Assembly (NCBI GenBank): GCA_964412125.1
Contig: CAYPNR010000005.1
Coordinates: forward strand, 1-49,458
Source: an uncultured Planctomycetota bacterium
Lineage (GTDB): Bacteria; Planctomycetota; SKW154
Reading direction: 5' to 3'
Length of the DNA stretch: 49,458 bases
Shown here: positions 1-49,458 of the stretch, one piece after another
Position numbering within the stretch: position 1 is the first letter of the stretch
Layout of the letters: each line of letters opens with the position of its first letter
Made by a program: the position numbers and the translations under genes
Notes under the pieces: model-generated
What the model saw: the letters and a program-made list of their open reading frames with translations, nothing else
Databases searched by the model: none
What the model was told of the DNA's origin: nothing

Positions 1-22
1 TCGGGGAGTTGGAGGCGCTGCC

Positions 23-409
23 ATGACGAAGAGGGAATTGGAGCGCTTTCGTCAGTTGCTGCTCAAGCAGAGAGCGATCCTGCGGGGCGACATAGACCGC
101 ATGGGCAACGAGTCGCTCGCCAAGTCCTTTCAGGAGGCCACAGGCGAGGTCTCCAGCATGCCCGTCCACATCGCCGACATATCCGCCGAGAGTTACGAAC
201 AGGAGTTCGCCGTCGGACTTCTCCAGAGCAAGGGCGAGATAGTGGAGGAGATAGACGAAGCGATAAGGCGGATAGACAACAAAACGTACGGAATATGCGA
301 AGAGTGCAGAAGTCGAATACCCAAGCAACGCTTGCTTGCGATACCGTATACGAGGCTGTGCGTCAAATGCCAGGAGGAGATGGAGCGGAGCCGAAAGCGC
401 ATCCGTTGA
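23..409 (+). CDS. DksA/TraR-family C4 zinc-finger protein
   Basis: 128-aa ORF with a helical N-half followed by C-x2-C-x17-C-x2-C (CEEC...CVKC). Its stop overlaps the next start. Confidence 0.8.
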   Translation: MTKRELERFRQLLLKQRAILRGDIDRMGNESLAKSFQEATGEVSSMPVHIADISAESYEQEFAVGLLQSKGEIVEEIDEAIRRIDNKTYGICEECRSRIPKQRLLAIPYTRLCVKCQEEMERSRKRIR

Positions 410-1050
410 ACAGAGCGACGCTCCTGTTCGCGGCGGCCGCGTTGCTCGGACTCGCCGCCGACATCGTCAGCAAGGAGATCGCCTTCGGACTGCTGCCGAA
501 GACCGAGGTGTTCGTCCTCGCCGACCGGGGCAGGGTGCGCGGCACCGTGGTGGCTGAAGACGCGGAGTCGTTCGACGTCCTCACCTCCTCCGGTGTGGAG
601 AAAGTGCGAAAGAGTCGCGTCAGGGGATGGTGTCCGCCCGAGGAAGCCTGGCTCGTGAGAGGATGGGTGGGCTTCCGCCGCTCCCGCAACACCGGCGCGC
701 TGTTCGGCGCGTTCGCCGGCATGGGCGTTCTTTTCGTACTGATCTCGCTGGGCGCCACGGCCGTCATGATCTGGGTGGTCGTCGTGCGGAAGCCCGCTCC
801 GGGACGGTACGTCTCGATCACGCTCGGCCTGCTCGCCGGCGGAATACTGGGCAACCTGTACGACCGCCTGTTCCACGGTTTCGTACGCGACTTCATCGGC
901 CTGCACGCCGGCTCCTTCACGTGGCCGTATTTCAACGTGGCCGACGTCCTGATAGTGGCGGGGATAGGTCTCATGGTCCTCCGCAACCTCGCGGCCGGCA
1001 GGGGCGGAGCGGACGCGGGGGACGGGGATGACGGGGACGGGGAGGATTAG
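406..1050 (+). CDS. lspA: Lipoprotein signal peptidase II with an extended periplasmic insert
   Basis: Motifs RNTGALFG, GNLYDRL and FNVADV are present. I place the start at TTG 406, which overlaps the dksA-like TGA. The ORF-track start at 295 lies inside the previous gene. Confidence 0.8.
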   Translation: MNRATLLFAAAALLGLAADIVSKEIAFGLLPKTEVFVLADRGRVRGTVVAEDAESFDVLTSSGVEKVRKSRVRGWCPPEEAWLVRGWVGFRRSRNTGALFGAFAGMGVLFVLISLGATAVMIWVVVVRKPAPGRYVSITLGLLAGGILGNLYDRLFHGFVRDFIGLHAGSFTWPYFNVADVLIVAGIGLMVLRNLAAGRGGADAGDGDDGDGED

Positions 1051-1052
1051 GC

Positions 1053-2213
1053 TTGACCGGCGAGGAGATGGAAGGGACCGTCATAGAGGGGGAGAAAAGC
1101 GCGCTGCCGTTTTCCCGGGGCATACTCGCCCAGTCGCTGATAGTCTCCGGTCTCGCGCCGCGCGAGGCGTACGAGGTGGCCCGGGAGGTGCAGTCGCTTC
1201 TGGAGCCGGGCAAGCGCTATCGCGAGCGTCAACTGGCGCGGATCGTGTCGGCCCATCTGCGACGCACCAGGGGCGCCGCGGTCGCGCGGCGCTACAGAAA
1301 GTCCATCGACCGTCGACAGGTGTTCTTCGTGAGCAGCGGACGCGGCTCCGCTCCGTTCTCCAAGATGGTGCTGGTCCGCTCGTTGCGCGCGGCCGGCCTG
1401 GACATGCACACCGCCGCCCGGGTCGCTCAGGAGGTGGAACTGCGACTGCGGGCGAGCCACTCGCGTTCGTTGTCGTCGGGCAGGCTGCGCTCGGCGGTCT
1501 CCGCGGCGCTTCGGGAGGGACTCGGACCGGAGTATGTGGAGCGCTATCTGCTCTGGCATCGTGTGAAGCGCTCGTCCAAGCCGCTTGTGGTGCTCGTCGG
1601 CGGCGCCACCGGCGTGGGCAAGTCCACTCTGTCGATAGAGTTGGCCAACGTCCTGGAGATACCGCACGTCGCCTCCACCGACATCATACGCGAGATGATG
1701 CGGACGATGTTCAGCGCCGATCTGCTGCCGCACATCCATTACGCTTCCTATCAGGCCGACTCGGTGAGGCGCTTCACCACGGGCGCCGATCCCATGCTGG
1801 CCGGCTTTCAGGAGCAGGCGGCCCTGGTGGCCGTCGGCGTGAAAGCGATGATCTCCCGCGCGATCAAGGAGAACTCTTCGATAATAGTGAACGGCGTCCA
1901 CATCGTGCCGGGCATCATAGACGCCGCGGAGTTCGAGACCTGCATCACGCAGTTCCTGCTCGTGCTGGACGACGCCTCGTCGCACAGGGCGCGTTTCGGA
2001 CGTCGTCAGCGTCGCGCGCCGCGGCGCCGCGCCCGCGACTATCTGCGCTACTTTCCGGCGATTCGTCGGATACAGAATTTCCTGGTGGACCGGGCCCGCG
2101 AGTGCGGCACGCCGACCATAGAGAGTCACTATTTCGAGGAGACGCTGGACGCGGCGTTGAACTACGTGACCGAGACCGTCGCGAAGAGTCCTTTCTTTGG
2201 AGGCAGGCGGTGA
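1053..2213 (+). CDS. 2-phosphoglycerate kinase (COG2074 type) with an N-terminal ATP-cone-like region
   Basis: P-loop block LVGGATGVGKSTLSIELANVLEIPHVASTDIIREMMR matches my recollection of archaeal 2PGK. The start could be TTG 1053 or ATG 1068. Confidence 0.7.
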   Translation: MTGEEMEGTVIEGEKSALPFSRGILAQSLIVSGLAPREAYEVAREVQSLLEPGKRYRERQLARIVSAHLRRTRGAAVARRYRKSIDRRQVFFVSSGRGSAPFSKMVLVRSLRAAGLDMHTAARVAQEVELRLRASHSRSLSSGRLRSAVSAALREGLGPEYVERYLLWHRVKRSSKPLVVLVGGATGVGKSTLSIELANVLEIPHVASTDIIREMMRTMFSADLLPHIHYASYQADSVRRFTTGADPMLAGFQEQAALVAVGVKAMISRAIKENSSIIVNGVHIVPGIIDAAEFETCITQFLLVLDDASSHRARFGRRQRRAPRRRARDYLRYFPAIRRIQNFLVDRARECGTPTIESHYFEETLDAALNYVTETVAKSPFFGGRR

Positions 2214-3544
2214 GACGTGCGGTGTTCATAATAGACGGCGAGCACTACATGCCGGTGCTGGTGGAGTCCATAGCGCGGATAGAACGCGACCTCGACGTGG
2301 AGGCGGTGGGCGCGGTCTTTCTGGGGACCGCGGAGAAGATCGGAGGCGAGGAGGCGATAGCGTCGCTGGACTTGCCGGTTTTCACGGCGCAGGAGCCGCT
2401 GGCGTCGCTTCGCGAGGCGATCAGGTGCTACTCGCCGGACATGGTGATAGACCTGAGCGACGAGCCGCACATGAGCCTCGCGATGCGGATGAGGGTCGCG
2501 GCGGAGGTGCTGAGCGCGGGCCTGGAGTATCTCGGAGCGGACTTCCGTTTCGAGAGAAAGGCTTTCACGAGGGTGCGGAGGCGCTCCTTCGCGGTCTTCA
2601 GCGTGGCCAAACGCGCGGGCAAGACGGCGGTCTGCTGCACGATAGCGCGCATATTGAAGAGCGTCGGCGAGGAGCCGATCATCTTCACGATGAGTCGCGG
2701 CGGACCGGCCGAGCCGGTCGTGGTGCGGCCGAGCGAGCGTCTGACGCCGGAGCGTCTCCTGGAGTTGGCGAAGACGGGACTGCACGCCGCCGCCGACCAC
2801 TACGAGAACGCGATCTTCTCGGGCGTCGCCACGATAGGCGCGCGTCGCGCCGGAGGCGGCTTCTCCGGCGTTCCGTTCTACACCAACGTTCAGGACGCCA
2901 TACGCACGGCCGGAAAGATGCGCTGCAGCGCTTACGTTTTCGAAGGTTCCGGCTCGGACGCGCCGCCCGTCGAGGGACCCGCGCGGGTGGTGCTGCTGCT
3001 GGCCAACATGAATCCGGCCGCGCTGCGCGAGCCTTTCAATCCGCCGCGGCTGCGCTCCAGTCGCATAGCGTTGATAATGCGCGCGGAGGAGCCGTTCGCC
3101 ACGCGGAAGGAGGTGAACGTCCTGAAGGAGCGCATTCTGGAGGCGAATCCGCGACTGCTGGTCTGCGCGGCCGTGTTGCGACCGCATCTGGCCGCTCCGC
3201 CTCCGGAGGGCTCCAGGGTCGTCGTCGCGTCCACCGCGCCGGAGCCGACGCATCTCCGACTCAAGGAGGACCTGGAGCGCGCCTACGGACTGGAGGTGGT
3301 GGGCATCACCGGCGCTCTGACCAACCGAAAGCGACTGGCGGCGGAGTTAAGGACGCTCTTCAAGGAGAAGCCGAGTCATCTGGTCACGGAGTTGAAGGCG
3401 GCCGCGGTGGAGGTCGGAATACGAAGCGCTCTGGCGCGCGGCGTGGAGGTCTGCCTGCTCGAGAACCGGCCGCAGGACGCCATGGACTGGGAGCCGTCGT
3501 TCAAGGACGTGGTGTTGCAGGCGTTCGAAGAGATGAAGAGGTGA
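2210..3544 (+). CDS. cpgS: Cyclic 2,3-diphosphoglycerate synthetase-like protein
   Basis: GTG 2210 overlaps the upstream TGA (GTGA). The N-terminus FIIDGEHYMPV and the P-loop-like AKRAGKT match my recollection of methanogen cDPG synthetase, as does the ~445 aa length. Upstream of 2210, the 838-aa track ORF is shadow frame. Confidence 0.65.
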   Translation: MRRAVFIIDGEHYMPVLVESIARIERDLDVEAVGAVFLGTAEKIGGEEAIASLDLPVFTAQEPLASLREAIRCYSPDMVIDLSDEPHMSLAMRMRVAAEVLSAGLEYLGADFRFERKAFTRVRRRSFAVFSVAKRAGKTAVCCTIARILKSVGEEPIIFTMSRGGPAEPVVVRPSERLTPERLLELAKTGLHAAADHYENAIFSGVATIGARRAGGGFSGVPFYTNVQDAIRTAGKMRCSAYVFEGSGSDAPPVEGPARVVLLLANMNPAALREPFNPPRLRSSRIALIMRAEEPFATRKEVNVLKERILEANPRLLVCAAVLRPHLAAPPPEGSRVVVASTAPEPTHLRLKEDLERAYGLEVVGITGALTNRKRLAAELRTLFKEKPSHLVTELKAAAVEVGIRSALARGVEVCLLENRPQDAMDWEPSFKDVVLQAFEEMKR

Positions 3545-3574
3545 GCCGCCTGAGGTCATCTGTGGAGGGACATC

Positions 3575-4822
3575 GTGAGCAGACGTGCGGTCATGGTGGT
3601 GATGGACGGTCTCGGCGATCGACCGCTGCCGGAGTTCGAAGGCAGAACGGCGCTGGAGGCCGCGGAGACGCCGAACATGGACCGTCTCGCGGCCGAAGGC
3701 GTCAACGGACTGATGGACCCGCTTGCGCCGGGGGTGCGCGTCGGAACGGACGTGGGCCATCTCGCGCTTTTCGGCTACAATCCCTTGAGGGTCTACTGGG
3801 GTCGGGGACCGATTGAGGCGGCCGGCGTCGGACTCGATCTTCATCCGGGCGACGTCGCCTTCCGCGCCAATTTCGCCACCGTCTCCACCGACGGCAGAAT
3901 ACTCGACCGCCGCGCCGGTCGTCTTCGTGAGGGAACCGCGGAGTTGGCCGCGGCTCTGGACTCCATGCTTCTGTCCGACGGCACGCGGGTCGTTTTCAGG
4001 GCCGCGACCGAGCATCGCGCCGTGCTCGTGCTGCGCGGCGAGAGGCTCTCGCCGCTGGTGAGCGATTCGGATCCGGGTCCGCTCGGCGAAGGCGGCCCGG
4101 TTCTGCCGCTGCTGCCGCGGATGGAGGAGTCGCAGGCGGCGCGTCGCACGGCCGAACTCGCCTCCGAGTTCGTCGAGCGGGCGGCCGGCATACTCGCCGA
4201 GCATCCCGTCAACCGGGAGAGAGTCGACCGCGGTCTGCCGCCGGCGAACTACGTTCTGCTGCGCGGCGCGGGCGTGAGACGCCCCATGCGCTCGCTCGCC
4301 GAGCGCTTCAACATCTCCGGCGCGTGCGTGGCCGCCGAGTGCACCATCGTCGGCATAGCGCGTATGACCGGCTTCGACGTGGTCACCGACGAGCGGTTCA
4401 CCGCCAATCTGGACACGGACGTGGACGCCAAGGCCGCCGCCGCCGTGGACGCGCTCGAGGAGCACGACCTGGTCATAATCCACTACAAAGGCACCGACAT
4501 AGCCAGCCACGACGAGAAGCCGAAAGAGAAGGTGCGTTTCATAGAGCGTGTGGACGCCGCGCTCGAGCGCCTCATCTCGGCCGCGGAGCGATACGATCTC
4601 TATATCGCCGTGACCAGCGACCACTCCACTCCCTGCCACCTGCGGGAGCACTCCGCCGATCCCGTGCCCGTGCTTTTATGGGGCGGAGACGTGCTCACCG
4701 ACGGTGTGAGGTCGTATGGCGAGCGGCCGTGCGTGGCCGGCGGTCTCGGCCGCTTGAGCGCCAACGCTCTGCTGCTGACCCTGCTCGACTATCTCGGCGT
4801 CACATACCGCTTTGGGGGATGA
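3575..4822 (+). CDS. apgM: Archaeal-type cofactor-independent phosphoglycerate mutase
   Basis: The ORF contains MDGLGDRP...TPNMDRLA...GTDVGHLALFGYNP...GRGPIEAAG...GDVAFRANFATV...DRRAGR. Confidence 0.85.
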   Translation: MSRRAVMVVMDGLGDRPLPEFEGRTALEAAETPNMDRLAAEGVNGLMDPLAPGVRVGTDVGHLALFGYNPLRVYWGRGPIEAAGVGLDLHPGDVAFRANFATVSTDGRILDRRAGRLREGTAELAAALDSMLLSDGTRVVFRAATEHRAVLVLRGERLSPLVSDSDPGPLGEGGPVLPLLPRMEESQAARRTAELASEFVERAAGILAEHPVNRERVDRGLPPANYVLLRGAGVRRPMRSLAERFNISGACVAAECTIVGIARMTGFDVVTDERFTANLDTDVDAKAAAAVDALEEHDLVIIHYKGTDIASHDEKPKEKVRFIERVDAALERLISAAERYDLYIAVTSDHSTPCHLREHSADPVPVLLWGGDVLTDGVRSYGERPCVAGGLGRLSANALLLTLLDYLGVTYRFGG

Positions 4823-4825
4823 GAC

Positions 4826-5320
4826 TTGTCCCTCCACGACATGAAGGTCTCCGACATAATGGTGAAGGAGGTGGTCGCGATTCGACCGGGCGCCACCATT
4901 CCGGAACTGTGTCGCGTTCTCGCGCAGCACAACATAACCGGCGTGCCGGTGGTCGCCGAAGGAGGCCGCCTGGTGGGAATCGTTTCGCAGAAGGACGTCA
5001 TGGCGCGTCAGATGCTGCGCGACGAGGAACTGCTGCAGGACGCGGAACTTTACGAACTGCTGGTGGCCCCGCAGATCGATCCGCGGGAGCGCGACTTCGC
5101 CGGCCGTTTCGTGGTGGTGGAGGAGATAATGACCCGCAACGTGGTGACCGCGCGACCGCGGATGAGTCTGGCCGAGACCGCGCGACTGCTGGTCAAACAC
5201 AGGATAAGTCGACTGCCGGTGGTCGAGCGGGGCCGTCTGGTGGGCATCGTCACTCCGTTCGATATACTTCGCGTGCTGGCGCGCGGGACGGGGAAGGGCG
5301 ATAAGGGAAGCGATTTTTGA
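4826..5320 (+). CDS. CBS-pair domain protein
   Basis: Two CBS repeats are visible (VSDIMVKEVVAIRP...ITGVPVV and EIMTRNVVTARP...ISRLPVV). The start is TTG, 3 nt after the apgM stop. Confidence 0.8.
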   Translation: MSLHDMKVSDIMVKEVVAIRPGATIPELCRVLAQHNITGVPVVAEGGRLVGIVSQKDVMARQMLRDEELLQDAELYELLVAPQIDPRERDFAGRFVVVEEIMTRNVVTARPRMSLAETARLLVKHRISRLPVVERGRLVGIVTPFDILRVLARGTGKGDKGSDF

Positions 5321-5345
5321 AAGTCGGTCGTTCTCCTGTTATTAT
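5317..5345 (+). promoter_or_regulatory. Sigma70-like promoter: TTGAAA-N17-TATTAT
   Basis: The -35 box is at 5317-5322 and overlaps the CBS stop. The spacer is 17 nt and the -10 box is at 5340-5345. AGGAGGG precedes ATG 5379. Confidence 0.45.
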
Positions 5346-5378
5346 TGTCCCGCAGTCGGCAATAGGAGGGAATCGACC

Positions 5379-5930
5379 ATGGCGACGGTTCGTCTTACCA
5401 CTCCCCTGTCCGAGGAGGACGTACTCAAACTCCGCGCGGGCGACAAGGTTCTGATAACGGGTGAGGTCTACACCGCCCGCGACGCCGCGCACAAGCGTCT
5501 GATAGAGATGATGGAGCGCGGCGAGCCGCTTCCGTTCGAGCCGAAGGGCGCCGTCATCTACTACGTCGGTCCCGCGCCGGCCAAGCCGGGCTGGGCCGTC
5601 GGCCCCTGCGGTCCGACCACCTCTTATCGAATGGACCCCTACACCGAGGCCATGCTGAAGGCCGGCGTGAAGGCGGTCGTGGGCAAGGGCAACCGCTCGC
5701 AGGAGGTGCGCGACGCGCTCGTCCGCCACAAAGCGGTGTATCTGGCGGCGACCGGCGGCGCGGCCGCGCTCATAGCCAAGTCCGTCAAGGAAGGCGAGAT
5801 AGTCGCCTTCGAGGATCTCGGCACCGAGGCCGTTCGTCGTTTTCGTGTCGAAGAATTTCCCGCCACCGTGGTGAACGACACCGCCGGTGCCGATCTCTAC
5901 GAGGAGGGACGCGCCGAGTATCGCGTGTAA
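5379..5930 (+). CDS. Fe-S hydro-lyase beta subunit (class I fumarase / L-tartrate dehydratase beta type)
   Basis: 183-aa ORF containing GEVYTARDAAHKRL...GPTTSYRMDPY...GKGNRS...ATGGAAAL, which is typical of FumB/TtdB C-terminal domain proteins. Confidence 0.8.
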   Translation: MATVRLTTPLSEEDVLKLRAGDKVLITGEVYTARDAAHKRLIEMMERGEPLPFEPKGAVIYYVGPAPAKPGWAVGPCGPTTSYRMDPYTEAMLKAGVKAVVGKGNRSQEVRDALVRHKAVYLAATGGAAALIAKSVKEGEIVAFEDLGTEAVRRFRVEEFPATVVNDTAGADLYEEGRAEYRV

Positions 5931-5946
5931 CGATAGGAGATACGCC

Positions 5947-6861
5947 GTGGTGAAGACGAACGTCGAGAATCTCGTCAGGACGTGCGTGCTCGGAGAGGTT
6001 CGCCCCCATCTCGCCCGCGCCGGTTATCAGATCACCCACGACGGCCGCCCGGTCGCGGTGCCGTCGGTGGGCGGCGTCTGCTACAACGTCAAGGTGGGCG
6101 ACAGGCTCTGGGACTGGGTCGCGGACCATCTCGAGCCGGGCGTCTCCACCCGCAACAGGGACAGGGAAGACAACGTCGGATACAATCTTTACTCGTGCGT
6201 CGGCAACCGCGCCAGAGTCGTCTCCGGCGACGCCAAGGGCGCGGTCGGAGTGGTCACCGGCAAGCACGGAGGGATAGAGCACGTCATCATCGACTTCGAC
6301 GACAGGACGCTCCGCCGTCTCGTTCCCGGCGACAAGATTCTCGTCGAGGCGTTCGGTCTGGGGCTGGCCCTGTCGGACTGGCCGGGCGTGAAGGTGATGA
6401 ACGTGGATCCCGAACTTCTCGGCAAGATGGGCCTGCGGAAGCGACGCGGCAGGCTGCGCGTCCGCGTCGCCGCGCTCGTTCCCGCGCGGATCATGGGCAG
6501 CGGACTCGGCTCCGAGTCCTCCTATCGCGGCGATTACGACATTCAACTCTTCGACGACGAGACGGTCGCGGAGTTCGGCCTCGATCGTCTCAGGTTCGGC
6601 GACTTCGTCGCCATACTCGACGCGGACCACTCCTACGGCCGCATCTACAAGAAGGGAGCGGTCTCGGTGGGGGTCGTCGTTCACGGCCGCTGCGTCAAGA
6701 GCGGTCACGGACCCGGCGTCACCACGGTGATGACGTCCTCGGACGGTCTGATCGAGCCGGTGATCGACGCGAACGCGAACGTGGGTTACTATCTGAGGCT
6801 CGGACGCTGGCGCGCGCGCGCCGGAAGGAAGCCGGCCGGCGGAAGGAAGAAGCGGGAATGA
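5947..6861 (+). CDS. Conserved hypothetical protein, possibly DUF4438 family
   Basis: GTG 5947 follows GGAGA. Amino-acid composition is clean and four Cys are present. The DUF4438 name is from memory only. Confidence 0.6.
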   Translation: MVKTNVENLVRTCVLGEVRPHLARAGYQITHDGRPVAVPSVGGVCYNVKVGDRLWDWVADHLEPGVSTRNRDREDNVGYNLYSCVGNRARVVSGDAKGAVGVVTGKHGGIEHVIIDFDDRTLRRLVPGDKILVEAFGLGLALSDWPGVKVMNVDPELLGKMGLRKRRGRLRVRVAALVPARIMGSGLGSESSYRGDYDIQLFDDETVAEFGLDRLRFGDFVAILDADHSYGRIYKKGAVSVGVVVHGRCVKSGHGPGVTTVMTSSDGLIEPVIDANANVGYYLRLGRWRARAGRKPAGGRKKRE

Positions 6862-6970
6862 CGAGACGACGTTCCGGGTCGAGGACGCGGCGCACGTGAA
6901 GCCGTGGACTGTTACGGGCTTGTGACAACTTCGTCTTCATAATCGCGGCGGACGCTGTAGGGGCGAAGAA

Positions 6971-9070
6971 GTGATGTTTTCAGGGCGGACGACCGCGTCG
7001 ATCGCGGTGTACTGTTGCGTTTTCGGTTTCTGCGCGGCGCTGTGCGGCGCGCCTCCCGCCTCAGACGCGGACGCTCCGAAGCGGCCCGGCGACGAACGAC
7101 CTTCCACGAAGAAGAACGGCGCCGCGGACGAAGGTCCGCTGGACGAGGTCGAGTTGAACGACGGCCGCGTGATCCGCGGCATCGTTCTCGACGCCGGAGG
7201 CCCGACGATCCGCATAAAACGCAAACTCGGCTCGGTGACCGTGATGAAGAGCGACATCAAGAGATGCACGTTCGCCAGGGACGCGCGACGCGAGCGCGAG
7301 GAGGACGAAGTTCATCTTCGGGACGGACGAATCCTGAAGGGCAGGGTGGAGGTGGACAACGAGACCGGCCGCGTGGCCGTGACGCGGATGCTGCACGGGG
7401 AGCGGCAGAAAGTCTGGCTGGACCCGGCGGAGGTGTTACGGATAAAGAAGGGAGGAGCGCCGCTCGAGCCGGACCTGATCGAGAAGGAGGCCGCCGACCT
7501 GGTCGGCGTCATGGTGAGCGGCACCGAGGAGGAGGCGAAGAAGGCGGAAGAGCGACTGGTGTCGATGGGCATGTTCGCCGTGGAGACGCTCAAGCGTCTG
7601 AGGCTGTCGCAGCCGGTGCGCGTGCAGAAGCGGATAACGCACATTCTCCGCGTCGCGGAACTCAACCGCTATCTGACGCCGAAGATGACCGAGGAGGTGA
7701 AGGACGTCTACGAGAGGCTTCTCGACGGCTCGCCGCGGCAGAAGGTGGACGTGGTGAAGGAGTTGGTTCTCGTGGAGGGCGAGGCGGCCGTGCCGCTGCT
7801 TCTGCATCTCGCGCGGCGCCGCGAGGAGGACGCGCGCGTGCGCGCGATTTGTGTGGCGATGCTGGCGAAGACGCATCGTTACGCGCAACTGGCGGACCTT
7901 CTCGAGAGCGAGGACGGTCGTCTGCGGTTCGCCGCGGCTCTCGCTCTGGCCGACGAAGGCGTCTACGCGGGCGCCGAGCAGTTGCTGAGCGCGCTGAAGA
8001 TGGGCCTGCGGGAGGTACGCGGGCAGGCGCTGGAGCGTCTCAGGCGCCTGGCCGGGACCGACTTCGGATTCGATCCGTCCAAGGACCCCGCCGGGCAGAC
8101 CGAGGCGCTGGACCGCTGGCGGGCGTGGTGGCGGCAGAACTCCGGTCGCGTGCTCAAGGACGCGGCCAAGCAACTCACGCCGGCGGCGGTCAGCGGCGAG
8201 GACCGCGAGTTTTCGGCGATACGCGCGGCGCACGCCGCGGGACTGATGGAGCGCGGACGCCTGGAGGGAGCGCTGCGCGAGTACCGCAGGGCCGCGCGGA
8301 TAGATCCTTCCAACACGCGCGCGCGCCTCGCCGTGGGCGTGCTCACCTACGTGGTCGAGCACGACTACAAGAAGGCCCGCGCCGAGATGATGCGTCTTCT
8401 GTCCGCCTACGATCTGCTGACCGATTCGGTACGCAGGGAGACCAGATACTGGCTCGGGCAGATGGCGCTGGAGAAGGGCGACTGGAAGGAGGCGCTGCAC
8501 CAGTTTCAGGTGGCGCTGTTCACCGACGCCGCCTACATCCCCGCCTACGAGGGACTGGCCAGGGCGCTGCTGCAGCAGTTGAGGGGCGATCCGCTTATGG
8601 CCGGCGACGAGGTGGGTCGCGAGGTTCTGCATCGCCGCGCGACCACCGCTCTCCGCGTGGCGCTCGCCTACATGGACCGCGAACTGAACATGATACGCGA
8701 CGTCGAGTTCCGCGTGTCGTTACGCGAGGCGCACAAGGAACTCGGCGCGCTGCTCGGTCGCTCGATAAAGGTGCGCACCGACGAAGACATAGCGTCGTAC
8801 GAGCGACTGCTGGTGGCGCACAAGGCGCACCTGTACGAGCGTATCGCCGAGGTCGAAATGGCGTTCAAGCGCTACGGCGACGCCGTGGACTCGCTTCAGG
8901 AAGCGGCCATATGCCAGCCGAACAACGCGTACTACCTCTATCGCCTGGGACTGGTCCACGCGATGAGCGGCGACAACGCGGCCGCCAGGGACGCTTTCAA
9001 AAAAGCCCTGGCGAAGAATCCCGATCTACGTCAGGCGCGCGAGGCGCTGGACGCTCTGGAGGGCAAGTAG
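6971..9070 (+). CDS. Secreted HEAT/TPR-repeat protein
   Basis: N-terminal signal peptide (IAVYCCVFGFCAALCGAPPA), HEAT-like repeats in the middle, and TPR-like helices at the C-terminus (AYYLYRLGLVHAMSGDNAAARDAFKKALAKNP). Confidence 0.75.
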   Translation: MMFSGRTTASIAVYCCVFGFCAALCGAPPASDADAPKRPGDERPSTKKNGAADEGPLDEVELNDGRVIRGIVLDAGGPTIRIKRKLGSVTVMKSDIKRCTFARDARREREEDEVHLRDGRILKGRVEVDNETGRVAVTRMLHGERQKVWLDPAEVLRIKKGGAPLEPDLIEKEAADLVGVMVSGTEEEAKKAEERLVSMGMFAVETLKRLRLSQPVRVQKRITHILRVAELNRYLTPKMTEEVKDVYERLLDGSPRQKVDVVKELVLVEGEAAVPLLLHLARRREEDARVRAICVAMLAKTHRYAQLADLLESEDGRLRFAAALALADEGVYAGAEQLLSALKMGLREVRGQALERLRRLAGTDFGFDPSKDPAGQTEALDRWRAWWRQNSGRVLKDAAKQLTPAAVSGEDREFSAIRAAHAAGLMERGRLEGALREYRRAARIDPSNTRARLAVGVLTYVVEHDYKKARAEMMRLLSAYDLLTDSVRRETRYWLGQMALEKGDWKEALHQFQVALFTDAAYIPAYEGLARALLQQLRGDPLMAGDEVGREVLHRRATTALRVALAYMDRELNMIRDVEFRVSLREAHKELGALLGRSIKVRTDEDIASYERLLVAHKAHLYERIAEVEMAFKRYGDAVDSLQEAAICQPNNAYYLYRLGLVHAMSGDNAAARDAFKKALAKNPDLRQAREALDALEGK

Positions 9071-10266
9071 TGAAATCCGGTGCCGGCGGCGAGAGGCGCG
9101 TCGTCTATCGGACGAAAGGGACCTCTCTGGAACTCTACACCTCCGGCGACACCAGTGTGATGCTGATGCGCGGCCGTTTCGATCCCAAGTTCGGCGAGCG
9201 CGCGCTCGCCAATCTCCCTTCCGGCAACGTGGCGCTGGAGTTGCACGACGTCTCGCCGATGGACGTCTCTTTCGTGGTGTTTCTGCGGAACCTGCGGCGT
9301 CGGGTCGAGGCGGCCGGCGGCAGATTCTGGCTGCTGCGCCCGCCCGGACGCCTGCTGGACATAATACAGATGTCGTCTTCGGATCGCGAGTTCGAGGCGG
9401 TTCAGGAGGTGCCCGACGCCGGTTCGACCTCGGCGGACGGACGCGTCCGCCGCGAAGGCGGTCCGTCCGCGGAGATGACGCATCGCATAATGTCGGTTCG
9501 CAGAGACGCGCTCCGCTCCGCGGAACTGGAGCGATCGATGGTCGCCGCGCGCGAGCGCGTGCGCTCGCTCTTCCCGAAGGTTCCGCCGACGTTCGAGCGC
9601 TTCGACACGGCGTTCGTCTACATGCCCTGCGAGGTGATCGGAGGAGACTTCTTCGGCTTCGTTCCGCTCGACGAAGGCCGCACCGGCGTCTTCATCGGCG
9701 ACGTGGCCGGACACGGTATCGAGGCGGCCGTCCTCGTCGGCATGGCGAAAAAGACGTTCGAGATATGGGGACGCTCCATGGACGACGCCGCCGACGTGAT
9801 GGTCCAGTGCAACGCCGATCTCACAGGCGATCTCGACAGGAACACTTTTCTGACGGCCATCTACGGCGTGCTCGACGAACGCGACCTTTCTTTCACTTTC
9901 GCCCGCGCGGGCCACAATCTTCCGGTGCTCGTACGTTCCGGGCGACCGCCCGAGACCGTCGAGGCGCACGGCATGGGCATCGGCATCGGCGATACGGAAA
10001 CCTTCCGGAAACTCTTGAAAACCACACGTGTCGTACTGGAGCCGGGCGACATGCTGCTGCTCTACACCGACGGCATGGTCGAGGCCGCGGACGCCTCCGG
10101 CGCCGAGTTCACCGTGAGACGTCTGCTCGACGCCGTGGGCGATCTGAAAGAGACCGCTCCGGTCACGTGTCTGCGTACGGTGATGCGCGCACTTTACGAG
10201 TTCACCGGCTCCAACGCCCAGCAGGACGACATCACCGCCATCTGCATCTCCGCCAAGGGGCGATGA
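9070..10266 (+). CDS. STAS-domain / PP2C (SpoIIE-RsbU type) serine phosphatase fusion
   Basis: GTG 9070 overlaps the upstream TAG by 1 nt. PP2C motifs GGDFFGF, GDVAGHG, LYTDG and QQDDIT are present. The N-terminal ~110 aa look STAS-like. Confidence 0.8.
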   Translation: MKSGAGGERRVVYRTKGTSLELYTSGDTSVMLMRGRFDPKFGERALANLPSGNVALELHDVSPMDVSFVVFLRNLRRRVEAAGGRFWLLRPPGRLLDIIQMSSSDREFEAVQEVPDAGSTSADGRVRREGGPSAEMTHRIMSVRRDALRSAELERSMVAARERVRSLFPKVPPTFERFDTAFVYMPCEVIGGDFFGFVPLDEGRTGVFIGDVAGHGIEAAVLVGMAKKTFEIWGRSMDDAADVMVQCNADLTGDLDRNTFLTAIYGVLDERDLSFTFARAGHNLPVLVRSGRPPETVEAHGMGIGIGDTETFRKLLKTTRVVLEPGDMLLLYTDGMVEAADASGAEFTVRRLLDAVGDLKETAPVTCLRTVMRALYEFTGSNAQQDDITAICISAKGR

Positions 10267-10299
10267 TCTTCGGACGGCGACGCGCTCCGGTCGCTTCTC

Positions 10300-11949
<1,650 letters not shown>

Positions 11950-11978
11950 CTCCGCTCCCTCCAATCGCGTCGCGGCCG

Positions 11979-12007
11979 ATTCTAACGCCTTGTGCGGCCG
12001 TAAACAA
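11979..12007 (-). promoter_or_regulatory. Sigma70-like promoter: TTGTTT-N17-TAGAAT
   Basis: Minus-strand -35 box at 12007-12002 and -10 box at 11984-11979, about 30 nt upstream of the hutU ATG. Confidence 0.45.
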
Positions 12008-12012
12008 TATCC

Positions 12013-12033
12013 CGCCCGGAGTCTCGACGGGCG
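12013..12033 (-). terminator. Candidate intrinsic terminator after the larB-nnrD-pyrK-like operon
   Basis: CGCCCG/CGGGCG 6-bp stem with a 9-nt loop, 10 nt after the stop at 12044. On the minus strand it is followed by GGATATTGTTTA, which is only moderately T-rich. Confidence 0.3.
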
Positions 12034-12043
12034 TCCGCCGTTC

Positions 12044-12949
12044 TCACGTGAGACGGAGCACCGGACCGTCGCGACAGAGACGAACGCGGCGGTTCCGACC
12101 GTCCGCGCCGGCCTCCGGAACTTCCACGGTGCAGCAGCCGCAGACGCCGAGTCCGCAGAGCATCCGCGACTCGAACGAGGCTTCGGAAGGTATGGACGCC
12201 GCGGCGAGGACGGGCGCGGCCGCCTCGAGCATGGGAGGAGGGCCGCAGAGATAGGCGAAGTCGAACTTCCTTCCCGGTCCGCCTGAGGGATCGAGAAGTT
12301 GGACGAGCAACTCGACTGCGGTGGCCTTCTGACCTTCGCTGCCGTCCTCGGTGGCCAGCAGCGGCGTGTGAGCGAACTTTCGGACGAGGTTGCCCATGTA
12401 GAGTGCGGAGGCGGTACGCGCGCCGAAGACGAAAGTGATGCGGCAGCGCCGCCGTCGCAGGCGCCTGGCGAGGAAGACCAGCGGCGCCACACCCACGCCG
12501 CCCGCGATCATCAGCACCGAGGCGGAGTTCAGCGGCGTGAAACGAGTGCCCAGAGGGCCCCAGACGGCCAGTTCCGGTCCCATCTGGAGTCCCATCAGGT
12601 GTCGTGTGCCCGCGCCGCGGGTGCGGATCAGAAACGCGACCTCTCCGCTTCGGGGATTGGCGTCGAGGAACGACAGGGGACGCGGCAGAAGAAGATCGGC
12701 TCTTTCCGGGACGCGCAGCATGGCGAACTGCCCCGGCGCGGCTCTCGCCACGCGCGGCGCCGCGAGGCGCAGCAGCAGCGCGTCGGGAGCGACCTGCAGC
12801 GACAGCAGGAAGAACGCGTTGACGGAGACGGGCGGACGCAGCCCGCTTTTTTTCGCGCCGGCGGTCGATCGGGACCGGCGGGTCCGGCGCGGAACGTCGT
12901 TGGATGCCCGTCGTTCGCGGGCGCGCCTGTCAGTCCCCTTTCGGCTCAT
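12044..12949 (-). CDS. PyrK-like FAD/NAD(P)-binding reductase with C-terminal 2Fe-2S motif
   Basis: The ORF contains GQFAMLRV...RPLS...AGGVGVAP and C-terminal [11 protein letters not shown]...LCRDGPV. ATG 12949 is the only canonical start and gives a ~40-aa basic N-terminal extension. Confidence 0.75.
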
Positions 12950-13856
12950 CCGTGGTGTGCTCGCTTTCCTCTTCTTCGTGCTCCACGCCGGCCGCCCCGG
13001 CGGTGTGCTCGGCGAACGCCTCCGGAATCGCGTTCAGTATGTCGCTTGCGGTCACGGAGTACTCGGTCAGTTCGGCCGCGGCTATGTCGCCGGCCAGGCC
13101 GTGCAGATAGACGCCGGCGATGGCGGCGTCGAACGAGGTCATGCCCTGCGCCACGAACGAAGCGATCATTCCCGTGAGCACGTCACCGCTTCCGGCCGTG
13201 GCCATGCCGGAGTTGCCGGTCTCGTTGACGTAGACGCCGCGGCTGTCGGTGACGACGGTGCCGGCGCCTTTGAGGACCACGACGCAGTCGAACGCGCGCG
13301 CGAACGTCACGGCGATGATGCGACGCTTCTTCTGCACCTCGTCGATGCTCTTGGAGGCGAGTCGCGCCATCTCGCCGGGATGCGGAGTTATCACCAGCGG
13401 CGCCTGATGGTCGAGCAGTATCTGCGGCTCGGCCGAAATGGCGTTTATGCCGTCGGCGTCCAGCACGATCGGAAAATGACAGCGCCTCACCAGGTCGCGT
13501 ACCAGTCGCTGCGTGTAGAGATTGTTGCCGAGACCCGGTCCTATCGCGAGACAGTTGAAACGTTTCGCCTCCTGGAGTATCGCCTTCACCGCCTTGTCGG
13601 ATATGGTGCCGTGCGGACTTTCCTCGACCGGCAGCGTCATCACCTCGGTCGTCTTCATTTCGAAGACGTGATTGAGCGAGCGCGGGCAGACCAGTCGCAC
13701 GAGACCGCAGCCGCTGCGGAGGGCGGCTTCGCAGCACAGGACGGCCGCGCCGGTCATGCCGACGCTGCCGACCACCGCGAGCACGCGACCGAAGTCTCCC
13801 TTGTGGGCGTCCGGCTTTCGGGGGGGCAGCGGTGGTATGTCCGTCACGTTTTTCAT
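12930..13856 (-). CDS. nnrD: ADP-dependent NAD(P)H-hydrate dehydratase (YjeF C-terminal type)
   Basis: The ORF contains KGDFGRVLAVVGS...GAAVLCCEAALRSG...VLDADG...TPHPGE...GNSGMATAGSGDVLTG. Confidence 0.88.
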   Translation of the reverse strand: MKNVTDIPPLPPRKPDAHKGDFGRVLAVVGSVGMTGAAVLCCEAALRSGCGLVRLVCPRSLNHVFEMKTTEVMTLPVEESPHGTISDKAVKAILQEAKRFNCLAIGPGLGNNLYTQRLVRDLVRRCHFPIVLDADGINAISAEPQILLDHQAPLVITPHPGEMARLASKSIDEVQKKRRIIAVTFARAFDCVVVLKGAGTVVTDSRGVYVNETGNSGMATAGSGDVLTGMIASFVAQGMTSFDAAIAGVYLHGLAGDIAAAELTEYSVTASDILNAIPEAFAEHTAGAAGVEHEEEESEHTTDEPKGD

Positions 13857-14605
13857 CGCCGTACTCCCCTGTTTATCAACGATGCAAGATAACCGGCGCC
13901 GAAGCCGTTGTCAATGTTCACGCATCCCACGCCCGGCACGCAACTCGACAGCATTGCGTGCAGCGCCGCACGTCCGCCGGCGCTCACGCCGTAACCGATG
14001 CTCGTGGGCACGGCGATGACGGGCGCTTCCACCAGGCCGCCGACGAGGCTCGGCAACGCGCCCTCCATGCCGGCCGCCACCACCAAGCATCGCGCCTCGC
14101 GCATGTCCGCGAGGTGCTCGGCGAGTCGGTGCACGCCGGCCACGCCCACGTCGTAGGCGGTCTTCGTACGCGAGCCGGTCATCTCGGCGGTGATCCGCGC
14201 TTCCTCCGCGACCGGTATGTCGCCGGTGCCGGCGGAGACGATGAACACCAGACCGCGGCGTCGCACCTTGCGGCGGCCGACCGTTATGCAGCGCGCCGGC
14301 CGGTGGTGCTCCGCCTCCGGTATCCGCGCCTTTACGGCGGCGTAGTGCTCCGCGTCGGCGCGGGTCGCCAGCAGGAGACCGTGTCGCTCCACTATGCCGA
14401 CGCCTATCGCGGCGACCTGCTCGGGCGTCTTGCCCTCGCAGAGAATCACTTCCGGAAAGCCGCGTCGCCGCTGTCGCTCGGTGTCGACGCAGGCATCGGC
14501 CAGCCTCAAAAAGCCTCCGGCGGCGAGCGCGCGTTCCGCTTCCTCCACCGACGTTCGCCGTCCCCGCACCGCTTGCAGCAACCTGCGCAGGCCGTTTGCG
14601 TCCAT
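13853..14605 (-). CDS. larB: LarB-type pyridinium-3,5-biscarboxylic acid mononucleotide synthase (PurE-like)
   Basis: The ORF contains FPEVILCEGKT...VSAGTGDIPVAEEA...VGVAGVHRL...VVAAGMEGALPSLVGG...VIAVPTS. I prefer ATG 14605 (GGGGGA upstream) over GTG 14620. Confidence 0.8.
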   Translation of the reverse strand: MDANGLRRLLQAVRGRRTSVEEAERALAAGGFLRLADACVDTERQRRRGFPEVILCEGKTPEQVAAIGVGIVERHGLLLATRADAEHYAAVKARIPEAEHHRPARCITVGRRKVRRRGLVFIVSAGTGDIPVAEEARITAEMTGSRTKTAYDVGVAGVHRLAEHLADMREARCLVVAAGMEGALPSLVGGLVEAPVIAVPTSIGYGVSAGGRAALHAMLSSCVPGVGCVNIDNGFGAGYLASLINRGVRR

Positions 14606-14652
14606 CTCGGTCCCCCGCACGATCCTTAATGCGTATTTTCCACGTGCGGAAT

Positions 14653-14661
14653 ATTATAACA
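14653..14661 (-). promoter_or_regulatory. Extended -10 promoter TGTTATAAT for larB
   Basis: Minus strand reads TGT-TATAAT across 14661-14653. The -35 box is weak (CTTCCC). It sits in the only AT-rich patch of the divergent gap. Confidence 0.4.
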
Positions 14662-14706
14662 CACAGGCGCCCTCAGGGAAGCGGAGATCGACGGAGCCCG
14701 CGACGC

Positions 14707-14735
14707 TTGCGCGACGGCGCCGCGGCGGATAGAAT
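14707..14735 (+). promoter_or_regulatory. Sigma70-like promoter: TTGCGC-N17-TAGAAT
   Basis: The -35 box is at 14707-14712 and the -10 box at 14730-14735, about 90 nt upstream of the purN GTG at 14828. Confidence 0.45.
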
Positions 14736-14827
14736 CTGCCTCCGCGACGGCGGCCCGCCCCGGCCGAAACGTTCTGGAGGACGCGACCATTCCGAGCGAC
14801 GCCGATCGTGCGAAGGACGGCGGAGAC

Positions 14828-15454
14828 GTGAGACTCGCGGTCCTGGTCTCCGGCGGCGGCACGACACTGCAGAACTTTCTCGACAGGATAGCCGAGGGAA
14901 GTTTACGGGCGAAGGTGGTCTGCGTGGTTTCGAGCAGTTCGCGGGCGTACGCGCTGGAGCGCGCGCGCGCGGCGGAAATTCCGCACGCGGCGATAAGACG
15001 ACAAGACTATCCGGACACCGACTCGTTCTCGGAGGCGGTTTACGAGTACGTCGAGCGGTTCTCGCCGGACCTGATCGCCATGGCGGGCTTTCTGAAGTTG
15101 CTTCGCGTGCCGGAGCGCTGGCGCAACCGCGTCATGAACATTCATCCGGCGCTGATACCGGCGTTCTGCGGCGACGGTTTCTACGGCATGCGCGTCCATC
15201 GCGCCGTCGTCGAATACGGCGTCAAGGTGACCGGATGCACGGTCCATTTCGCGGACGACGCCTACGACCGCGGCCCGATCATCATCCAGAAGACGGTGCC
15301 GGTCCGCGCCGACGACACTCCGGAGGACGTGCAAAAACGGGTCTTCGAGAAGGAGTGCGAAGCGTATCCCGAGGCGATAAACCTCTACGCGGCCGGCAGG
15401 CTGAAAGTGGTGGGACGCGTGGTACACGTACTGGACGCCGGGGGCGGGCCCTGA
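14828..15454 (+). CDS. purN: Phosphoribosylglycinamide formyltransferase
   Basis: The ORF contains LAVLVSGGGTTLQ...MAGFLKLL...NIHPALIP...G.TVHF....D.GPII. Confidence 0.9.
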   Translation: MRLAVLVSGGGTTLQNFLDRIAEGSLRAKVVCVVSSSSRAYALERARAAEIPHAAIRRQDYPDTDSFSEAVYEYVERFSPDLIAMAGFLKLLRVPERWRNRVMNIHPALIPAFCGDGFYGMRVHRAVVEYGVKVTGCTVHFADDAYDRGPIIIQKTVPVRADDTPEDVQKRVFEKECEAYPEAINLYAAGRLKVVGRVVHVLDAGGGP

Positions 15455-16569
15455 TGAGGGTGGTCCTTTTCGACATGATGAGGGACTGGCGCGGCGGCCA
15501 GCGTCAGTTTCTGCTTCTCGCGCGAGGTCTTCTGGAACGCGGAGTCGAGCCGCTTCTCATCTGCCGGCGGGGCAGCGCGCTCCACGGGCGCGCGCGCGCC
15601 GCGCGCGTGCCGACGATTCCGCTTACGATTCCGTTCGAGGCGGACTTCACGGCGATTCGACGCGTCGCCCGCATCCTGAGGGACTTCGACGCCGACGTGC
15701 TTCACTTCAACGACAGTCACAGTCACTGGATAGGCGGCGCCGCGGCGCTGTTCGTCCGTCGCGTCGTCCGCGTGGCCAGTCGCCGCGTCGATTTTCACAT
15801 CTTTCGACACGGCTTCGGCTTCTCCTATTTCAAGTATCGCTACATGGCGGACGCCTATATCGCCGTCAGTCGCGCCGCCCGCGACGTCCTCGTCCGCTGC
15901 GGAGTTCGTCCGGAACGCGTCTTTGTGGTGGAAAGCGGACTGCCGCCCGCGGCGCCGCAGGCGGTCGATGTGCGTTCGTTGCCGGGCGTGCCGGAGCGGA
16001 CGCGGGTGGTGGGAAGCGTCGGCGCTCTGGTCTGGCACAAGGGACACGAGCACCTGATCGACGCCGCCGCGCTGCTGGCCGGGCGGACGCCCGGGGTCGC
16101 TTTCGTCGTCGTCGGCGACGGTCCGCTCAGGCGGCGACTGGAGCGGAGGATTGAAGAAAAAGGGCTTCGCGGACGTTTCTTTCTTCCGGGCCGTCGCGAG
16201 GACGCCGAGGCGCTCGTCGGCTCCTTCGACGTCTTCGTGATGCCCAGCGTGATGGAGGGACTCGGCTCGAGCGTCCTGGACGCCTACCGGCACGGCGTGC
16301 CGGCGGTGGTGACGGACGCGGGAGGCCTGCCGGAGGTGGCGGGCGGCGGCGCGGCGGCCCTGGTTGTCCCGAAAGGCGACGCGCGGGCGCTTGCCGCTGG
16401 AATCGAGCGGGCGCTGTCGGATAAAATGTTACGTTCGCGTCTGGCGGAAGCCGGTCGCGGACTGCTGCTGCGACGATTTTCTGCCGATATAATGATAGAA
16501 CGGAGCGTTTCAGTTTACGAACGTCTGATTCGGGGGCGGAGAAAATGGCGCTCAGCCGCGAACAGGTAG
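15454..16569 (+). CDS. GT4-family glycosyltransferase
   Basis: ATG 15454 overlaps the purN TGA. The C-terminal half carries the GT-B motif (VGDGP...FVMPSVMEGLGSSVLDAYRHGVPAVVTDAGGLPEV). Confidence 0.8.
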   Translation: MRVVLFDMMRDWRGGQRQFLLLARGLLERGVEPLLICRRGSALHGRARAARVPTIPLTIPFEADFTAIRRVARILRDFDADVLHFNDSHSHWIGGAAALFVRRVVRVASRRVDFHIFRHGFGFSYFKYRYMADAYIAVSRAARDVLVRCGVRPERVFVVESGLPPAAPQAVDVRSLPGVPERTRVVGSVGALVWHKGHEHLIDAAALLAGRTPGVAFVVVGDGPLRRRLERRIEEKGLRGRFFLPGRREDAEALVGSFDVFVMPSVMEGLGSSVLDAYRHGVPAVVTDAGGLPEVAGGGAAALVVPKGDARALAAGIERALSDKMLRSRLAEAGRGLLLRRFSADIMIERSVSVYERLIRGRRKWRSAANR

Positions 16570-18335
16570 GAAAACTCTGGCGGCTCGCCAAGTACATGCT
16601 TCCGTACTGGCCGCTGTTGCTGGTCGCGTTTGTGATGATGCTCATCTACTCCGCCGTACATGCGCTGCCGGCGTACCTGACGAAAACCCTGCTCGACGAC
16701 GTCCTCGGCAACGCCGCCGTGCCCGCGGAGGAGAAGATGAGCATTCTCTCGACGCTCTGCTTCGTGGCCGGAGGAGCGGCCTTCCTCGCAGGTCTGTCGG
16801 TCTTCCTGAAAGAGTATCTCCGTCAGCGTGTGGTCCAGAGCACCGTGGTCAGAATTCGACAGGAGGCGGGTCACTATCTTTTGCGCATGTCCATGGAGTA
16901 TTTCGACCGCCGCAAGGTCGGCGACCTGATGAGTCGGCTCACCAACGATATCAACCGCACCACACAGGCGCTCTACTTCTTCACCGGAGACGTCGTTCAG
17001 TGTCCCGTACTGATGCTGATGGCGCTGGCCGTCGCGATACATCACTCCTGGCAGTTGACCCTCATCTGCTGCGTCGGACTGCCGGGACTCTGGTGGATCT
17101 TCGTCAGATTCGGCCGCAGGATCCGGCATCACTCCTCCAAGAGTCTCGCTCAACTCGGACACGTGACCGAGTCCATGCAGCAGATGATATCGGGCATAGA
17201 GATCGTAAAGGCGTTCGGCCTGGAGAAGCAGAAGGCGGAGGAGTTCAGACGCGAGAACAGACTGTATCTGCGACGCGTGCTGAACGTGGTCAGGAACAAA
17301 GCGGCCTCACGCGCGCTGGTCGAGTTTTCGTACATGATGGCGGTGGCCGGACTCATATTTCTCGGCGGCTGGCTCACCGTGCACGGCTACTGGGGGCTGA
17401 CTCTCGGCTCGCTGATGGGCTTCTGCGCGGCGCTTGCGACCATGTATCATCCCGGCAAGCGGCTCGCGCGCGCTTACGCTCTCATGCAGGAGGCTCTGCC
17501 GGGCGCCACGCGTGTATTCCAGATGCTGGACGAAAAGCCGCAGGTCAAGGACGTCCACGACGCGGTGGTGATCGACAGGGTGAAAGGCAAAACCGTGTTC
17601 GAGGACGTCTGGTTCTCCTACAACGGCGGCGAACCCGTGCTCAAGGGCGTCAGTTTCACGGTGCGTCCGGGAGAGGTTCTGGCGATAGTGGGGCCGAGCG
17701 GCGCCGGCAAAAGCACCATTCTCAATCTTCTCCTGCGCTTCTACGATCCGGTGCGCGGACGCGTGCTGGTCGACGACAGGGACATACGAACCGTGAAGCG
17801 GCGCTCGCTGCTCGACCACATAGCGGTGGTGACGCAGGATCCGTTTCTGTTCAACACCACGGTGGTCGAGAACGTCCACTACGGCAAACCCGGCGCGACC
17901 CGTGAGGAGGTGATCGCCGCGCTCGAGGCCGCCGGCGTGGCTAAGGAGGTGGAGGCGCTGGAGAAGGGATACGACACGGTGGTCGGCGAGCGCGGCACGC
18001 GACTCTCCGGCGGCCAGAAGCAGCGGGTGACGATAGCCAGGGCGCTCCTGCGCGACCCCGCCATACTGCTTCTCGACGAGGCGACTTCCAATCTCGACTC
18101 CGAGAGCGAGAGCGTGGTGCAGGAGGCGCTGGACAGACTCATGCGGAACAGAACCTGCATCGTGGTCGCCCACAGACTCTCCACCGCGCGCAAGGCCGAT
18201 CGCATACTCGTGCTCGAGGAGGGTTTCGTGATGGAGGAGGGAACGCACGAGGAACTGATGGCGAAAGGCGGAATCTATCGTCGCCTGTTCGACCTGCAGC
18301 ACGATGAGGACGCGATGGGGGCGCGGAAGAGTTGA
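16545..18335 (+). CDS. msbA: ABC exporter, fused permease/ATPase (MsbA-like lipid A flippase)
   Basis: Six-TM N-terminal half, Walker A GPSGAGKST, signature LSGGQKQR and Walker B ILLLDEATS. It sits among LPS genes. Confidence 0.8.
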   Translation: MALSREQVGKLWRLAKYMLPYWPLLLVAFVMMLIYSAVHALPAYLTKTLLDDVLGNAAVPAEEKMSILSTLCFVAGGAAFLAGLSVFLKEYLRQRVVQSTVVRIRQEAGHYLLRMSMEYFDRRKVGDLMSRLTNDINRTTQALYFFTGDVVQCPVLMLMALAVAIHHSWQLTLICCVGLPGLWWIFVRFGRRIRHHSSKSLAQLGHVTESMQQMISGIEIVKAFGLEKQKAEEFRRENRLYLRRVLNVVRNKAASRALVEFSYMMAVAGLIFLGGWLTVHGYWGLTLGSLMGFCAALATMYHPGKRLARAYALMQEALPGATRVFQMLDEKPQVKDVHDAVVIDRVKGKTVFEDVWFSYNGGEPVLKGVSFTVRPGEVLAIVGPSGAGKSTILNLLLRFYDPVRGRVLVDDRDIRTVKRRSLLDHIAVVTQDPFLFNTTVVENVHYGKPGATREEVIAALEAAGVAKEVEALEKGYDTVVGERGTRLSGGQKQRVTIARALLRDPAILLLDEATSNLDSESESVVQEALDRLMRNRTCIVVAHRLSTARKADRILVLEEGFVMEEGTHEELMAKGGIYRRLFDLQHDEDAMGARKS

Positions 18336-19366
18336 CGGGAGTTCTTTCCAGAGACATGGATCACTACCGGCGCGTGCTCGACGGTCTGGCCGGTGTGAAG
18401 GTGGGGATCGTTGGCGACGCGATACTCGACGTGTATCTCTACGGCAGGCCTTCACGACTTTCGCGTGAGGCGCCGGTGCCGATAGTCGAGTACGAAGGCG
18501 AGGACGCGGTTCCCGGCGGCGCGGCGAACGCGGCCGCCGCCGCCGCCGCGCTCGGCGCGCGCGCGTCCATCTTCGGCTTCATCGGCGCCGACGAGGCCGG
18601 CGAGCGCCTGATCTCGCTACTCGACTCACGCGGCGTCGACACAAGCGGACTCCTGTCGGTTCCGGACTGGGGCACCGTGACCAAGACCAGATTGATGGCG
18701 GGCTCCCTGCACACCGCCAAGCACCAGATGGCGCGTATAGACAGAGGCGTTCCCCTGCTGTCGCAGCGGACGCTTTTCGCCATGCTCGCCGACCGCCTCA
18801 GGGCGGCCGCCGACCGCGTGGACGCCTTGCTGATAAGCGACTACGGCTACCGCGCGGTCTCCGGCGAGGTTGAAGGAGTCGTCAAGGACGCGGCCGCCGC
18901 GGGGCTCCGTGTCGTCGCGGACAGTCGCAGACGCGTTCACGACTTCTCGCGCGTGACGGCCGTCACGCCCAACGAGGAGGAGACGCTGGAGTTCGGACGA
19001 TACATGCTGAACTTCGAGTCCGACGTGGAGAGGATCGGCGAGCAGATGCTGGAGATACTCAAGTTGCAGGCGGTGCTCGTGACGCGGGGCAACCGCGGAC
19101 TTTCGTTGTTTCTGCCCGGGCGCGTCCACACCGTTCCGGTGGCGGGCACTGCGGACATAGTGGACGTCTCCGGCGCGGGCGACGAGGTGGCGGTGGTGTT
19201 TTCGTGCGCGCTGGCGACGGGATGCGACTTCGAGACCGCGGCGGAACTGGCGGACGTCGCCGCGGGCGTCGTGGTGATGAAGCGCGGAACGGCTGTGGCC
19301 GACGTCGAAGAGATAGACGCGAAACTGACGGAGGTTGCCGGTGGCGGCGGAAGTGATCGATCGTGA
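18332..19366 (+). CDS. hldA: D-glycero-beta-D-manno-heptose-7-phosphate kinase (HldE domain I type)
   Basis: The ORF contains [12 protein letters not shown]...[11 protein letters not shown]...GGAANAA and a C-terminal DVSGAGDE ribokinase motif. TTG 18332 overlaps the msbA TGA, and ATG 18356 is an alternative start. Confidence 0.85.
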
Positions 19367-19811
19367 GCGGGCGGCGGAGATAGTCGAAGAGGCGCGGGCG
19401 GCGGGCAGAATCGTCGTTTTCGCCAACGGCTGCTTCGACGTGCTGCACGTGGGCCACGTTCGGTACCTGCGCGCCGCACGGGAACTGGGCGACGCGCTCA
19501 TGGTGGGCGTCAACTCCGACCGCAGCGTCCGGGCGCTGAAGGGCGAGGGGCGGCCCGTCATGCCGCTCGTCGAGCGGGTCGAGATACTGTCGGAGATGCG
19601 GTGCGTGGACTACATAGTCGCCTTCGACGAGAGAACCGCCGACGCCGTTCTCTCGGCGGTGCGGCCGCACATCCACGCGAAGGGAACCGACTACACCGAA
19701 CTGACCGTTCCCGAACGCGACACCGTACTGGCCTACGGCGGCAGAATAGCGATAGTCGGAGATCCCAAGGACCACTCCGTGACGGACCTTCTACGGAGGC
19801 TGAAGGGTTGA
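19335..19811 (+). CDS. hldC: D-glycero-beta-D-manno-heptose-1-phosphate adenylyltransferase (HldE domain II type)
   Basis: Cytidylyltransferase motif [14 protein letters not shown] plus VGVNSD...RPV.P..ER. The start could be TTG 19335 or GTG 19353. Confidence 0.85.
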
Positions 19812-20794
19812 TAAAGAGGCGGGGGGCGAGGAGCGGAAGTCGCGCGCCGCTTCACAAGTCGTTCTACCGACACGTACTCTGGGCGGGCGGCCGTCTTCTG
19901 CTGTCGCTGGCCGACGGCGCGCCGCTGCCGCTGTCGTCGTGGTTCTTCAGCCGCCTCTTCCTTTTGTGGTACTACGTCATACGCCGCCATCGACGCCTCG
20001 CCGAGAAGCAACTCGTCGAGCGGCTCGGCGTGGACGAGGAAGAGGCGCGCTCGGTGGTCCGGCGGATGTTCGTCAACCTCGGCCGCAACTTCGCCGAGTT
20101 CGTGACGCTGGGCGGCGCGACGCGGCGCGACGTCGAGCGGATGGTGGACGGCTCGACGTTTCTGCAGGCGGTGGACGCGCATCGCCGCGGCCGCGGCGTG
20201 GTGGTGGTCACCGGCCACATCGGCAACTGGGAGTTGCTGGGCGCCTACTCCGCGCTTCACTATCCCACCACCGTGATCGCGCGACGCATATATTTCCCGC
20301 GCTACCAGCAGGAGGTGGCGGCGCTGCGGCGGCGCTGCGGCATCCGCGTCGTCTACCAGGACGAGGGAATAAGACCGGCGCTGGAGGCGCTCAGACGAAA
20401 TCACGTCCTCGGCATCCTCGCCGATCAGGACCTGCGCGGCGTCAGCGGCGTTTACACGCGTTTCTTCGGCAGGGAGGCGTTCACCCCGGTGGCGCCGAGC
20501 GCGCTCGCGCAGGTCACCGGCGCTCCGCTCATAGTCGCCGCGCTCTTCCGTACGGGCCGTCTCTCGCACAGAATCGAGGTCGAAGGACCCTTTCCGCCGC
20601 CCGAGGCCGAAACCAAAGAGCACACGCGTCTGTTGCTGACGCAGGAGTGGACGAGCGCCCTGGAGAGACTGGTGCGTCGCCGTCCCGAACAATGGGCGTG
20701 GTTCCATCCCCGCTGGAGAACGCGACCGGAGAAGATCGACGCGCCGCGGATCAGCGACCTCCGGTCAGCACGAGAACCATCCTCGGCGAACTGA
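19808..20794 (+). CDS. Lipid A biosynthesis (LpxL/HtrB-family) lysophospholipid acyltransferase
   Basis: The ORF contains [10 protein letters not shown]...ILADQD...F.G..A.T....A.LA..TGAP...W.HPRW. TTG 19808 overlaps the hldC TGA. Confidence 0.75.
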
Positions 20795-21269
20795 CCGTTC
20801 CGGAGCCGCCGTTCTCGGTGTCGTACTCGATTTTGGTGGCCGACAACTCCCGGACGACGAGTCCCGGAACCGTCCGCTCGAGCACGTACATGAAGCGGAC
20901 CAGCCGCGCCCACTCCACGCCGCCGCGCGAGTGCACCGTCACGCGTCGCGTGCGGGCGTTGTAGTTGATACCGGGGACGGTTTCGCCCACGATGTTGCGC
21001 CACTGTCTGCTCACCAGGCCGACGATCTCCTTTTGTTGTTCGCCTTCGTCTTCCACGACGCCGAAGTACTGCTTGTTCTCGGGGTTCTTTATCCGCGCCG
21101 TGAGTCTCTGAAACGCCTTGCTCTCGACGGTCGCCGCCTGCTCCCACTTGCGGCTCTCCACCACGAACCAGATCGCGAGGGCGGCCATGACGACGGTCGG
21201 CACGCTCATCAGGAGGATGTAGAGTTTCGCCGCCGAGACCTTGTCCTTGCTCTCCTCTTCGCTCACCAC
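20751..21269 (-). CDS. GspM/PilO-like bitopic T2SS assembly protein
   Basis: A single TM helix (LYILLMSVPTVVMAALAIWFVV) plus a periplasmic domain, located directly after the gspL-like gene. GTG 21269 follows GAGGAGA. The ORF-track start is TTG 21281. Confidence 0.55.
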   Translation of the reverse strand: MVSEEESKDKVSAAKLYILLMSVPTVVMAALAIWFVVESRKWEQAATVESKAFQRLTARIKNPENKQYFGVVEDEGEQQKEIVGLVSRQWRNIVGETVPGINYNARTRRVTVHSRGGVEWARLVRFMYVLERTVPGLVVRELSATKIEYDTENGGSGTVSSPRMVLVLTGGR

Positions 21270-21288
21270 GTCTCTCCTCAAACCTGCG

Positions 21289-22818
21289 TCACCGACCCGG
21301 CTTCTTCTTCGGCGGTCTGAGAGTCAGTTGTCTTGCGGTCTGTCCGAACTTGGGCGCCAGCGCCCTGTCGGTCAGTCGCTGCTTGAAGACTCTGCCGCGC
21401 GGCGTGCGGCCGGTCTCCATTATCCGCATCATGTCGTCGGCCGTCTTGTCGCTGTCGAACCAGACGGTGAGTCTGGAGCCCTCCGGTCGTATCTGAACCG
21501 AGTGGAGACGCATGGCGCCGCGCACGTCGCTCTGCAGATAGACCAGATCTTCGAGAATGTCGGTCACTCCGATCACCTCTCGTTCCATTTCGCCGGTCTT
21601 GCGGATCTCCAGGAGGCGCTCGAACGTTTCGAGATACTCGTTCACGGTGACGGCGCTGCGACGCGCCTTGGTCAGCGCGCGTTCGCCGGGGAACAGTTCC
21701 CTGAAGTATCTGTTCGCCTTGGCGCGCATGACCTGCACCTGACGATGGTCGCGCGTCGCTTTGAACTTGTAAGCGTAAGCGGCCAGCAGCGTCACGAAGA
21801 ACAGCAGCGTGACCAGACATGCGAGACCGCTTTTTATCTGCTCGAACGGCTTCTGGAACGCGAAGGGTCCGCGGCGCATGTCGAGTTTGAACTCGGCCTG
21901 GCCGAGGAGCCGCAGCGCCGCGCCCGCGGCCGCGACGCCGATCCTGTCGAGACGCGTCTTCTTCTCGTCGCTGAGACCCTCGCCCAGCGACTCCGACAGA
22001 CTGAACCGCTCCACAGGACAGGGAAGTTTCCGCGAGAGTTCCGCCAGGAGAAACTCCTCGCAGTCTCCCGCGGCGAGGAGGCCGGCGGGCGTGAACTCCA
22101 GACCGGCGCTGGCGATGGTGGTGCGGAGTTCCCTTACCAGTTTGGAGGCGCGACGCGAAGCGTCGCCGCGCGTCGACCGCATCGTTCGAATCTTGTTCAG
22201 TTCGCCGTCGTTGTGGAGGTAGAGGAGGACGGTTTCGCCGCAGAAGACGAGCGCCGCTTCGATGCCTTCCTCCCGCGGTTTGTAGCCGGCCGCCAGCAAC
22301 GCGTTGTACGCCGCGCCGACGTCCATGTCGAGCACGCGGGGATTGCAACCGGCGCGCGTCGCCTCCGACAGCGCCGCGCCCACCCGCTCGACCGGCATCG
22401 CCGTCAGAAACACGCGACTCTTTCCCTCCTCGCCTCCGAGACGGTGGAAGTCGATCAGATAGTCTTCCATCCTTCCGCCCGCGATCAGGCGTTCCGCCTC
22501 GAACGGTATCGTCCGTCGGATGTGGTCCGGCTTGGTGAACGGAACGACGACCTCGCGCATCAGTCCGTGCTTGGCCGGCAGGACCAGCGAGGCGGTTCGC
22601 GCGGGAAGACGCGAGAGGAGAGTCTTGAGCGCCCGCACGCGGGGCTCTTCGCGTTCCTCGTCCGACTCCTCGTCGTTTTCCCCGCCGCCGTCGACGGACT
22701 TGTCCTCCGGCACGGGCTCGATCTCCACGTTCCGGATCAGCGCTCGACGTCCGCGTCGAACCGCTTCGACGCCCACCATCAGTCCGTCGTGCGCCGCTAT
22801 GCCGAGAGCCGTTTCCAT
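21289..22818 (-). CDS. gspL: GspL-like (PilM-PilN fusion type) T2SS protein
   Basis: An actin-like cytoplasmic N-domain, a central TM helix (GLACLVTLLFFVTLLAAYAY) and a periplasmic C-domain. It lies between gspC/PilP-like and gspM-like genes. Confidence 0.65.
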   Translation of the reverse strand: METALGIAAHDGLMVGVEAVRRGRRALIRNVEIEPVPEDKSVDGGGENDEESDEEREEPRVRALKTLLSRLPARTASLVLPAKHGLMREVVVPFTKPDHIRRTIPFEAERLIAGGRMEDYLIDFHRLGGEEGKSRVFLTAMPVERVGAALSEATRAGCNPRVLDMDVGAAYNALLAAGYKPREEGIEAALVFCGETVLLYLHNDGELNKIRTMRSTRGDASRRASKLVRELRTTIASAGLEFTPAGLLAAGDCEEFLLAELSRKLPCPVERFSLSESLGEGLSDEKKTRLDRIGVAAAGAALRLLGQAEFKLDMRRGPFAFQKPFEQIKSGLACLVTLLFFVTLLAAYAYKFKATRDHRQVQVMRAKANRYFRELFPGERALTKARRSAVTVNEYLETFERLLEIRKTGEMEREVIGVTDILEDLVYLQSDVRGAMRLHSVQIRPEGSRLTVWFDSDKTADDMMRIMETGRTPRGRVFKQRLTDRALAPKFGQTARQLTLRPPKKKPGR

Positions 22819-22828
22819 CGTTCGGTCC

Positions 22829-23344
22829 TTATTGAAACCGCGGTTCCCATTTCACTATGCCTTCGCGCTTGTCCTCCGAGACGAAACGCAGGACGTAACG
22901 CTTGCCGCCGTCCTCCGCGCCGACCTCCGTCAGCGTCACCTTCTGCGGCTTTTCGTAGACGGTCTCGCCGACGCCGATGAAACGCGCGACGCCGTCCACC
23001 TCCGCCATCATGCCCGCCATCTTCGGCTTGCCTTCGCCGTAGAGAACGCCGTGCAACTTCACCTTCGCGAGAATCTCGTCCACCAGTTTGGGCACCTTCG
23101 GCTCCGCCGGCTCCGCGGGTTTGCTCACGTAGAGATGCGCGAGCATGGCGATGGCCTCGCGCATCCGGCGATCGACCGGCGCCTTCACGGTGGTCTGCGG
23201 CACGTAGTCCCGCGCGTCTATCACCTCCACCGCCCGCTCCTTGAAGAAGTCGCCCATGGGGTTGAAAAAGTAGATGCACATTCCGACCAGCGCCGCTATC
23301 AGCGAAAGGTTCAGCAACACTACCACCGCTCTTACTTTTCTCAT
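22829..23344 (-). CDS. GspC/PilP-like bitopic protein (HR-domain-like C-terminus)
   Basis: ATG 23344 overlaps the gspK stop (ATGA). It has an N-terminal TM helix, and the C-terminus KLHGVLYGEGKPKMAGMMAEVDG...VGETVY...VTLTEV resembles PilP / GspC HR domains. Confidence 0.5.
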   Translation of the reverse strand: MRKVRAVVVLLNLSLIAALVGMCIYFFNPMGDFFKERAVEVIDARDYVPQTTVKAPVDRRMREAIAMLAHLYVSKPAEPAEPKVPKLVDEILAKVKLHGVLYGEGKPKMAGMMAEVDGVARFIGVGETVYEKPQKVTLTEVGAEDGGKRYVLRFVSEDKREGIVKWEPRFQ

Positions 23345-24282
23345 CTTTCTTCCTCTTTCCAGACGACCGTTTCCGTGGCTCCGGGGAGCCGCCTGACTAT
23401 GGCCCGCACTCTCATCACGCAGCCGTTCGCCTCGGAGCGGATCCTCACCTGGAAGAAGGTCGAGACGGTCGTGAGCGCGGCCCTGAGTGTTCTGTCCCTG
23501 TTGAATACGTCCGCGCAGCCCGACACCTTCACCAGGTCGTTCGGCGTCTTGAAACTCTCCTCTTGACGATACTCTATTATATTGTCGGCCTTCTCCTCGT
23601 CTATGGCGCCGCTCATCGCCACCAGCACCTCCTTGGGCGCGGTGTTGATGTTTATCCTGCCGCTGCCCCACAACGTCAGAAACTCCCGCAGCCCTTTGTA
23701 CTCCTGCTCCGCTTCGGTGTCGATCCATCCGTAGTAGACGCGTTCGGTCACCTCCGGAACCAGCATGAGTTCCTCCAGCACCCTGGGCACGCGGTTCTCC
23801 GCGCCGTCCTCGTAGTCGCCTTTCTTGTCCTGATCGATCCAGTCCGTCACGGCCGGCGCTATCGTCTGATTGTCCGGATCGTCCTCCTCCAGTCCGAGAT
23901 ATGAGACGAGACGCGAGAGACCGTTTTTGGTGCGGGAGTAGAACTTGTTGGTCTGCTTGCTGAGATTGGCGAGATTGAAGAGACTTTCTGCGTCCACTAT
24001 CCGCATCTCCACGGTCGCGTCGCCGATCTTGAGGTCCTCCAGTTGCTCGCCGGTCGCCCAGCAGTCGCTGAGAGTGTCCAGCGTGTTTTCCTTGCCGTCC
24101 TTTTCTATGTAGGCGCGCGCGAGGTTGAGCGCGCCGCGGCAGGCGTAGTAGTTGATTCTCTGCGCCACGGTGTTTCTCGCCAGGCGGCGATCCACCCGCA
24201 CGGTCATGACGAACTGATAGACGACGACCACCAGGAAAGTGAGGAGGAACATGACCATCACGAGAGCGACACCCCGTCTCAA
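23341..24282 (-). CDS. gspK: T2SS minor pseudopilin GspK
   Basis: The ORF contains RRGVALVMVMFLLTFLVVVVY, then helix-hairpin-helix-like ININTAPKEVL and FFQVRIRSE. TTG 24282 overlaps the upstream TGA. The ORF-track start at 24384 would overlap the previous gene by 105 nt. Confidence 0.75.
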   Translation of the reverse strand: MRRGVALVMVMFLLTFLVVVVYQFVMTVRVDRRLARNTVAQRINYYACRGALNLARAYIEKDGKENTLDTLSDCWATGEQLEDLKIGDATVEMRIVDAESLFNLANLSKQTNKFYSRTKNGLSRLVSYLGLEEDDPDNQTIAPAVTDWIDQDKKGDYEDGAENRVPRVLEELMLVPEVTERVYYGWIDTEAEQEYKGLREFLTLWGSGRININTAPKEVLVAMSGAIDEEKADNIIEYRQEESFKTPNDLVKVSGCADVFNRDRTLRAALTTVSTFFQVRIRSEANGCVMRVRAIVRRLPGATETVVWKEEER

Positions 24283-24698
24283 GCCTCCGCGCTGGCGCGC
24301 CGGGCGTAGGAGAAGCAGTAGTGCTGGAGCGGATTTTTCTCCTTCGTGGCGCACGCCTTGCGAACCCTTGCGAGGGGGTAGCACGTCACTCCTCCTTGTC
24401 GCAACGAAAGGCCGCCGCGTTCCGGCTCGTAACGGTACTCGCCGCCGACCGCGCGCCGGAGAATCTCGGCGAAGTACGCTCCCAGCATGAGAACCAACTG
24501 CTCCGTCGGCGGTTTCTCGCGTATTTCACCGAGATACTCGTCCAGAAACTCCAGATCGTCCAGTTTGTAGCGGAGTTCCACGCCCTTCACTATCTTCATG
24601 CGCTTGCGGAACATCTCCGCGAGCGTCGCCACGTTTCTGATGTACTCCTCCGGAGAGGATCTTTCTGTCTTGCGGCGGATCCTCCTCCTTCCGGCCAT
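24279..24698 (-). CDS. Hypothetical cytoplasmic protein (139 aa), first gene of the T2SS-like sub-operon
   Basis: Protein-like K/E/L-rich composition with no TM helix or signal peptide. It has its own promoter and is coupled to gspK. I recognise no family. Confidence 0.55.
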   Translation of the reverse strand: MAGRRRIRRKTERSSPEEYIRNVATLAEMFRKRMKIVKGVELRYKLDDLEFLDEYLGEIREKPPTEQLVLMLGAYFAEILRRAVGGEYRYEPERGGLSLRQGGVTCYPLARVRKACATKEKNPLQHYCFSYARRASAEA

Positions 24699-24743
24699 TT
24701 TATATTACTCCGCGCGTTGTTCGTCGGTTCAGGACGGCCGCCG

Positions 24744-24772
24744 ATTTTACACGCCGCGGACCCTTGCGTCAA
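24744..24772 (-). promoter_or_regulatory. Sigma70-like promoter: TTGACG-N17-TAAAAT
   Basis: The minus-strand -35 box at 24772-24767 overlaps the RACo stop codon. The -10 box is at 24749-24744, about 45 nt upstream of ATG 24698. Confidence 0.5.
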
Positions 24773-26688
24773 GCCCTGCCCGGCGCGCAGACCGACGGGA
24801 ACTCCGACAGGTCGGTGTGCGGAATGAAATTCGCCCTGCCGAACTCCTCCATGAAATCGACGCTGGTCATCAGATCCACATAAGTCATGCGTCGCGAGAC
24901 GTCCAGCATGCAGCGGTAGGCGTCCTCCGACGACAGCGCCATACGCGCGCCCGTGACCGAGGTGTTGCCCGCGAAGACGATCCGTCCCGGATCCACGTCC
25001 GGAAGCATACCGACGGTGACCGCGCTGCGCACGTTGACGCAGTTTCCGAAGCCGCCGGCCAGGTAGAAACGCTCTATCACCTCCAGCGGCATTCCCAACT
25101 GACGCAGGAGCAGTTTGATCGCCGCGTAGACCGCCGCTTTCGAGCGCAGGAGATTCGCTATGTCGACCTCGTTGAGGGTTATGGCGCGACCCGAGGCCGA
25201 CTCCTTTTCGTCGGCGAGCACGAATTCGGCCACGTCGTCGACCACCGCCAGCCGCTCCGAGGTCGACTCGCGGTTGAACTTGCCGTTCCGACCGAGTACG
25301 CCCGCGCAGAAGAGTTGCGCTATGGTGTCGAGCAAGCCGCTGCCGCAGATGCCGCGCGGCCGGCCTCCGCCTATCACGTCGAGGATGATTTTCGGCGGCG
25401 CGCCGCTTGCGCGTTCCACGCGCACGGCCTCGACGGCGCCTTCGGCGGCGCGCATCCCGTGCTCGACGCCGCTTCCCTCGAACGCCGGTCCGGCGCTGCA
25501 GGAGCAGCAGGCCAGGAACTCCTTGTTGCCGAGCACCACCTCGCCGTTGGTGCCGATGTCCACGAACAGCATCACCTCCTCGGCTTCGTTCATGCCCACC
25601 GCCACCACGCCCGCGGTGATGTCGCTGCCGACGTACGCGGCCACGCCCGGCAGCGGATAGAGCACCGCTCGATTGTGAATCTCTATGCCCACCTGCGCGG
25701 CGCGGATCGGCGGTACTATGCTCGCCACCGGCACGAACGGCTCGCGCCGCAGCCGCGTCGGATCGAGGCCCAGCAGGAAATGTATCATCGCAGTGTTGCC
25801 CGCCGCCACCATCCCCATGACCTCGTCGGTTCGGCGGCCGTTCCTCTCGCATATCGTCGAGACCAGATCGTTTATGTCGGAGACGACGAGTCTCTGCATC
25901 AGGTCGAAGGCGTCGTTCTGCTCCGCGTATATGATCCGCGAAATGTAGTCCTCGCCGTAGGCCATCTGCGAGTTGTACTTCGCCTCCATGTCGATGGTGT
26001 GTCCGTCGCTTAAGTCCACCAGGTGCACCACCACGGTCGTCGTGCCCACGTCCACCGCCACGCCGAGGGCGTGCGCGGCCGTGTCGCACGGCTCGACGTC
26101 CATTATCTCGTAGGTGTTCAGACGCATTCCGACGGTGACCGTCACCTCGCCGCCGCATTCCCGGAGCACTCTTCCCATCTTCTGCATGATCCGGTAGCCC
26201 GCCTGCAACGGCATCTCGGAGCGGCCCAGTTTCTTGCGCAGCGCCGTCCGCAGTCGCTCGTAGTCGCCTATCGGCCGGTCCGTCTCCGCCTCCTCCACCG
26301 TCAGCGGGACTTTCTTGACGAGCGGGTCGTACTCGAACCTGTCCGCCATGGAGACGCCTGCGAACCGCACCGCCTCCTCGCCGGTCAGAATCTTGCCGCC
26401 GGTCAGTCTCGCCTCCTCCGGCACCTCCACCGTCAGGTCGGTGGCCGCTTCGCTCCGGCAGGCCAGTATCCAGCCTTCCTTCCGCTCGGCCTCGTCCAGT
26501 TCATACGCGGACGGCCGTTGCGAGACCTTGCCGGAGAGGATCCTCACGCGACACTTGCCGCAGACCCCTTCTCCGCCGCAGACGGAATTGATGTAGACTC
26601 CGCCGGCCTGCGCCGCCTCAAGTACGGTCTGACCGCGTTTGATCGTCACCTGCACTCCGGACGGCAGGAATTTCACACGACATGACAT
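24769..26688 (-). CDS. Corrinoid activation/regeneration protein (RACo/AcsV type: 2Fe-2S ferredoxin + ASKHA ATPase)
   Basis: N-terminal plant-type ferredoxin motif (CGGEGVCGKCRV...ACR). ASKHA motifs GVAVDVGTTT, VDIGTNGE and CSCSAGPAFEG are present. Confidence 0.85.
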   Translation of the reverse strand: MSCRVKFLPSGVQVTIKRGQTVLEAAQAGGVYINSVCGGEGVCGKCRVRILSGKVSQRPSAYELDEAERKEGWILACRSEAATDLTVEVPEEARLTGGKILTGEEAVRFAGVSMADRFEYDPLVKKVPLTVEEAETDRPIGDYERLRTALRKKLGRSEMPLQAGYRIMQKMGRVLRECGGEVTVTVGMRLNTYEIMDVEPCDTAAHALGVAVDVGTTTVVVHLVDLSDGHTIDMEAKYNSQMAYGEDYISRIIYAEQNDAFDLMQRLVVSDINDLVSTICERNGRRTDEVMGMVAAGNTAMIHFLLGLDPTRLRREPFVPVASIVPPIRAAQVGIEIHNRAVLYPLPGVAAYVGSDITAGVVAVGMNEAEEVMLFVDIGTNGEVVLGNKEFLACCSCSAGPAFEGSGVEHGMRAAEGAVEAVRVERASGAPPKIILDVIGGGRPRGICGSGLLDTIAQLFCAGVLGRNGKFNRESTSERLAVVDDVAEFVLADEKESASGRAITLNEVDIANLLRSKAAVYAAIKLLLRQLGMPLEVIERFYLAGGFGNCVNVRSAVTVGMLPDVDPGRIVFAGNTSVTGARMALSSEDAYRCMLDVSRRMTYVDLMTSVDFMEEFGRANFIPHTDLSEFPSVCAPGRA

Positions 26689-26720
26689 CTCTCCATCCTC
26701 CGGTGAGTTTCACGAAGCGT

Positions 26721-26749
26721 ATTCTACCCCTCGGCGCTTCCGTCCCCAA
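26721..26749 (-). promoter_or_regulatory. Sigma70-like promoter: TTGGGG-N17-TAGAAT
   Basis: Minus-strand -35 box at 26749-26744 and -10 box at 26726-26721. The RBS GGAGGA precedes ATG 26688. Confidence 0.4.
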
Positions 26750-26782
26750 ACCTTTTGCGCGGTCTCCGTCGGGAGCGAGGCG

Positions 26783-27760
26783 TCACGCCAGGGCGCGACG
26801 CGTCTTCGCGAGCGCCGCCGCGGCCTCTTTCAGCCTCTCGCCGTTCGCCACCGTTTGCGCCCATTTGCCGGGCACCGCTTCGATTCCGCGGTGGACTCCG
26901 GCGAAGGCGCCCGCGATCGCCGCGACCGAGTCCGAGTCGCCCGAGCCTTCCGCCGCGTCCGTCACGCAGCGCTTGTAGTTTCCGTCGGCGCGGATGAGGA
27001 AGTGCGTCGCCAGCGCCAGGGCGCTTTCCGCCGTCCAGCCCTCACCGAGCGTCAGGTGCGGCGCGTCGTGGTCGCCGCCCGCCTTCGAGATCGCACGTCC
27101 CACTTCATCCCAGCCGCGCTCGACGTACTCCCGTTCGATCTCCTCGGCCGGAATGCGGGAGCGGAGGAAGTCGCGCCAGTAACGTGAGCGGTCGATATGC
27201 TTCTCGGCGGCTTCGAGCAGTCGCGCTCGCAGGTCCGCGGGAGAGACGCCCTCGAGCAGCAGGCGGACCGCGTGCGCCGTGGCGACCGCGGCCGCCGGCG
27301 CCGTCGGATGCGCGTGCGTCGCGAACGCCTGGCCGAACGCGTACGCCTCCAGTCGCTCGTCGTCGCTCGCGAAAACGAGTCCGACGGGCGCGACCCGCAT
27401 GTTCGCGCCGCAGCCCTTCGAGAGTCTGCTCCCGGACAGGTGCCACGCCACGCCTTCTTCGAGTCGCCTGCAGCCCTTCATGCACGTCAGCCCCGGCGCG
27501 TATCTGTTCTCGTCCGACCTGGACCACGCCACGAACTTCGTCACGAGCGCCTCCATGAACGCGCCGAACTCCGTTCCCGCCTCGCTCAACGCGTCCGCCA
27601 CGCACAACGCCATCTGCGTGTCGTCGGTGTACGGCACGCTCTCGCCTTCCGGCCACGCCGCCGTCTTCGGTATGCCGCGGACGAACTCGATCGGATAGCC
27701 GAGCGCGTCGCCGCACGCCTGTCCGAACACCGCGCCTTCGATCCTCGCCGCCTGCTCCAT
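26783..27760 (-). CDS. ADP-ribosylglycohydrolase family protein
   Basis: The ORF contains GDALGYPIEF...YTDDTQM...GCGANMRVAP...GDSDSVAAIAGAFAG. Confidence 0.88.
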   Translation of the reverse strand: MEQAARIEGAVFGQACGDALGYPIEFVRGIPKTAAWPEGESVPYTDDTQMALCVADALSEAGTEFGAFMEALVTKFVAWSRSDENRYAPGLTCMKGCRRLEEGVAWHLSGSRLSKGCGANMRVAPVGLVFASDDERLEAYAFGQAFATHAHPTAPAAAVATAHAVRLLLEGVSPADLRARLLEAAEKHIDRSRYWRDFLRSRIPAEEIEREYVERGWDEVGRAISKAGGDHDAPHLTLGEGWTAESALALATHFLIRADGNYKRCVTDAAEGSGDSDSVAAIAGAFAGVHRGIEAVPGKWAQTVANGERLKEAAAALAKTRRALA

Positions 27761-27783
27761 GGTCGCGCCCTCCTCCTGCGGGA

Positions 27784-27812
27784 ATCGTAACGCCCCTCCG
27801 GAGCGGATTCAA
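27784..27812 (-). promoter_or_regulatory. Sigma70-like promoter: TTGAAT-N17-TACGAT
   Basis: Minus-strand -35 box at 27812-27807 and -10 box at 27789-27784. The RBS AGGAGGAGGG precedes ATG 27760. Confidence 0.4.
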
Positions 27813-27832
27813 TTCCGGCGGAGAGTCCCGCG

Positions 27833-29296
27833 TCAGGGGCGGGTCTTTTGCGGGTCGCTTCCGGCGGCGAGGAGGCGTCGGAGGACTTCCGCGGCGGTTT
27901 CCGGCTCGGCGCGTCCCCGCGTCTTTCTCATGAGCCGGCCGAGCAGGAACTTGAGGGCGGTCTTCTTGCCCGCGCGGTAGTCGGCGACCGCCTGCGGGTT
28001 CTCCGCGAGCACCTGTTCTGCGGTCTCGACGAGCGCCTCCGCGTCGCGTTGCGCGTAGAGGTCGTCGGCCGCGACGATCTCCGCGGCGCTCGCGCCGGTC
28101 TCCGCCATCCTGCGGTAGACCCGCTTCGCCACAGGACCGGTTATGCGTCCCCGCCGCAGCATCTCCAGCAGCGCGGCGAGCGCCTCCGGAGGCACCCGCA
28201 GCGAGGGCGGGCTTTTCGATTGCTTCCCGCCGGACGTCCGCAACGCTTCTGTGACGAGCCAGTTCGCGGCCTGCCTCGCCGGAGCGAGACGGCGAAGCGC
28301 CTCGTAGTAACGCGCCAGGTCCGGTCGCGAGGCGAGCACGCGCGCCGCGCCGGCCGAGACTCCGTGTTCGTCGCGGAATCGGTTTTCCATCTCCAGAGGC
28401 GACTCGCCGAGTCCGACGCCGGCCTCTTTCAGGAGCGTCTCGTCCAGGACGAGCGCGGGAATATCGGGCTCCGGCAGATAACGGTAGTCGTGGATTTCTT
28501 CTTTTCCGCGCCGCACGACGACGCGACGCCGCTTCGGATCGAAACGCAGCGTCCGACGCTCGACGCGGCCTCCGCGGCGGATTATGTCGACCTGGCGGGA
28601 GATTTCGGAGCGGAGCGCCGCTTCGAGTTGCGAAAAAGAGTTGAGGTTCTTGATCTCGGTACGCGTGCCGGGCGCCTCCGCGGCGCCGCTTCGGAGCGAG
28701 ACGTTCGCGTCCACGCGAAGATGGCCTTTCTCCATGTCGCAGTCGGAGACGCCGGCGAAGAGAAGCGTTCTGCGGAGTTCCTCGCAGAAGGCCCGCGCCT
28801 CGTCCGCCGAGCGCAGTTCGGGTGCGGTCACCACCTCCAGCAGCGGAACGCCGCAGCGGTTGAAGTCCACCAGCGCTTCTCCGGTCCCGTCGCGGTAGGC
28901 GGTTCTGCCGGAGTCCTCTTCGAGTTGGAGTCGGAGGACGCGGACGGTCCGCGTGGAGTTTCCGGAGCGGAAGCGGAGCGCGCCGCCCGTCGCGACGGGG
29001 CGCTCGCGCTGGGTTATTTGATAGCCCTTGGGGAGGTCGGGATAGAAGTAGTGTTTGCGCTCGAAGCGCGAGACGGTGTGCACTTTGCAGTCGAGGGCGA
29101 GCGCCGCGCGGACCGCGAGGCGGACGGCGGCGCGGTTGGGCACGGGCAGCGAGCCGGGCAGGCCGAGACAGGTGGGACAGACGAGCGTGTTGGGCGGAGC
29201 CGGAAAGCGCACGGGACAGGCGCAGAAGAGTTTGGAGTCCGTCTTCAGTTGCAGATGCACTTCGAGACCGATGACGGGCTCCCGCGCACCGGTCAC
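27833..29296 (-). CDS. gatB: Asp/Glu-tRNA(Asn/Gln) amidotransferase subunit B
   Basis: The ORF contains IGLEVHLQLKT.SKLFC.C...PNT..CP.CLGLPG.LP..N...RKHYFYPDLPKGYQI.Q. GTG 29296 overlaps the upstream TGA. Confidence 0.93.
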   Translation of the reverse strand: MTGAREPVIGLEVHLQLKTDSKLFCACPVRFPAPPNTLVCPTCLGLPGSLPVPNRAAVRLAVRAALALDCKVHTVSRFERKHYFYPDLPKGYQITQRERPVATGGALRFRSGNSTRTVRVLRLQLEEDSGRTAYRDGTGEALVDFNRCGVPLLEVVTAPELRSADEARAFCEELRRTLLFAGVSDCDMEKGHLRVDANVSLRSGAAEAPGTRTEIKNLNSFSQLEAALRSEISRQVDIIRRGGRVERRTLRFDPKRRRVVVRRGKEEIHDYRYLPEPDIPALVLDETLLKEAGVGLGESPLEMENRFRDEHGVSAGAARVLASRPDLARYYEALRRLAPARQAANWLVTEALRTSGGKQSKSPPSLRVPPEALAALLEMLRRGRITGPVAKRVYRRMAETGASAAEIVAADDLYAQRDAEALVETAEQVLAENPQAVADYRAGKKTALKFLLGRLMRKTRGRAEPETAAEVLRRLLAAGSDPQKTRP

Positions 29297-29730
29297 CGTC
29301 GCCGGCCCTCACGTATGCGGGTGCGCACGACGTTGCGGATGGGACGCATCAGTCGCAGAGCGACGCGCCGCTCATGAAAGCCGCAGGACTTGAAGAACTT
29401 CTCGCCGACCGGGTCTTCTGTGACGGCGGTGATGTTGTAGAGGCCGCGGAAGCGACGCACGACGACGGACACCATGCCGCGCGCCACGCCGCGTCGATGG
29501 TGGTCCGGATGGACGAGGATGTCGGCTATGTAAGCGTTGAAGCAGCCGTCGGAGATGACGCGCAGGAGACCGATCAGGTGTTTGTCCTCCCACGCCGAGA
29601 CGACCAGGTCGGAGTTGATCAGCGCCTGTTTGAGAATGCGGGGGCGGAGCCAGTGGAGCCAGCGGACCGCGCGATACAGTGCGCGGACCTGCGGAAGCGG
29701 CAGATCACTTCCCGTTCTGTACTCTATCAA
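29293..29730 (-). CDS. GNAT-family N-acetyltransferase
   Basis: TTG 29730 follows AGGAGGAGGAG and overlaps the hflX TGA. An acetyl-CoA motif is present (HPDHHRRGVARGMV). Upstream of 29730, the 442-aa track ORF is shadow frame. Confidence 0.7.
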   Translation of the reverse strand: MIEYRTGSDLPLPQVRALYRAVRWLHWLRPRILKQALINSDLVVSAWEDKHLIGLLRVISDGCFNAYIADILVHPDHHRRGVARGMVSVVVRRFRGLYNITAVTEDPVGEKFFKSCGFHERRVALRLMRPIRNVVRTRIREGRRR

Positions 29731-31055
29731 CTCTCCTCCTCCTCTTTCGAGAACCCGCGGACGGCTTTGCCTTCCACTTCGACGCGCCGCAAGGCGACTC
29801 CCTTTCCGATCAGGCGTCGCACGACGGCCTCCGGCAGTCGCGCAACGACAGTATACCGCTCGTCTTCCAATTCCTCCAGCAGCACCCGTCCCGCCTTTCT
29901 TATCTGGTTTCTGACTCCGCCGTCGGCCGCGCTCACATCGAGTCGCACGGTCGTCCAGTTCTCCTCGACGATGGCCGCGACGCGGGCGTCGAGCGCGTCC
30001 AGGCCGCTGCCGGTCCTGGCGCTGGCGGCCACGCACCGGCCCAACTGGCGCGAAAGAATGGAGAACTCCAGCGGGTCGCCGATGAGATCGACTTTGTTGA
30101 GGACCACCAACCTGCGCGTGCGATGCGCGCCGAGGTCTTCCAGGACGCCCTCCACGGTCTGCACCATGACCTCCGCCGCCGGATCGGAAGCGTCCACCAC
30201 GTGCAGGAGCAGATCGGCGTGCAGGACCTCTTCGAGGGTCGCGTGAAAGGACGCGACGAGATGATGTGGAATGTGACGGATGAAGCCGACGGTGTCCGAG
30301 AGCACGACCTCTTTTCCGTCGGAGAGGCGCCACAGGCGCGTTCGCGTGTCGAGCGTGGCGAACAGTTTGGACGAAACGTGCTGTGAGTCGCCGGTGAGGC
30401 GGTTCAGGAGAGTGGACTTGCCGGCGTTTGTGTATCCGACCATGCATATCTGAAACATGTCCCGCGCGCCGACCAGCCGCCGGCGGTGCCGATCGATACG
30501 TGCGATTTCGCGTTTCAGATCGGTGATGCGCTTTCTTATCACGCGCCTGTCCTCTTCGAGTTGCTTCTCTCCCGGTCCGCGCAGGCCGATACCGCCCTTT
30601 ATCCGTTCCAGGTGCGTCCATCGTCGGCGCAGGCGCGGCAGTTCGTATTCCAACTGCGCCAGTTCCACCTGCAGTTTCGCCTGTCTGCTTCGCGCGTGTC
30701 GCGCGAATATATCGAGTATCAACTCGGTTCGGTCTATGGCGCGGACGCCCGTTTCGCGTTCGATGTTGCGCAACTGGGCCGGCGTCAGGTCGCCGTTGAA
30801 GATGATCAGGTCCGCGTCGGTCTCCGCCGCCAGGTCTTTCAGCGCGCGTACCTTGCCGGCGCCTATGTAGAACGCCGGATTCACTCCGTCGCGCCGCTGC
30901 ACCAACTCCCCCACGGTCTCCGCGCCGGCGGTCTTCGCCAGCGAGCGCAACTCGTCGACGACGGACTCGTCGAGGCGATCCGCCTTTTTCGGCAGCAGAC
31001 TGACGAGGATCGCTTTTTCGTGCGCCGGTCGGACGTCTTCGGGCTCCCGGGCCAT
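29727..31055 (-). CDS. hflX: GTPase HflX
   Basis: The ORF contains GAGKV..L......D.IIFN..L.P.Q..N.E, G1 GYTNAGKSTLLN, DTVGFI and NKVD. ATG 31055 is preceded by GAGGA. Confidence 0.9.
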   Translation of the reverse strand: MAREPEDVRPAHEKAILVSLLPKKADRLDESVVDELRSLAKTAGAETVGELVQRRDGVNPAFYIGAGKVRALKDLAAETDADLIIFNGDLTPAQLRNIERETGVRAIDRTELILDIFARHARSRQAKLQVELAQLEYELPRLRRRWTHLERIKGGIGLRGPGEKQLEEDRRVIRKRITDLKREIARIDRHRRRLVGARDMFQICMVGYTNAGKSTLLNRLTGDSQHVSSKLFATLDTRTRLWRLSDGKEVVLSDTVGFIRHIPHHLVASFHATLEEVLHADLLLHVVDASDPAAEVMVQTVEGVLEDLGAHRTRRLVVLNKVDLIGDPLEFSILSRQLGRCVAASARTGSGLDALDARVAAIVEENWTTVRLDVSAADGGVRNQIRKAGRVLLEELEDERYTVVARLPEAVVRRLIGKGVALRRVEVEGKAVRGFSKEEEES

Positions 31056-31066
31056 CCGGACGATCC

Positions 31067-31939
31067 TCACAAACGGTGGATGATCTGCGGGCGGAAGGCC
31101 TCGCGCGGCAGTTTCGCCGCCTCGTCCAGCGCCGCCAGCATCCGCGGCTTGTCCTCGGGCAGTCGTCCTTCCACGAACGCGTAGTTCGACACGTGATCGG
31201 TCAGAAAGAGTGTGCGGCAGTTCAGGTTCTCCACCAGCAGCCGCATCTCCTCTATCGCTTCGTGGGGCTCGGGCAGCACGAACGCGCCTTCGCGCCAGCG
31301 TCGCCACAGCGGCGTGCCCGGCACGGGCACGTAAGTGCGTATCCGCACGAAGTCCGGCTCGACGGCGTTGAGCAGCCGCGCGCTCTCCTCGGCGTGTCGA
31401 CGCCGGCGATCGCGTCCCGCTATTCCGATCATTATGTACTCCGACAGTTCTATACCGGCCTCTTTCACGCGTCCGCCCGCCTCCACCATCTGCTCCGGCG
31501 TCGCGCCTTTCCTTATCCGCTCCAGCGTCACCGCGTCGCCCGACTCCATTCCGGAGTGGATGCGGGACAGGCCCGCCTCGCGCAGCGCGACCAGTTCGTC
31601 TATGCTCTTGCGGACGAGGAACTTAGCCGAGCCGTAGGTGGTGATACGCTGCAGGCGCGGGAAGAGCGAACGCGCGAATCGCAGGATCTCGCAGAGTTTT
31701 TCGGTGCGCATGATGACGGTGTTGCCGTCCGGCAGGAAGATGGAGCGGACGAGAGGCCCGTAGATTTTACGCGCCGTTCGCAGGTCTTCTTTGATCTCCT
31801 CCGGTTTGCGTATGCGGAACCGTTTTCGTTTGTACATTCCGCAGAAGGTGCATTTGTTGTGCGGACAGCCGATGGTGCACTGGATGAGCAGACTCTCCGC
31901 CTCCGAGGGCGGCCGATACAACGGTTCCTCGTAACGCAT
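31067..31939 (-). CDS. Radical SAM protein (290 aa)
   Basis: ATG 31939 follows GGGAGGGG. The ORF begins YRPPSEAESLLIQCTIGCPHNKCTFCGMY, which gives the CxxxCxxC cluster motif. I did not recognise the subfamily. Confidence 0.8.
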   Translation of the reverse strand: MRYEEPLYRPPSEAESLLIQCTIGCPHNKCTFCGMYKRKRFRIRKPEEIKEDLRTARKIYGPLVRSIFLPDGNTVIMRTEKLCEILRFARSLFPRLQRITTYGSAKFLVRKSIDELVALREAGLSRIHSGMESGDAVTLERIRKGATPEQMVEAGGRVKEAGIELSEYIMIGIAGRDRRRRHAEESARLLNAVEPDFVRIRTYVPVPGTPLWRRWREGAFVLPEPHEAIEEMRLLVENLNCRTLFLTDHVSNYAFVEGRLPEDKPRMLAALDEAAKLPREAFRPQIIHRL

Positions 31940-31978
31940 CGTCCCCTCCCGGGCCCTTCGAAGAAGAGCGTCCGAGAC

Positions 31979-32006
31979 ATGATACCACGAATCGCCGCGG
32001 AAGCAA
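31979..32006 (-). promoter_or_regulatory. Sigma70-like promoter: TTGCTT-N16-(TGg)TATCAT
   Basis: Minus-strand -35 box at 32006-32001. The -10 box at 31984-31979 is preceded by TGG, which gives an extended -10. It lies about 40 nt upstream of the radical SAM ATG. Confidence 0.45.
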
Positions 32007-32046
32007 GCGTGGCTCGCGCGCGCCGCGCGCGTCGTTTGCGAAAGCG

Positions 32047-32075
32047 TTGACCGTGGGGCGTTATCGGGGTAAAAT
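32047..32075 (+). promoter_or_regulatory. Sigma70-like promoter: TTGACC-N17-TAAAAT
   Basis: The -35 box is at 32047-32052 and the -10 box at 32070-32075, about 30 nt upstream of the phoH GTG at 32108. Confidence 0.5.
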
Positions 32076-32107
32076 TCACGCGGGACGAATGAGGTCTCGA
32101 CCTGGCG

Positions 32108-33064
32108 GTGGAATACGCTTTCCAGTTGAAGGGCGCGCAGGAAGCGATGATTCTCTTCGGAGAGGGCGACGCCAATCTGAAGGAGTTGAAGTCCGCTTTC
32201 GACGTGCGCCTGGTCGCGCGCGACACCATGCTCAGGATCGCCGGCAAGGACGCGGAGGTGGAGCGCGTCCGCATCATGCTTCACGACGTACTGACGCAGA
32301 TACGCGCCGGGATAGTGACCACGCCGGCGGAGAGCCACGAAGTCATGAAGAGGATGCTGATAGAGGTGCACGAGCGCCGCGCGGACGAGTTGGGCATGGA
32401 GGACTTTCTGCTGACCGACGTCAAGAGCGACGGACAGCGGCGCTACGTGGAAGCGATTCTGCGCTCGCCCATCGTTTTCTGCATAGGGCCGAGCGGCACC
32501 GGCAAGACGTATCTGGCGGTCATGATGGCGGTTTCGTTTCTGAAGTTCGAACTGGTCAAGAAGATCGTACTGGTGCGGCCGGCGGTGGAGGCCGGCGAGA
32601 AGTTGGGCTATCTGCCCGGCGACTTTCGACAGAAGGTGAGTCCGTATCTGCGACCGCTCTACGACGCGCTTTACGACTTTCTGGGCATAGCGCGGCTGCA
32701 GCGCTACAGCGGCATGGACATAATAGAGGTGATACCGCTGGCGTACATGCGCGGGCGGACTCTGAACCGCTCGTTCATCATACTCGACGAGGCGCAGAAC
32801 ACCACGGCGACGCAGATGAAGATGTTTCTGACCAGGATGGGCGTCGCCTCGAAAGTGGTGGTGACGGGAGACGTGACGCAGATAGATCTTCTGCAGAGGC
32901 ACGACTCCGGACTGGTACGGGTCCAGCGGATACTGAAGGACATAGAGGGAGTGGAGTTCGTCTACATGGGCGGACGCGACATCGTACGCAACCCGATAAT
33001 TCAGCGCATAGTAGAGGCTTACGAGAGGGAGGAGAATGGCGACGCGGCGGAGGGTGAAGCCTGA
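32108..33064 (+). CDS. phoH: PhoH-family ATPase (YbeZ-like)
   Basis: The ORF contains GPSGTGKTYLAV...RPAVEAGEKLGYLPGD...K..PYLRPLYDAL...ILDEAQN.T..QMKMFLTR.G...K.VVTGD.TQIDL. Confidence 0.92.
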   Translation: MEYAFQLKGAQEAMILFGEGDANLKELKSAFDVRLVARDTMLRIAGKDAEVERVRIMLHDVLTQIRAGIVTTPAESHEVMKRMLIEVHERRADELGMEDFLLTDVKSDGQRRYVEAILRSPIVFCIGPSGTGKTYLAVMMAVSFLKFELVKKIVLVRPAVEAGEKLGYLPGDFRQKVSPYLRPLYDALYDFLGIARLQRYSGMDIIEVIPLAYMRGRTLNRSFIILDEAQNTTATQMKMFLTRMGVASKVVVTGDVTQIDLLQRHDSGLVRVQRILKDIEGVEFVYMGGRDIVRNPIIQRIVEAYEREENGDAAEGEA

Positions 33065-34544
33065 GAGGGCCAGGGCCCTGACGGCCACGAAAGCGAGGCG
33101 ACGCGAGCCGGAGAGATTTTCTCCACCGGTGTTCATCATGCTTCTGGTGTCCACGGCGCTGGTTCTGGTGGAGCAGATTTACGCGCTGCTCGTACGCGGC
33201 GCGCCCGCGCCCGCGATGTTTCTGCTGGGCTACGGCGGCGTACTGGCGGTGATGAGTCTTCTTGCGGCGCGGATAGTGGTGGCGATCGCCCCGCAGATGG
33301 CGAAGCGGGGCCGTCTCGGTCTGGCGGGCGGTCTGTTCGTCGGGACGCTCGTGACGGCGAGGGTCTTCGCGGCCTTCGACGTCTCGATACACGCGACGCC
33401 GGTGGTGGTGGCGGGCGTGCTGTTCGCTCAGGTGATGCCGACGGTCGGCGCGGTATCGGCCTGCGCGATACTGGCGCCGGTGCTGGCGCTTCACGAGCCG
33501 TCGGCGGCGCCGGCGCTTTTCGCGGCCGCCGCGACCGCCGCCTACGCCGCGCGACGCATAGACACGCGGACGCGCGTCCTGCAGGCCGGCATCGCCGGCG
33601 GACTGGTGCAGGCGACGGTGGTGCTCTTCATCGCCGCGACGGGCGGACTGTACACTCTCGGCGCGATAACCACGGTCGCCGGCCAGATGGGCTGGGCCGC
33701 GGCCGCCGGCGTGGTCTGGGCGCTCGTGCTCTCCGGCGCGCAGCCGCTGCTCGAGCGGCATCTGGGCATGGTGACGCCCATGCGTCTGGACGAGTTGGCG
33801 GACCTGAACCAGCCGATCTTCCGGAGGTTTCTTCTTGAGGCGCCGGGCACCTATCATCACAGCGTTCTGGTGGGCTCGCTGGCGGAGGCGGCGGCCGAGG
33901 CGGTCTCCGCCGACGGCCTGCTCGCGCGCGTCGGCGCCTATTTCCACGACATAGGCAAACTGTCCAAGCCCACCTACTTCACCGAGAACGTCCGCGCCGA
34001 GGGCAGCCGGCACGAACGTCTGTCTCCGGCGATGAGCGCGCTGGTGATAATGAGTCACGTCAAGGACGGCGTGGAACTGGCCGGAGACCTCAGACTGCCG
34101 CGTCCGATAGTCGAGATAATAGAGCAGCATCACGGCACGTCGGTGGTGGAGTACTTCTATCACGAGGCGCTCGAGGAGGCGCGTCGCAACGGCAACGAAC
34201 GGAGCGTGGACATCACCCGCTACCGGTATCCCGGCCCGCGCCCGCGCTCGCGCGAGGCCGCCATCGTCATGCTGGCCGACGCGGTCGAGGCCGCCAGCCG
34301 CTCGTTGAAGGAGCCGTCCTCCACGCGCGTCGCCGAACTGGTCCACGAGTTGGTGATGAACCGACTGCTCGACGGCCAACTCGACGAGAGCCCCCTCACT
34401 CTCCGCGAGATCCACATCATCGAGGCGACGCTGACGCACATGCTGCAGGGCATATTCCACACGCGGATAAGTTATCCGTCCAGGAAGGGCGGCGGAGAGG
34501 CCGCGGAAGAGGAGGCCCCGCGCGGGAGCGGAGCCGACTCCTGA
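33036..34544 (+). CDS. 7TM-HD (PgpH/YqfF-like) membrane phosphohydrolase
   Basis: A multi-TM N-terminal half, then an HD domain (HHSVLVGSLAEAAA...YFHDIGK...HHG). It follows phoH, as it does in many bacteria. Confidence 0.8.
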   Translation: MATRRRVKPERARALTATKARRREPERFSPPVFIMLLVSTALVLVEQIYALLVRGAPAPAMFLLGYGGVLAVMSLLAARIVVAIAPQMAKRGRLGLAGGLFVGTLVTARVFAAFDVSIHATPVVVAGVLFAQVMPTVGAVSACAILAPVLALHEPSAAPALFAAAATAAYAARRIDTRTRVLQAGIAGGLVQATVVLFIAATGGLYTLGAITTVAGQMGWAAAAGVVWALVLSGAQPLLERHLGMVTPMRLDELADLNQPIFRRFLLEAPGTYHHSVLVGSLAEAAAEAVSADGLLARVGAYFHDIGKLSKPTYFTENVRAEGSRHERLSPAMSALVIMSHVKDGVELAGDLRLPRPIVEIIEQHHGTSVVEYFYHEALEEARRNGNERSVDITRYRYPGPRPRSREAAIVMLADAVEAASRSLKEPSSTRVAELVHELVMNRLLDGQLDESPLTLREIHIIEATLTHMLQGIFHTRISYPSRKGGGEAAEEEAPRGSGADS

Positions 34545-34583
34545 GCGGCCGGCCGTCCCGGACCGTTTTTCCTTGCGCCGGGT

Positions 34584-35792
34584 CTACTTTTCCGACAGCG
34601 CCCTGTGCGCGTACGAAAGCGCCATCACCGCGTATGCCGTGGCAAGTGCGGGCTGGTTTTCGTACCATCTTTTGTTTTCGTTTTTCCATGTGCCGTCGGC
34701 GCCCTGCATGCCGACCAGTTTTTCGATCAACTCGGCCGCCCAGTTGTGCGCGCCGCCGCGCTCGTCCTTTATCTCCTTCTTTCCGTGGTGGTACAGCGCC
34801 TTCGCCAGAGTCATGTAGTAGTAGTAGAGGCCCTGCAGATGCGAGCCGGCGTACTTCTTGGCGGAGATGCCCGGATTCTCGTCCAGCGTCCAGTTGCGCC
34901 GTATCCAGCCCCAGACGCCCTTGACGCGGCTGTCGTCTCTGTCGACGAAAGCGTATATCATGCTCAGAAGCGCCGCGTAGGTCATCGAGCCGTAAGACGG
35001 ATAAGAAACCGTGCCGTCGGGGTTCTCCACCTTCACGCTCGAACGCGTCATGCCCGGCCCGTAGATGCCGCCGCCGTCGTTGGTCGGCTTGAAAGGCTTG
35101 CCGTCGGCGGTCTTTATCTTCGCCTGGTTCGCCTCGGGATTGTTCAGCGAACGTGTGACGAAAGCGTCCATCCGCCTGAACGCTTCGTGTCCCTTTTCGA
35201 GTCGCGCGTCGCGCAGCGCGCCCGCCGCGAAGGTGGTGTTCGACATGTCGCATCGTTCCTTCTTCGCCTCCTTGTCGTAGCCCCAGCCTCCGTTCCTGAC
35301 GTCCTCCTTCGCCATCGGGTTCCAGTACTGCGCGTTCAGGAGATAGTCCTTCATCGCCTCGATTTCCTTCTTGTACTTCTCGTAATCGTATCTCGACAGG
35401 ATGGAGAGGAGAACGCTCGTCTTGTACACCACGTTGCCCTGCTCGTCGGAGACCGAGCCGTCGTTGCGCAGGAACTTCATCAGATAGCCGATGCCCTTCT
35501 CGATCGTCCGCCGATACTTTTCGCGGAGCGGACTTTCCACGAGCGCCAGCACGCAGATGGAGGTGATCCCCGCGCCCGCCCGCGGATCGCCTATGCAGCC
35601 GTCTTCGTTCTGCCGGGCCTTGAAGAACTCCGCCGCCTTGTCCATGGAGACCTCCGCTTTCTTTGCGTATGCGGCCTCGTCCGAGCCGCCGCCCGTCGGC
35701 GTCTGCTGCGCCGGTCGGCCGCCTTCCGGCTCTCGGCCGCCGCATCCCGCGATCAACAGGACTCCGATCAGAACCAGCCCCATCCGCCTCAA
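34584..35792 (-). CDS. Lipoprotein with prenyltransferase/terpene-cyclase-like alpha-alpha toroid repeats
   Basis: AGGAGG, then 7 nt, then TTG 35792 yields MRRMGLVLIGVLLIAGC, which contains a lipobox. Repeats of the form GGWGY, DGSV and DGTWKNE are present. The ORF-track ATG at 35846 lies upstream of the predicted -10 box. Confidence 0.75.
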   Translation of the reverse strand: MRRMGLVLIGVLLIAGCGGREPEGGRPAQQTPTGGGSDEAAYAKKAEVSMDKAAEFFKARQNEDGCIGDPRAGAGITSICVLALVESPLREKYRRTIEKGIGYLMKFLRNDGSVSDEQGNVVYKTSVLLSILSRYDYEKYKKEIEAMKDYLLNAQYWNPMAKEDVRNGGWGYDKEAKKERCDMSNTTFAAGALRDARLEKGHEAFRRMDAFVTRSLNNPEANQAKIKTADGKPFKPTNDGGGIYGPGMTRSSVKVENPDGTVSYPSYGSMTYAALLSMIYAFVDRDDSRVKGVWGWIRRNWTLDENPGISAKKYAGSHLQGLYYYYMTLAKALYHHGKKEIKDERGGAHNWAAELIEKLVGMQGADGTWKNENKRWYENQPALATAYAVMALSYAHRALSEK

Positions 35793-35837
35793 CGCTCGCC
35801 CTCCTATTACGCTCCTCGTTCGCTCTCCTCTCGTCTG

Positions 35838-35843
35838 ATTATA
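35838..35843 (-). promoter_or_regulatory. Perfect TATAAT -10 box for the lipoprotein gene
   Basis: Minus strand reads TATAAT across 35843-35838. The -35 box is poor (CGAAAA). It lies about 45 nt upstream of TTG 35792. Confidence 0.3.
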
Positions 35844-35991
35844 CACGTATCGACTCCGGTTTTCGCTCTTTGTCCGCGTCTTGCGCGCTCCGCCTCCGCG
35901 GAAGCCCTCACCCCGGGTGTTCAGCGTCGCGCGCCGCCGCGGGGTTCAGTTGCGCGCGGCCGCGTTCGTCGGAAGCGGCGGGCGGTTGTTG

Positions 35992-36019
35992 TTGCGGCGG
36001 ACCGACCGGCCGCTACAAT
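35992..36019 (+). promoter_or_regulatory. Sigma70-like promoter: TTGCGG-N16-TACAAT
   Basis: The -35 box is at 35992-35997 and the -10 box at 36014-36019, about 50 nt upstream of ATG 36073. Confidence 0.35.
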
Positions 36020-36072
36020 TGTCTTCCGCGACGCTCGCGAAGCGGCTCGCGGACGACTTTCGGAGGGCGACG

Positions 36073-36351
36073 ATGGAGAACGCCGTGCGACTGCACGTCT
36101 TCTTCGAGGGCTTCGTTCAGGGAGTGGGCTTTCGTTACACCGCGGTTCACATCTCCCGCGACTTCGACGTCGCCGGCTTCGTACGCAACCTTTCCGACGG
36201 ACGCGTGGAGTTGGTGGCGGAGGGCGACGCGAAGGAGGTGCGCGGATTCGTCGGCCGCATCCGTGAGGTGATGCGCCGTTACATACACCAGGCGACCGTC
36301 ACGGAGGAGTCGCCGAGCGGTGAATTCGACTCCTTCCGCATCACATATTAG
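36073..36351 (+). CDS. acyP: Acylphosphatase
   Basis: 92 aa from ATG 36073, preceded by the RBS GGAGGG. The ORF contains V.G.VQGVGFRY......A....V.GFVRN..DG.VE..AEG. Confidence 0.88.
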   Translation: MENAVRLHVFFEGFVQGVGFRYTAVHISRDFDVAGFVRNLSDGRVELVAEGDAKEVRGFVGRIREVMRRYIHQATVTEESPSGEFDSFRITY

Positions 36352-38293
36352 GCTTTTGCCGGCCGTTCTCTACGGCGCCGCCTCGCTGGCCGCCCAGACC
36401 GCCGGTCTGCGACTCTATTTCGTTCTCTGTCACGCCAACGAGTTCTATCTTTCGCTGTATCTTTTCTTCTGGCTCGCCGCCGCCGCCTCCGGCGTTCTGC
36501 TGGCCGCTTCGCGTCCTCCGCGACGGGCGCTGCCGATCGCCGCCGCTTTCGGACTCTGGGCGCTGCCGCTGCAGGCGCTCGTCGCGTGGCTGTTCGGCCG
36601 TTTCGCCGTCGCCGGCGCCGTACCGCCTGTGACCTCCGCGGTCGCGCTTGCGGCGGCGCTCGCCGCGCCTCCGGCGCTCGCCTCAGGCGTTCTGTTTCCG
36701 TATCTGCTGCGCTTCGCGTCCGCGGCCTCGGTCTACGCCGCCGAGGTCGCGGGCTTCACCTTCGCCGCGCTGGTCGATCTCGCGCTGATGCCGTTTGCGG
36801 GGCCTTTCAATCTGTGCGCCGTCTTCGGCGGCGCGTTGTTCGTCTCACTTCTGTCGGACCGCTTCTCGAGCGGCGTCCGCGGCCGTTCCGCGTGGACGCT
36901 CCTCTTCGGCTGTCTCGTCGCTCTTCCGTTCTTTCCGACGCTCGTGCGCGGCGTCCATCCGGTCCGCGTCGCGGGTCTGAGACACACCGCGGCCGGTGTT
37001 GCGGCGCGCGCGCGCGAAGGCGCGGCGCTCTTCATCAACGGCGTGCCCGTGGAGACGGACGAACGCAGGAGTCGTGTGTTCGTCGATCTCGCCGTGCGGC
37101 TCGCGCCGCGTCGCGGCGCCGTGCTCCTGGTCGAGCCGGAGCCGTCGCTCTCGGAGAGGCGACTCAGGCAGGCGGGATTCTCCGTAACGGCGGTCTCCTC
37201 CGAGCCGGGACTGGCGGATGAGATGCCGGAGAGCGTGGCAGGCGGGACTTTGTTCGGCGTGCTCGACGGCGGCGGAAGATGGGATCTGGCGCTTATGGCG
37301 GTTTCCGTGCCGGCGAGCGCGGCCGGGGCGCGTTTCCTCAATCGCGAGACGCTCGCGCGGCTGAAAAAAGTCTGTCGCGGCCTGGTGGTCGCGCTGCCGT
37401 TTCCGGAAGGCCGTCGCGGCGCCGCTTACACCGCACTGGCCGCGTTCGTGACGGCGGCGTTCCGCGAGACCTTCGGCGAGGTCTGCGCGCTTCCGTCGGA
37501 GGCGCAGGGGATGTTGTTCGTCTCCAGCCTCCCGCTCGGCGCGCCGCGGGCGCTGTCGGAGAAGGTGTTTCTCGACCGTCTCGAAGCGGCGGAAGCGCCG
37601 GACGCGTCGCGGGCCGCTCTCGCGGCCGCGCGGCTCGGCATGGCCCACCACGCGGAGAGAACGGAGCAGCGCGCCCTCGGAAGTTATTTCCTGCGCGCGC
37701 GCGGGACGTGGGTCGTCATCGTCGTCGCGTTGCTGGCGATCGCCGCGGCGCTTGCGGGGCGTCGCGCGGCGTATCCCTTCGGCACGGGCGGCTGCGCCAT
37801 GGGCGTCCAGACGGCGGCGGCGGTCCTGCTGCAGTTGTCTGTGGGCGTGCTCTACGGAATGGTGACGCTGCTGATCGCGTGCTTCATGGCCTGTTCGTGG
37901 CTGGGCGCGGTCCTGGTCGGCCGCCGCGGGCGTTCCGGCGGCCGCGCGACGGTCTGTCGCCTCGCCGCGCCGGCGACGGTCGTGCTCGGGGCCGCGCTGC
38001 TGTGCGGCGCCGCGCGCTCGGGCGCCGCCGCGGCCGCGACGCTCGCCTTCGTCTGCGCGTCTTTCGCGGGTCTGGGCGCGGGCGCCGGATACGCGTCCGC
38101 GGCGCGGGTGATGCAGCCGGCCCGCGCTTACGCGGCGGACCTCGCGGGCGCGTTGCTCGGAGCCGCACTCGGACTGCTCGCGCTGCCGTTCGGATTCGAT
38201 GTGATGGCGCTTTCCTCCGCCGTCCTCGGAGCGGGCGCGTTCGTCGCGGCGCTCCGGCTCACAAGGGAAGCGGCGGCAGATGATGCGTCGTGA
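36320..38293 (+). CDS. Polytopic membrane protein with a central spermidine-synthase-like (degenerate) domain
   Basis: Two multi-TM modules each end in YAA(E/D)(V/L)AG...LPF(A/G)G. A ~200-aa soluble insert (VLLVEPEP...WDLALMAVSVPAS...FLNRETL...L) lies between them. The start could be GTG 36320 or TTG 36356. Confidence 0.55.
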   Translation: MNSTPSASHIRLLPAVLYGAASLAAQTAGLRLYFVLCHANEFYLSLYLFFWLAAAASGVLLAASRPPRRALPIAAAFGLWALPLQALVAWLFGRFAVAGAVPPVTSAVALAAALAAPPALASGVLFPYLLRFASAASVYAAEVAGFTFAALVDLALMPFAGPFNLCAVFGGALFVSLLSDRFSSGVRGRSAWTLLFGCLVALPFFPTLVRGVHPVRVAGLRHTAAGVAARAREGAALFINGVPVETDERRSRVFVDLAVRLAPRRGAVLLVEPEPSLSERRLRQAGFSVTAVSSEPGLADEMPESVAGGTLFGVLDGGGRWDLALMAVSVPASAAGARFLNRETLARLKKVCRGLVVALPFPEGRRGAAYTALAAFVTAAFRETFGEVCALPSEAQGMLFVSSLPLGAPRALSEKVFLDRLEAAEAPDASRAALAAARLGMAHHAERTEQRALGSYFLRARGTWVVIVVALLAIAAALAGRRAAYPFGTGGCAMGVQTAAAVLLQLSVGVLYGMVTLLIACFMACSWLGAVLVGRRGRSGGRATVCRLAAPATVVLGAALLCGAARSGAAAAATLAFVCASFAGLGAGAGYASAARVMQPARAYAADLAGALLGAALGLLALPFGFDVMALSSAVLGAGAFVAALRLTREAAADDAS

Positions 38294-40523
38294 CGCCTTC
38301 GTCGTGACGCGCAAGCGCCCAGTCCATTACGTCCCTGTCCACGGTGAAGTAGATTATCTGCCAGCCGTGGCGCGAGAGGTCCAGAAGACCTTCCAGCAGT
38401 CTCTGGAGACGGGTCGGATCGCATGAGAGAAACGGATCGTCGAGCAGGAGGAAGGTACGGGTCTCGCCGAGGAGGCGTTCCAGCAGCGCGAGACGCGTCG
38501 CGAAGAGCAGTTGCGTGCGCGTGCCGGCGGACAGAAACGACGCGGCTATCGTGTCGCCGGAGGCGGTCTGCACGAAAAGCGACTCGTCGCGCCACAGGAC
38601 GGCGGTGTACTGACCGCCGGTGAACCGCGCGAGATGAGCGGACGCGGAATCCGCGTTGCCGGAGAGCGCGGCGTTTATGAGAGCGTCCTGATCGGAGGCG
38701 AGCGAGTCCACCACCGATATCGCCAGAAGCGCGGCTTCGCGGCGATGCAGATGCTCGGCGAGTTTCTCCTGCAGCACGGCCTTGCGCACCCATATCTCCT
38801 CGGGTCCGTGACAGCCGAGCGTCGCGAGTGTCTTTTCTATCTCGCCGATTCTTTGCTCCATCTGAACCTTCAACTCCCGCGCCTCCGGCAGCCGCCGCCG
38901 GATGTCCTCCTCCTTTATCGGATCGTAGTCGCCTTCCTCGGAGAGGAACTGCTCCAGTTCGGTCAGTCGCTTGAACCACTGTTCCTCGGGGACGCCGAGC
39001 ATCTGGTTCAGAGACTCGGTACGCGCGGCGAGTTCGCGCTGAAAGGTGCTCTTGCGCGTTATCAGCGCTTCGAGTTCGGAGAGACTGTCGCATCCGGTCT
39101 GATGGCGTAACGAGCCGACCTCGCGTTGCGCCTCGTCGAGGGCCTGCTGACGCGCCTGCATCAGTTTGGCCAGTTCCTCCAGTTGTGCGCGGTCGCGGGT
39201 CGCCTCCATGAAGAGCAGTTCGGCGCGGGCCCTGGACTCACGCGAGCCGGCGCGTCCCGTCTCTATCCAGCGCTCCATCTCGTCTATGTCGGACGCCTGC
39301 TCGCCGACCGACTGGAAAAGAGCGAACAGTTCGTCCTTCGCCGCCTGTACCGCGCCGGTCAGCCGTCGGTCGCGCATGATCGTCATGAGACCGCCCGCCG
39401 TCGCCACCACGCCGACCGCGCACAGCGCCCAGAGAGCGGGCGTCTGCGTGGCCGCCAGAACGCCGAACACCGCGGAAAGCAGCAAACCTATCACCACGGT
39501 GATCACCAGCAGCGGCCTGCGTCGACCCGCCGTGCGACGCTCCTGATGCAGACGTTTGAGCGCGACGAGCATGTCTTCGAGTTGCGGAAGGAGTTCGACC
39601 TCCTTTCGCTCCCATTCCGCGGCGCGTCGGCGCATCTGCGCGGCGTCGCCCTCCTTCCGCTGCGCTTCCTTCTCCTGCGCCTGGTAGCGATTGGCCAGTT
39701 CGCTCATCGCTTCGCTCAAGGCGCGCGCGCGCGCCTCCGCGTCGCGCCATCTGTCCATCACCTGAGGACCCGCCGCGGCCAGTCGCGCAATCGCCTCTTT
39801 CAGGCGCTCCACTTCCGCCAGTTCCGCTTTCGCGCGCAGACACACCGCTTTCTGCCGGAGACGTTCCATCCGCGCCAGTTCCGCCTCCAGACGTCGTTCC
39901 TCCTCCGCCATTCGTTCGGCGTCCGCTTTCTCGCGTTCGAGGTCCGCGGCTTCCGCTTCGACGGCGCGGAGTTGCGCCAGTTCCGCTTCTATCCGCCTTA
40001 CGTCGTCCCTGGTTCGTCGTTCGCCGATGTTCGCCCATCTGCCGCGAACGGTGATGCCGACCTCCTCCGCCACCAGACTCTTGACGCGCGCAAGACCGCC
40101 GGCCAGGCCGCTCAACTGCCGGCGTAGAAAGTTCCACCAGCGCGTCGCTTCGGCCGCCGGACCTATCTCCAGCCGGCTGTCCCGTACCACCAGTAAGTTG
40201 CGGAGCAGCAGAAACATGTCCCCGCCCTTCATGGCGAACGCCTCGTCCAGCCGCTTCCGTCCGTCGTAGACCTGCTCCGCGCCGGAGTCCTCCACCACGA
40301 CCACACGTACATCCTGCGGCTCGGACAGATCGTAGCGGTTGAAGCCCGGAAAAAACCGACGCTCGCGTCGGCCCCTCACGCCGAAAAGAGCGTCGAGTAC
40401 CGCGTCCAGCAGCGTCGTCTTGCCGGATTCGTTGTCGCCGCCTATCACGCAGAGCCGTCCGGGCTCGATGCGGACGTCGCGGAGAAGAAAGTATCGCCGA
40501 ACGTCGATCTCCTTCAGCCTCAT
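38259..40523 (-). CDS. SbcC/Rad50/YhaN-like coiled-coil ATPase with a central transmembrane hairpin
   Basis: ATG 40523 overlaps the upstream TGA (ATGA). Walker A GGDNESGKTT, long E/R/A/L coiled coils, two TM helices at aa ~337-383, C-terminal LSAGTRTQL and Walker B FLLLDDPF are present. The rest of the 1343-aa track ORF is shadow frame. Confidence 0.8.
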   Translation of the reverse strand: MRLKEIDVRRYFLLRDVRIEPGRLCVIGGDNESGKTTLLDAVLDALFGVRGRRERRFFPGFNRYDLSEPQDVRVVVVEDSGAEQVYDGRKRLDEAFAMKGGDMFLLLRNLLVVRDSRLEIGPAAEATRWWNFLRRQLSGLAGGLARVKSLVAEEVGITVRGRWANIGERRTRDDVRRIEAELAQLRAVEAEAADLEREKADAERMAEEERRLEAELARMERLRQKAVCLRAKAELAEVERLKEAIARLAAAGPQVMDRWRDAEARARALSEAMSELANRYQAQEKEAQRKEGDAAQMRRRAAEWERKEVELLPQLEDMLVALKRLHQERRTAGRRRPLLVITVVIGLLLSAVFGVLAATQTPALWALCAVGVVATAGGLMTIMRDRRLTGAVQAAKDELFALFQSVGEQASDIDEMERWIETGRAGSRESRARAELLFMEATRDRAQLEELAKLMQARQQALDEAQREVGSLRHQTGCDSLSELEALITRKSTFQRELAARTESLNQMLGVPEEQWFKRLTELEQFLSEEGDYDPIKEEDIRRRLPEARELKVQMEQRIGEIEKTLATLGCHGPEEIWVRKAVLQEKLAEHLHRREAALLAISVVDSLASDQDALINAALSGNADSASAHLARFTGGQYTAVLWRDESLFVQTASGDTIAASFLSAGTRTQLLFATRLALLERLLGETRTFLLLDDPFLSCDPTRLQRLLEGLLDLSRHGWQIIYFTVDRDVMDWALARHDEGVTTHHLPPLPL

Positions 40524-41581
40524 CTCGACTCCCCCGCCGCGCGGAACGCTTCCAGGCCCATCTTCAGCGCAAGGTGTCGAGTCTCGTCCGGCGCCTGACG
40601 CCCGCGAAGCCTGCCGGCGAACTGCTGCACCAGCGGGTTCTGCTCCATCAGGTGCCGCCAACTCTGAGTGTGGTTGAGAACGTGCAGTTCGGAGTACTTG
40701 GAAGCGTATTCGTTCAGTATCTGGTGGAGTATCTCGTTCAGGTCCACTTCGCCGAGCGCCGTGCAGCCCTCCACTTCCACCTGCATCCTGCATCGCGGGT
40801 CCGCGTGCTCGTCGAGCAGGCGACGCAACTCCACCTGCTTCTCCCATTCGTTGCCCGCGTGGAAGTAGAAGACCAGACGCTCCACGTAGTCCAGGGCCGT
40901 CACCTCCTCCGGCGAGACGTCCACTCCCTGCTCGGTCATCTCCACGACGGCGGCGTGACGCCTGCCGCGCTCGTTCCGAATCGGAAGCGGACTTCCCGGC
41001 ACACACGCGGTGCGGCCGGCCACCTCGCCCGACCAGAATCTGCCGTGCGGATGGCCGAGCGCCACGTAACGCGCGTTCAGCCGCTCCATGTCCGCCGACA
41101 GCAGTGAGAAAAACGGATCCTTGCGAGTGGATATCTCGATGGCGAGGTCGGACGCCTCCTCGAAGAACGGCGTGGCGTGCGCCACGAAGACGTCCACCGC
41201 GGGCGCGTCCTGCGGCAGCACCGCCGCGAGGCGTCCGCGACTCTGAAACGCCGCGCCCGAAACGCGCAGCCCTTCCACCTCCACCACTTCGCCGGGCTCG
41301 CGCAGAACGTGTACGTTCTCCGGCGGAGGCGAGTCGGGAGGAAAAGCGTCCGCGTCGCGGCAGCCCGGCGACACGAACACGTGACCGGGCGAGACCTCCT
41401 TCAACAGTTCCTCCGCGGCCTCGCGCGTCGCGGGTGTCGGAACGCCGTCGTAGAGGTCGCCGGCTATGATCAGATGCGCTCCGCGGCCGCGCGCCCGCTT
41501 GACTATCTGCTTGAGCGCTTCGATACGCTCGACTCTGTCGCGCCGCAGGTGTATGTCCGCAGTGTGCAGCAGCAAAGGCAC
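40520..41581 (-). CDS. SbcD/Mre11/YhaO-like calcineurin-fold phosphoesterase with a variant motif III
   Basis: GTG 41581 follows AAGGAG. Motifs HTADIHL, IAGDLYD, FVAHAT and ALGHPH are present. GCRD stands where GNHD is expected. Confidence 0.75.
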   Translation of the reverse strand: MPLLLHTADIHLRRDRVERIEALKQIVKRARGRGAHLIIAGDLYDGVPTPATREAAEELLKEVSPGHVFVSPGCRDADAFPPDSPPPENVHVLREPGEVVEVEGLRVSGAAFQSRGRLAAVLPQDAPAVDVFVAHATPFFEEASDLAIEISTRKDPFFSLLSADMERLNARYVALGHPHGRFWSGEVAGRTACVPGSPLPIRNERGRRHAAVVEMTEQGVDVSPEEVTALDYVERLVFYFHAGNEWEKQVELRRLLDEHADPRCRMQVEVEGCTALGEVDLNEILHQILNEYASKYSELHVLNHTQSWRHLMEQNPLVQQFAGRLRGRQAPDETRHLALKMGLEAFRAAGESR

Positions 41582-41584
41582 GAC

Positions 41585-42394
41585 TCACTCCTTCCGCTGG
41601 CCCACTTTGCGCCTGTAGCGCCGACTCATGTTCATGAGGAAGTTGCGCTCCTTGCGGCTCAGCGCGGCCATTCCTTTCCTGCTCACCTTCGTCAGCACCC
41701 TGTCGAGTTGCTCTTCGTCCTCGGCCTCGCTGAGCGCGTCGCTGACCTGCCTGTGCAGCCACCATTTCTTCAGCGACATTCTCGCCCTGGGCTCCAGAAG
41801 GAAGACGCCGAGCGCCACCGTCAGACCGCCTGTCTGACTGACGACGCCGAAGATGCTCATCTCGGGAGCGTTGGCGAACGCGGCGGCCACGATCAGCGCC
41901 GGCGCGAGCCATCGCGCGGAGGCGCCGCGGAAGAAGCGAAGATACGGAAAATAGGCGGTGCAGAAGAACGCCGCCGCGATCGCGCCGCCGCCGAAGCCCA
42001 CCGCGGGAGCGCCGGTCACCTTCGACGCGGCGAAGTTCGTCGTCGCCGCGCACATGAAAACGGTCGCGGTCCCGAGAACCTGACCGAGACGGCGCAACGC
42101 GAACCACAGAAACAGATACAGAATGAACAGATTCGCCGCCAACTGCCACAGGGTGCGATGGAGAAAGACGCTCGTGAACGCGCGAAGCGGAGCCGCCATT
42201 CCTCCTCGACCTTGGGCGCTCCACGACTCCAGCAGAAGCACCTGCTCGGAGGGCGTCCGCTCTCCGTACTGGTAGACGAAGACGACGCACAGCAGCGCCA
42301 TCACCACCAGTACGACGACGGAGAAGCGCCCTCCGAGAAAGCGGTGGGCGCCCTCCGCAAGGTCTTCCATCAGGCTTTCAGGGTCGGTCCTCAT
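41585..42394 (-). CDS. Rhomboid-like membrane protein, apparently non-catalytic
   Basis: Rhomboid-like FLHRTLWQLAANLF...LRRLG is present. VGFGGGAIAA stands where GxSG is expected, and SQTGGLTVALG stands where HxxGxxxG is expected. There is a basic C-terminal tail. ATG 42394 overlaps the queC-like TGA. Confidence 0.6.
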   Translation of the reverse strand: MRTDPESLMEDLAEGAHRFLGGRFSVVVLVVMALLCVVFVYQYGERTPSEQVLLLESWSAQGRGGMAAPLRAFTSVFLHRTLWQLAANLFILYLFLWFALRRLGQVLGTATVFMCAATTNFAASKVTGAPAVGFGGGAIAAAFFCTAYFPYLRFFRGASARWLAPALIVAAAFANAPEMSIFGVVSQTGGLTVALGVFLLEPRARMSLKKWWLHRQVSDALSEAEDEEQLDRVLTKVSRKGMAALSRKERNFLMNMSRRYRRKVGQRKE

Positions 42395-43044
42395 GCTATG
42401 CCGCCGACAGCGATGTCAAAGGCGACGCACGACTGACACCTGCCGCAGGGCTCCGGACCGCCGAGATAGCAACTCCAGAGCAGGTCCAGCGGCACGCCTA
42501 TACGCCTGGCCGTACGGCCGACTTCCTTCTTGGTCATGTGCGCGGTGTAGGAGACCAGAGCGACGCCGCTCAGCGTGGACAGCCGCAGCGACGCGTTCAC
42601 CGCGGCGATGAACTGTATCGAGTTGTCCTGGAAGAACACCGCCTCCTCGCGATTGAATCCGGCCACCACCGCGTCGCAGCCCAAGGCCTCCGCGAAGCAG
42701 GCGGCCATGTGCACGAAAACGCCGTTGCGGTTGGGCACCCAGACGCTTTCGGCGGCGTTCTTCATCCGCTCCTTGCTCGCGGTGTATCCCACGGTGGGAA
42801 CGTTCATCTCGGGATTGACCAGGGCGGTGCGGGTCAGTTTCGCCAGCCAGTCGAGCGCTATGACGCGATGCGGAACTTTGTAGAGTTTGCAAAGGGCCCT
42901 GGCGGCCTCCGTCTCGCGACGCGCGGCCTTCTGATTGTAGTCGAAAGTGATCGCCAGACGCGCGGTTCCTTCGTCGACCGCCTTTTTGAGACAGACCGCG
43001 CTGTCCAGTCCGCCGGAGAGGAGTATCACCGCGCCTTCGATCAT
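42391..43044 (-). CDS. queC: QueC-family PP-loop ATPase (7-cyano-7-deazaguanine synthase-like, divergent)
   Basis: SGGLDS PP-loop, FDYNQKA, VPNRN and the C-terminal Cys cluster C-x7-C-x2-C-x2-C are present. NREEAVFFQDNS stands where ETDFSGYPDCR is usual. Confidence 0.7.
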   Translation of the reverse strand: MIEGAVILLSGGLDSAVCLKKAVDEGTARLAITFDYNQKAARRETEAARALCKLYKVPHRVIALDWLAKLTRTALVNPEMNVPTVGYTASKERMKNAAESVWVPNRNGVFVHMAACFAEALGCDAVVAGFNREEAVFFQDNSIQFIAAVNASLRLSTLSGVALVSYTAHMTKKEVGRTARRIGVPLDLLWSCYLGGPEPCGRCQSCVAFDIAVGGIA

Positions 43045-43185
43045 CTCCGCACGTCCTCAACCGTTGGCGGCGCACGGGGCGCCTCTTCACTAAATTCGAC
43101 TGTTCCGGAACGCCCGCGTCCGCGCCGGCCCTCGGTGGACGCTCCGAACGAGGCTTTTCGCCCGCGGCCCCGCGCCCGCGTCGAT

Positions 43186-43214
43186 ATTCTACCGCGGCGC
43201 GGCATCTCTGTCAA
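43186..43214 (-). promoter_or_regulatory. Near-consensus sigma70 promoter: TTGACA-N17-TAGAAT
   Basis: Minus-strand -35 box at 43214-43209 and -10 box at 43191-43186. The predicted transcription start is ~135 nt upstream of the queC-like ATG at 43044. Confidence 0.55.
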
Positions 43215-43377
43215 CGGCGGCGGCCGCGCGGCCGCGTTCGAGCGGCCTTCCTTTTCGTGTGTGTCCGTTTATGAACGTCCGCGCCGCGGCGGCCCGACGC
43301 GCCTCCGTCGCGGCAAAAAAGCCTCCGTCGACCGCCGTCCGTCCCTCACGCGCCTCCCTCGACTTCCGTCGCGGGTC

Positions 43378-45348
43378 TCACACCTCCAACTGGCGACGCA
43401 TCTCCATGTCGTAGAGCACGCGCTCCTTCTTCTTGTCTATGCCCAGTTCGCGACGCTTGGAGGCGATGTGCTCGATCATCATTCCGGCCATCTCCTGCGG
43501 AGTTTCGGCGACCGCCCACCTGGCGCCGAGGTCCGCTTCTATGCCGCCGAAGAGATAGTCGGCGAACTCGGGCGCGCCGTTCACCGGCAGGCCGATGCCG
43601 AAGACGGTGTAGACGCCGCTGGCGACGAAGTAGTGGCCTATCGAGATGGCCTTCTCGCTCATCCACTCCGGCGCGGCGCCGGCCAGCGGCAACTGCGAGA
43701 TGTCCTCGCCCAGGAAAACGTCCCTGTCGGCGACGCCTTCCTTCACCACGCCGCTCGCCGCTATCAGCAGGCGGCTGTTGTCGACGCAGGAGCCGCAGTG
43801 GAGCACCGGCGGGATGCCGACGGCGCGACACACCTCCGCCAGTCCTTCGCCGGCGTACTTCTCGGCCGACTCCGGCCGCATCATGTCCGCCATGCCGCAG
43901 GCCATCGCGGAGCAGCCGGTCTGGAGCACCAGAACGTTGTTCTTCACCAACTCCTTCACCACCTCGGTGTGGAACTGGTCGTGCAGCGTCTTGACGTTGT
44001 TGCATCCGACCACGCCGGCGACGCCGAGAACGCGACCGCCGACGATGTTGTCGTTCAGCGGACGATAACCGGTGCGGAACGAGCCGCCGAGCATGTGCAC
44101 GACCGACTCGTGTGTGAATCCCGCGACGAGGTCCTGGACGTCGTTCGGGATGTTGGTCCGACCGTGACGGTTGGGGAAGTTTTCGACGGCGGCGCGGACT
44201 ATCTCACGAGCGGTTTCCAGCGGCCGCTCCTCGTCGAACTCCATGTGCGTGGCGCCGGGGATCCTGCCCTTGGGACTGGTGGTTATCAGTTTGGTGTGGA
44301 AGCAGTTGGTGACCTGCTGCAGGCCCTGCATGATGCACTGGACGTCCACGATCATCGCCTCGACGGCGCCGGTGGCGATGGCGGCTTCCTGGAAGAGGAA
44401 GTTTCCGGCGACGGGAATGCCGTGACGCATCAGAATCTCGTTGGCGGTGCAGCACATGCCCGCGAGATTGATGCCGGCGGCGCCCTTGTCCTTGGCCAGT
44501 TTTATCATGTCCGCCTCGTTGGCCGCCACCACTATCATCTCCGACAGCACCGGCTCGTGGCCGTGCACCACGATGTTGACGTGGTCCTCCTTCAGGACTC
44601 CGAGATTTATCTTCGAGCGCATGTGCCAGGGCTGACCGAAGAGGATGTCCTGGAGTTCGGTGGCGATCATGGAGCCGCCCCATCCGTCGCCGAGCGCGCA
44701 ACGGGTGCCCTGCAGCATCAGGCTCTTGTAGTGCTGGTCCACGCCTATGTGCGTTCTGTGCATGATCTCCACGATTTCGCGGTCGACGCCGCGCGGAGTC
44801 GCGCCGAATTTCTTCCAGACCTCCTGTCGGGCCTTCGGCGCGCGCTCGGTGAAGCGGATGTGGCCGTGCTGCTGGCCGAACTCGTCGAAGCAGACCTCGC
44901 CCACCTCCACCGCGACCTCCTGGAGGCTTTTGCCTTCGGTTTCGACGCCGAGATATCCGGCGACGTCCATGAGTTTCTGCGTGTCCTTGATCTGATAGCC
45001 TTTGATATTGCCCTTGGCGGTTTCCAAAAACACGTGAGCCACGTCGCGGCCGTGATCGGAGTGCGCGGCCGCGCCTCCGGCTATCATTCTGACGAAGTTA
45101 CGCGCCGCTATCGTGTTGGCGTCCGCGCCGCAGACGCCGCGATCCGCCTTCTTCGTTATGCGGCACGGCCCCATGAAGCATATCCGGCAGCAGATGCCGT
45201 CCGAGCCGAACTTGCAGCGGGGCGACTGTTTCTTGTGGCGCACCCAGCAGTGGTCTATCCCCTGCTCGTTCATGGAGTCCACAAGGCCCTGCAGCCCCGG
45301 CTCGATGGTCACCTTCTTCTGACCCTTCTCGGGTTTTTCCTCTGCCAT
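43378..45348 (-). CDS. cooS: Anaerobic Ni-Fe carbon monoxide dehydrogenase catalytic subunit
   Basis: The ORF contains CKFGSDGICCRICFMGPCRI...HGHEP...GMCCTANE...GCNN...CGSCVDN. I prefer ATG 45348 (GGAGGAGAGGAG upstream) over ATG 45390, which overlaps cooC. Confidence 0.92.
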   Translation of the reverse strand: MAEEKPEKGQKKVTIEPGLQGLVDSMNEQGIDHCWVRHKKQSPRCKFGSDGICCRICFMGPCRITKKADRGVCGADANTIAARNFVRMIAGGAAAHSDHGRDVAHVFLETAKGNIKGYQIKDTQKLMDVAGYLGVETEGKSLQEVAVEVGEVCFDEFGQQHGHIRFTERAPKARQEVWKKFGATPRGVDREIVEIMHRTHIGVDQHYKSLMLQGTRCALGDGWGGSMIATELQDILFGQPWHMRSKINLGVLKEDHVNIVVHGHEPVLSEMIVVAANEADMIKLAKDKGAAGINLAGMCCTANEILMRHGIPVAGNFLFQEAAIATGAVEAMIVDVQCIMQGLQQVTNCFHTKLITTSPKGRIPGATHMEFDEERPLETAREIVRAAVENFPNRHGRTNIPNDVQDLVAGFTHESVVHMLGGSFRTGYRPLNDNIVGGRVLGVAGVVGCNNVKTLHDQFHTEVVKELVKNNVLVLQTGCSAMACGMADMMRPESAEKYAGEGLAEVCRAVGIPPVLHCGSCVDNSRLLIAASGVVKEGVADRDVFLGEDISQLPLAGAAPEWMSEKAISIGHYFVASGVYTVFGIGLPVNGAPEFADYLFGGIEADLGARWAVAETPQEMAGMMIEHIASKRRELGIDKKKERVLYDMEMRRQLEV

Positions 45349-45382
45349 CTCCTCTCCTCCAATCCTGCTGCAGACGTTTTTT

Positions 45383-46162
45383 CTATTCATTGCCGCCGGC
45401 GGGGCGCTCCCGCGTCCGGTCCGTCCGACCGAGACGCGTGAGAATCTCCTCCGCCGACGCCGACAACTCTTCGGTGACCCGATACTCCCGCTCCAGCGCG
45501 GGAATGTACGGCACGCTGCCGACCAGGTCGACGCCGGACGGCAGTCGACTGCGGACGTAGTCCAACTGCTCCGGTCCGCGCACCTTCGTCGCCACGCATC
45601 CCGTTCTCTTCATCTTCAGGTCGTCCGCCAGGCGTTTGATCCGCGCGACCGTCGCCATCGCCGCGGGAGTCGGCTCCGCCGCCACCAGCAGCCAGTCCAC
45701 GCCCGTCACCGTCGCCCGCCCGAGCGGCTCCACGCCCGCCTCCAGGTCGAGCACCAGCGCTTCCTTGCGCGAGAGCACCATGTGGTTCAGCAGCGTGCGC
45801 AGGAAAACGTTTTCCGGACACGCGCAGCCGCCGCCGCCGCTCCGGACCGCTCCCAGCACCATCAGCCGCACGCCGTCGGCCTCCCTGTAGTACCGCTCCG
45901 GAATGTCGCCGACCTGCGGATTCATGCGGAACATCACGCCCCATCCGCCGCTTCCGGCCTCGGTCCGCTCGCGGATGAGGTCGCGCATCTCGGCCAGCGG
46001 CGCCAGGTCCGTCTCGTCCACGCCCAGAGCGAGTCCGAGATTGGCGTCCGGGTCCGCGTCGAGGGCGTAAACGACGCGTCCGGACGCGGCCAAGGCCTTC
46101 GCCAGAGCCGCGCTGGTCAGTGTCTTGCCGACGCCGCCTTTGCCGCTCACGCAGAGTTTCAA
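45383..46162 (-). CDS. cooC: CODH nickel-insertion accessory ATPase
   Basis: From TTG 46162 the protein begins KLCVSGKGGVGKT. The metal-binding motif GGGCACPE is present and the fold is MinD/ParA-like. The ORF-track TTG at 46219 has no SD sequence. Confidence 0.85.
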   Translation of the reverse strand: MKLCVSGKGGVGKTLTSAALAKALAASGRVVYALDADPDANLGLALGVDETDLAPLAEMRDLIRERTEAGSGGWGVMFRMNPQVGDIPERYYREADGVRLMVLGAVRSGGGGCACPENVFLRTLLNHMVLSRKEALVLDLEAGVEPLGRATVTGVDWLLVAAEPTPAAMATVARIKRLADDLKMKRTGCVATKVRGPEQLDYVRSRLPSGVDLVGSVPYIPALEREYRVTEELSASAEEILTRLGRTDRTRERPAGGNE

Positions 46163-46231
46163 GCGTCCCGCCTCATCCGCGTCACATTGAGATTTTGCAC
46201 GAGCGAAGCGCGTTTTCAAGTTATTAAGGGA

Positions 46232-46987
46232 TCAAAACGCGTCTCGCCTCCGTCGTCGTCGGAGGCGGCCCGCAAGACGCAGCAGAAGGAGTCGCGCGAC
46301 CGCGACGAAGAAGCGAAGCGTGTCGGGCAGCGGACGAATGTGGCTGGCCGGGTTCGGACGATAGACGCAGCGGACCGGCGCGGCGGCCAGGCGCAGCCGG
46401 GCGAGCCGCGCGAGAACGACCAGTTCGGAGTCGAAAGCGAAGCGGCGCGCCCGCAGCGGAAGTTCCGCCACGGCCGGGACGCGCACGGCCTTGAGACCGC
46501 ACTGGGTGTCGGCCAGCCGCAGACCGAAAAGCATGCCGAGCAGGGCGCTCATGGCGCGATTGGTGAGCCTGCGCAGAAACGGCATCCGCGAGGCGAAACG
46601 CATGCGATCGCCGACCACCACGTCCAGGCCGCCTTCTTCGAGGATTCCGACGAGGCGCGCGGCGTCGGCCGGATGATGCTGAAGGTCGGCGTCGAGCAGG
46701 ACCGCCGGCCGGACGCCTTTTGAGGCGAGATAGGAGAGGCCGAGGCGGCACGCGGCGCCTTTGCCGCGGTTCCGCTCCGTTCGAAGAACGGCGGCGCCGG
46801 CGAGACGCGCTTCCTCCGCGGTCTCGTCTGCGGAGCCGTCGTCCACGACGAGGACCGACAGCCCTTCTCCGCGGAGCGCGGAGACGAGTCGGGAGACGGT
46901 GCGGGAAGCGTTGTAGGCCGGCACCAGCGCCCACGCTTCAGCGCGGCCGGGCGTCCGGGACGATGGAGCGGCCGTTTCGGCGCACAT
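46232..46987 (-). CDS. GT2-family glycosyltransferase
   Basis: ATG 46987 follows GGAGGT. The ORF contains LVPAYNAS...VVDDGSADET...LDADLQH...DTQCGLK. It overlaps the recJ 3' end by 50 nt. Confidence 0.8.
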   Translation of the reverse strand: MCAETAAPSSRTPGRAEAWALVPAYNASRTVSRLVSALRGEGLSVLVVDDGSADETAEEARLAGAAVLRTERNRGKGAACRLGLSYLASKGVRPAVLLDADLQHHPADAARLVGILEEGGLDVVVGDRMRFASRMPFLRRLTNRAMSALLGMLFGLRLADTQCGLKAVRVPAVAELPLRARRFAFDSELVVLARLARLRLAAAPVRCVYRPNPASHIRPLPDTLRFFVAVARLLLLRLAGRLRRRRRRDAF

Positions 46988-48689
46988 CGTGCACCTCCAG
47001 TTCCACGGTGGCGACCGCGGCCCTGCGCTGGATGCGGGGAGTGTAGGCGATCTCGCAGGTCTGGTCGGAAAGCGACGCAAGCGCCTCCTCCACGTCGGCT
47101 CCGCCCGTCATGACGGCCTTGACCGGCAGCGGTCCTTGACGCGCGAAGAAGAGAAGTTTCTTGCCGCCCCTGCCGTAGCGCCTCGGCGCTCCTTGAATGA
47201 CCACCTCCCTGGTCGCCAGCAACGGCCTGCGATTGCCTTCGCCGAAGGGCTCCAGTCTGTCCAGTTCCTCGACGGCCGTCACGGAAAGGTCGCCGAAGTC
47301 CACTAAAGCGTCGATCTCGATGTTTCTCTCCGGAGCGTCGCGGCCGATGCGCTGATGGGCCACTTCTATGAGGCGACGCCGGAACGCTTCGATGTGCTCG
47401 GTACGGATCTCGAAGCCCGCGGCGAAACTGTGACCGCCGAAGTCGCGGAGAAACTCGCGACACTCCCGGAGCAGTTCGTAAATGTCGCAGCCCTCGATGG
47501 AGCGGGCGGTTCCCTTGCCGGTCTCGCCGTCTGTGACGATGAGCACGACCGGGCGGTTGAGTTCGTTGGTGAGACGACTGGCGACGATGCCCGTGACGCC
47601 GGTGTGCCAGGAGCCGTCGAGGATGAGCAGAGGCTCGTCGAGAGCGTTCTTTTCGAGCATGGCGCGCACCGAGGAGAGGATTTCCGCCTCTATTTTCTGG
47701 CGCATGCGGTTGTCGGCCTCCAGTTGTCTGGCGAGTTCGTACGCCTCGACGGTTTCGGAGGCGCAGAGCAGCCGCAGCGGAACCTCCGCGCGGCCGATGC
47801 GCCCCGCGGCGTTGATACGCGGCGCGAGACGGAAACTTATGTGACGCGCGCCGAGACGGGTCTTGTCGAGACCGGTGGTCTCCAGCAGCGCCCGCAGGCC
47901 CGTGTTGCGCGTCGCCTCCAGCGCGCGAAGACCGAAACGGACCAGCGTCCGGTTCTCGTTCACCAGCGGAACGACGTCCGCGACGGTGCCCATCGCCACC
48001 AGCGCCATGCCGTTCAGGATGTGTCGCTCGAACTCCCCGCCGAGCCGGCGTTCGCGACTCATCCGCTCGCCCAGCGCCCACGCCAGTTTGAAGGCCACGC
48101 CGACCCCGGCCAGTTCCGAAAACGGATAGCCGCAGCCGGACACCTTCGGATTGATGATGGCGTTGGCCGCCGGCAGTCGCTCGCCGGGATTGTGATGGTC
48201 GGTGATTATGACGTCGACGCCGTGCTCCCGCGCCCACGCCACTTCGGCCTCGCTGGTGATGCCGCAGTCCACGGTTATGACCAGGGAGCAGCCGTCCTCC
48301 TGCGCTTTCTTTATCTGTTTGAGTCCGACGCCGTAGCCCTCGGTCAGTCGGTTGGGGATGTATGTGGAGACCTGGACGCCGAGGAAGCGAAGGAAACTGT
48401 AAAGCAGCGCGCAGGAGGTTATTCCGTCCACGTCGTAGTCGCCGTAGATGAGCACCCTTTCGCGATGCGCGACGGCCTGACGGATCCGCTCCACGGCGCG
48501 CTCCATGTCGGCGAAGAGAAACGGATCGTGCAGGCTGTCGAGAGTGGGCGAGAGGAAGTTGCGCGCTTCCTCGGGATCGAGCATACCGCGTGCGGCGAGA
48601 ACGCGGGCGGTGAGATCCGAGACGCCGAGGCGCTGCGCCAGGGCCCGCCAGGCCACCTCCGGCACCGCGTGGAGACGCCAGTGCGCCAC
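46938..48689 (-). CDS. recJ: Single-stranded-DNA-specific exonuclease RecJ
   Basis: DHH motifs IYGDYDVDGITS, VTVDCG and ITDHH are present, as is DHHA1 GGH..AAG. GTG 48689 directly follows the upstream TAA. Confidence 0.92.
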   Translation of the reverse strand: MAHWRLHAVPEVAWRALAQRLGVSDLTARVLAARGMLDPEEARNFLSPTLDSLHDPFLFADMERAVERIRQAVAHRERVLIYGDYDVDGITSCALLYSFLRFLGVQVSTYIPNRLTEGYGVGLKQIKKAQEDGCSLVITVDCGITSEAEVAWAREHGVDVIITDHHNPGERLPAANAIINPKVSGCGYPFSELAGVGVAFKLAWALGERMSRERRLGGEFERHILNGMALVAMGTVADVVPLVNENRTLVRFGLRALEATRNTGLRALLETTGLDKTRLGARHISFRLAPRINAAGRIGRAEVPLRLLCASETVEAYELARQLEADNRMRQKIEAEILSSVRAMLEKNALDEPLLILDGSWHTGVTGIVASRLTNELNRPVVLIVTDGETGKGTARSIEGCDIYELLRECREFLRDFGGHSFAAGFEIRTEHIEAFRRRLIEVAHQRIGRDAPERNIEIDALVDFGDLSVTAVEELDRLEPFGEGNRRPLLATREVVIQGAPRRYGRGGKKLLFFARQGPLPVKAVMTGGADVEEALASLSDQTCEIAYTPRIQRRAAVATVELEVHDVRRNGRSIVPDARPR

Positions 48690-49331
48690 TTATTTGTCCT
48701 CATACGGTTTGCAGAGCCGGGAAGTCAGGAAAGCGCCGCAAACCGCGAGATCCTCCGTTTCGAGATGTTTCGGAGCCGCCGAGTCGAAGAGCACCGCCGC
48801 CTCCGCGCCGAAATCCTCGCACGATGCGTGCAGCACCACCGCCATGGACGCGCGGGGAAAGACGTCGAACGCGCAGGACGCGTCGCCGAAGGCCAGTTTG
48901 CGACCGTCGAGCGCTTCGGCGGCCTCGTAGAGCAGTCGCTCCCGACCGCCGAAGACGGCTGCGAGCCGCCTGGAGGTTCGGGCCGCGAACGCCGGAAAGT
49001 ACGTCTCGCCGCCGCGCAACTGTCGAAAGCCGAGCCACTCGCCCGTCGGCTCGGCGCCGGAGTCGCCGCATAGGTAGTGGAGCAGAAGCACTCTCAGAAA
49101 GGGATAAACTTCACCTCCGGCGGCGTCCAGCACGCGTCGGCCCTTCAGGTCCACGCGGTAGACCTCGGCCAGAAACGGCAGTTCGATCGCGCCGTCGGAA
49201 CGGACCTCCACGCCCTTGCGAGCGGCCAACTCCGCCGCGTCGGCTCCGGAGAGTGCATCCCAGGCCCGTCTCAACGCCTCCTCATAGCCCACCGGTTTCG
49301 GCGAAAGCACCTGAAACTCGGCCTCATCCAT
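48690..49331 (-). CDS. DUF3786-like protein
   Basis: ATG 49331 follows AAGGGAGG and a promoter. LLLHYL...W..F..L.GG..Y..AF and FDSAAPKHLETEDL match my recollection of DUF3786, a family often found near CODH/ACS genes. Confidence 0.6.
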   Translation of the reverse strand: MDEAEFQVLSPKPVGYEEALRRAWDALSGADAAELAARKGVEVRSDGAIELPFLAEVYRVDLKGRRVLDAAGGEVYPFLRVLLLHYLCGDSGAEPTGEWLGFRQLRGGETYFPAFAARTSRRLAAVFGGRERLLYEAAEALDGRKLAFGDASCAFDVFPRASMAVVLHASCEDFGAEAAVLFDSAAPKHLETEDLAVCGAFLTSRLCKPYEDK

Positions 49332-49357
49332 CCTGAGCCTCCCTTCTCTTGATGGAC

Positions 49358-49385
49358 ATGTTAGCGGACGCCGCCGTAGGTGCAA
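49358..49385 (-). promoter_or_regulatory. Sigma70-like promoter: TTGCAC-N16-TAACAT
   Basis: Minus-strand -35 box at 49385-49380 and -10 box at 49363-49358. The predicted transcription start is ~20 nt upstream of ATG 49331, so the ORF-track start at 49385 is not viable. Confidence 0.4.
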
Positions 49386-49458
49386 CGCAAAAACGCCTTT
49401 GCCGCCGATTCGTCCGTCCGCGGCCGTCCGCGGAGCGCCGGGATGTTCCGGAGCGCCG

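Follow-up and report, generated by a model that had tools for sequence, protein, structure and literature searches.

A probable operon for cyclic 2,3-diphosphoglycerate biosynthesis in an uncultured bacterium of hydrothermal settings

Our analysis suggests that four neighboring genes of an uncultured, deep-branching and probably thermophilic and anaerobic bacterium of hydrothermal settings form an operon for the synthesis of cyclic 2,3-diphosphoglycerate (cDPG). On the basis of family matches and gene order, we regard this as the probable function of the block. The genes occupy positions 1053–5320 on the plus strand of the window, i.e., the whole stretch of 49,458 nt that was analyzed. In order, they encode a homologue of 2-phosphoglycerate kinase (2PGK), a homologue of cDPG synthetase (cDPGS, CpgS), an archaeal-type cofactor-independent phosphoglycerate mutase (ApgM) and a stand-alone CBS-pair protein.

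If the operon makes cDPG, there would be direct grounds to overturn the statement of papers from 2023 and 2025 that this compound is restricted to hyperthermophilic methanogens. The operon would also provide a bacterial route to a biotechnologically interesting extremolyte, and one that would be easy to transplant because an operon encodes it. From an annotation perspective the block is ordinary, as many homologues in bacterial metagenome-assembled genomes (MAGs) are already labeled cDPG synthetase and the window adds one lineage.

Gene block and enzyme families

The four genes are co-directional and tightly packed. The 2PGK homologue (1053–2213; 386 amino acids) has a TTG start with GGAGG 7 nt upstream. 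Its stop codon overlaps the GTG start of the cDPGS homologue (2210–3544; 444 amino acids) by 4 nt in a GTGA sequence at 2210–2213, with GGAGG 6 nt upstream. The GTG start of apgM (3575–4822; 415 amino acids) follows after a gap of 30 nt, with GGAGGG upstream, and 3 nt separate apgM from the TTG start of the CBS gene (4826–5320; 164 amino acids), the last of the block. Upstream on the same strand are a gene for a DksA/TraR-type zinc-finger protein (yteA-like, 23–409; Pfam zf-dskA_traR, E 2.7e-12; TIGR02890, E 2.5e-27) and lspA, encoding lipoprotein signal peptidase (406–1050; Pfam Peptidase_A8, E 2e-27). The TTG start of lspA, taken from the sequence and from the gene call in a locus of the same organism as the window (L084), overlaps the dksA stop codon (TTGA), and the last base of lspA lies 2 nt before the 2PGK start. 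Translational coupling would be consistent with the start/stop overlaps and the Shine-Dalgarno sites. Judging from the gene spacing, one transcript probably covers the dksA-like gene, lspA and the four genes; all six constitute one conserved block.

The 3′ boundary of the transcription unit is likely marked by a candidate promoter at 5317–5345 on the plus strand (TTGAAA-17-TATTAT with TG), which agrees with the consensus at 10 of 12 positions and is the best such match in positions 1–7000. It sits between the stop codon of the CBS gene and the following gene, which begins at 5379 with its own GGAGG. A terminator scan gave a signal no better than in shuffled sequence. Scanning the entire window for Rfam families and tRNAs returned no matches, and hence no riboswitch or other RNA element is associated with the block. 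Both the GC content of the block (0.66–0.67) and its GC3 (~0.8) are the same as in the rest of the window and in the adjoining genes, respectively. An AT skew at 36–37 kb is due to a polytopic, Ala-rich membrane protein and has no bearing on the block.

An earlier note, made from the letters of the sequence, had described the position, common direction and packing of the four genes, the GTG start at 2210 within a GTGA overlap, and a GC content and codon style shared with the surroundings. All of these are present. The motifs it quoted were located as well, with GGATGVGKST...STDIIREMMR in ORF 1053 and IDGEHY and AKRAGKT in ORF 2210, and its four gene identities hold on the family matches.

The mutase scored above the cut-offs of both family models (NF003104, the ApgM model, 494.5 bits against 489; TIGR00306, 435.1 bits against 320). 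Its best PDB match is 2ZKT (E 5.6e-106, residues 2–414), and within the cassette its gene shows the highest conservation, with 57–73% identity in related loci. The kinase reached 316.9 bits with NF003259, the NCBIfam model for 2PGK (E 1.5e-94), and 314.4 bits with NF008994 (E 1.2e-93), thus falling short of both equivalog cut-offs (343 and 603, respectively). The related mevalonate-3-phosphate 5-kinase model gave only 73.5 bits, far under the 2PGK models. Judged by these profiles, which are by far its best families, ORF 1053 is a clear 2PGK homologue, though not a certified equivalog. It has the long form, in which tandem N-terminal ATP-cone domains are followed by a P-loop kinase domain. One ATP-cone is well matched in Pfam (residues 100–170, E 5.7e-11); the other is weak (residues 10–82, E 7e-4, below the cut-off). 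The P-loop reads GGATGVGKST, with AAA_17 and AAA_18 matches at residues 180–223.

The product of ORF 2210 matches the cDPG synthetase of Methanothermus fervidus (PDB 8ORU/8ORK) with an E-value of 2.8e-78, aligning residues 3–438 of 444 with residues 5–447 of the chain at ~40% identity from end to end. The domain plan of the solved enzyme, an N-terminal dimerisation domain and an LpxK-like P-loop domain, is matched over its full length. The earlier note had named a better match to an unrelated P-loop family as an argument against this assignment. No other P-loop family gave a better match, and the next PDB match after cDPGS has an E-value of 0.13. Searches of Pfam-A and NCBIfam gave no match for ORF 2210, probably because the Pfam copy searched predates the newer PF27272 model (CpgS_N), which is present in the precomputed Pfam annotation of a protein identical to the ORF 2210 product. 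The missing match is not evidence against membership of the cDPGS family, which at the level of sequence is settled by the PDB match and the precomputed domains.

Proposed pathway, role and host

The route from 3-phosphoglycerate via 2-phosphoglycerate and 2,3-bisphosphoglycerate to cDPG, as proposed in the earlier note, remains the best reading of the block, with enzyme activities and product predicted from sequence alone. In this route, ApgM would convert glycolytic 3-phosphoglycerate to 2-phosphoglycerate, which the 2PGK homologue would phosphorylate with ATP to 2,3-bisphosphoglycerate. The cDPGS homologue would then form the intramolecular phosphoanhydride of cDPG at the expense of another ATP. 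As proposed for methanogens, the product might act as a solute that protects against heat and osmotic stress and stores phosphate or energy.

The two ATP-cones in the kinase and the CBS-pair protein at the end of the block may sense adenine nucleotides and gate the flux according to the energy state of the cell. The CBS protein consists of two tandem CBS domains (two PF00571 matches, E 4.3e-34) without any other domain. Among solved structures, MJ1225 and MJ0100, which bind adenosyl ligands, are its closest relatives. A CBS-pair gene occurs at the same position in the loci L001–3, L014, L015, L021, L023 and L085–87. To our knowledge, control of flux into cDPG is not understood even in methanogens, and the conserved accessory parts, i.e., the dedicated mutase, the tandem ATP-cones and the CBS protein, could offer handles on this control.

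Compared to the pathway of M. fervidus, the block encodes the same two enzyme families, and the kinases share the architecture of ATP-cone and P-loop. It differs in its bacterial host, in the linkage of the two genes to those for ApgM and the CBS protein in an operon, in the second ATP-cone of the kinase, in the substituted P-loop glycines of the cDPGS homologue, and in that its activities are predicted.

The diderm bacterial host assumed in the earlier note is plausible, since the window encodes a GspK-like type II secretion protein and a bacterial GatB in addition to LspA. The best named matches of GatB are only 46–50% identical and scatter across Planctomycetota, Acidobacteriota and Gemmatimonadota. 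Relatives of the block come from a contig named GBSed (for Guaymas Basin sediment, as we read it) and from the metagenome of a hydrothermal vent. The regression of Zeldovich 2007 reportedly derives growth temperature from the IVYWREL fraction of proteins. This fraction was 0.429 for 22 window proteins, which translates into roughly 67 °C, a crude estimate that high GC may inflate. The host is probably a heat-loving vent bacterium.

An alternative explanation might be that the enzymes act as described, while the main role of cDPG is to store high-energy phosphate reversibly and not to protect against heat. At low energy, cDPG, ADP and Pi would be converted back to 2,3-bisphosphoglycerate and ATP, with the ATP-cones and the CBS protein setting the direction. 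This would fit the presence of two kinds of putative adenylate-sensing module in one cassette, the tandem ATP-cones and the CBS pair. It would also be in line with the distantly related enzyme ArcE, which is reversible and conserves energy as ATP (PMC11032458). Moreover, a purely thermoprotective role fails to explain why mesophiles such as gut Methanobrevibacter and soil Actinomycetota are rich in cDPGS homologues. However, no feature of the sequence points to reversibility, and the hydrothermal habitat and amino-acid composition of the lineage fit a thermoprotective solute. The two roles are not mutually exclusive, and we consider it unlikely that storage is the main one.

A broader reading, somewhat less unlikely but still speculative, is that cDPG is a widespread bacterial metabolite of which the vent lineage has the most elaborate form. 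Its dedicated ApgM, two-ATP-cone 2PGK, modified-P-loop cDPGS and CBS sensor would then be an adenylate-gated module for a reversible phosphate and energy store that also stabilizes proteins, kept linked to dksA-lspA over deep divergence.

Distribution and origin

The earlier note had implied that a cDPG block in a bacterium is rare, but this is not the case. Homologues of cDPGS are encoded by no fewer than 564 GTDB species genomes. Many of the genomes are bacterial and many belong to mesophiles; Actinomycetota, Bacillota, Chloroflexota, Poribacteria and mesophilic methanogens are all represented. Public records already name bacterial homologues cDPG synthetase. A 2PGK gene lies adjacent and co-directional to the cDPGS gene at 22 of 26 bacterial loci and at 6 of the 7 archaeal loci outside Methanobacteriales, while none of 34 Methanobacteriales loci has one within 6 kb. 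Hence, the bacterial block is real but not unique, and similar gene pairs are common in bacterial genomes. The note's other statement, that the route has been characterized only in methanogens, is correct for the biochemistry, which is confined to methanogen enzymes (PMC10690619; PMC12136491). The papers that we found describe cDPG as known from methanogens only, and we found no report of cDPG or cDPGS in Bacteria in the open-access literature.

The gene order of the block recurs in at least nine independent loci where the cDPGS homologues are only 37–55% identical, which makes the arrangement more than chance. Four of these, from Poribacteria (L021) and other bacterial MAGs (L014, L015, L023), have the 2PGK-cDPGS-ApgM-CBS cassette in identical order and orientation, with a long-form 2PGK (365–385 amino acids matched) and an ApgM that is 57–59% identical. 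Yet, their cDPGS is only 37–39% identical and belongs to a different clade in distance trees, and the P-loop in L021 is canonical (GMGKRVGKT). Searches with tblastn for the DksA and LspA of the window gave no match in these four loci.

Other loci share the upstream genes as well. The full order from dksA-lspA to the CBS gene is present in L001/L002, L085, L086 and L087, which have different flanks, a GC content of 46–66% and a cDPGS identity down to 43%; the dksA-like gene is also the first gene of the block in L084, an ENA contig that encodes a near-identical cDPGS of the same length. The six-gene unit dksA-lspA-2PGK-cDPGS-apgM-CBS is conserved in a deep-branching lineage of Guaymas Basin sediment and hydrothermal-vent metagenomes.

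The cDPGS-2PGK pairs of Actinomycetota, Bacillota and Coriobacteriia consist of the same two families, adjacent and co-directional. They are publicly annotated as (cyclic) 2,3-diphosphoglycerate synthetase and contain the nearest cDPGS clade in distance trees. They differ from the block in their reversed order with the kinase downstream, in a short-form kinase (~280–300 amino acids matched), and in having no ApgM or CBS gene directly in the pair.

Phylogenies were built by neighbor-joining with corrected p-distances, midpoint rooting and 200 bootstraps, without an outgroup. Such trees are adequate to reject nesting inside the methanogens but not to root the cDPGS family. The clade of the window was monophyletic in all 200 replicates and grouped with Gaiellales-like Actinomycetota in 159 of them, whereas its sister group was archaeal in none; the Archaea formed a clade of their own in 139/200. 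The earlier note had interpreted the block as an old, ameliorated archaeal acquisition. Long residence in a bacterial lineage is supported by our results, but an archaeal source is not, as the clade was never sister to archaea.

Acquisition from a (hyper)thermophilic methanogen, followed by amelioration, would be suggested by the methanogen origin of the characterized enzymes and by the archaeal-type ApgM with its best PDB match to 2ZKT. The composition of the block, indistinguishable from that of its host, is likewise as expected after long residence. Besides the tree topology, this scenario conflicts with the absence of the coupled arrangement from all Methanobacteriales loci and with the linkage of the block to the bacterial dksA-lspA pair across the whole lineage, and we consider it quite improbable. 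With distance trees that lack an outgroup, a transfer in the very distant past, whichever way it went, would still be conceivable.

Active site of the cDPG synthetase homologue

The structure of the M. fervidus enzyme revealed contacts with 2,3-DPG by E45 and K46 of the partner subunit and by K145 and R146, with Mg2+ by T150 and D208, and with ADP by E305, T353 and E404 (PMC10690619). All nine residues are identical in ORF 2210 (E42, K43, K134, R135, T139, D196, E293, T342 and E394), and they are near-invariant in an alignment with 83 other homologues. The P-loop deviates from the usual form. Of the 84 aligned sequences, ORF 2210 among them, 77 have GTGKRxGKT. ORF 2210 itself has SVAKRAGKT, in which the core K-R-x-G-K-T is intact and the two leading glycines are replaced by S and A. 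Other members of its clade have SLTKRAGKT, GLAKRVGKT or GLSKRSGKT. These substitutions could alter kinetics or specificity.

Substitutions confined to one clade on a long branch, the lack of a Pfam or NCBIfam match, and the presence of the arginine synthetase ArcE in the superfamily might indicate that ORF 2210 is a functionally diverged paralogue that makes no cDPG, possibly an ADP-forming ligase, ArcE-like or otherwise, or a phosphotransferase with another phosphorylated acid as its substrate. ArcE of Thermococcus kodakarensis (TK2200) is an ADP-forming, distant relative of cDPGS, for which its authors used cDPGS homologues as outgroup (PMC11032458). Compared to this enzyme, as published, the window protein retains the 2,3-DPG-binding residues, and its gene adjoins those for 2PGK and ApgM instead of arcB and arcC. 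With all reported 2,3-DPG and Mg2+ contacts kept, the gene flanked throughout the clade by those for 2PGK and phosphoglycerate mutase, no OTC or carbamate kinase family match among the Pfam-scanned window genes, and ~40% full-length identity to cDPGS against the low similarity described for ArcE (PMC11032458), such divergence is highly improbable. A second cDPGS structure is available (PDB 9SXB); the Methanopyri, Thermoplasmata and Gaiellaceae sequences that we tried match 8ORU better.

The putative cDPG operon

The gene block is best explained as an operon for the biosynthesis of cyclic 2,3-diphosphoglycerate (cDPG), with enzyme activities predicted from sequence. The earlier note had described four co-directional genes, which is borne out by the ORF listing and by direct reading of the forward strand: a 2-phosphoglycerate kinase (2PGK) homologue (ORF 1053, 1053–2213, 386 aa), a cDPG synthetase (cDPGS) homologue (ORF 2210, 2210–3544, 444 aa), an archaeal-type phosphoglycerate mutase (ApgM; ORF 3575, 3575–4822, 415 aa) and a CBS-pair protein (ORF 4826, 4826–5320, 164 aa). 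Every motif quoted in that note was found in the ORFs, and the block indeed has the same composition as the remaining window (GC 0.66–0.67, GC3 about 0.8). The 2PGK and cDPGS genes share a GTGA start/stop overlap at 2210–2213 with GGAGG upstream, a spacer of 30 nt containing GGAGGG separates cDPGS from apgM, and 3 nt separate apgM from the CBS gene. These junctions fit translational coupling. Upstream, the TTG start codon of lspA at 406 overlaps the end of dksA in TTGA, and lspA ends 2 nt 5' of the kinase gene, so the tight unit comprises six genes (23–5320). A promoter-like site (TTGAAA-17-TATTAT) lies directly 3' of the CBS stop codon, and a separate ribosome-binding site precedes the next gene; hence, the transcription unit probably ends at 5320.

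ORF 2210 had no match in the Pfam and NCBIfam copies searched. Yet, it matches the solved cDPGS of Methanothermus fervidus (8ORU/8ORK) over its full length (E 2.8e-78), and its assignment withstood a PDB search for an unrelated family, where the next unrelated match reached only E 0.13. A newer Pfam domain, CpgS_N (PF27272), is annotated on a database protein identical to ORF 2210. Beside the M. fervidus structures, the PDB has a second entry under the name cyclic 2,3-diphosphoglycerate synthetase (9SXB, 436 aa); its match to the window protein has an E-value of 2.5e-67. In M. fervidus cDPGS, 2,3-DPG is contacted by E45 and K46 of the partner subunit and by K145 and R146, Mg2+ is liganded by T150 and D208, and ADP is contacted by E305, T353 and E404 (PMC10690619). 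ORF 2210 retains all nine of these residues. The sole departure in its active site is the P-loop, which reads SVAKRAGKT, compared to GTGKRxGKT in 77 of 84 aligned sequences; its four nearest sequences carry SLTKRAGKT, GLAKRVGKT or GLSKRSGKT.

For ORF 1053, the NCBIfam models of 2-phosphoglycerate kinase (NF003259, NF008994) give E about 1e-94, with scores under the strict equivalog cut-off of both, while the related mevalonate-3-phosphate 5-kinase model gives only 73.5 bits. Residues 100–170 form a Pfam ATP-cone, and a second, sub-threshold match (E 7e-4) in the first 95 residues indicates that the kinase probably carries tandem ATP-cones. ORF 3575 scores above the curated ApgM cut-offs and aligns with 2ZKT, an iPGM structure (E 5.6e-106). 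ORF 4826 is a bare CBS pair, with MJ1225 and MJ0100 as closest solved relatives. From what is known of these families, the ATP-cones and the CBS pair could plausibly act as adenylate sensors.

A long-form, ATP-cone-bearing 2PGK homologue with 41% identity to the window kinase lies between yceG and crcB in two other loci (L088, 7001–8146; L089, 1132–2277). No cDPGS gene was called around it in 9 kb of L088 and 3.3 kb of L089, and a Desulfurobacteriaceae relative bears only the name 'ATP cone domain-containing protein'. Kinases of the long form may also function outside cDPG synthesis.

Conservation, distribution and origin

L084, an almost identical contig from a different metagenome, carries dksA, lspA, 2PGK, cDPGS, apgM and CBS, followed by Fumerase_C and DUF4438 genes. 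The six-gene order recurs in L001/L002 (JGI 3300005098/9), L085 (JGI 3300009503), L086 (JGI 3300003332, contig name 'GBSed') and L087 (ENA record labelled hydrothermal vent metagenome), with unlike flanking genes, GC contents of 46 to 66%, and identities to the window down to 43–54% for cDPGS and 45–60% for 2PGK. That the order is retained despite such divergence speaks for selective maintenance of the linkage and prolonged vertical inheritance within the window's lineage. Specific to this lineage are the block of six genes, the probable tandem arrangement of ATP-cones and the modified P-loop. Poribacteria (L021) and three MAGs (L014, L015, L023) show exactly the same order of the last four genes, likewise with a long-form kinase; dedicated ApgM and CBS partners are features that the Poribacteria-type cassette shares with the window block.

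The earlier note implied that the route is rare. This view does not survive a pattern scan across GTDB species, each represented by one genome, in which at least 564 stretches encode a cDPGS relative. The best 80 of these include bacteria (Actinomycetota, Bacillota, Anaerolineae, Coriobacteriia, Poribacteria, Neomarinimicrobiota, Aquicultor) and archaea (Thermoplasmata, Haloferacaceae, Theionarchaea, and Methanobacteriales with gut Methanobrevibacter and Methanosphaera). Among loci with sufficient flanking sequence, 2PGK adjoins cDPGS in the same direction in 22 of 26 bacterial loci, in 6 of 7 loci of archaea other than Methanobacteriales, and, for Methanobacteriales, in 0 of 34. Bacteria thus typically possess the coupled operon; the Methanobacteriales sampled, whose order includes the best-studied organism, M. 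fervidus, lack it.

The proposed archaeal acquisition fared no better. In neighbour-joining trees of 47 sequences (distance-based, without outgroup, 200 bootstraps), the five-member window cDPGS clade was monophyletic in 200/200 bootstraps. Its sister was archaeal in 0/200 and Gaiellales-like Actinomycetota in 159/200, and Archaea plus one Neomarinimicrobiota sequence formed a clade in 139/200. The exact sister is uncertain because of the long branch and the lack of an outgroup. Nesting within methanogens is unsupported, and so, therefore, is a recent or methanogen-derived transfer, although outgroup-free trees are silent on very ancient inter-domain transfer, whichever its direction. In the distance trees, the cDPGS of a Candidatus Neomarinimicrobiota MAG (L072, 4962–6236) nests among archaea, inside the clade of Thermoplasmata and halophiles, and no 2PGK match was found in that locus. 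This gene is a stronger candidate than the window gene for transfer from archaea to bacteria.

Probable cDPG synthesis in bacteria, and the host

The enzymatic interpretation of the earlier note appears sound. In the proposed route, ApgM would convert 3-PG to 2-PG, 2PGK would phosphorylate 2-PG to 2,3-BPG, and cDPGS would close the ring to yield cDPG, at a cost of two ATP per cDPG. These steps are those of the established methanogen pathway (PMC12136491). The data are compatible with a storage role, in which cDPG would reversibly hold phosphate or energy; such a role would help to account for the numerous mesophilic carriers. Alternatively, ORF 2210 might have diverged from cDPG synthesis, since the distant relationship of the arginine synthetase ArcE to cDPGS (PMC11032458) makes a functional shift possible in this superfamily, but conservation of the residues that bind 2,3-DPG and the constant 2PGK and ApgM neighbours speak against it.

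Returning to cDPG synthesis as the preferred function, published statements confine cDPG to (hyper)thermophilic methanogens (PMC10690619, PMC12136491), and cDPGS genes were also noted in ancestral ammonia-oxidising archaea (PMC7554672). Our results suggest that bacteria very probably make cDPG. We found no literature on cDPG or its pathway in Bacteria among the open-access papers searched, yet it is implicit in database annotation, as bacterial members are already named '(cyclic) 2,3-diphosphoglycerate synthetase' in public records. Mesophilic Methanobacteriales of gut and peat (Methanobrevibacter, Methanosphaera, Methanobacterium; loci within L008–L081) also commonly carry cDPGS, in conflict with the view that cDPG is exclusive to hyperthermophiles.

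The best non-self match of the window GatB has 54% identity, and its named matches (46–50%) are spread over Planctomycetota, Acidobacteriota and Gemmatimonadota, pointing to a host bacterium from a deep lineage with sparse sampling. The presence of LspA and of a GspK-like type II secretion protein is consistent with a diderm envelope. The window also encodes, on the reverse strand, a Prismane/CO-dehydrogenase family protein (43381–45609, E 1.4e-171) and a RACo-type reductive activator of corrinoid proteins (24772–26709), which suggest an anaerobic host with C1 metabolism of the Wood-Ljungdahl type. The IVYWREL fraction of 22 window proteins is 0.429, which corresponds to about 67 °C by the regression of temperature on this fraction reportedly given by Zeldovich et al. 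in 2007; the bias of charged versus polar residues is 11.5. This composition estimate and the hydrothermal provenance of relatives together make a thermophilic host likely.

Other genes in the window

Downstream of the block on the forward strand lies a stand-alone Fe-S hydro-lyase beta subunit gene (5379–5930; Fumerase_C only; NF005310 256.5 bits, cut-off 238), with no alpha-subunit gene seen nearby. It overlaps by 44 nt with a DUF4438 gene (5887–6861, forward strand), a pair also present in L084, and the DUF4438 protein might be the partner of the beta subunit. Further along the same strand, an ORF of 699 aa (6971–9070), whose translation looks repeat-rich on reading, precedes a STAS-SpoIIE (PP2C-type) phosphatase gene (9100–10263). 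The pair points to a regulatory module of the partner-switching type immediately downstream of the cDPG region. Three long ORFs with high GC3 lack a Pfam match (21292–22851 and 34587–35945, reverse strand; 36272–38290, forward strand). The last encodes an Ala-rich polytopic membrane protein and probably explains the AT skew of -0.41 and the GC peak of 0.73 at 36–38 kb.

Follow-up and report, generated by a model that had tools for sequence, protein, structure and literature searches.

To our knowledge, SbcE/YhaN of Bacillus subtilis is the only studied relative of the ATPase family discussed here, and its role is loosely defined. It is encoded immediately downstream of a metallophosphoesterase gene (sbcF/yhaO), and its central domain was described as unique, hydrophobic and insoluble (Krishnamurthy et al. 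2009, PMC2811018). SbcCD and Mre11–Rad50 likewise pair a calcineurin-fold nuclease with a split ABC ATPase head that bears a long antiparallel coiled coil. QueC-family proteins are found together with ATPases and nucleases in still other settings: Qat (QatABCD), type IV CBASS (Cap9/Cap10) and Dpd.

The window analyzed here—a 49,458-nucleotide stretch from an uncultured Planctomycetota bacterium—carries four neighboring minus-strand genes within 38,259–43,044. Their order is queC, rhomboid-like, SbcD-like and SbcC-like, and the junctions down the operon are an ATGA overlap, a 3-nt gap and a second ATGA overlap. Neither PADLOC nor the literature searched holds a described system of this composition, as the sequence-only reading had supposed. 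We consider it somewhat more probable than its alternatives taken together—roughly 55%—that the locus encodes a membrane-tethered Mre11/Rad50 module of SbcEF-like type, to which a pseudo-rhomboid partner was added and with which a housekeeping queC is co-transcribed. The operon itself is a vertically inherited, chromosomal one of an uncultured Planctomycetota clade. From the sequence-only reading this retains the conserved block, the pseudoprotease and the undescribed composition, and it drops both the special status given to QueC, hairpin and GCRD motif and the analogy to Dpd and Qat.

The SbcC-like protein (754 aa; 38,259–40,523, minus strand; AAA_23 and AAA_27) has a split head, two long helical arms and a hydrophobic hairpin at the apex. 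A 1343-aa open reading frame (38,259–42,290) is listed for its frame because this high-GC frame lacks an upstream stop; the start is the ATG at 40,523, in agreement with the MR[IL] with which all homologs begin. Residues 335–384 (39,372–39,521, minus strand; translation RRPLLVITVVIGLLLSAVFGVLAATQTPALWALCAVGVVATAGGLMTIMR) form the hairpin, whose two hydrophobic helices are linked by TQTP, reach Kyte–Doolittle peaks of 2.63 and 1.93 and are predicted to be transmembrane. The hairpin occupies the position of the Rad50 zinc hook—the CxxC motif of which is absent—and residues 170–334 and 363–619 are long helices in an AF2 model of low confidence. The sequence-only reading had correctly seen a hairpin at the coiled-coil apex, but took for a peculiarity of the locus what in fact characterizes a very large family: each of the 147 relatives of full length has a central hydrophobic stretch. 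It corresponds to the hydrophobic "central domain" reported for SbcE/YhaN in 2009. Judged by hydropathy alone, the ATPase is probably inserted into the membrane, and a transmembrane hairpin at the apex would hence hold ATP-gated DNA-binding heads up to ~25 nm beneath the inner face of the membrane.

The family profile of this ATPase matches the heads of Pyrococcus furiosus Rad50 (1.9e-23) and the search returns 3181 relatives at E<1e-3. With SbcE/YhaN, the block protein shares the N-terminal AAA_27-type head, two heptad-repeat arms, a hydrophobic central domain instead of the CxxC hook and a DDPF Walker B motif. It differs from SbcE/YhaN in length (754 versus 963 aa) and in lacking the H-loop His, and a 931-aa YhaN-like protein aligns confidently to the C-terminal head only (hhalign 99.5%). 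Throughout the family, Asp-Asp stands where the Walker B motif of Rad50 has Asp-Glu, and the H-loop His is usually absent—hence, the ATPase cycle may differ from that of Rad50. The block proteins fall far below the cut-offs of the curated SbcD and SbcC/Rad50 models. We call the pair SbcEF-like as a likeness of type, without implying orthology to SbcE/SbcF. Pairs of this type are common: at least 562 species genomes or loci of many phyla encode a member of the ATPase family. Of the 76 genome loci compared outside the clade (L016–L091), which come from many bacterial phyla and include two archaeal records, nearly every one that covers the upstream flank has an SbcD-like gene immediately before the ATPase gene. 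The two-gene module is ancient, widespread in prokaryotes and barely studied.

The partner of the ATPase is an SbcD/Mre11-like calcineurin-fold phosphoesterase of 353 aa with a GTG start (40,520–41,581, minus strand). It scores 23.4 bits against Pfam Metallophos (cut-off 21.5), and its family profile matches Escherichia coli SbcD (6S6V, 4.5e-21) as well as Mre11. Together, the two proteins would make up an Mre11/Rad50-type complex of SbcF/SbcE (YhaO/YhaN) type that is tethered to the membrane, with the hairpin instead of a zinc hook where the antiparallel coiled coil has its apex. In the phosphoesterase, motifs I, II, IV and V are intact; motif III reads PGCRD in the window genome, with GCRD in place of the GNHD of SbcD and Mre11. 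The exchange had been picked up from the sequence before; it is, however, lineage-specific decay and no family trait, as all 71 relatives from outside the clade keep GNHD. The nuclease site has decayed repeatedly within the clade, while the protein remains under selection (dN/dS 0.08–0.15 in a sister lineage). The pattern hints at selection in this clade for tethering or ATP-driven handling of DNA instead of its cleavage; the complex may act at DNA ends or as a DNA tether.

What sets the block apart from SbcE/SbcF, besides the decayed motif III, is the addition of queC and of a rhomboid-like gene (269 aa; 41,585–42,394, minus strand). The latter encodes a membrane core and, C-terminal to it, a long helical tail that is probably cytoplasmic. 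A rhomboid fold without the Ser/His dyad had been proposed for it, and this is borne out: the protein scores 26.5 bits against Pfam Rhomboid (cut-off 22.6), its profile matches Haemophilus influenzae GlpG (2NR9, E=1.5e-6), and a Foldseek search of the PDB with its AF2 model (pLDDT 75.6) returns GlpG for all of the top 34 matches (TM-score 0.60–0.72), followed by iRhom. Gly replaces the catalytic Ser (GFGGG) and Gln the His, which makes it a pseudoprotease. Its most conserved stretch is a DUF6576-like segment in the tail (residues 224–258; 41,621–41,725, minus strand; 30.3 bits, cut-off 27.3) with the invariant columns E..EE.LD..L.K...G...L..ER.FL..S..Y. With iRhom, Derlin and GlpG the protein shares the rhomboid transmembrane core, and, like the eukaryotic pseudoproteases that bind client transmembrane helices, it has lost the catalytic residues and kept purifying selection (dN/dS ~0.12). 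Unlike these, it is bacterial and carries the DUF6576-like cytoplasmic tail, and its link to the Rad50-like hairpin comes from gene context only. By analogy to the eukaryotic pseudo-rhomboids that hold client helices, the core might bind or organize the transmembrane hairpin of the ATPase, whereas the tail might contact its arms or heads. Every homolog cluster with usable flanks lies within the four-gene block, and no pseudo-rhomboid was found beside the 76 more distant SbcD-like/ATPase pairs. Hence, the pseudo-rhomboid is a true clade-specific addition to the module. Three features formerly taken as atypical—the QueC motifs, the hairpin and GCRD—are no peculiarity of the locus.

At least four divergent lineages among uncultured Planctomycetota share the order queC, pseudo-rhomboid, SbcD-like, SbcC-like, which is set in at least three genomic contexts (window/L001; L004–L007 with L172–L174; L008–L011; L014), the L013 locus being incomplete at its upstream end. 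The four genes occur together in every related locus with enough flank, and they are the only ones common between the lineages: the flanks hold cooS, a β-propeller gene, an rSAM-SPASM gene or rbfA–infB–nusA. Junctions are mostly overlapping. Whichever of the four proteins is compared, pairwise identities group the loci alike and place L014 farthest out, together with L013 for the proteins known from it, which indicates inheritance of the block as a whole. Purifying selection acts on each of the four genes (L004 versus L174, dN/dS: queC 0.069, rhomboid 0.122, sbcD 0.080, sbcC 0.148), and the window differs from L001 by 24 synonymous and 7 nonsynonymous codon changes. Taken together, lineages, contexts and selection mark a real conserved operon.

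The queC gene (217 aa; 42,391–43,044, minus strand) most probably encodes a genuine 7-cyano-7-deazaguanine (preQ0) synthase of the queuosine pathway. PP-loop, VPxRN motif, Zn-Cys cluster and length are those of canonical QueC, and the protein matches Pfam QueC at 5e-49 and passes the curated equivalog model TIGR00364 with 168.2 bits (cut-off 150.3). It had previously been called a divergent QueC-like protein, a label that does not fit these scores. The His of YxQxHxxE is missing and YPDC is changed to F[PQ]DN, but both changes are subtype-wide: the signature YGQ[KR]AA / VWVPNRNG / FPDNS marks a large QueC subtype, and the variant motifs are common to at least 80 other QueCs, with PTPS/QueD (23), DUF366 (21) and radical-SAM/QueE (10) among the neighbors. 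The usual home of this subtype—and of the nearest relatives outside the clade—is the queD–queC–DUF366–queE cluster; hence, the variant motifs are not a sign of repurposing. In the window, a remnant of the recJ…queC synteny persists.

In the block, by contrast, the gene is separated from queD and queE, neither of which lies near it in any block locus, and is joined to a membrane module. It is conceivable, albeit unlikely, that QueC is an integral component and that the system uses a 7-deazaguanine to control its membrane-bound Rad50-like complex, either with preQ0 or an intermediate as ligand or signal, or by conjugating a carboxy-deazaguanine to a partner protein. The latter route has a precedent in Cap9 of type IV CBASS, which has a canonical QueC core and a near-canonical active site and yet modifies a protein, and whose YxQ(x)5E spacing equals that of the block QueC (PMC13329287). 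The 4-nt ATGA overlap of queC and pseudo-rhomboid in four of five lineages implies translational coupling, and queC stayed in the block although both of its sides were rearranged; this tight and very old coupling exceeds the expectation for a mere passenger. On the other side, besides the subtype-wide motifs, length and equivalog score, QueC is by far the best-conserved protein of the block (dN/dS ~0.06), as expected for a housekeeping enzyme. A conserved N-terminal glycine is absent from all three partner proteins, a TGT/Cap10-like partner is missing, and the PDB profile match to Cap9 is weak (7e-8 versus 3e-16 for QueC). We infer that queC is merely co-transcribed and translationally coupled with the SbcEF-like module and most likely provides no mechanistic subunit.

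It is doubtful as well that synteny is all the four genes share—that they are unrelated housekeeping genes held together by descent and common transcription, with SbcD–SbcC as the sole complex. Operons combining unrelated housekeeping genes exist, the surroundings are of this type, with nusA–infB–rbfA adjoining the block in two deep lineages, and in hundreds of genomes the core pair works without these two partners. However, each flank underwent at least two rearrangements while the block stayed unbroken at only 30–50% identity (three of the four proteins), and the pseudo-rhomboid was found nowhere outside it. The erosion of the SbcD active site is confined to the pseudo-rhomboid clade, too—at least three of four block lineages versus 0 of 71 relatives outside—which indicates a functional shift linked to the new composition.

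Anti-phage or anti-plasmid defense, or DNA modification akin to Dpd or QatABCD, is very improbable and largely refuted on context: SMC-like ATPases are common in such systems and PADLOC matches the ATPase to mad3 (1e-17) and LmuB (7e-14), but these are generic head-domain matches whose partner genes are absent from the window, the rhomboid and the phosphoesterase match nothing in PADLOC, the QatC model reaches 13.7 bits (cut-off 280), TGT/DpdA, QatA/B/D and CD-NTase are all missing from the window, and the block sits among housekeeping genes—as does the wider ATPase family—in no defense island, with native composition, an identity pattern fitting vertical inheritance and no relative on any plasmid or viral contig.

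The co-transcription of queC with the SbcEF-like module is predicted from the single promoter candidate upstream, and promoter-like site, leader and gene junctions were all re-found as described earlier. The 5′ leader of ~140 nt (43,045–43,185, minus strand) holds no recognizable regulatory RNA: it matches nothing in Rfam, folds with a z-score of −0.94 and shows no conservation across the homologous loci. The putative promoter, a σ70-like TTGACA-N17-TAGAAT (43,186–43,214, minus strand), is assigned by its consensus match only (11 of 12 positions); it lies in the 333 nt that separate cooS from queC, and no other promoter-like match turned up over 5.8 kb, both strands included, where shuffled sequences predict 0.3.

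Four minus-strand genes are best read as an SbcEF-like Mre11/Rad50 module with predicted membrane tethering, to which a pseudo-rhomboid was added in one clade of Planctomycetota and which is co-transcribed with a housekeeping queC. In order of transcription, these are queC (42391–43044, 217 aa), the rhomboid-like gene (41585–42394, 269 aa), an SbcD-like gene (40520–41581, 353 aa, GTG start), and an SbcC/Rad50-like ATPase gene (38259–40523, 754 aa), with an ATGA overlap, a 3-nt gap, and a second ATGA overlap as successive junctions. A promoter-like match (TTGACA-N17-TAGAAT, 43214..43186, minus strand) lies in the cooS–queC gap and is the sole such match in 5.8 kb, with 0.3 expected. The leader of ~140 nt does not fold unusually (z = -0.94), gives no Rfam match to a riboswitch or leader RNA at gathering or permissive thresholds, and is not conserved across five aligned upstream regions of related loci. 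The layout, junctions, promoter match, and residue changes described in a sequence-only reading of this DNA are all confirmed, while its interpretation as a membrane-associated and possibly defense-type system is only partly supported.

If the four genes belong together, they should co-occur in related genomes, and this is what was found. Homologs of the pseudo-rhomboid with about 47–50% identity were traced to their contigs, and the order QueC–Rho–Metallophos–AAA_27 is present in every contig with enough flank, where the stop codon of one gene mostly overlaps the start codon of the next. Two genomes of a species-level collection also carry the block, which is complete in one (locus L014) and cut at its upstream end in the other (L013). 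By the source names of the records, the clade consists of uncultured Planctomycetota. Reciprocal BLAST finds nothing but these four genes common to the block lineages, and at least three different flanking contexts occur: cooC–cooS upstream and a 657-aa membrane protein downstream in the window; a beta-propeller, Peptidase_M54, and TsaD upstream in lineage B; and rbfA–infB–nusA downstream in lineages C and D, joined in C by an upstream radical-SAM/SPASM gene. Pairwise identities yield the same lineage grouping from each of the four proteins—hence, the block travelled as a unit. Purifying selection acts on all four genes, with dN/dS values of 0.069 (queC), 0.122 (rho), 0.080 (sbcD), and 0.148 (sbcC) between the block loci L004 and L174; the window and a 99.5%-identical contig differ by 24 synonymous and 7 nonsynonymous codon changes. 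The 657-aa protein (36320–38293, plus strand) is very hydrophobic and polytopic and has no Pfam match. Its gene is convergent with the ATPase gene, overlaps the 3' end of the latter by 35 nt, and recurs in contig L001 of the same species but in none of the other block lineages.

The ATPase bears a split ABC head with Walker A GDNESGKT, signature LSAGTRTQ, and Walker B LLLDDPF. Its family profile matches Rad50 heads at 1.9e-23, and AAA_27 (30.7, cut-off 22) as well as AAA_23 are assigned; the scores against curated Rad50 and SbcC models are far below the cut-offs. Whereas Rad50/SbcC carries a CxxC hook at the apex of the coiled coil, the block ATPase bears a hydrophobic hairpin there, formed by two hydrophobic helices with TQTP between them (residues 335–384), and no CxxC zinc hook is found anywhere in the protein. 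A low-confidence AF2 model built from three sequences (pLDDT 49.8), of which the secondary structure alone was used, displays long helices. A word-indexed protein search returned almost no relatives of the ATPase or the phosphoesterase, and the family is visible only by a full HMMER scan: the ATPase then has 3181 relatives at E<1e-3 (598 of these at E<1e-10), the majority being 730–800 aa long and collinear along their full length. A hydrophobic stretch of ~50 residues near positions 325–385 is present in 147 of 147 full-length relatives. The transmembrane hairpin at the apex, which had been taken as peculiar to this locus, is thus confirmed as a prediction but marks a hallmark of the whole family.

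This family is widespread. With each species represented by one genome, a scan turned up at least 562 loci, found in Bacillota, Chloroflexota, Aminicenantes, Thermodesulfobacteriota, Calditrichota, Thermotogota, other Planctomycetota, a Halorientalis plasmid, and a Thermoplasmatota archaeon. The SbcD-like gene lies directly upstream of the ATPase gene in nearly every locus, usually overlapping it, and no QueC homolog and no rhomboid homolog lies within 7 kb in any of the 76 more distant loci. An MBL-fold hydrolase (Lactamase_B_2) on the same strand follows the pair in 16 of 48 loci—mostly Bacillota/Syntrophomonadaceae—and may be a lineage-specific third component; Pfam counts of the neighbors on both sides reveal no conserved third partner across the wider family and otherwise unrelated housekeeping genes.

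To our knowledge, the only characterized relative is SbcE/YhaN of B. subtilis with its partner SbcF/YhaO. The block ATPase shares the AAA_27 head, the hydrophobic center between the arms, and the metallophosphoesterase gene directly upstream with this type. For SbcE, a unique central domain—first half hydrophobic, insoluble—was described in 2009 and was not read as a membrane anchor (PMC2811018). The alignment of a 931-aa YhaN-like AAA_27 protein to the block ATPase is confined to the C-terminal head; orthology with YhaN, and a part in double-strand-break repair and transformation, would be tentative. In this head, Rad50 has an Asp-Glu Walker B and an H-loop His, whereas all 50 diverse family members carry Asp-Asp (hhhDDPF; family alignment A1, region of residues 692–731 in the window ATPase) and, at the H-loop position, Ala, Val, or Ile instead of His (GWQIIYFT[AV]); the window ATPase likewise lacks the His. 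The 931-aa protein retains SHD at its H-loop. Given the Asp-Asp Walker B and the missing His, the ATPase cycle of the family may differ from that of Rad50. Literature searches on membrane-anchored SMC-like proteins and on Rv1277/Rv1278 returned nothing relevant.

For the SbcD-like protein, the calcineurin-fold motifs I (DxH), II (GDxxD), IV (H), and V (GHxH) are present as ADIH, GDLYD, AHAT, and GHPH. The family profile matches SbcD/Mre11 (SbcD 6S6V) at 4.5e-21, and the score against the curated SbcD model TIGR00619 is 15.1 bits (cut-off 77.65). Motif III, GNH(D/E), reads PGCRD in the window. The replacement of GNHD by GCRD stands, but it does not extend to the family as a whole: all 71 relatives examined outside the clade keep an intact GNHD, as do L008, L011, and L014 within it, and its loss is confined to the remaining block lineages (GCRD in the window, GE[HN]D in lineage B, GNRD at L013). 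At L013 (824–1918), motifs I, II, III, and V are all altered—DxH to DxN, GD to GN, GNHD to GNRD, and GH to GG—in an ORF that is full-length and still overlaps the ATPase gene, which makes this protein, as judged by its motifs, the clearest candidate for a dead nuclease. Since the motif is lost and purifying selection persists, nuclease chemistry seems dispensable in part of the pseudo-rhomboid-bearing clade.

The rhomboid fold of the second gene product is supported by Pfam (26.5, cut-off 22.6), by a profile comparison with H. influenzae GlpG (2NR9, 1.5e-6), and by an AF2 model with a pLDDT of 75.6, for which the best 34 PDB matches in Foldseek are all GlpG (target-normalized TM-score 0.60–0.72), followed by iRhom. 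The catalytic dyad of rhomboids—the Ser of GxSG in TM4 and a His in TM6—is absent, as the window reads GFGGG and SQTGG, with Gly at the Ser position and Gln at the His position. Among the homologs, the His is missing in 10 of 10 and the Ser is kept in 2 of 10. Fold and residues bear out the earlier description of a rhomboid-like membrane protein without the Ser/His dyad and, the dyad being lost, the protein is a pseudo-rhomboid and not a protease. Its most conserved part is a DUF6576-like C-terminal helical tail, which should be cytoplasmic according to rhomboid topology. All homologs found sit in the block, and the pseudo-rhomboid is a clade-specific novelty of this locus. A literature search for a link between rhomboids and QueC returned nothing relevant.

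QueC exceeds the cut-off of the equivalog model TIGR00364 (168.2 versus 150.3 bits) and matches Pfam QueC at 5e-49 (TIGR00364 / PF06508 cluster 1); it stays below that of the E. coli-type model NF008317 (71 versus 378). The PP-loop SGGLDS and VPNRN are present, and the zinc site C(x)7CxxCxxC is one residue shorter in spacing than the canonical C(x)8CxxCxxC. The canonical substrate-pocket motifs are YxQxHxxE and YPDC (Libby et al. 2026). The window protein reads YNQKAARRE, without the His of the former, and FQDN in place of the latter, where QueC elsewhere in the clade has FPDN. A metagenome scan with the clade QueCs found at least 585 relatives, and YGQ[RK]AA..E, VWVPNRNG, and FPDNS occur in all of the best 80, which were examined and share 40–55% identity. 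Hence, the variants—common to all 80 nearest relatives, in que operons—are a subtype trait and not a sign of lost function, and the label of a divergent QueC-like protein is not supported. The 149 ORFs neighboring these 80 genes include PTPS/QueD (23), DUF366 (21), radical-SAM/QueE (10), and RecJ (6). The other three block genes lie beside none of the best 80, and the scan did not enlarge the block clade, the matches listed being only QueCs at 40–55% identity. Although these relatives are linked to queD/queE, the block is not: neither the 49-kb window nor the block loci hold a PTPS, DUF366, or QueE homolog. As a side aspect, DUF366 is about as common beside this QueC subtype as QueD and usually follows queC immediately; this family may be a candidate component of the preQ0/queuosine pathway.

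Within the block, queC is the most conserved gene (58–76% identity, dN/dS about 0.06). A recJ gene (46938–48689) is found about 4 kb from it, with a GT2 gene, cooC, and cooS in between. Several distant relatives (L110, L115, L150) show the order recJ–queD–queC–DUF366–queE, with recJ two genes upstream of queC, and recJ in the window looks like a remnant of this older synteny. The TIGR00364 assignment, the top conservation, and the recJ remnant all fit a housekeeping enzyme: QueC is predicted to be an ordinary preQ0 synthase of a common subtype, unusual only in its operon partners, and its linkage to the block is probably incidental. Alternatively, QueC may play a functional role in the membrane complex. 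This is conceivable since Cap9 sets the precedent of a near-canonical QueC core that is able to modify proteins (PMC13329287); however, the block offers no evidence specific to such a role, and the partner proteins share no conserved N-terminal glycine as a target for deazaguanylation. Were the linkage not incidental, a further example would be added to the recently discovered regulatory roles of 7-deazaguanines.

The proposed analogy to Dpd- and QatABCD-type defense loci finds no support. QatC has an extended ~400-aa architecture and QatA/B/D partners, whereas the block QueC has 217 aa and no such partners in the window; it scores 13.7 bits against the QatC model NF041925 (cut-off 280) and E=0.007 against QatC of PADLOC, and its PDB match to Cap9 (7e-8) is weaker than those to QueC. 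No QatA/B/D, CD-NTase, or Cap10 partner families were found in the window, and no DpdA (TGT-like transglycosylase) or further dpd genes in a Pfam survey of its ORFs and among the genes listed for the block loci. PADLOC detected no defense system: it has no match for the rhomboid-like and SbcD-like proteins, and its matches for the other two are generic (ATPase head, QueC). As these matches are generic, QatC is far below threshold, Qat, CBASS, and TGT partners are absent, and housekeeping genes fill the 49-kb window, a known defense system was rejected. A mobile-element origin was likewise rejected, as the search for it found no viral-contig relatives of the pseudo-rhomboid and no plasmid relatives of the ATPase, and composition is uniform.

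Returning to the membrane-tethered module with its acquired pseudo-rhomboid, gene context and motif decay suggest that the pseudo-rhomboid would contact the hairpin of the ATPase and that the complex might shift toward a non-nucleolytic tethering role. A much bolder version, which we regard as improbable, has the pseudo-rhomboid as a dedicated intramembrane clamp on the Rad50-like transmembrane apex, DNA cutting replaced by ATP-driven membrane–DNA tethering or sensing, and QueC supplying a regulatory 7-deazaguanine ligand or protein modification. A shift to tethering or sensing would explain the repeated loss of nuclease motifs under purifying selection. Most of the interest lies in the large, predicted membrane-anchored Rad50-like family and its pseudo-rhomboid-bearing, nuclease-eroding offshoot. 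The locus highlights this very large and almost unstudied Mre11/Rad50-like family, whose coiled-coil apex is predicted to lie in the membrane, and the Planctomycetota variant represents a natural experiment, in which nuclease residues were repeatedly lost only in the lineages that gained the pseudo-rhomboid, with selection retained. Loss of catalytic residues together with selection suggests that Rad50-like machines can hold a non-nucleolytic, membrane-linked role. Also, candidate clients of bacterial rhomboid pseudoproteases are few, and the pairing would provide one.

The surroundings of the block allow for two minor observations. Directly upstream of the operon lie cooS and cooC (43378–46219), encoding an anaerobic CO dehydrogenase and its maturation ATPase, and a RACo-type corrinoid activator is encoded at 24769–26688; together, these genes indicate an anaerobic organism, possibly one using CO or the acetyl-CoA pathway. 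An ADP-ribosylglycohydrolase gene (26783–27760) lies about 10.5 kb from the block in the window, and in lineage B (L004–L006) another one follows the block after a few genes (about 3.3 kb), which is probably a coincidence.
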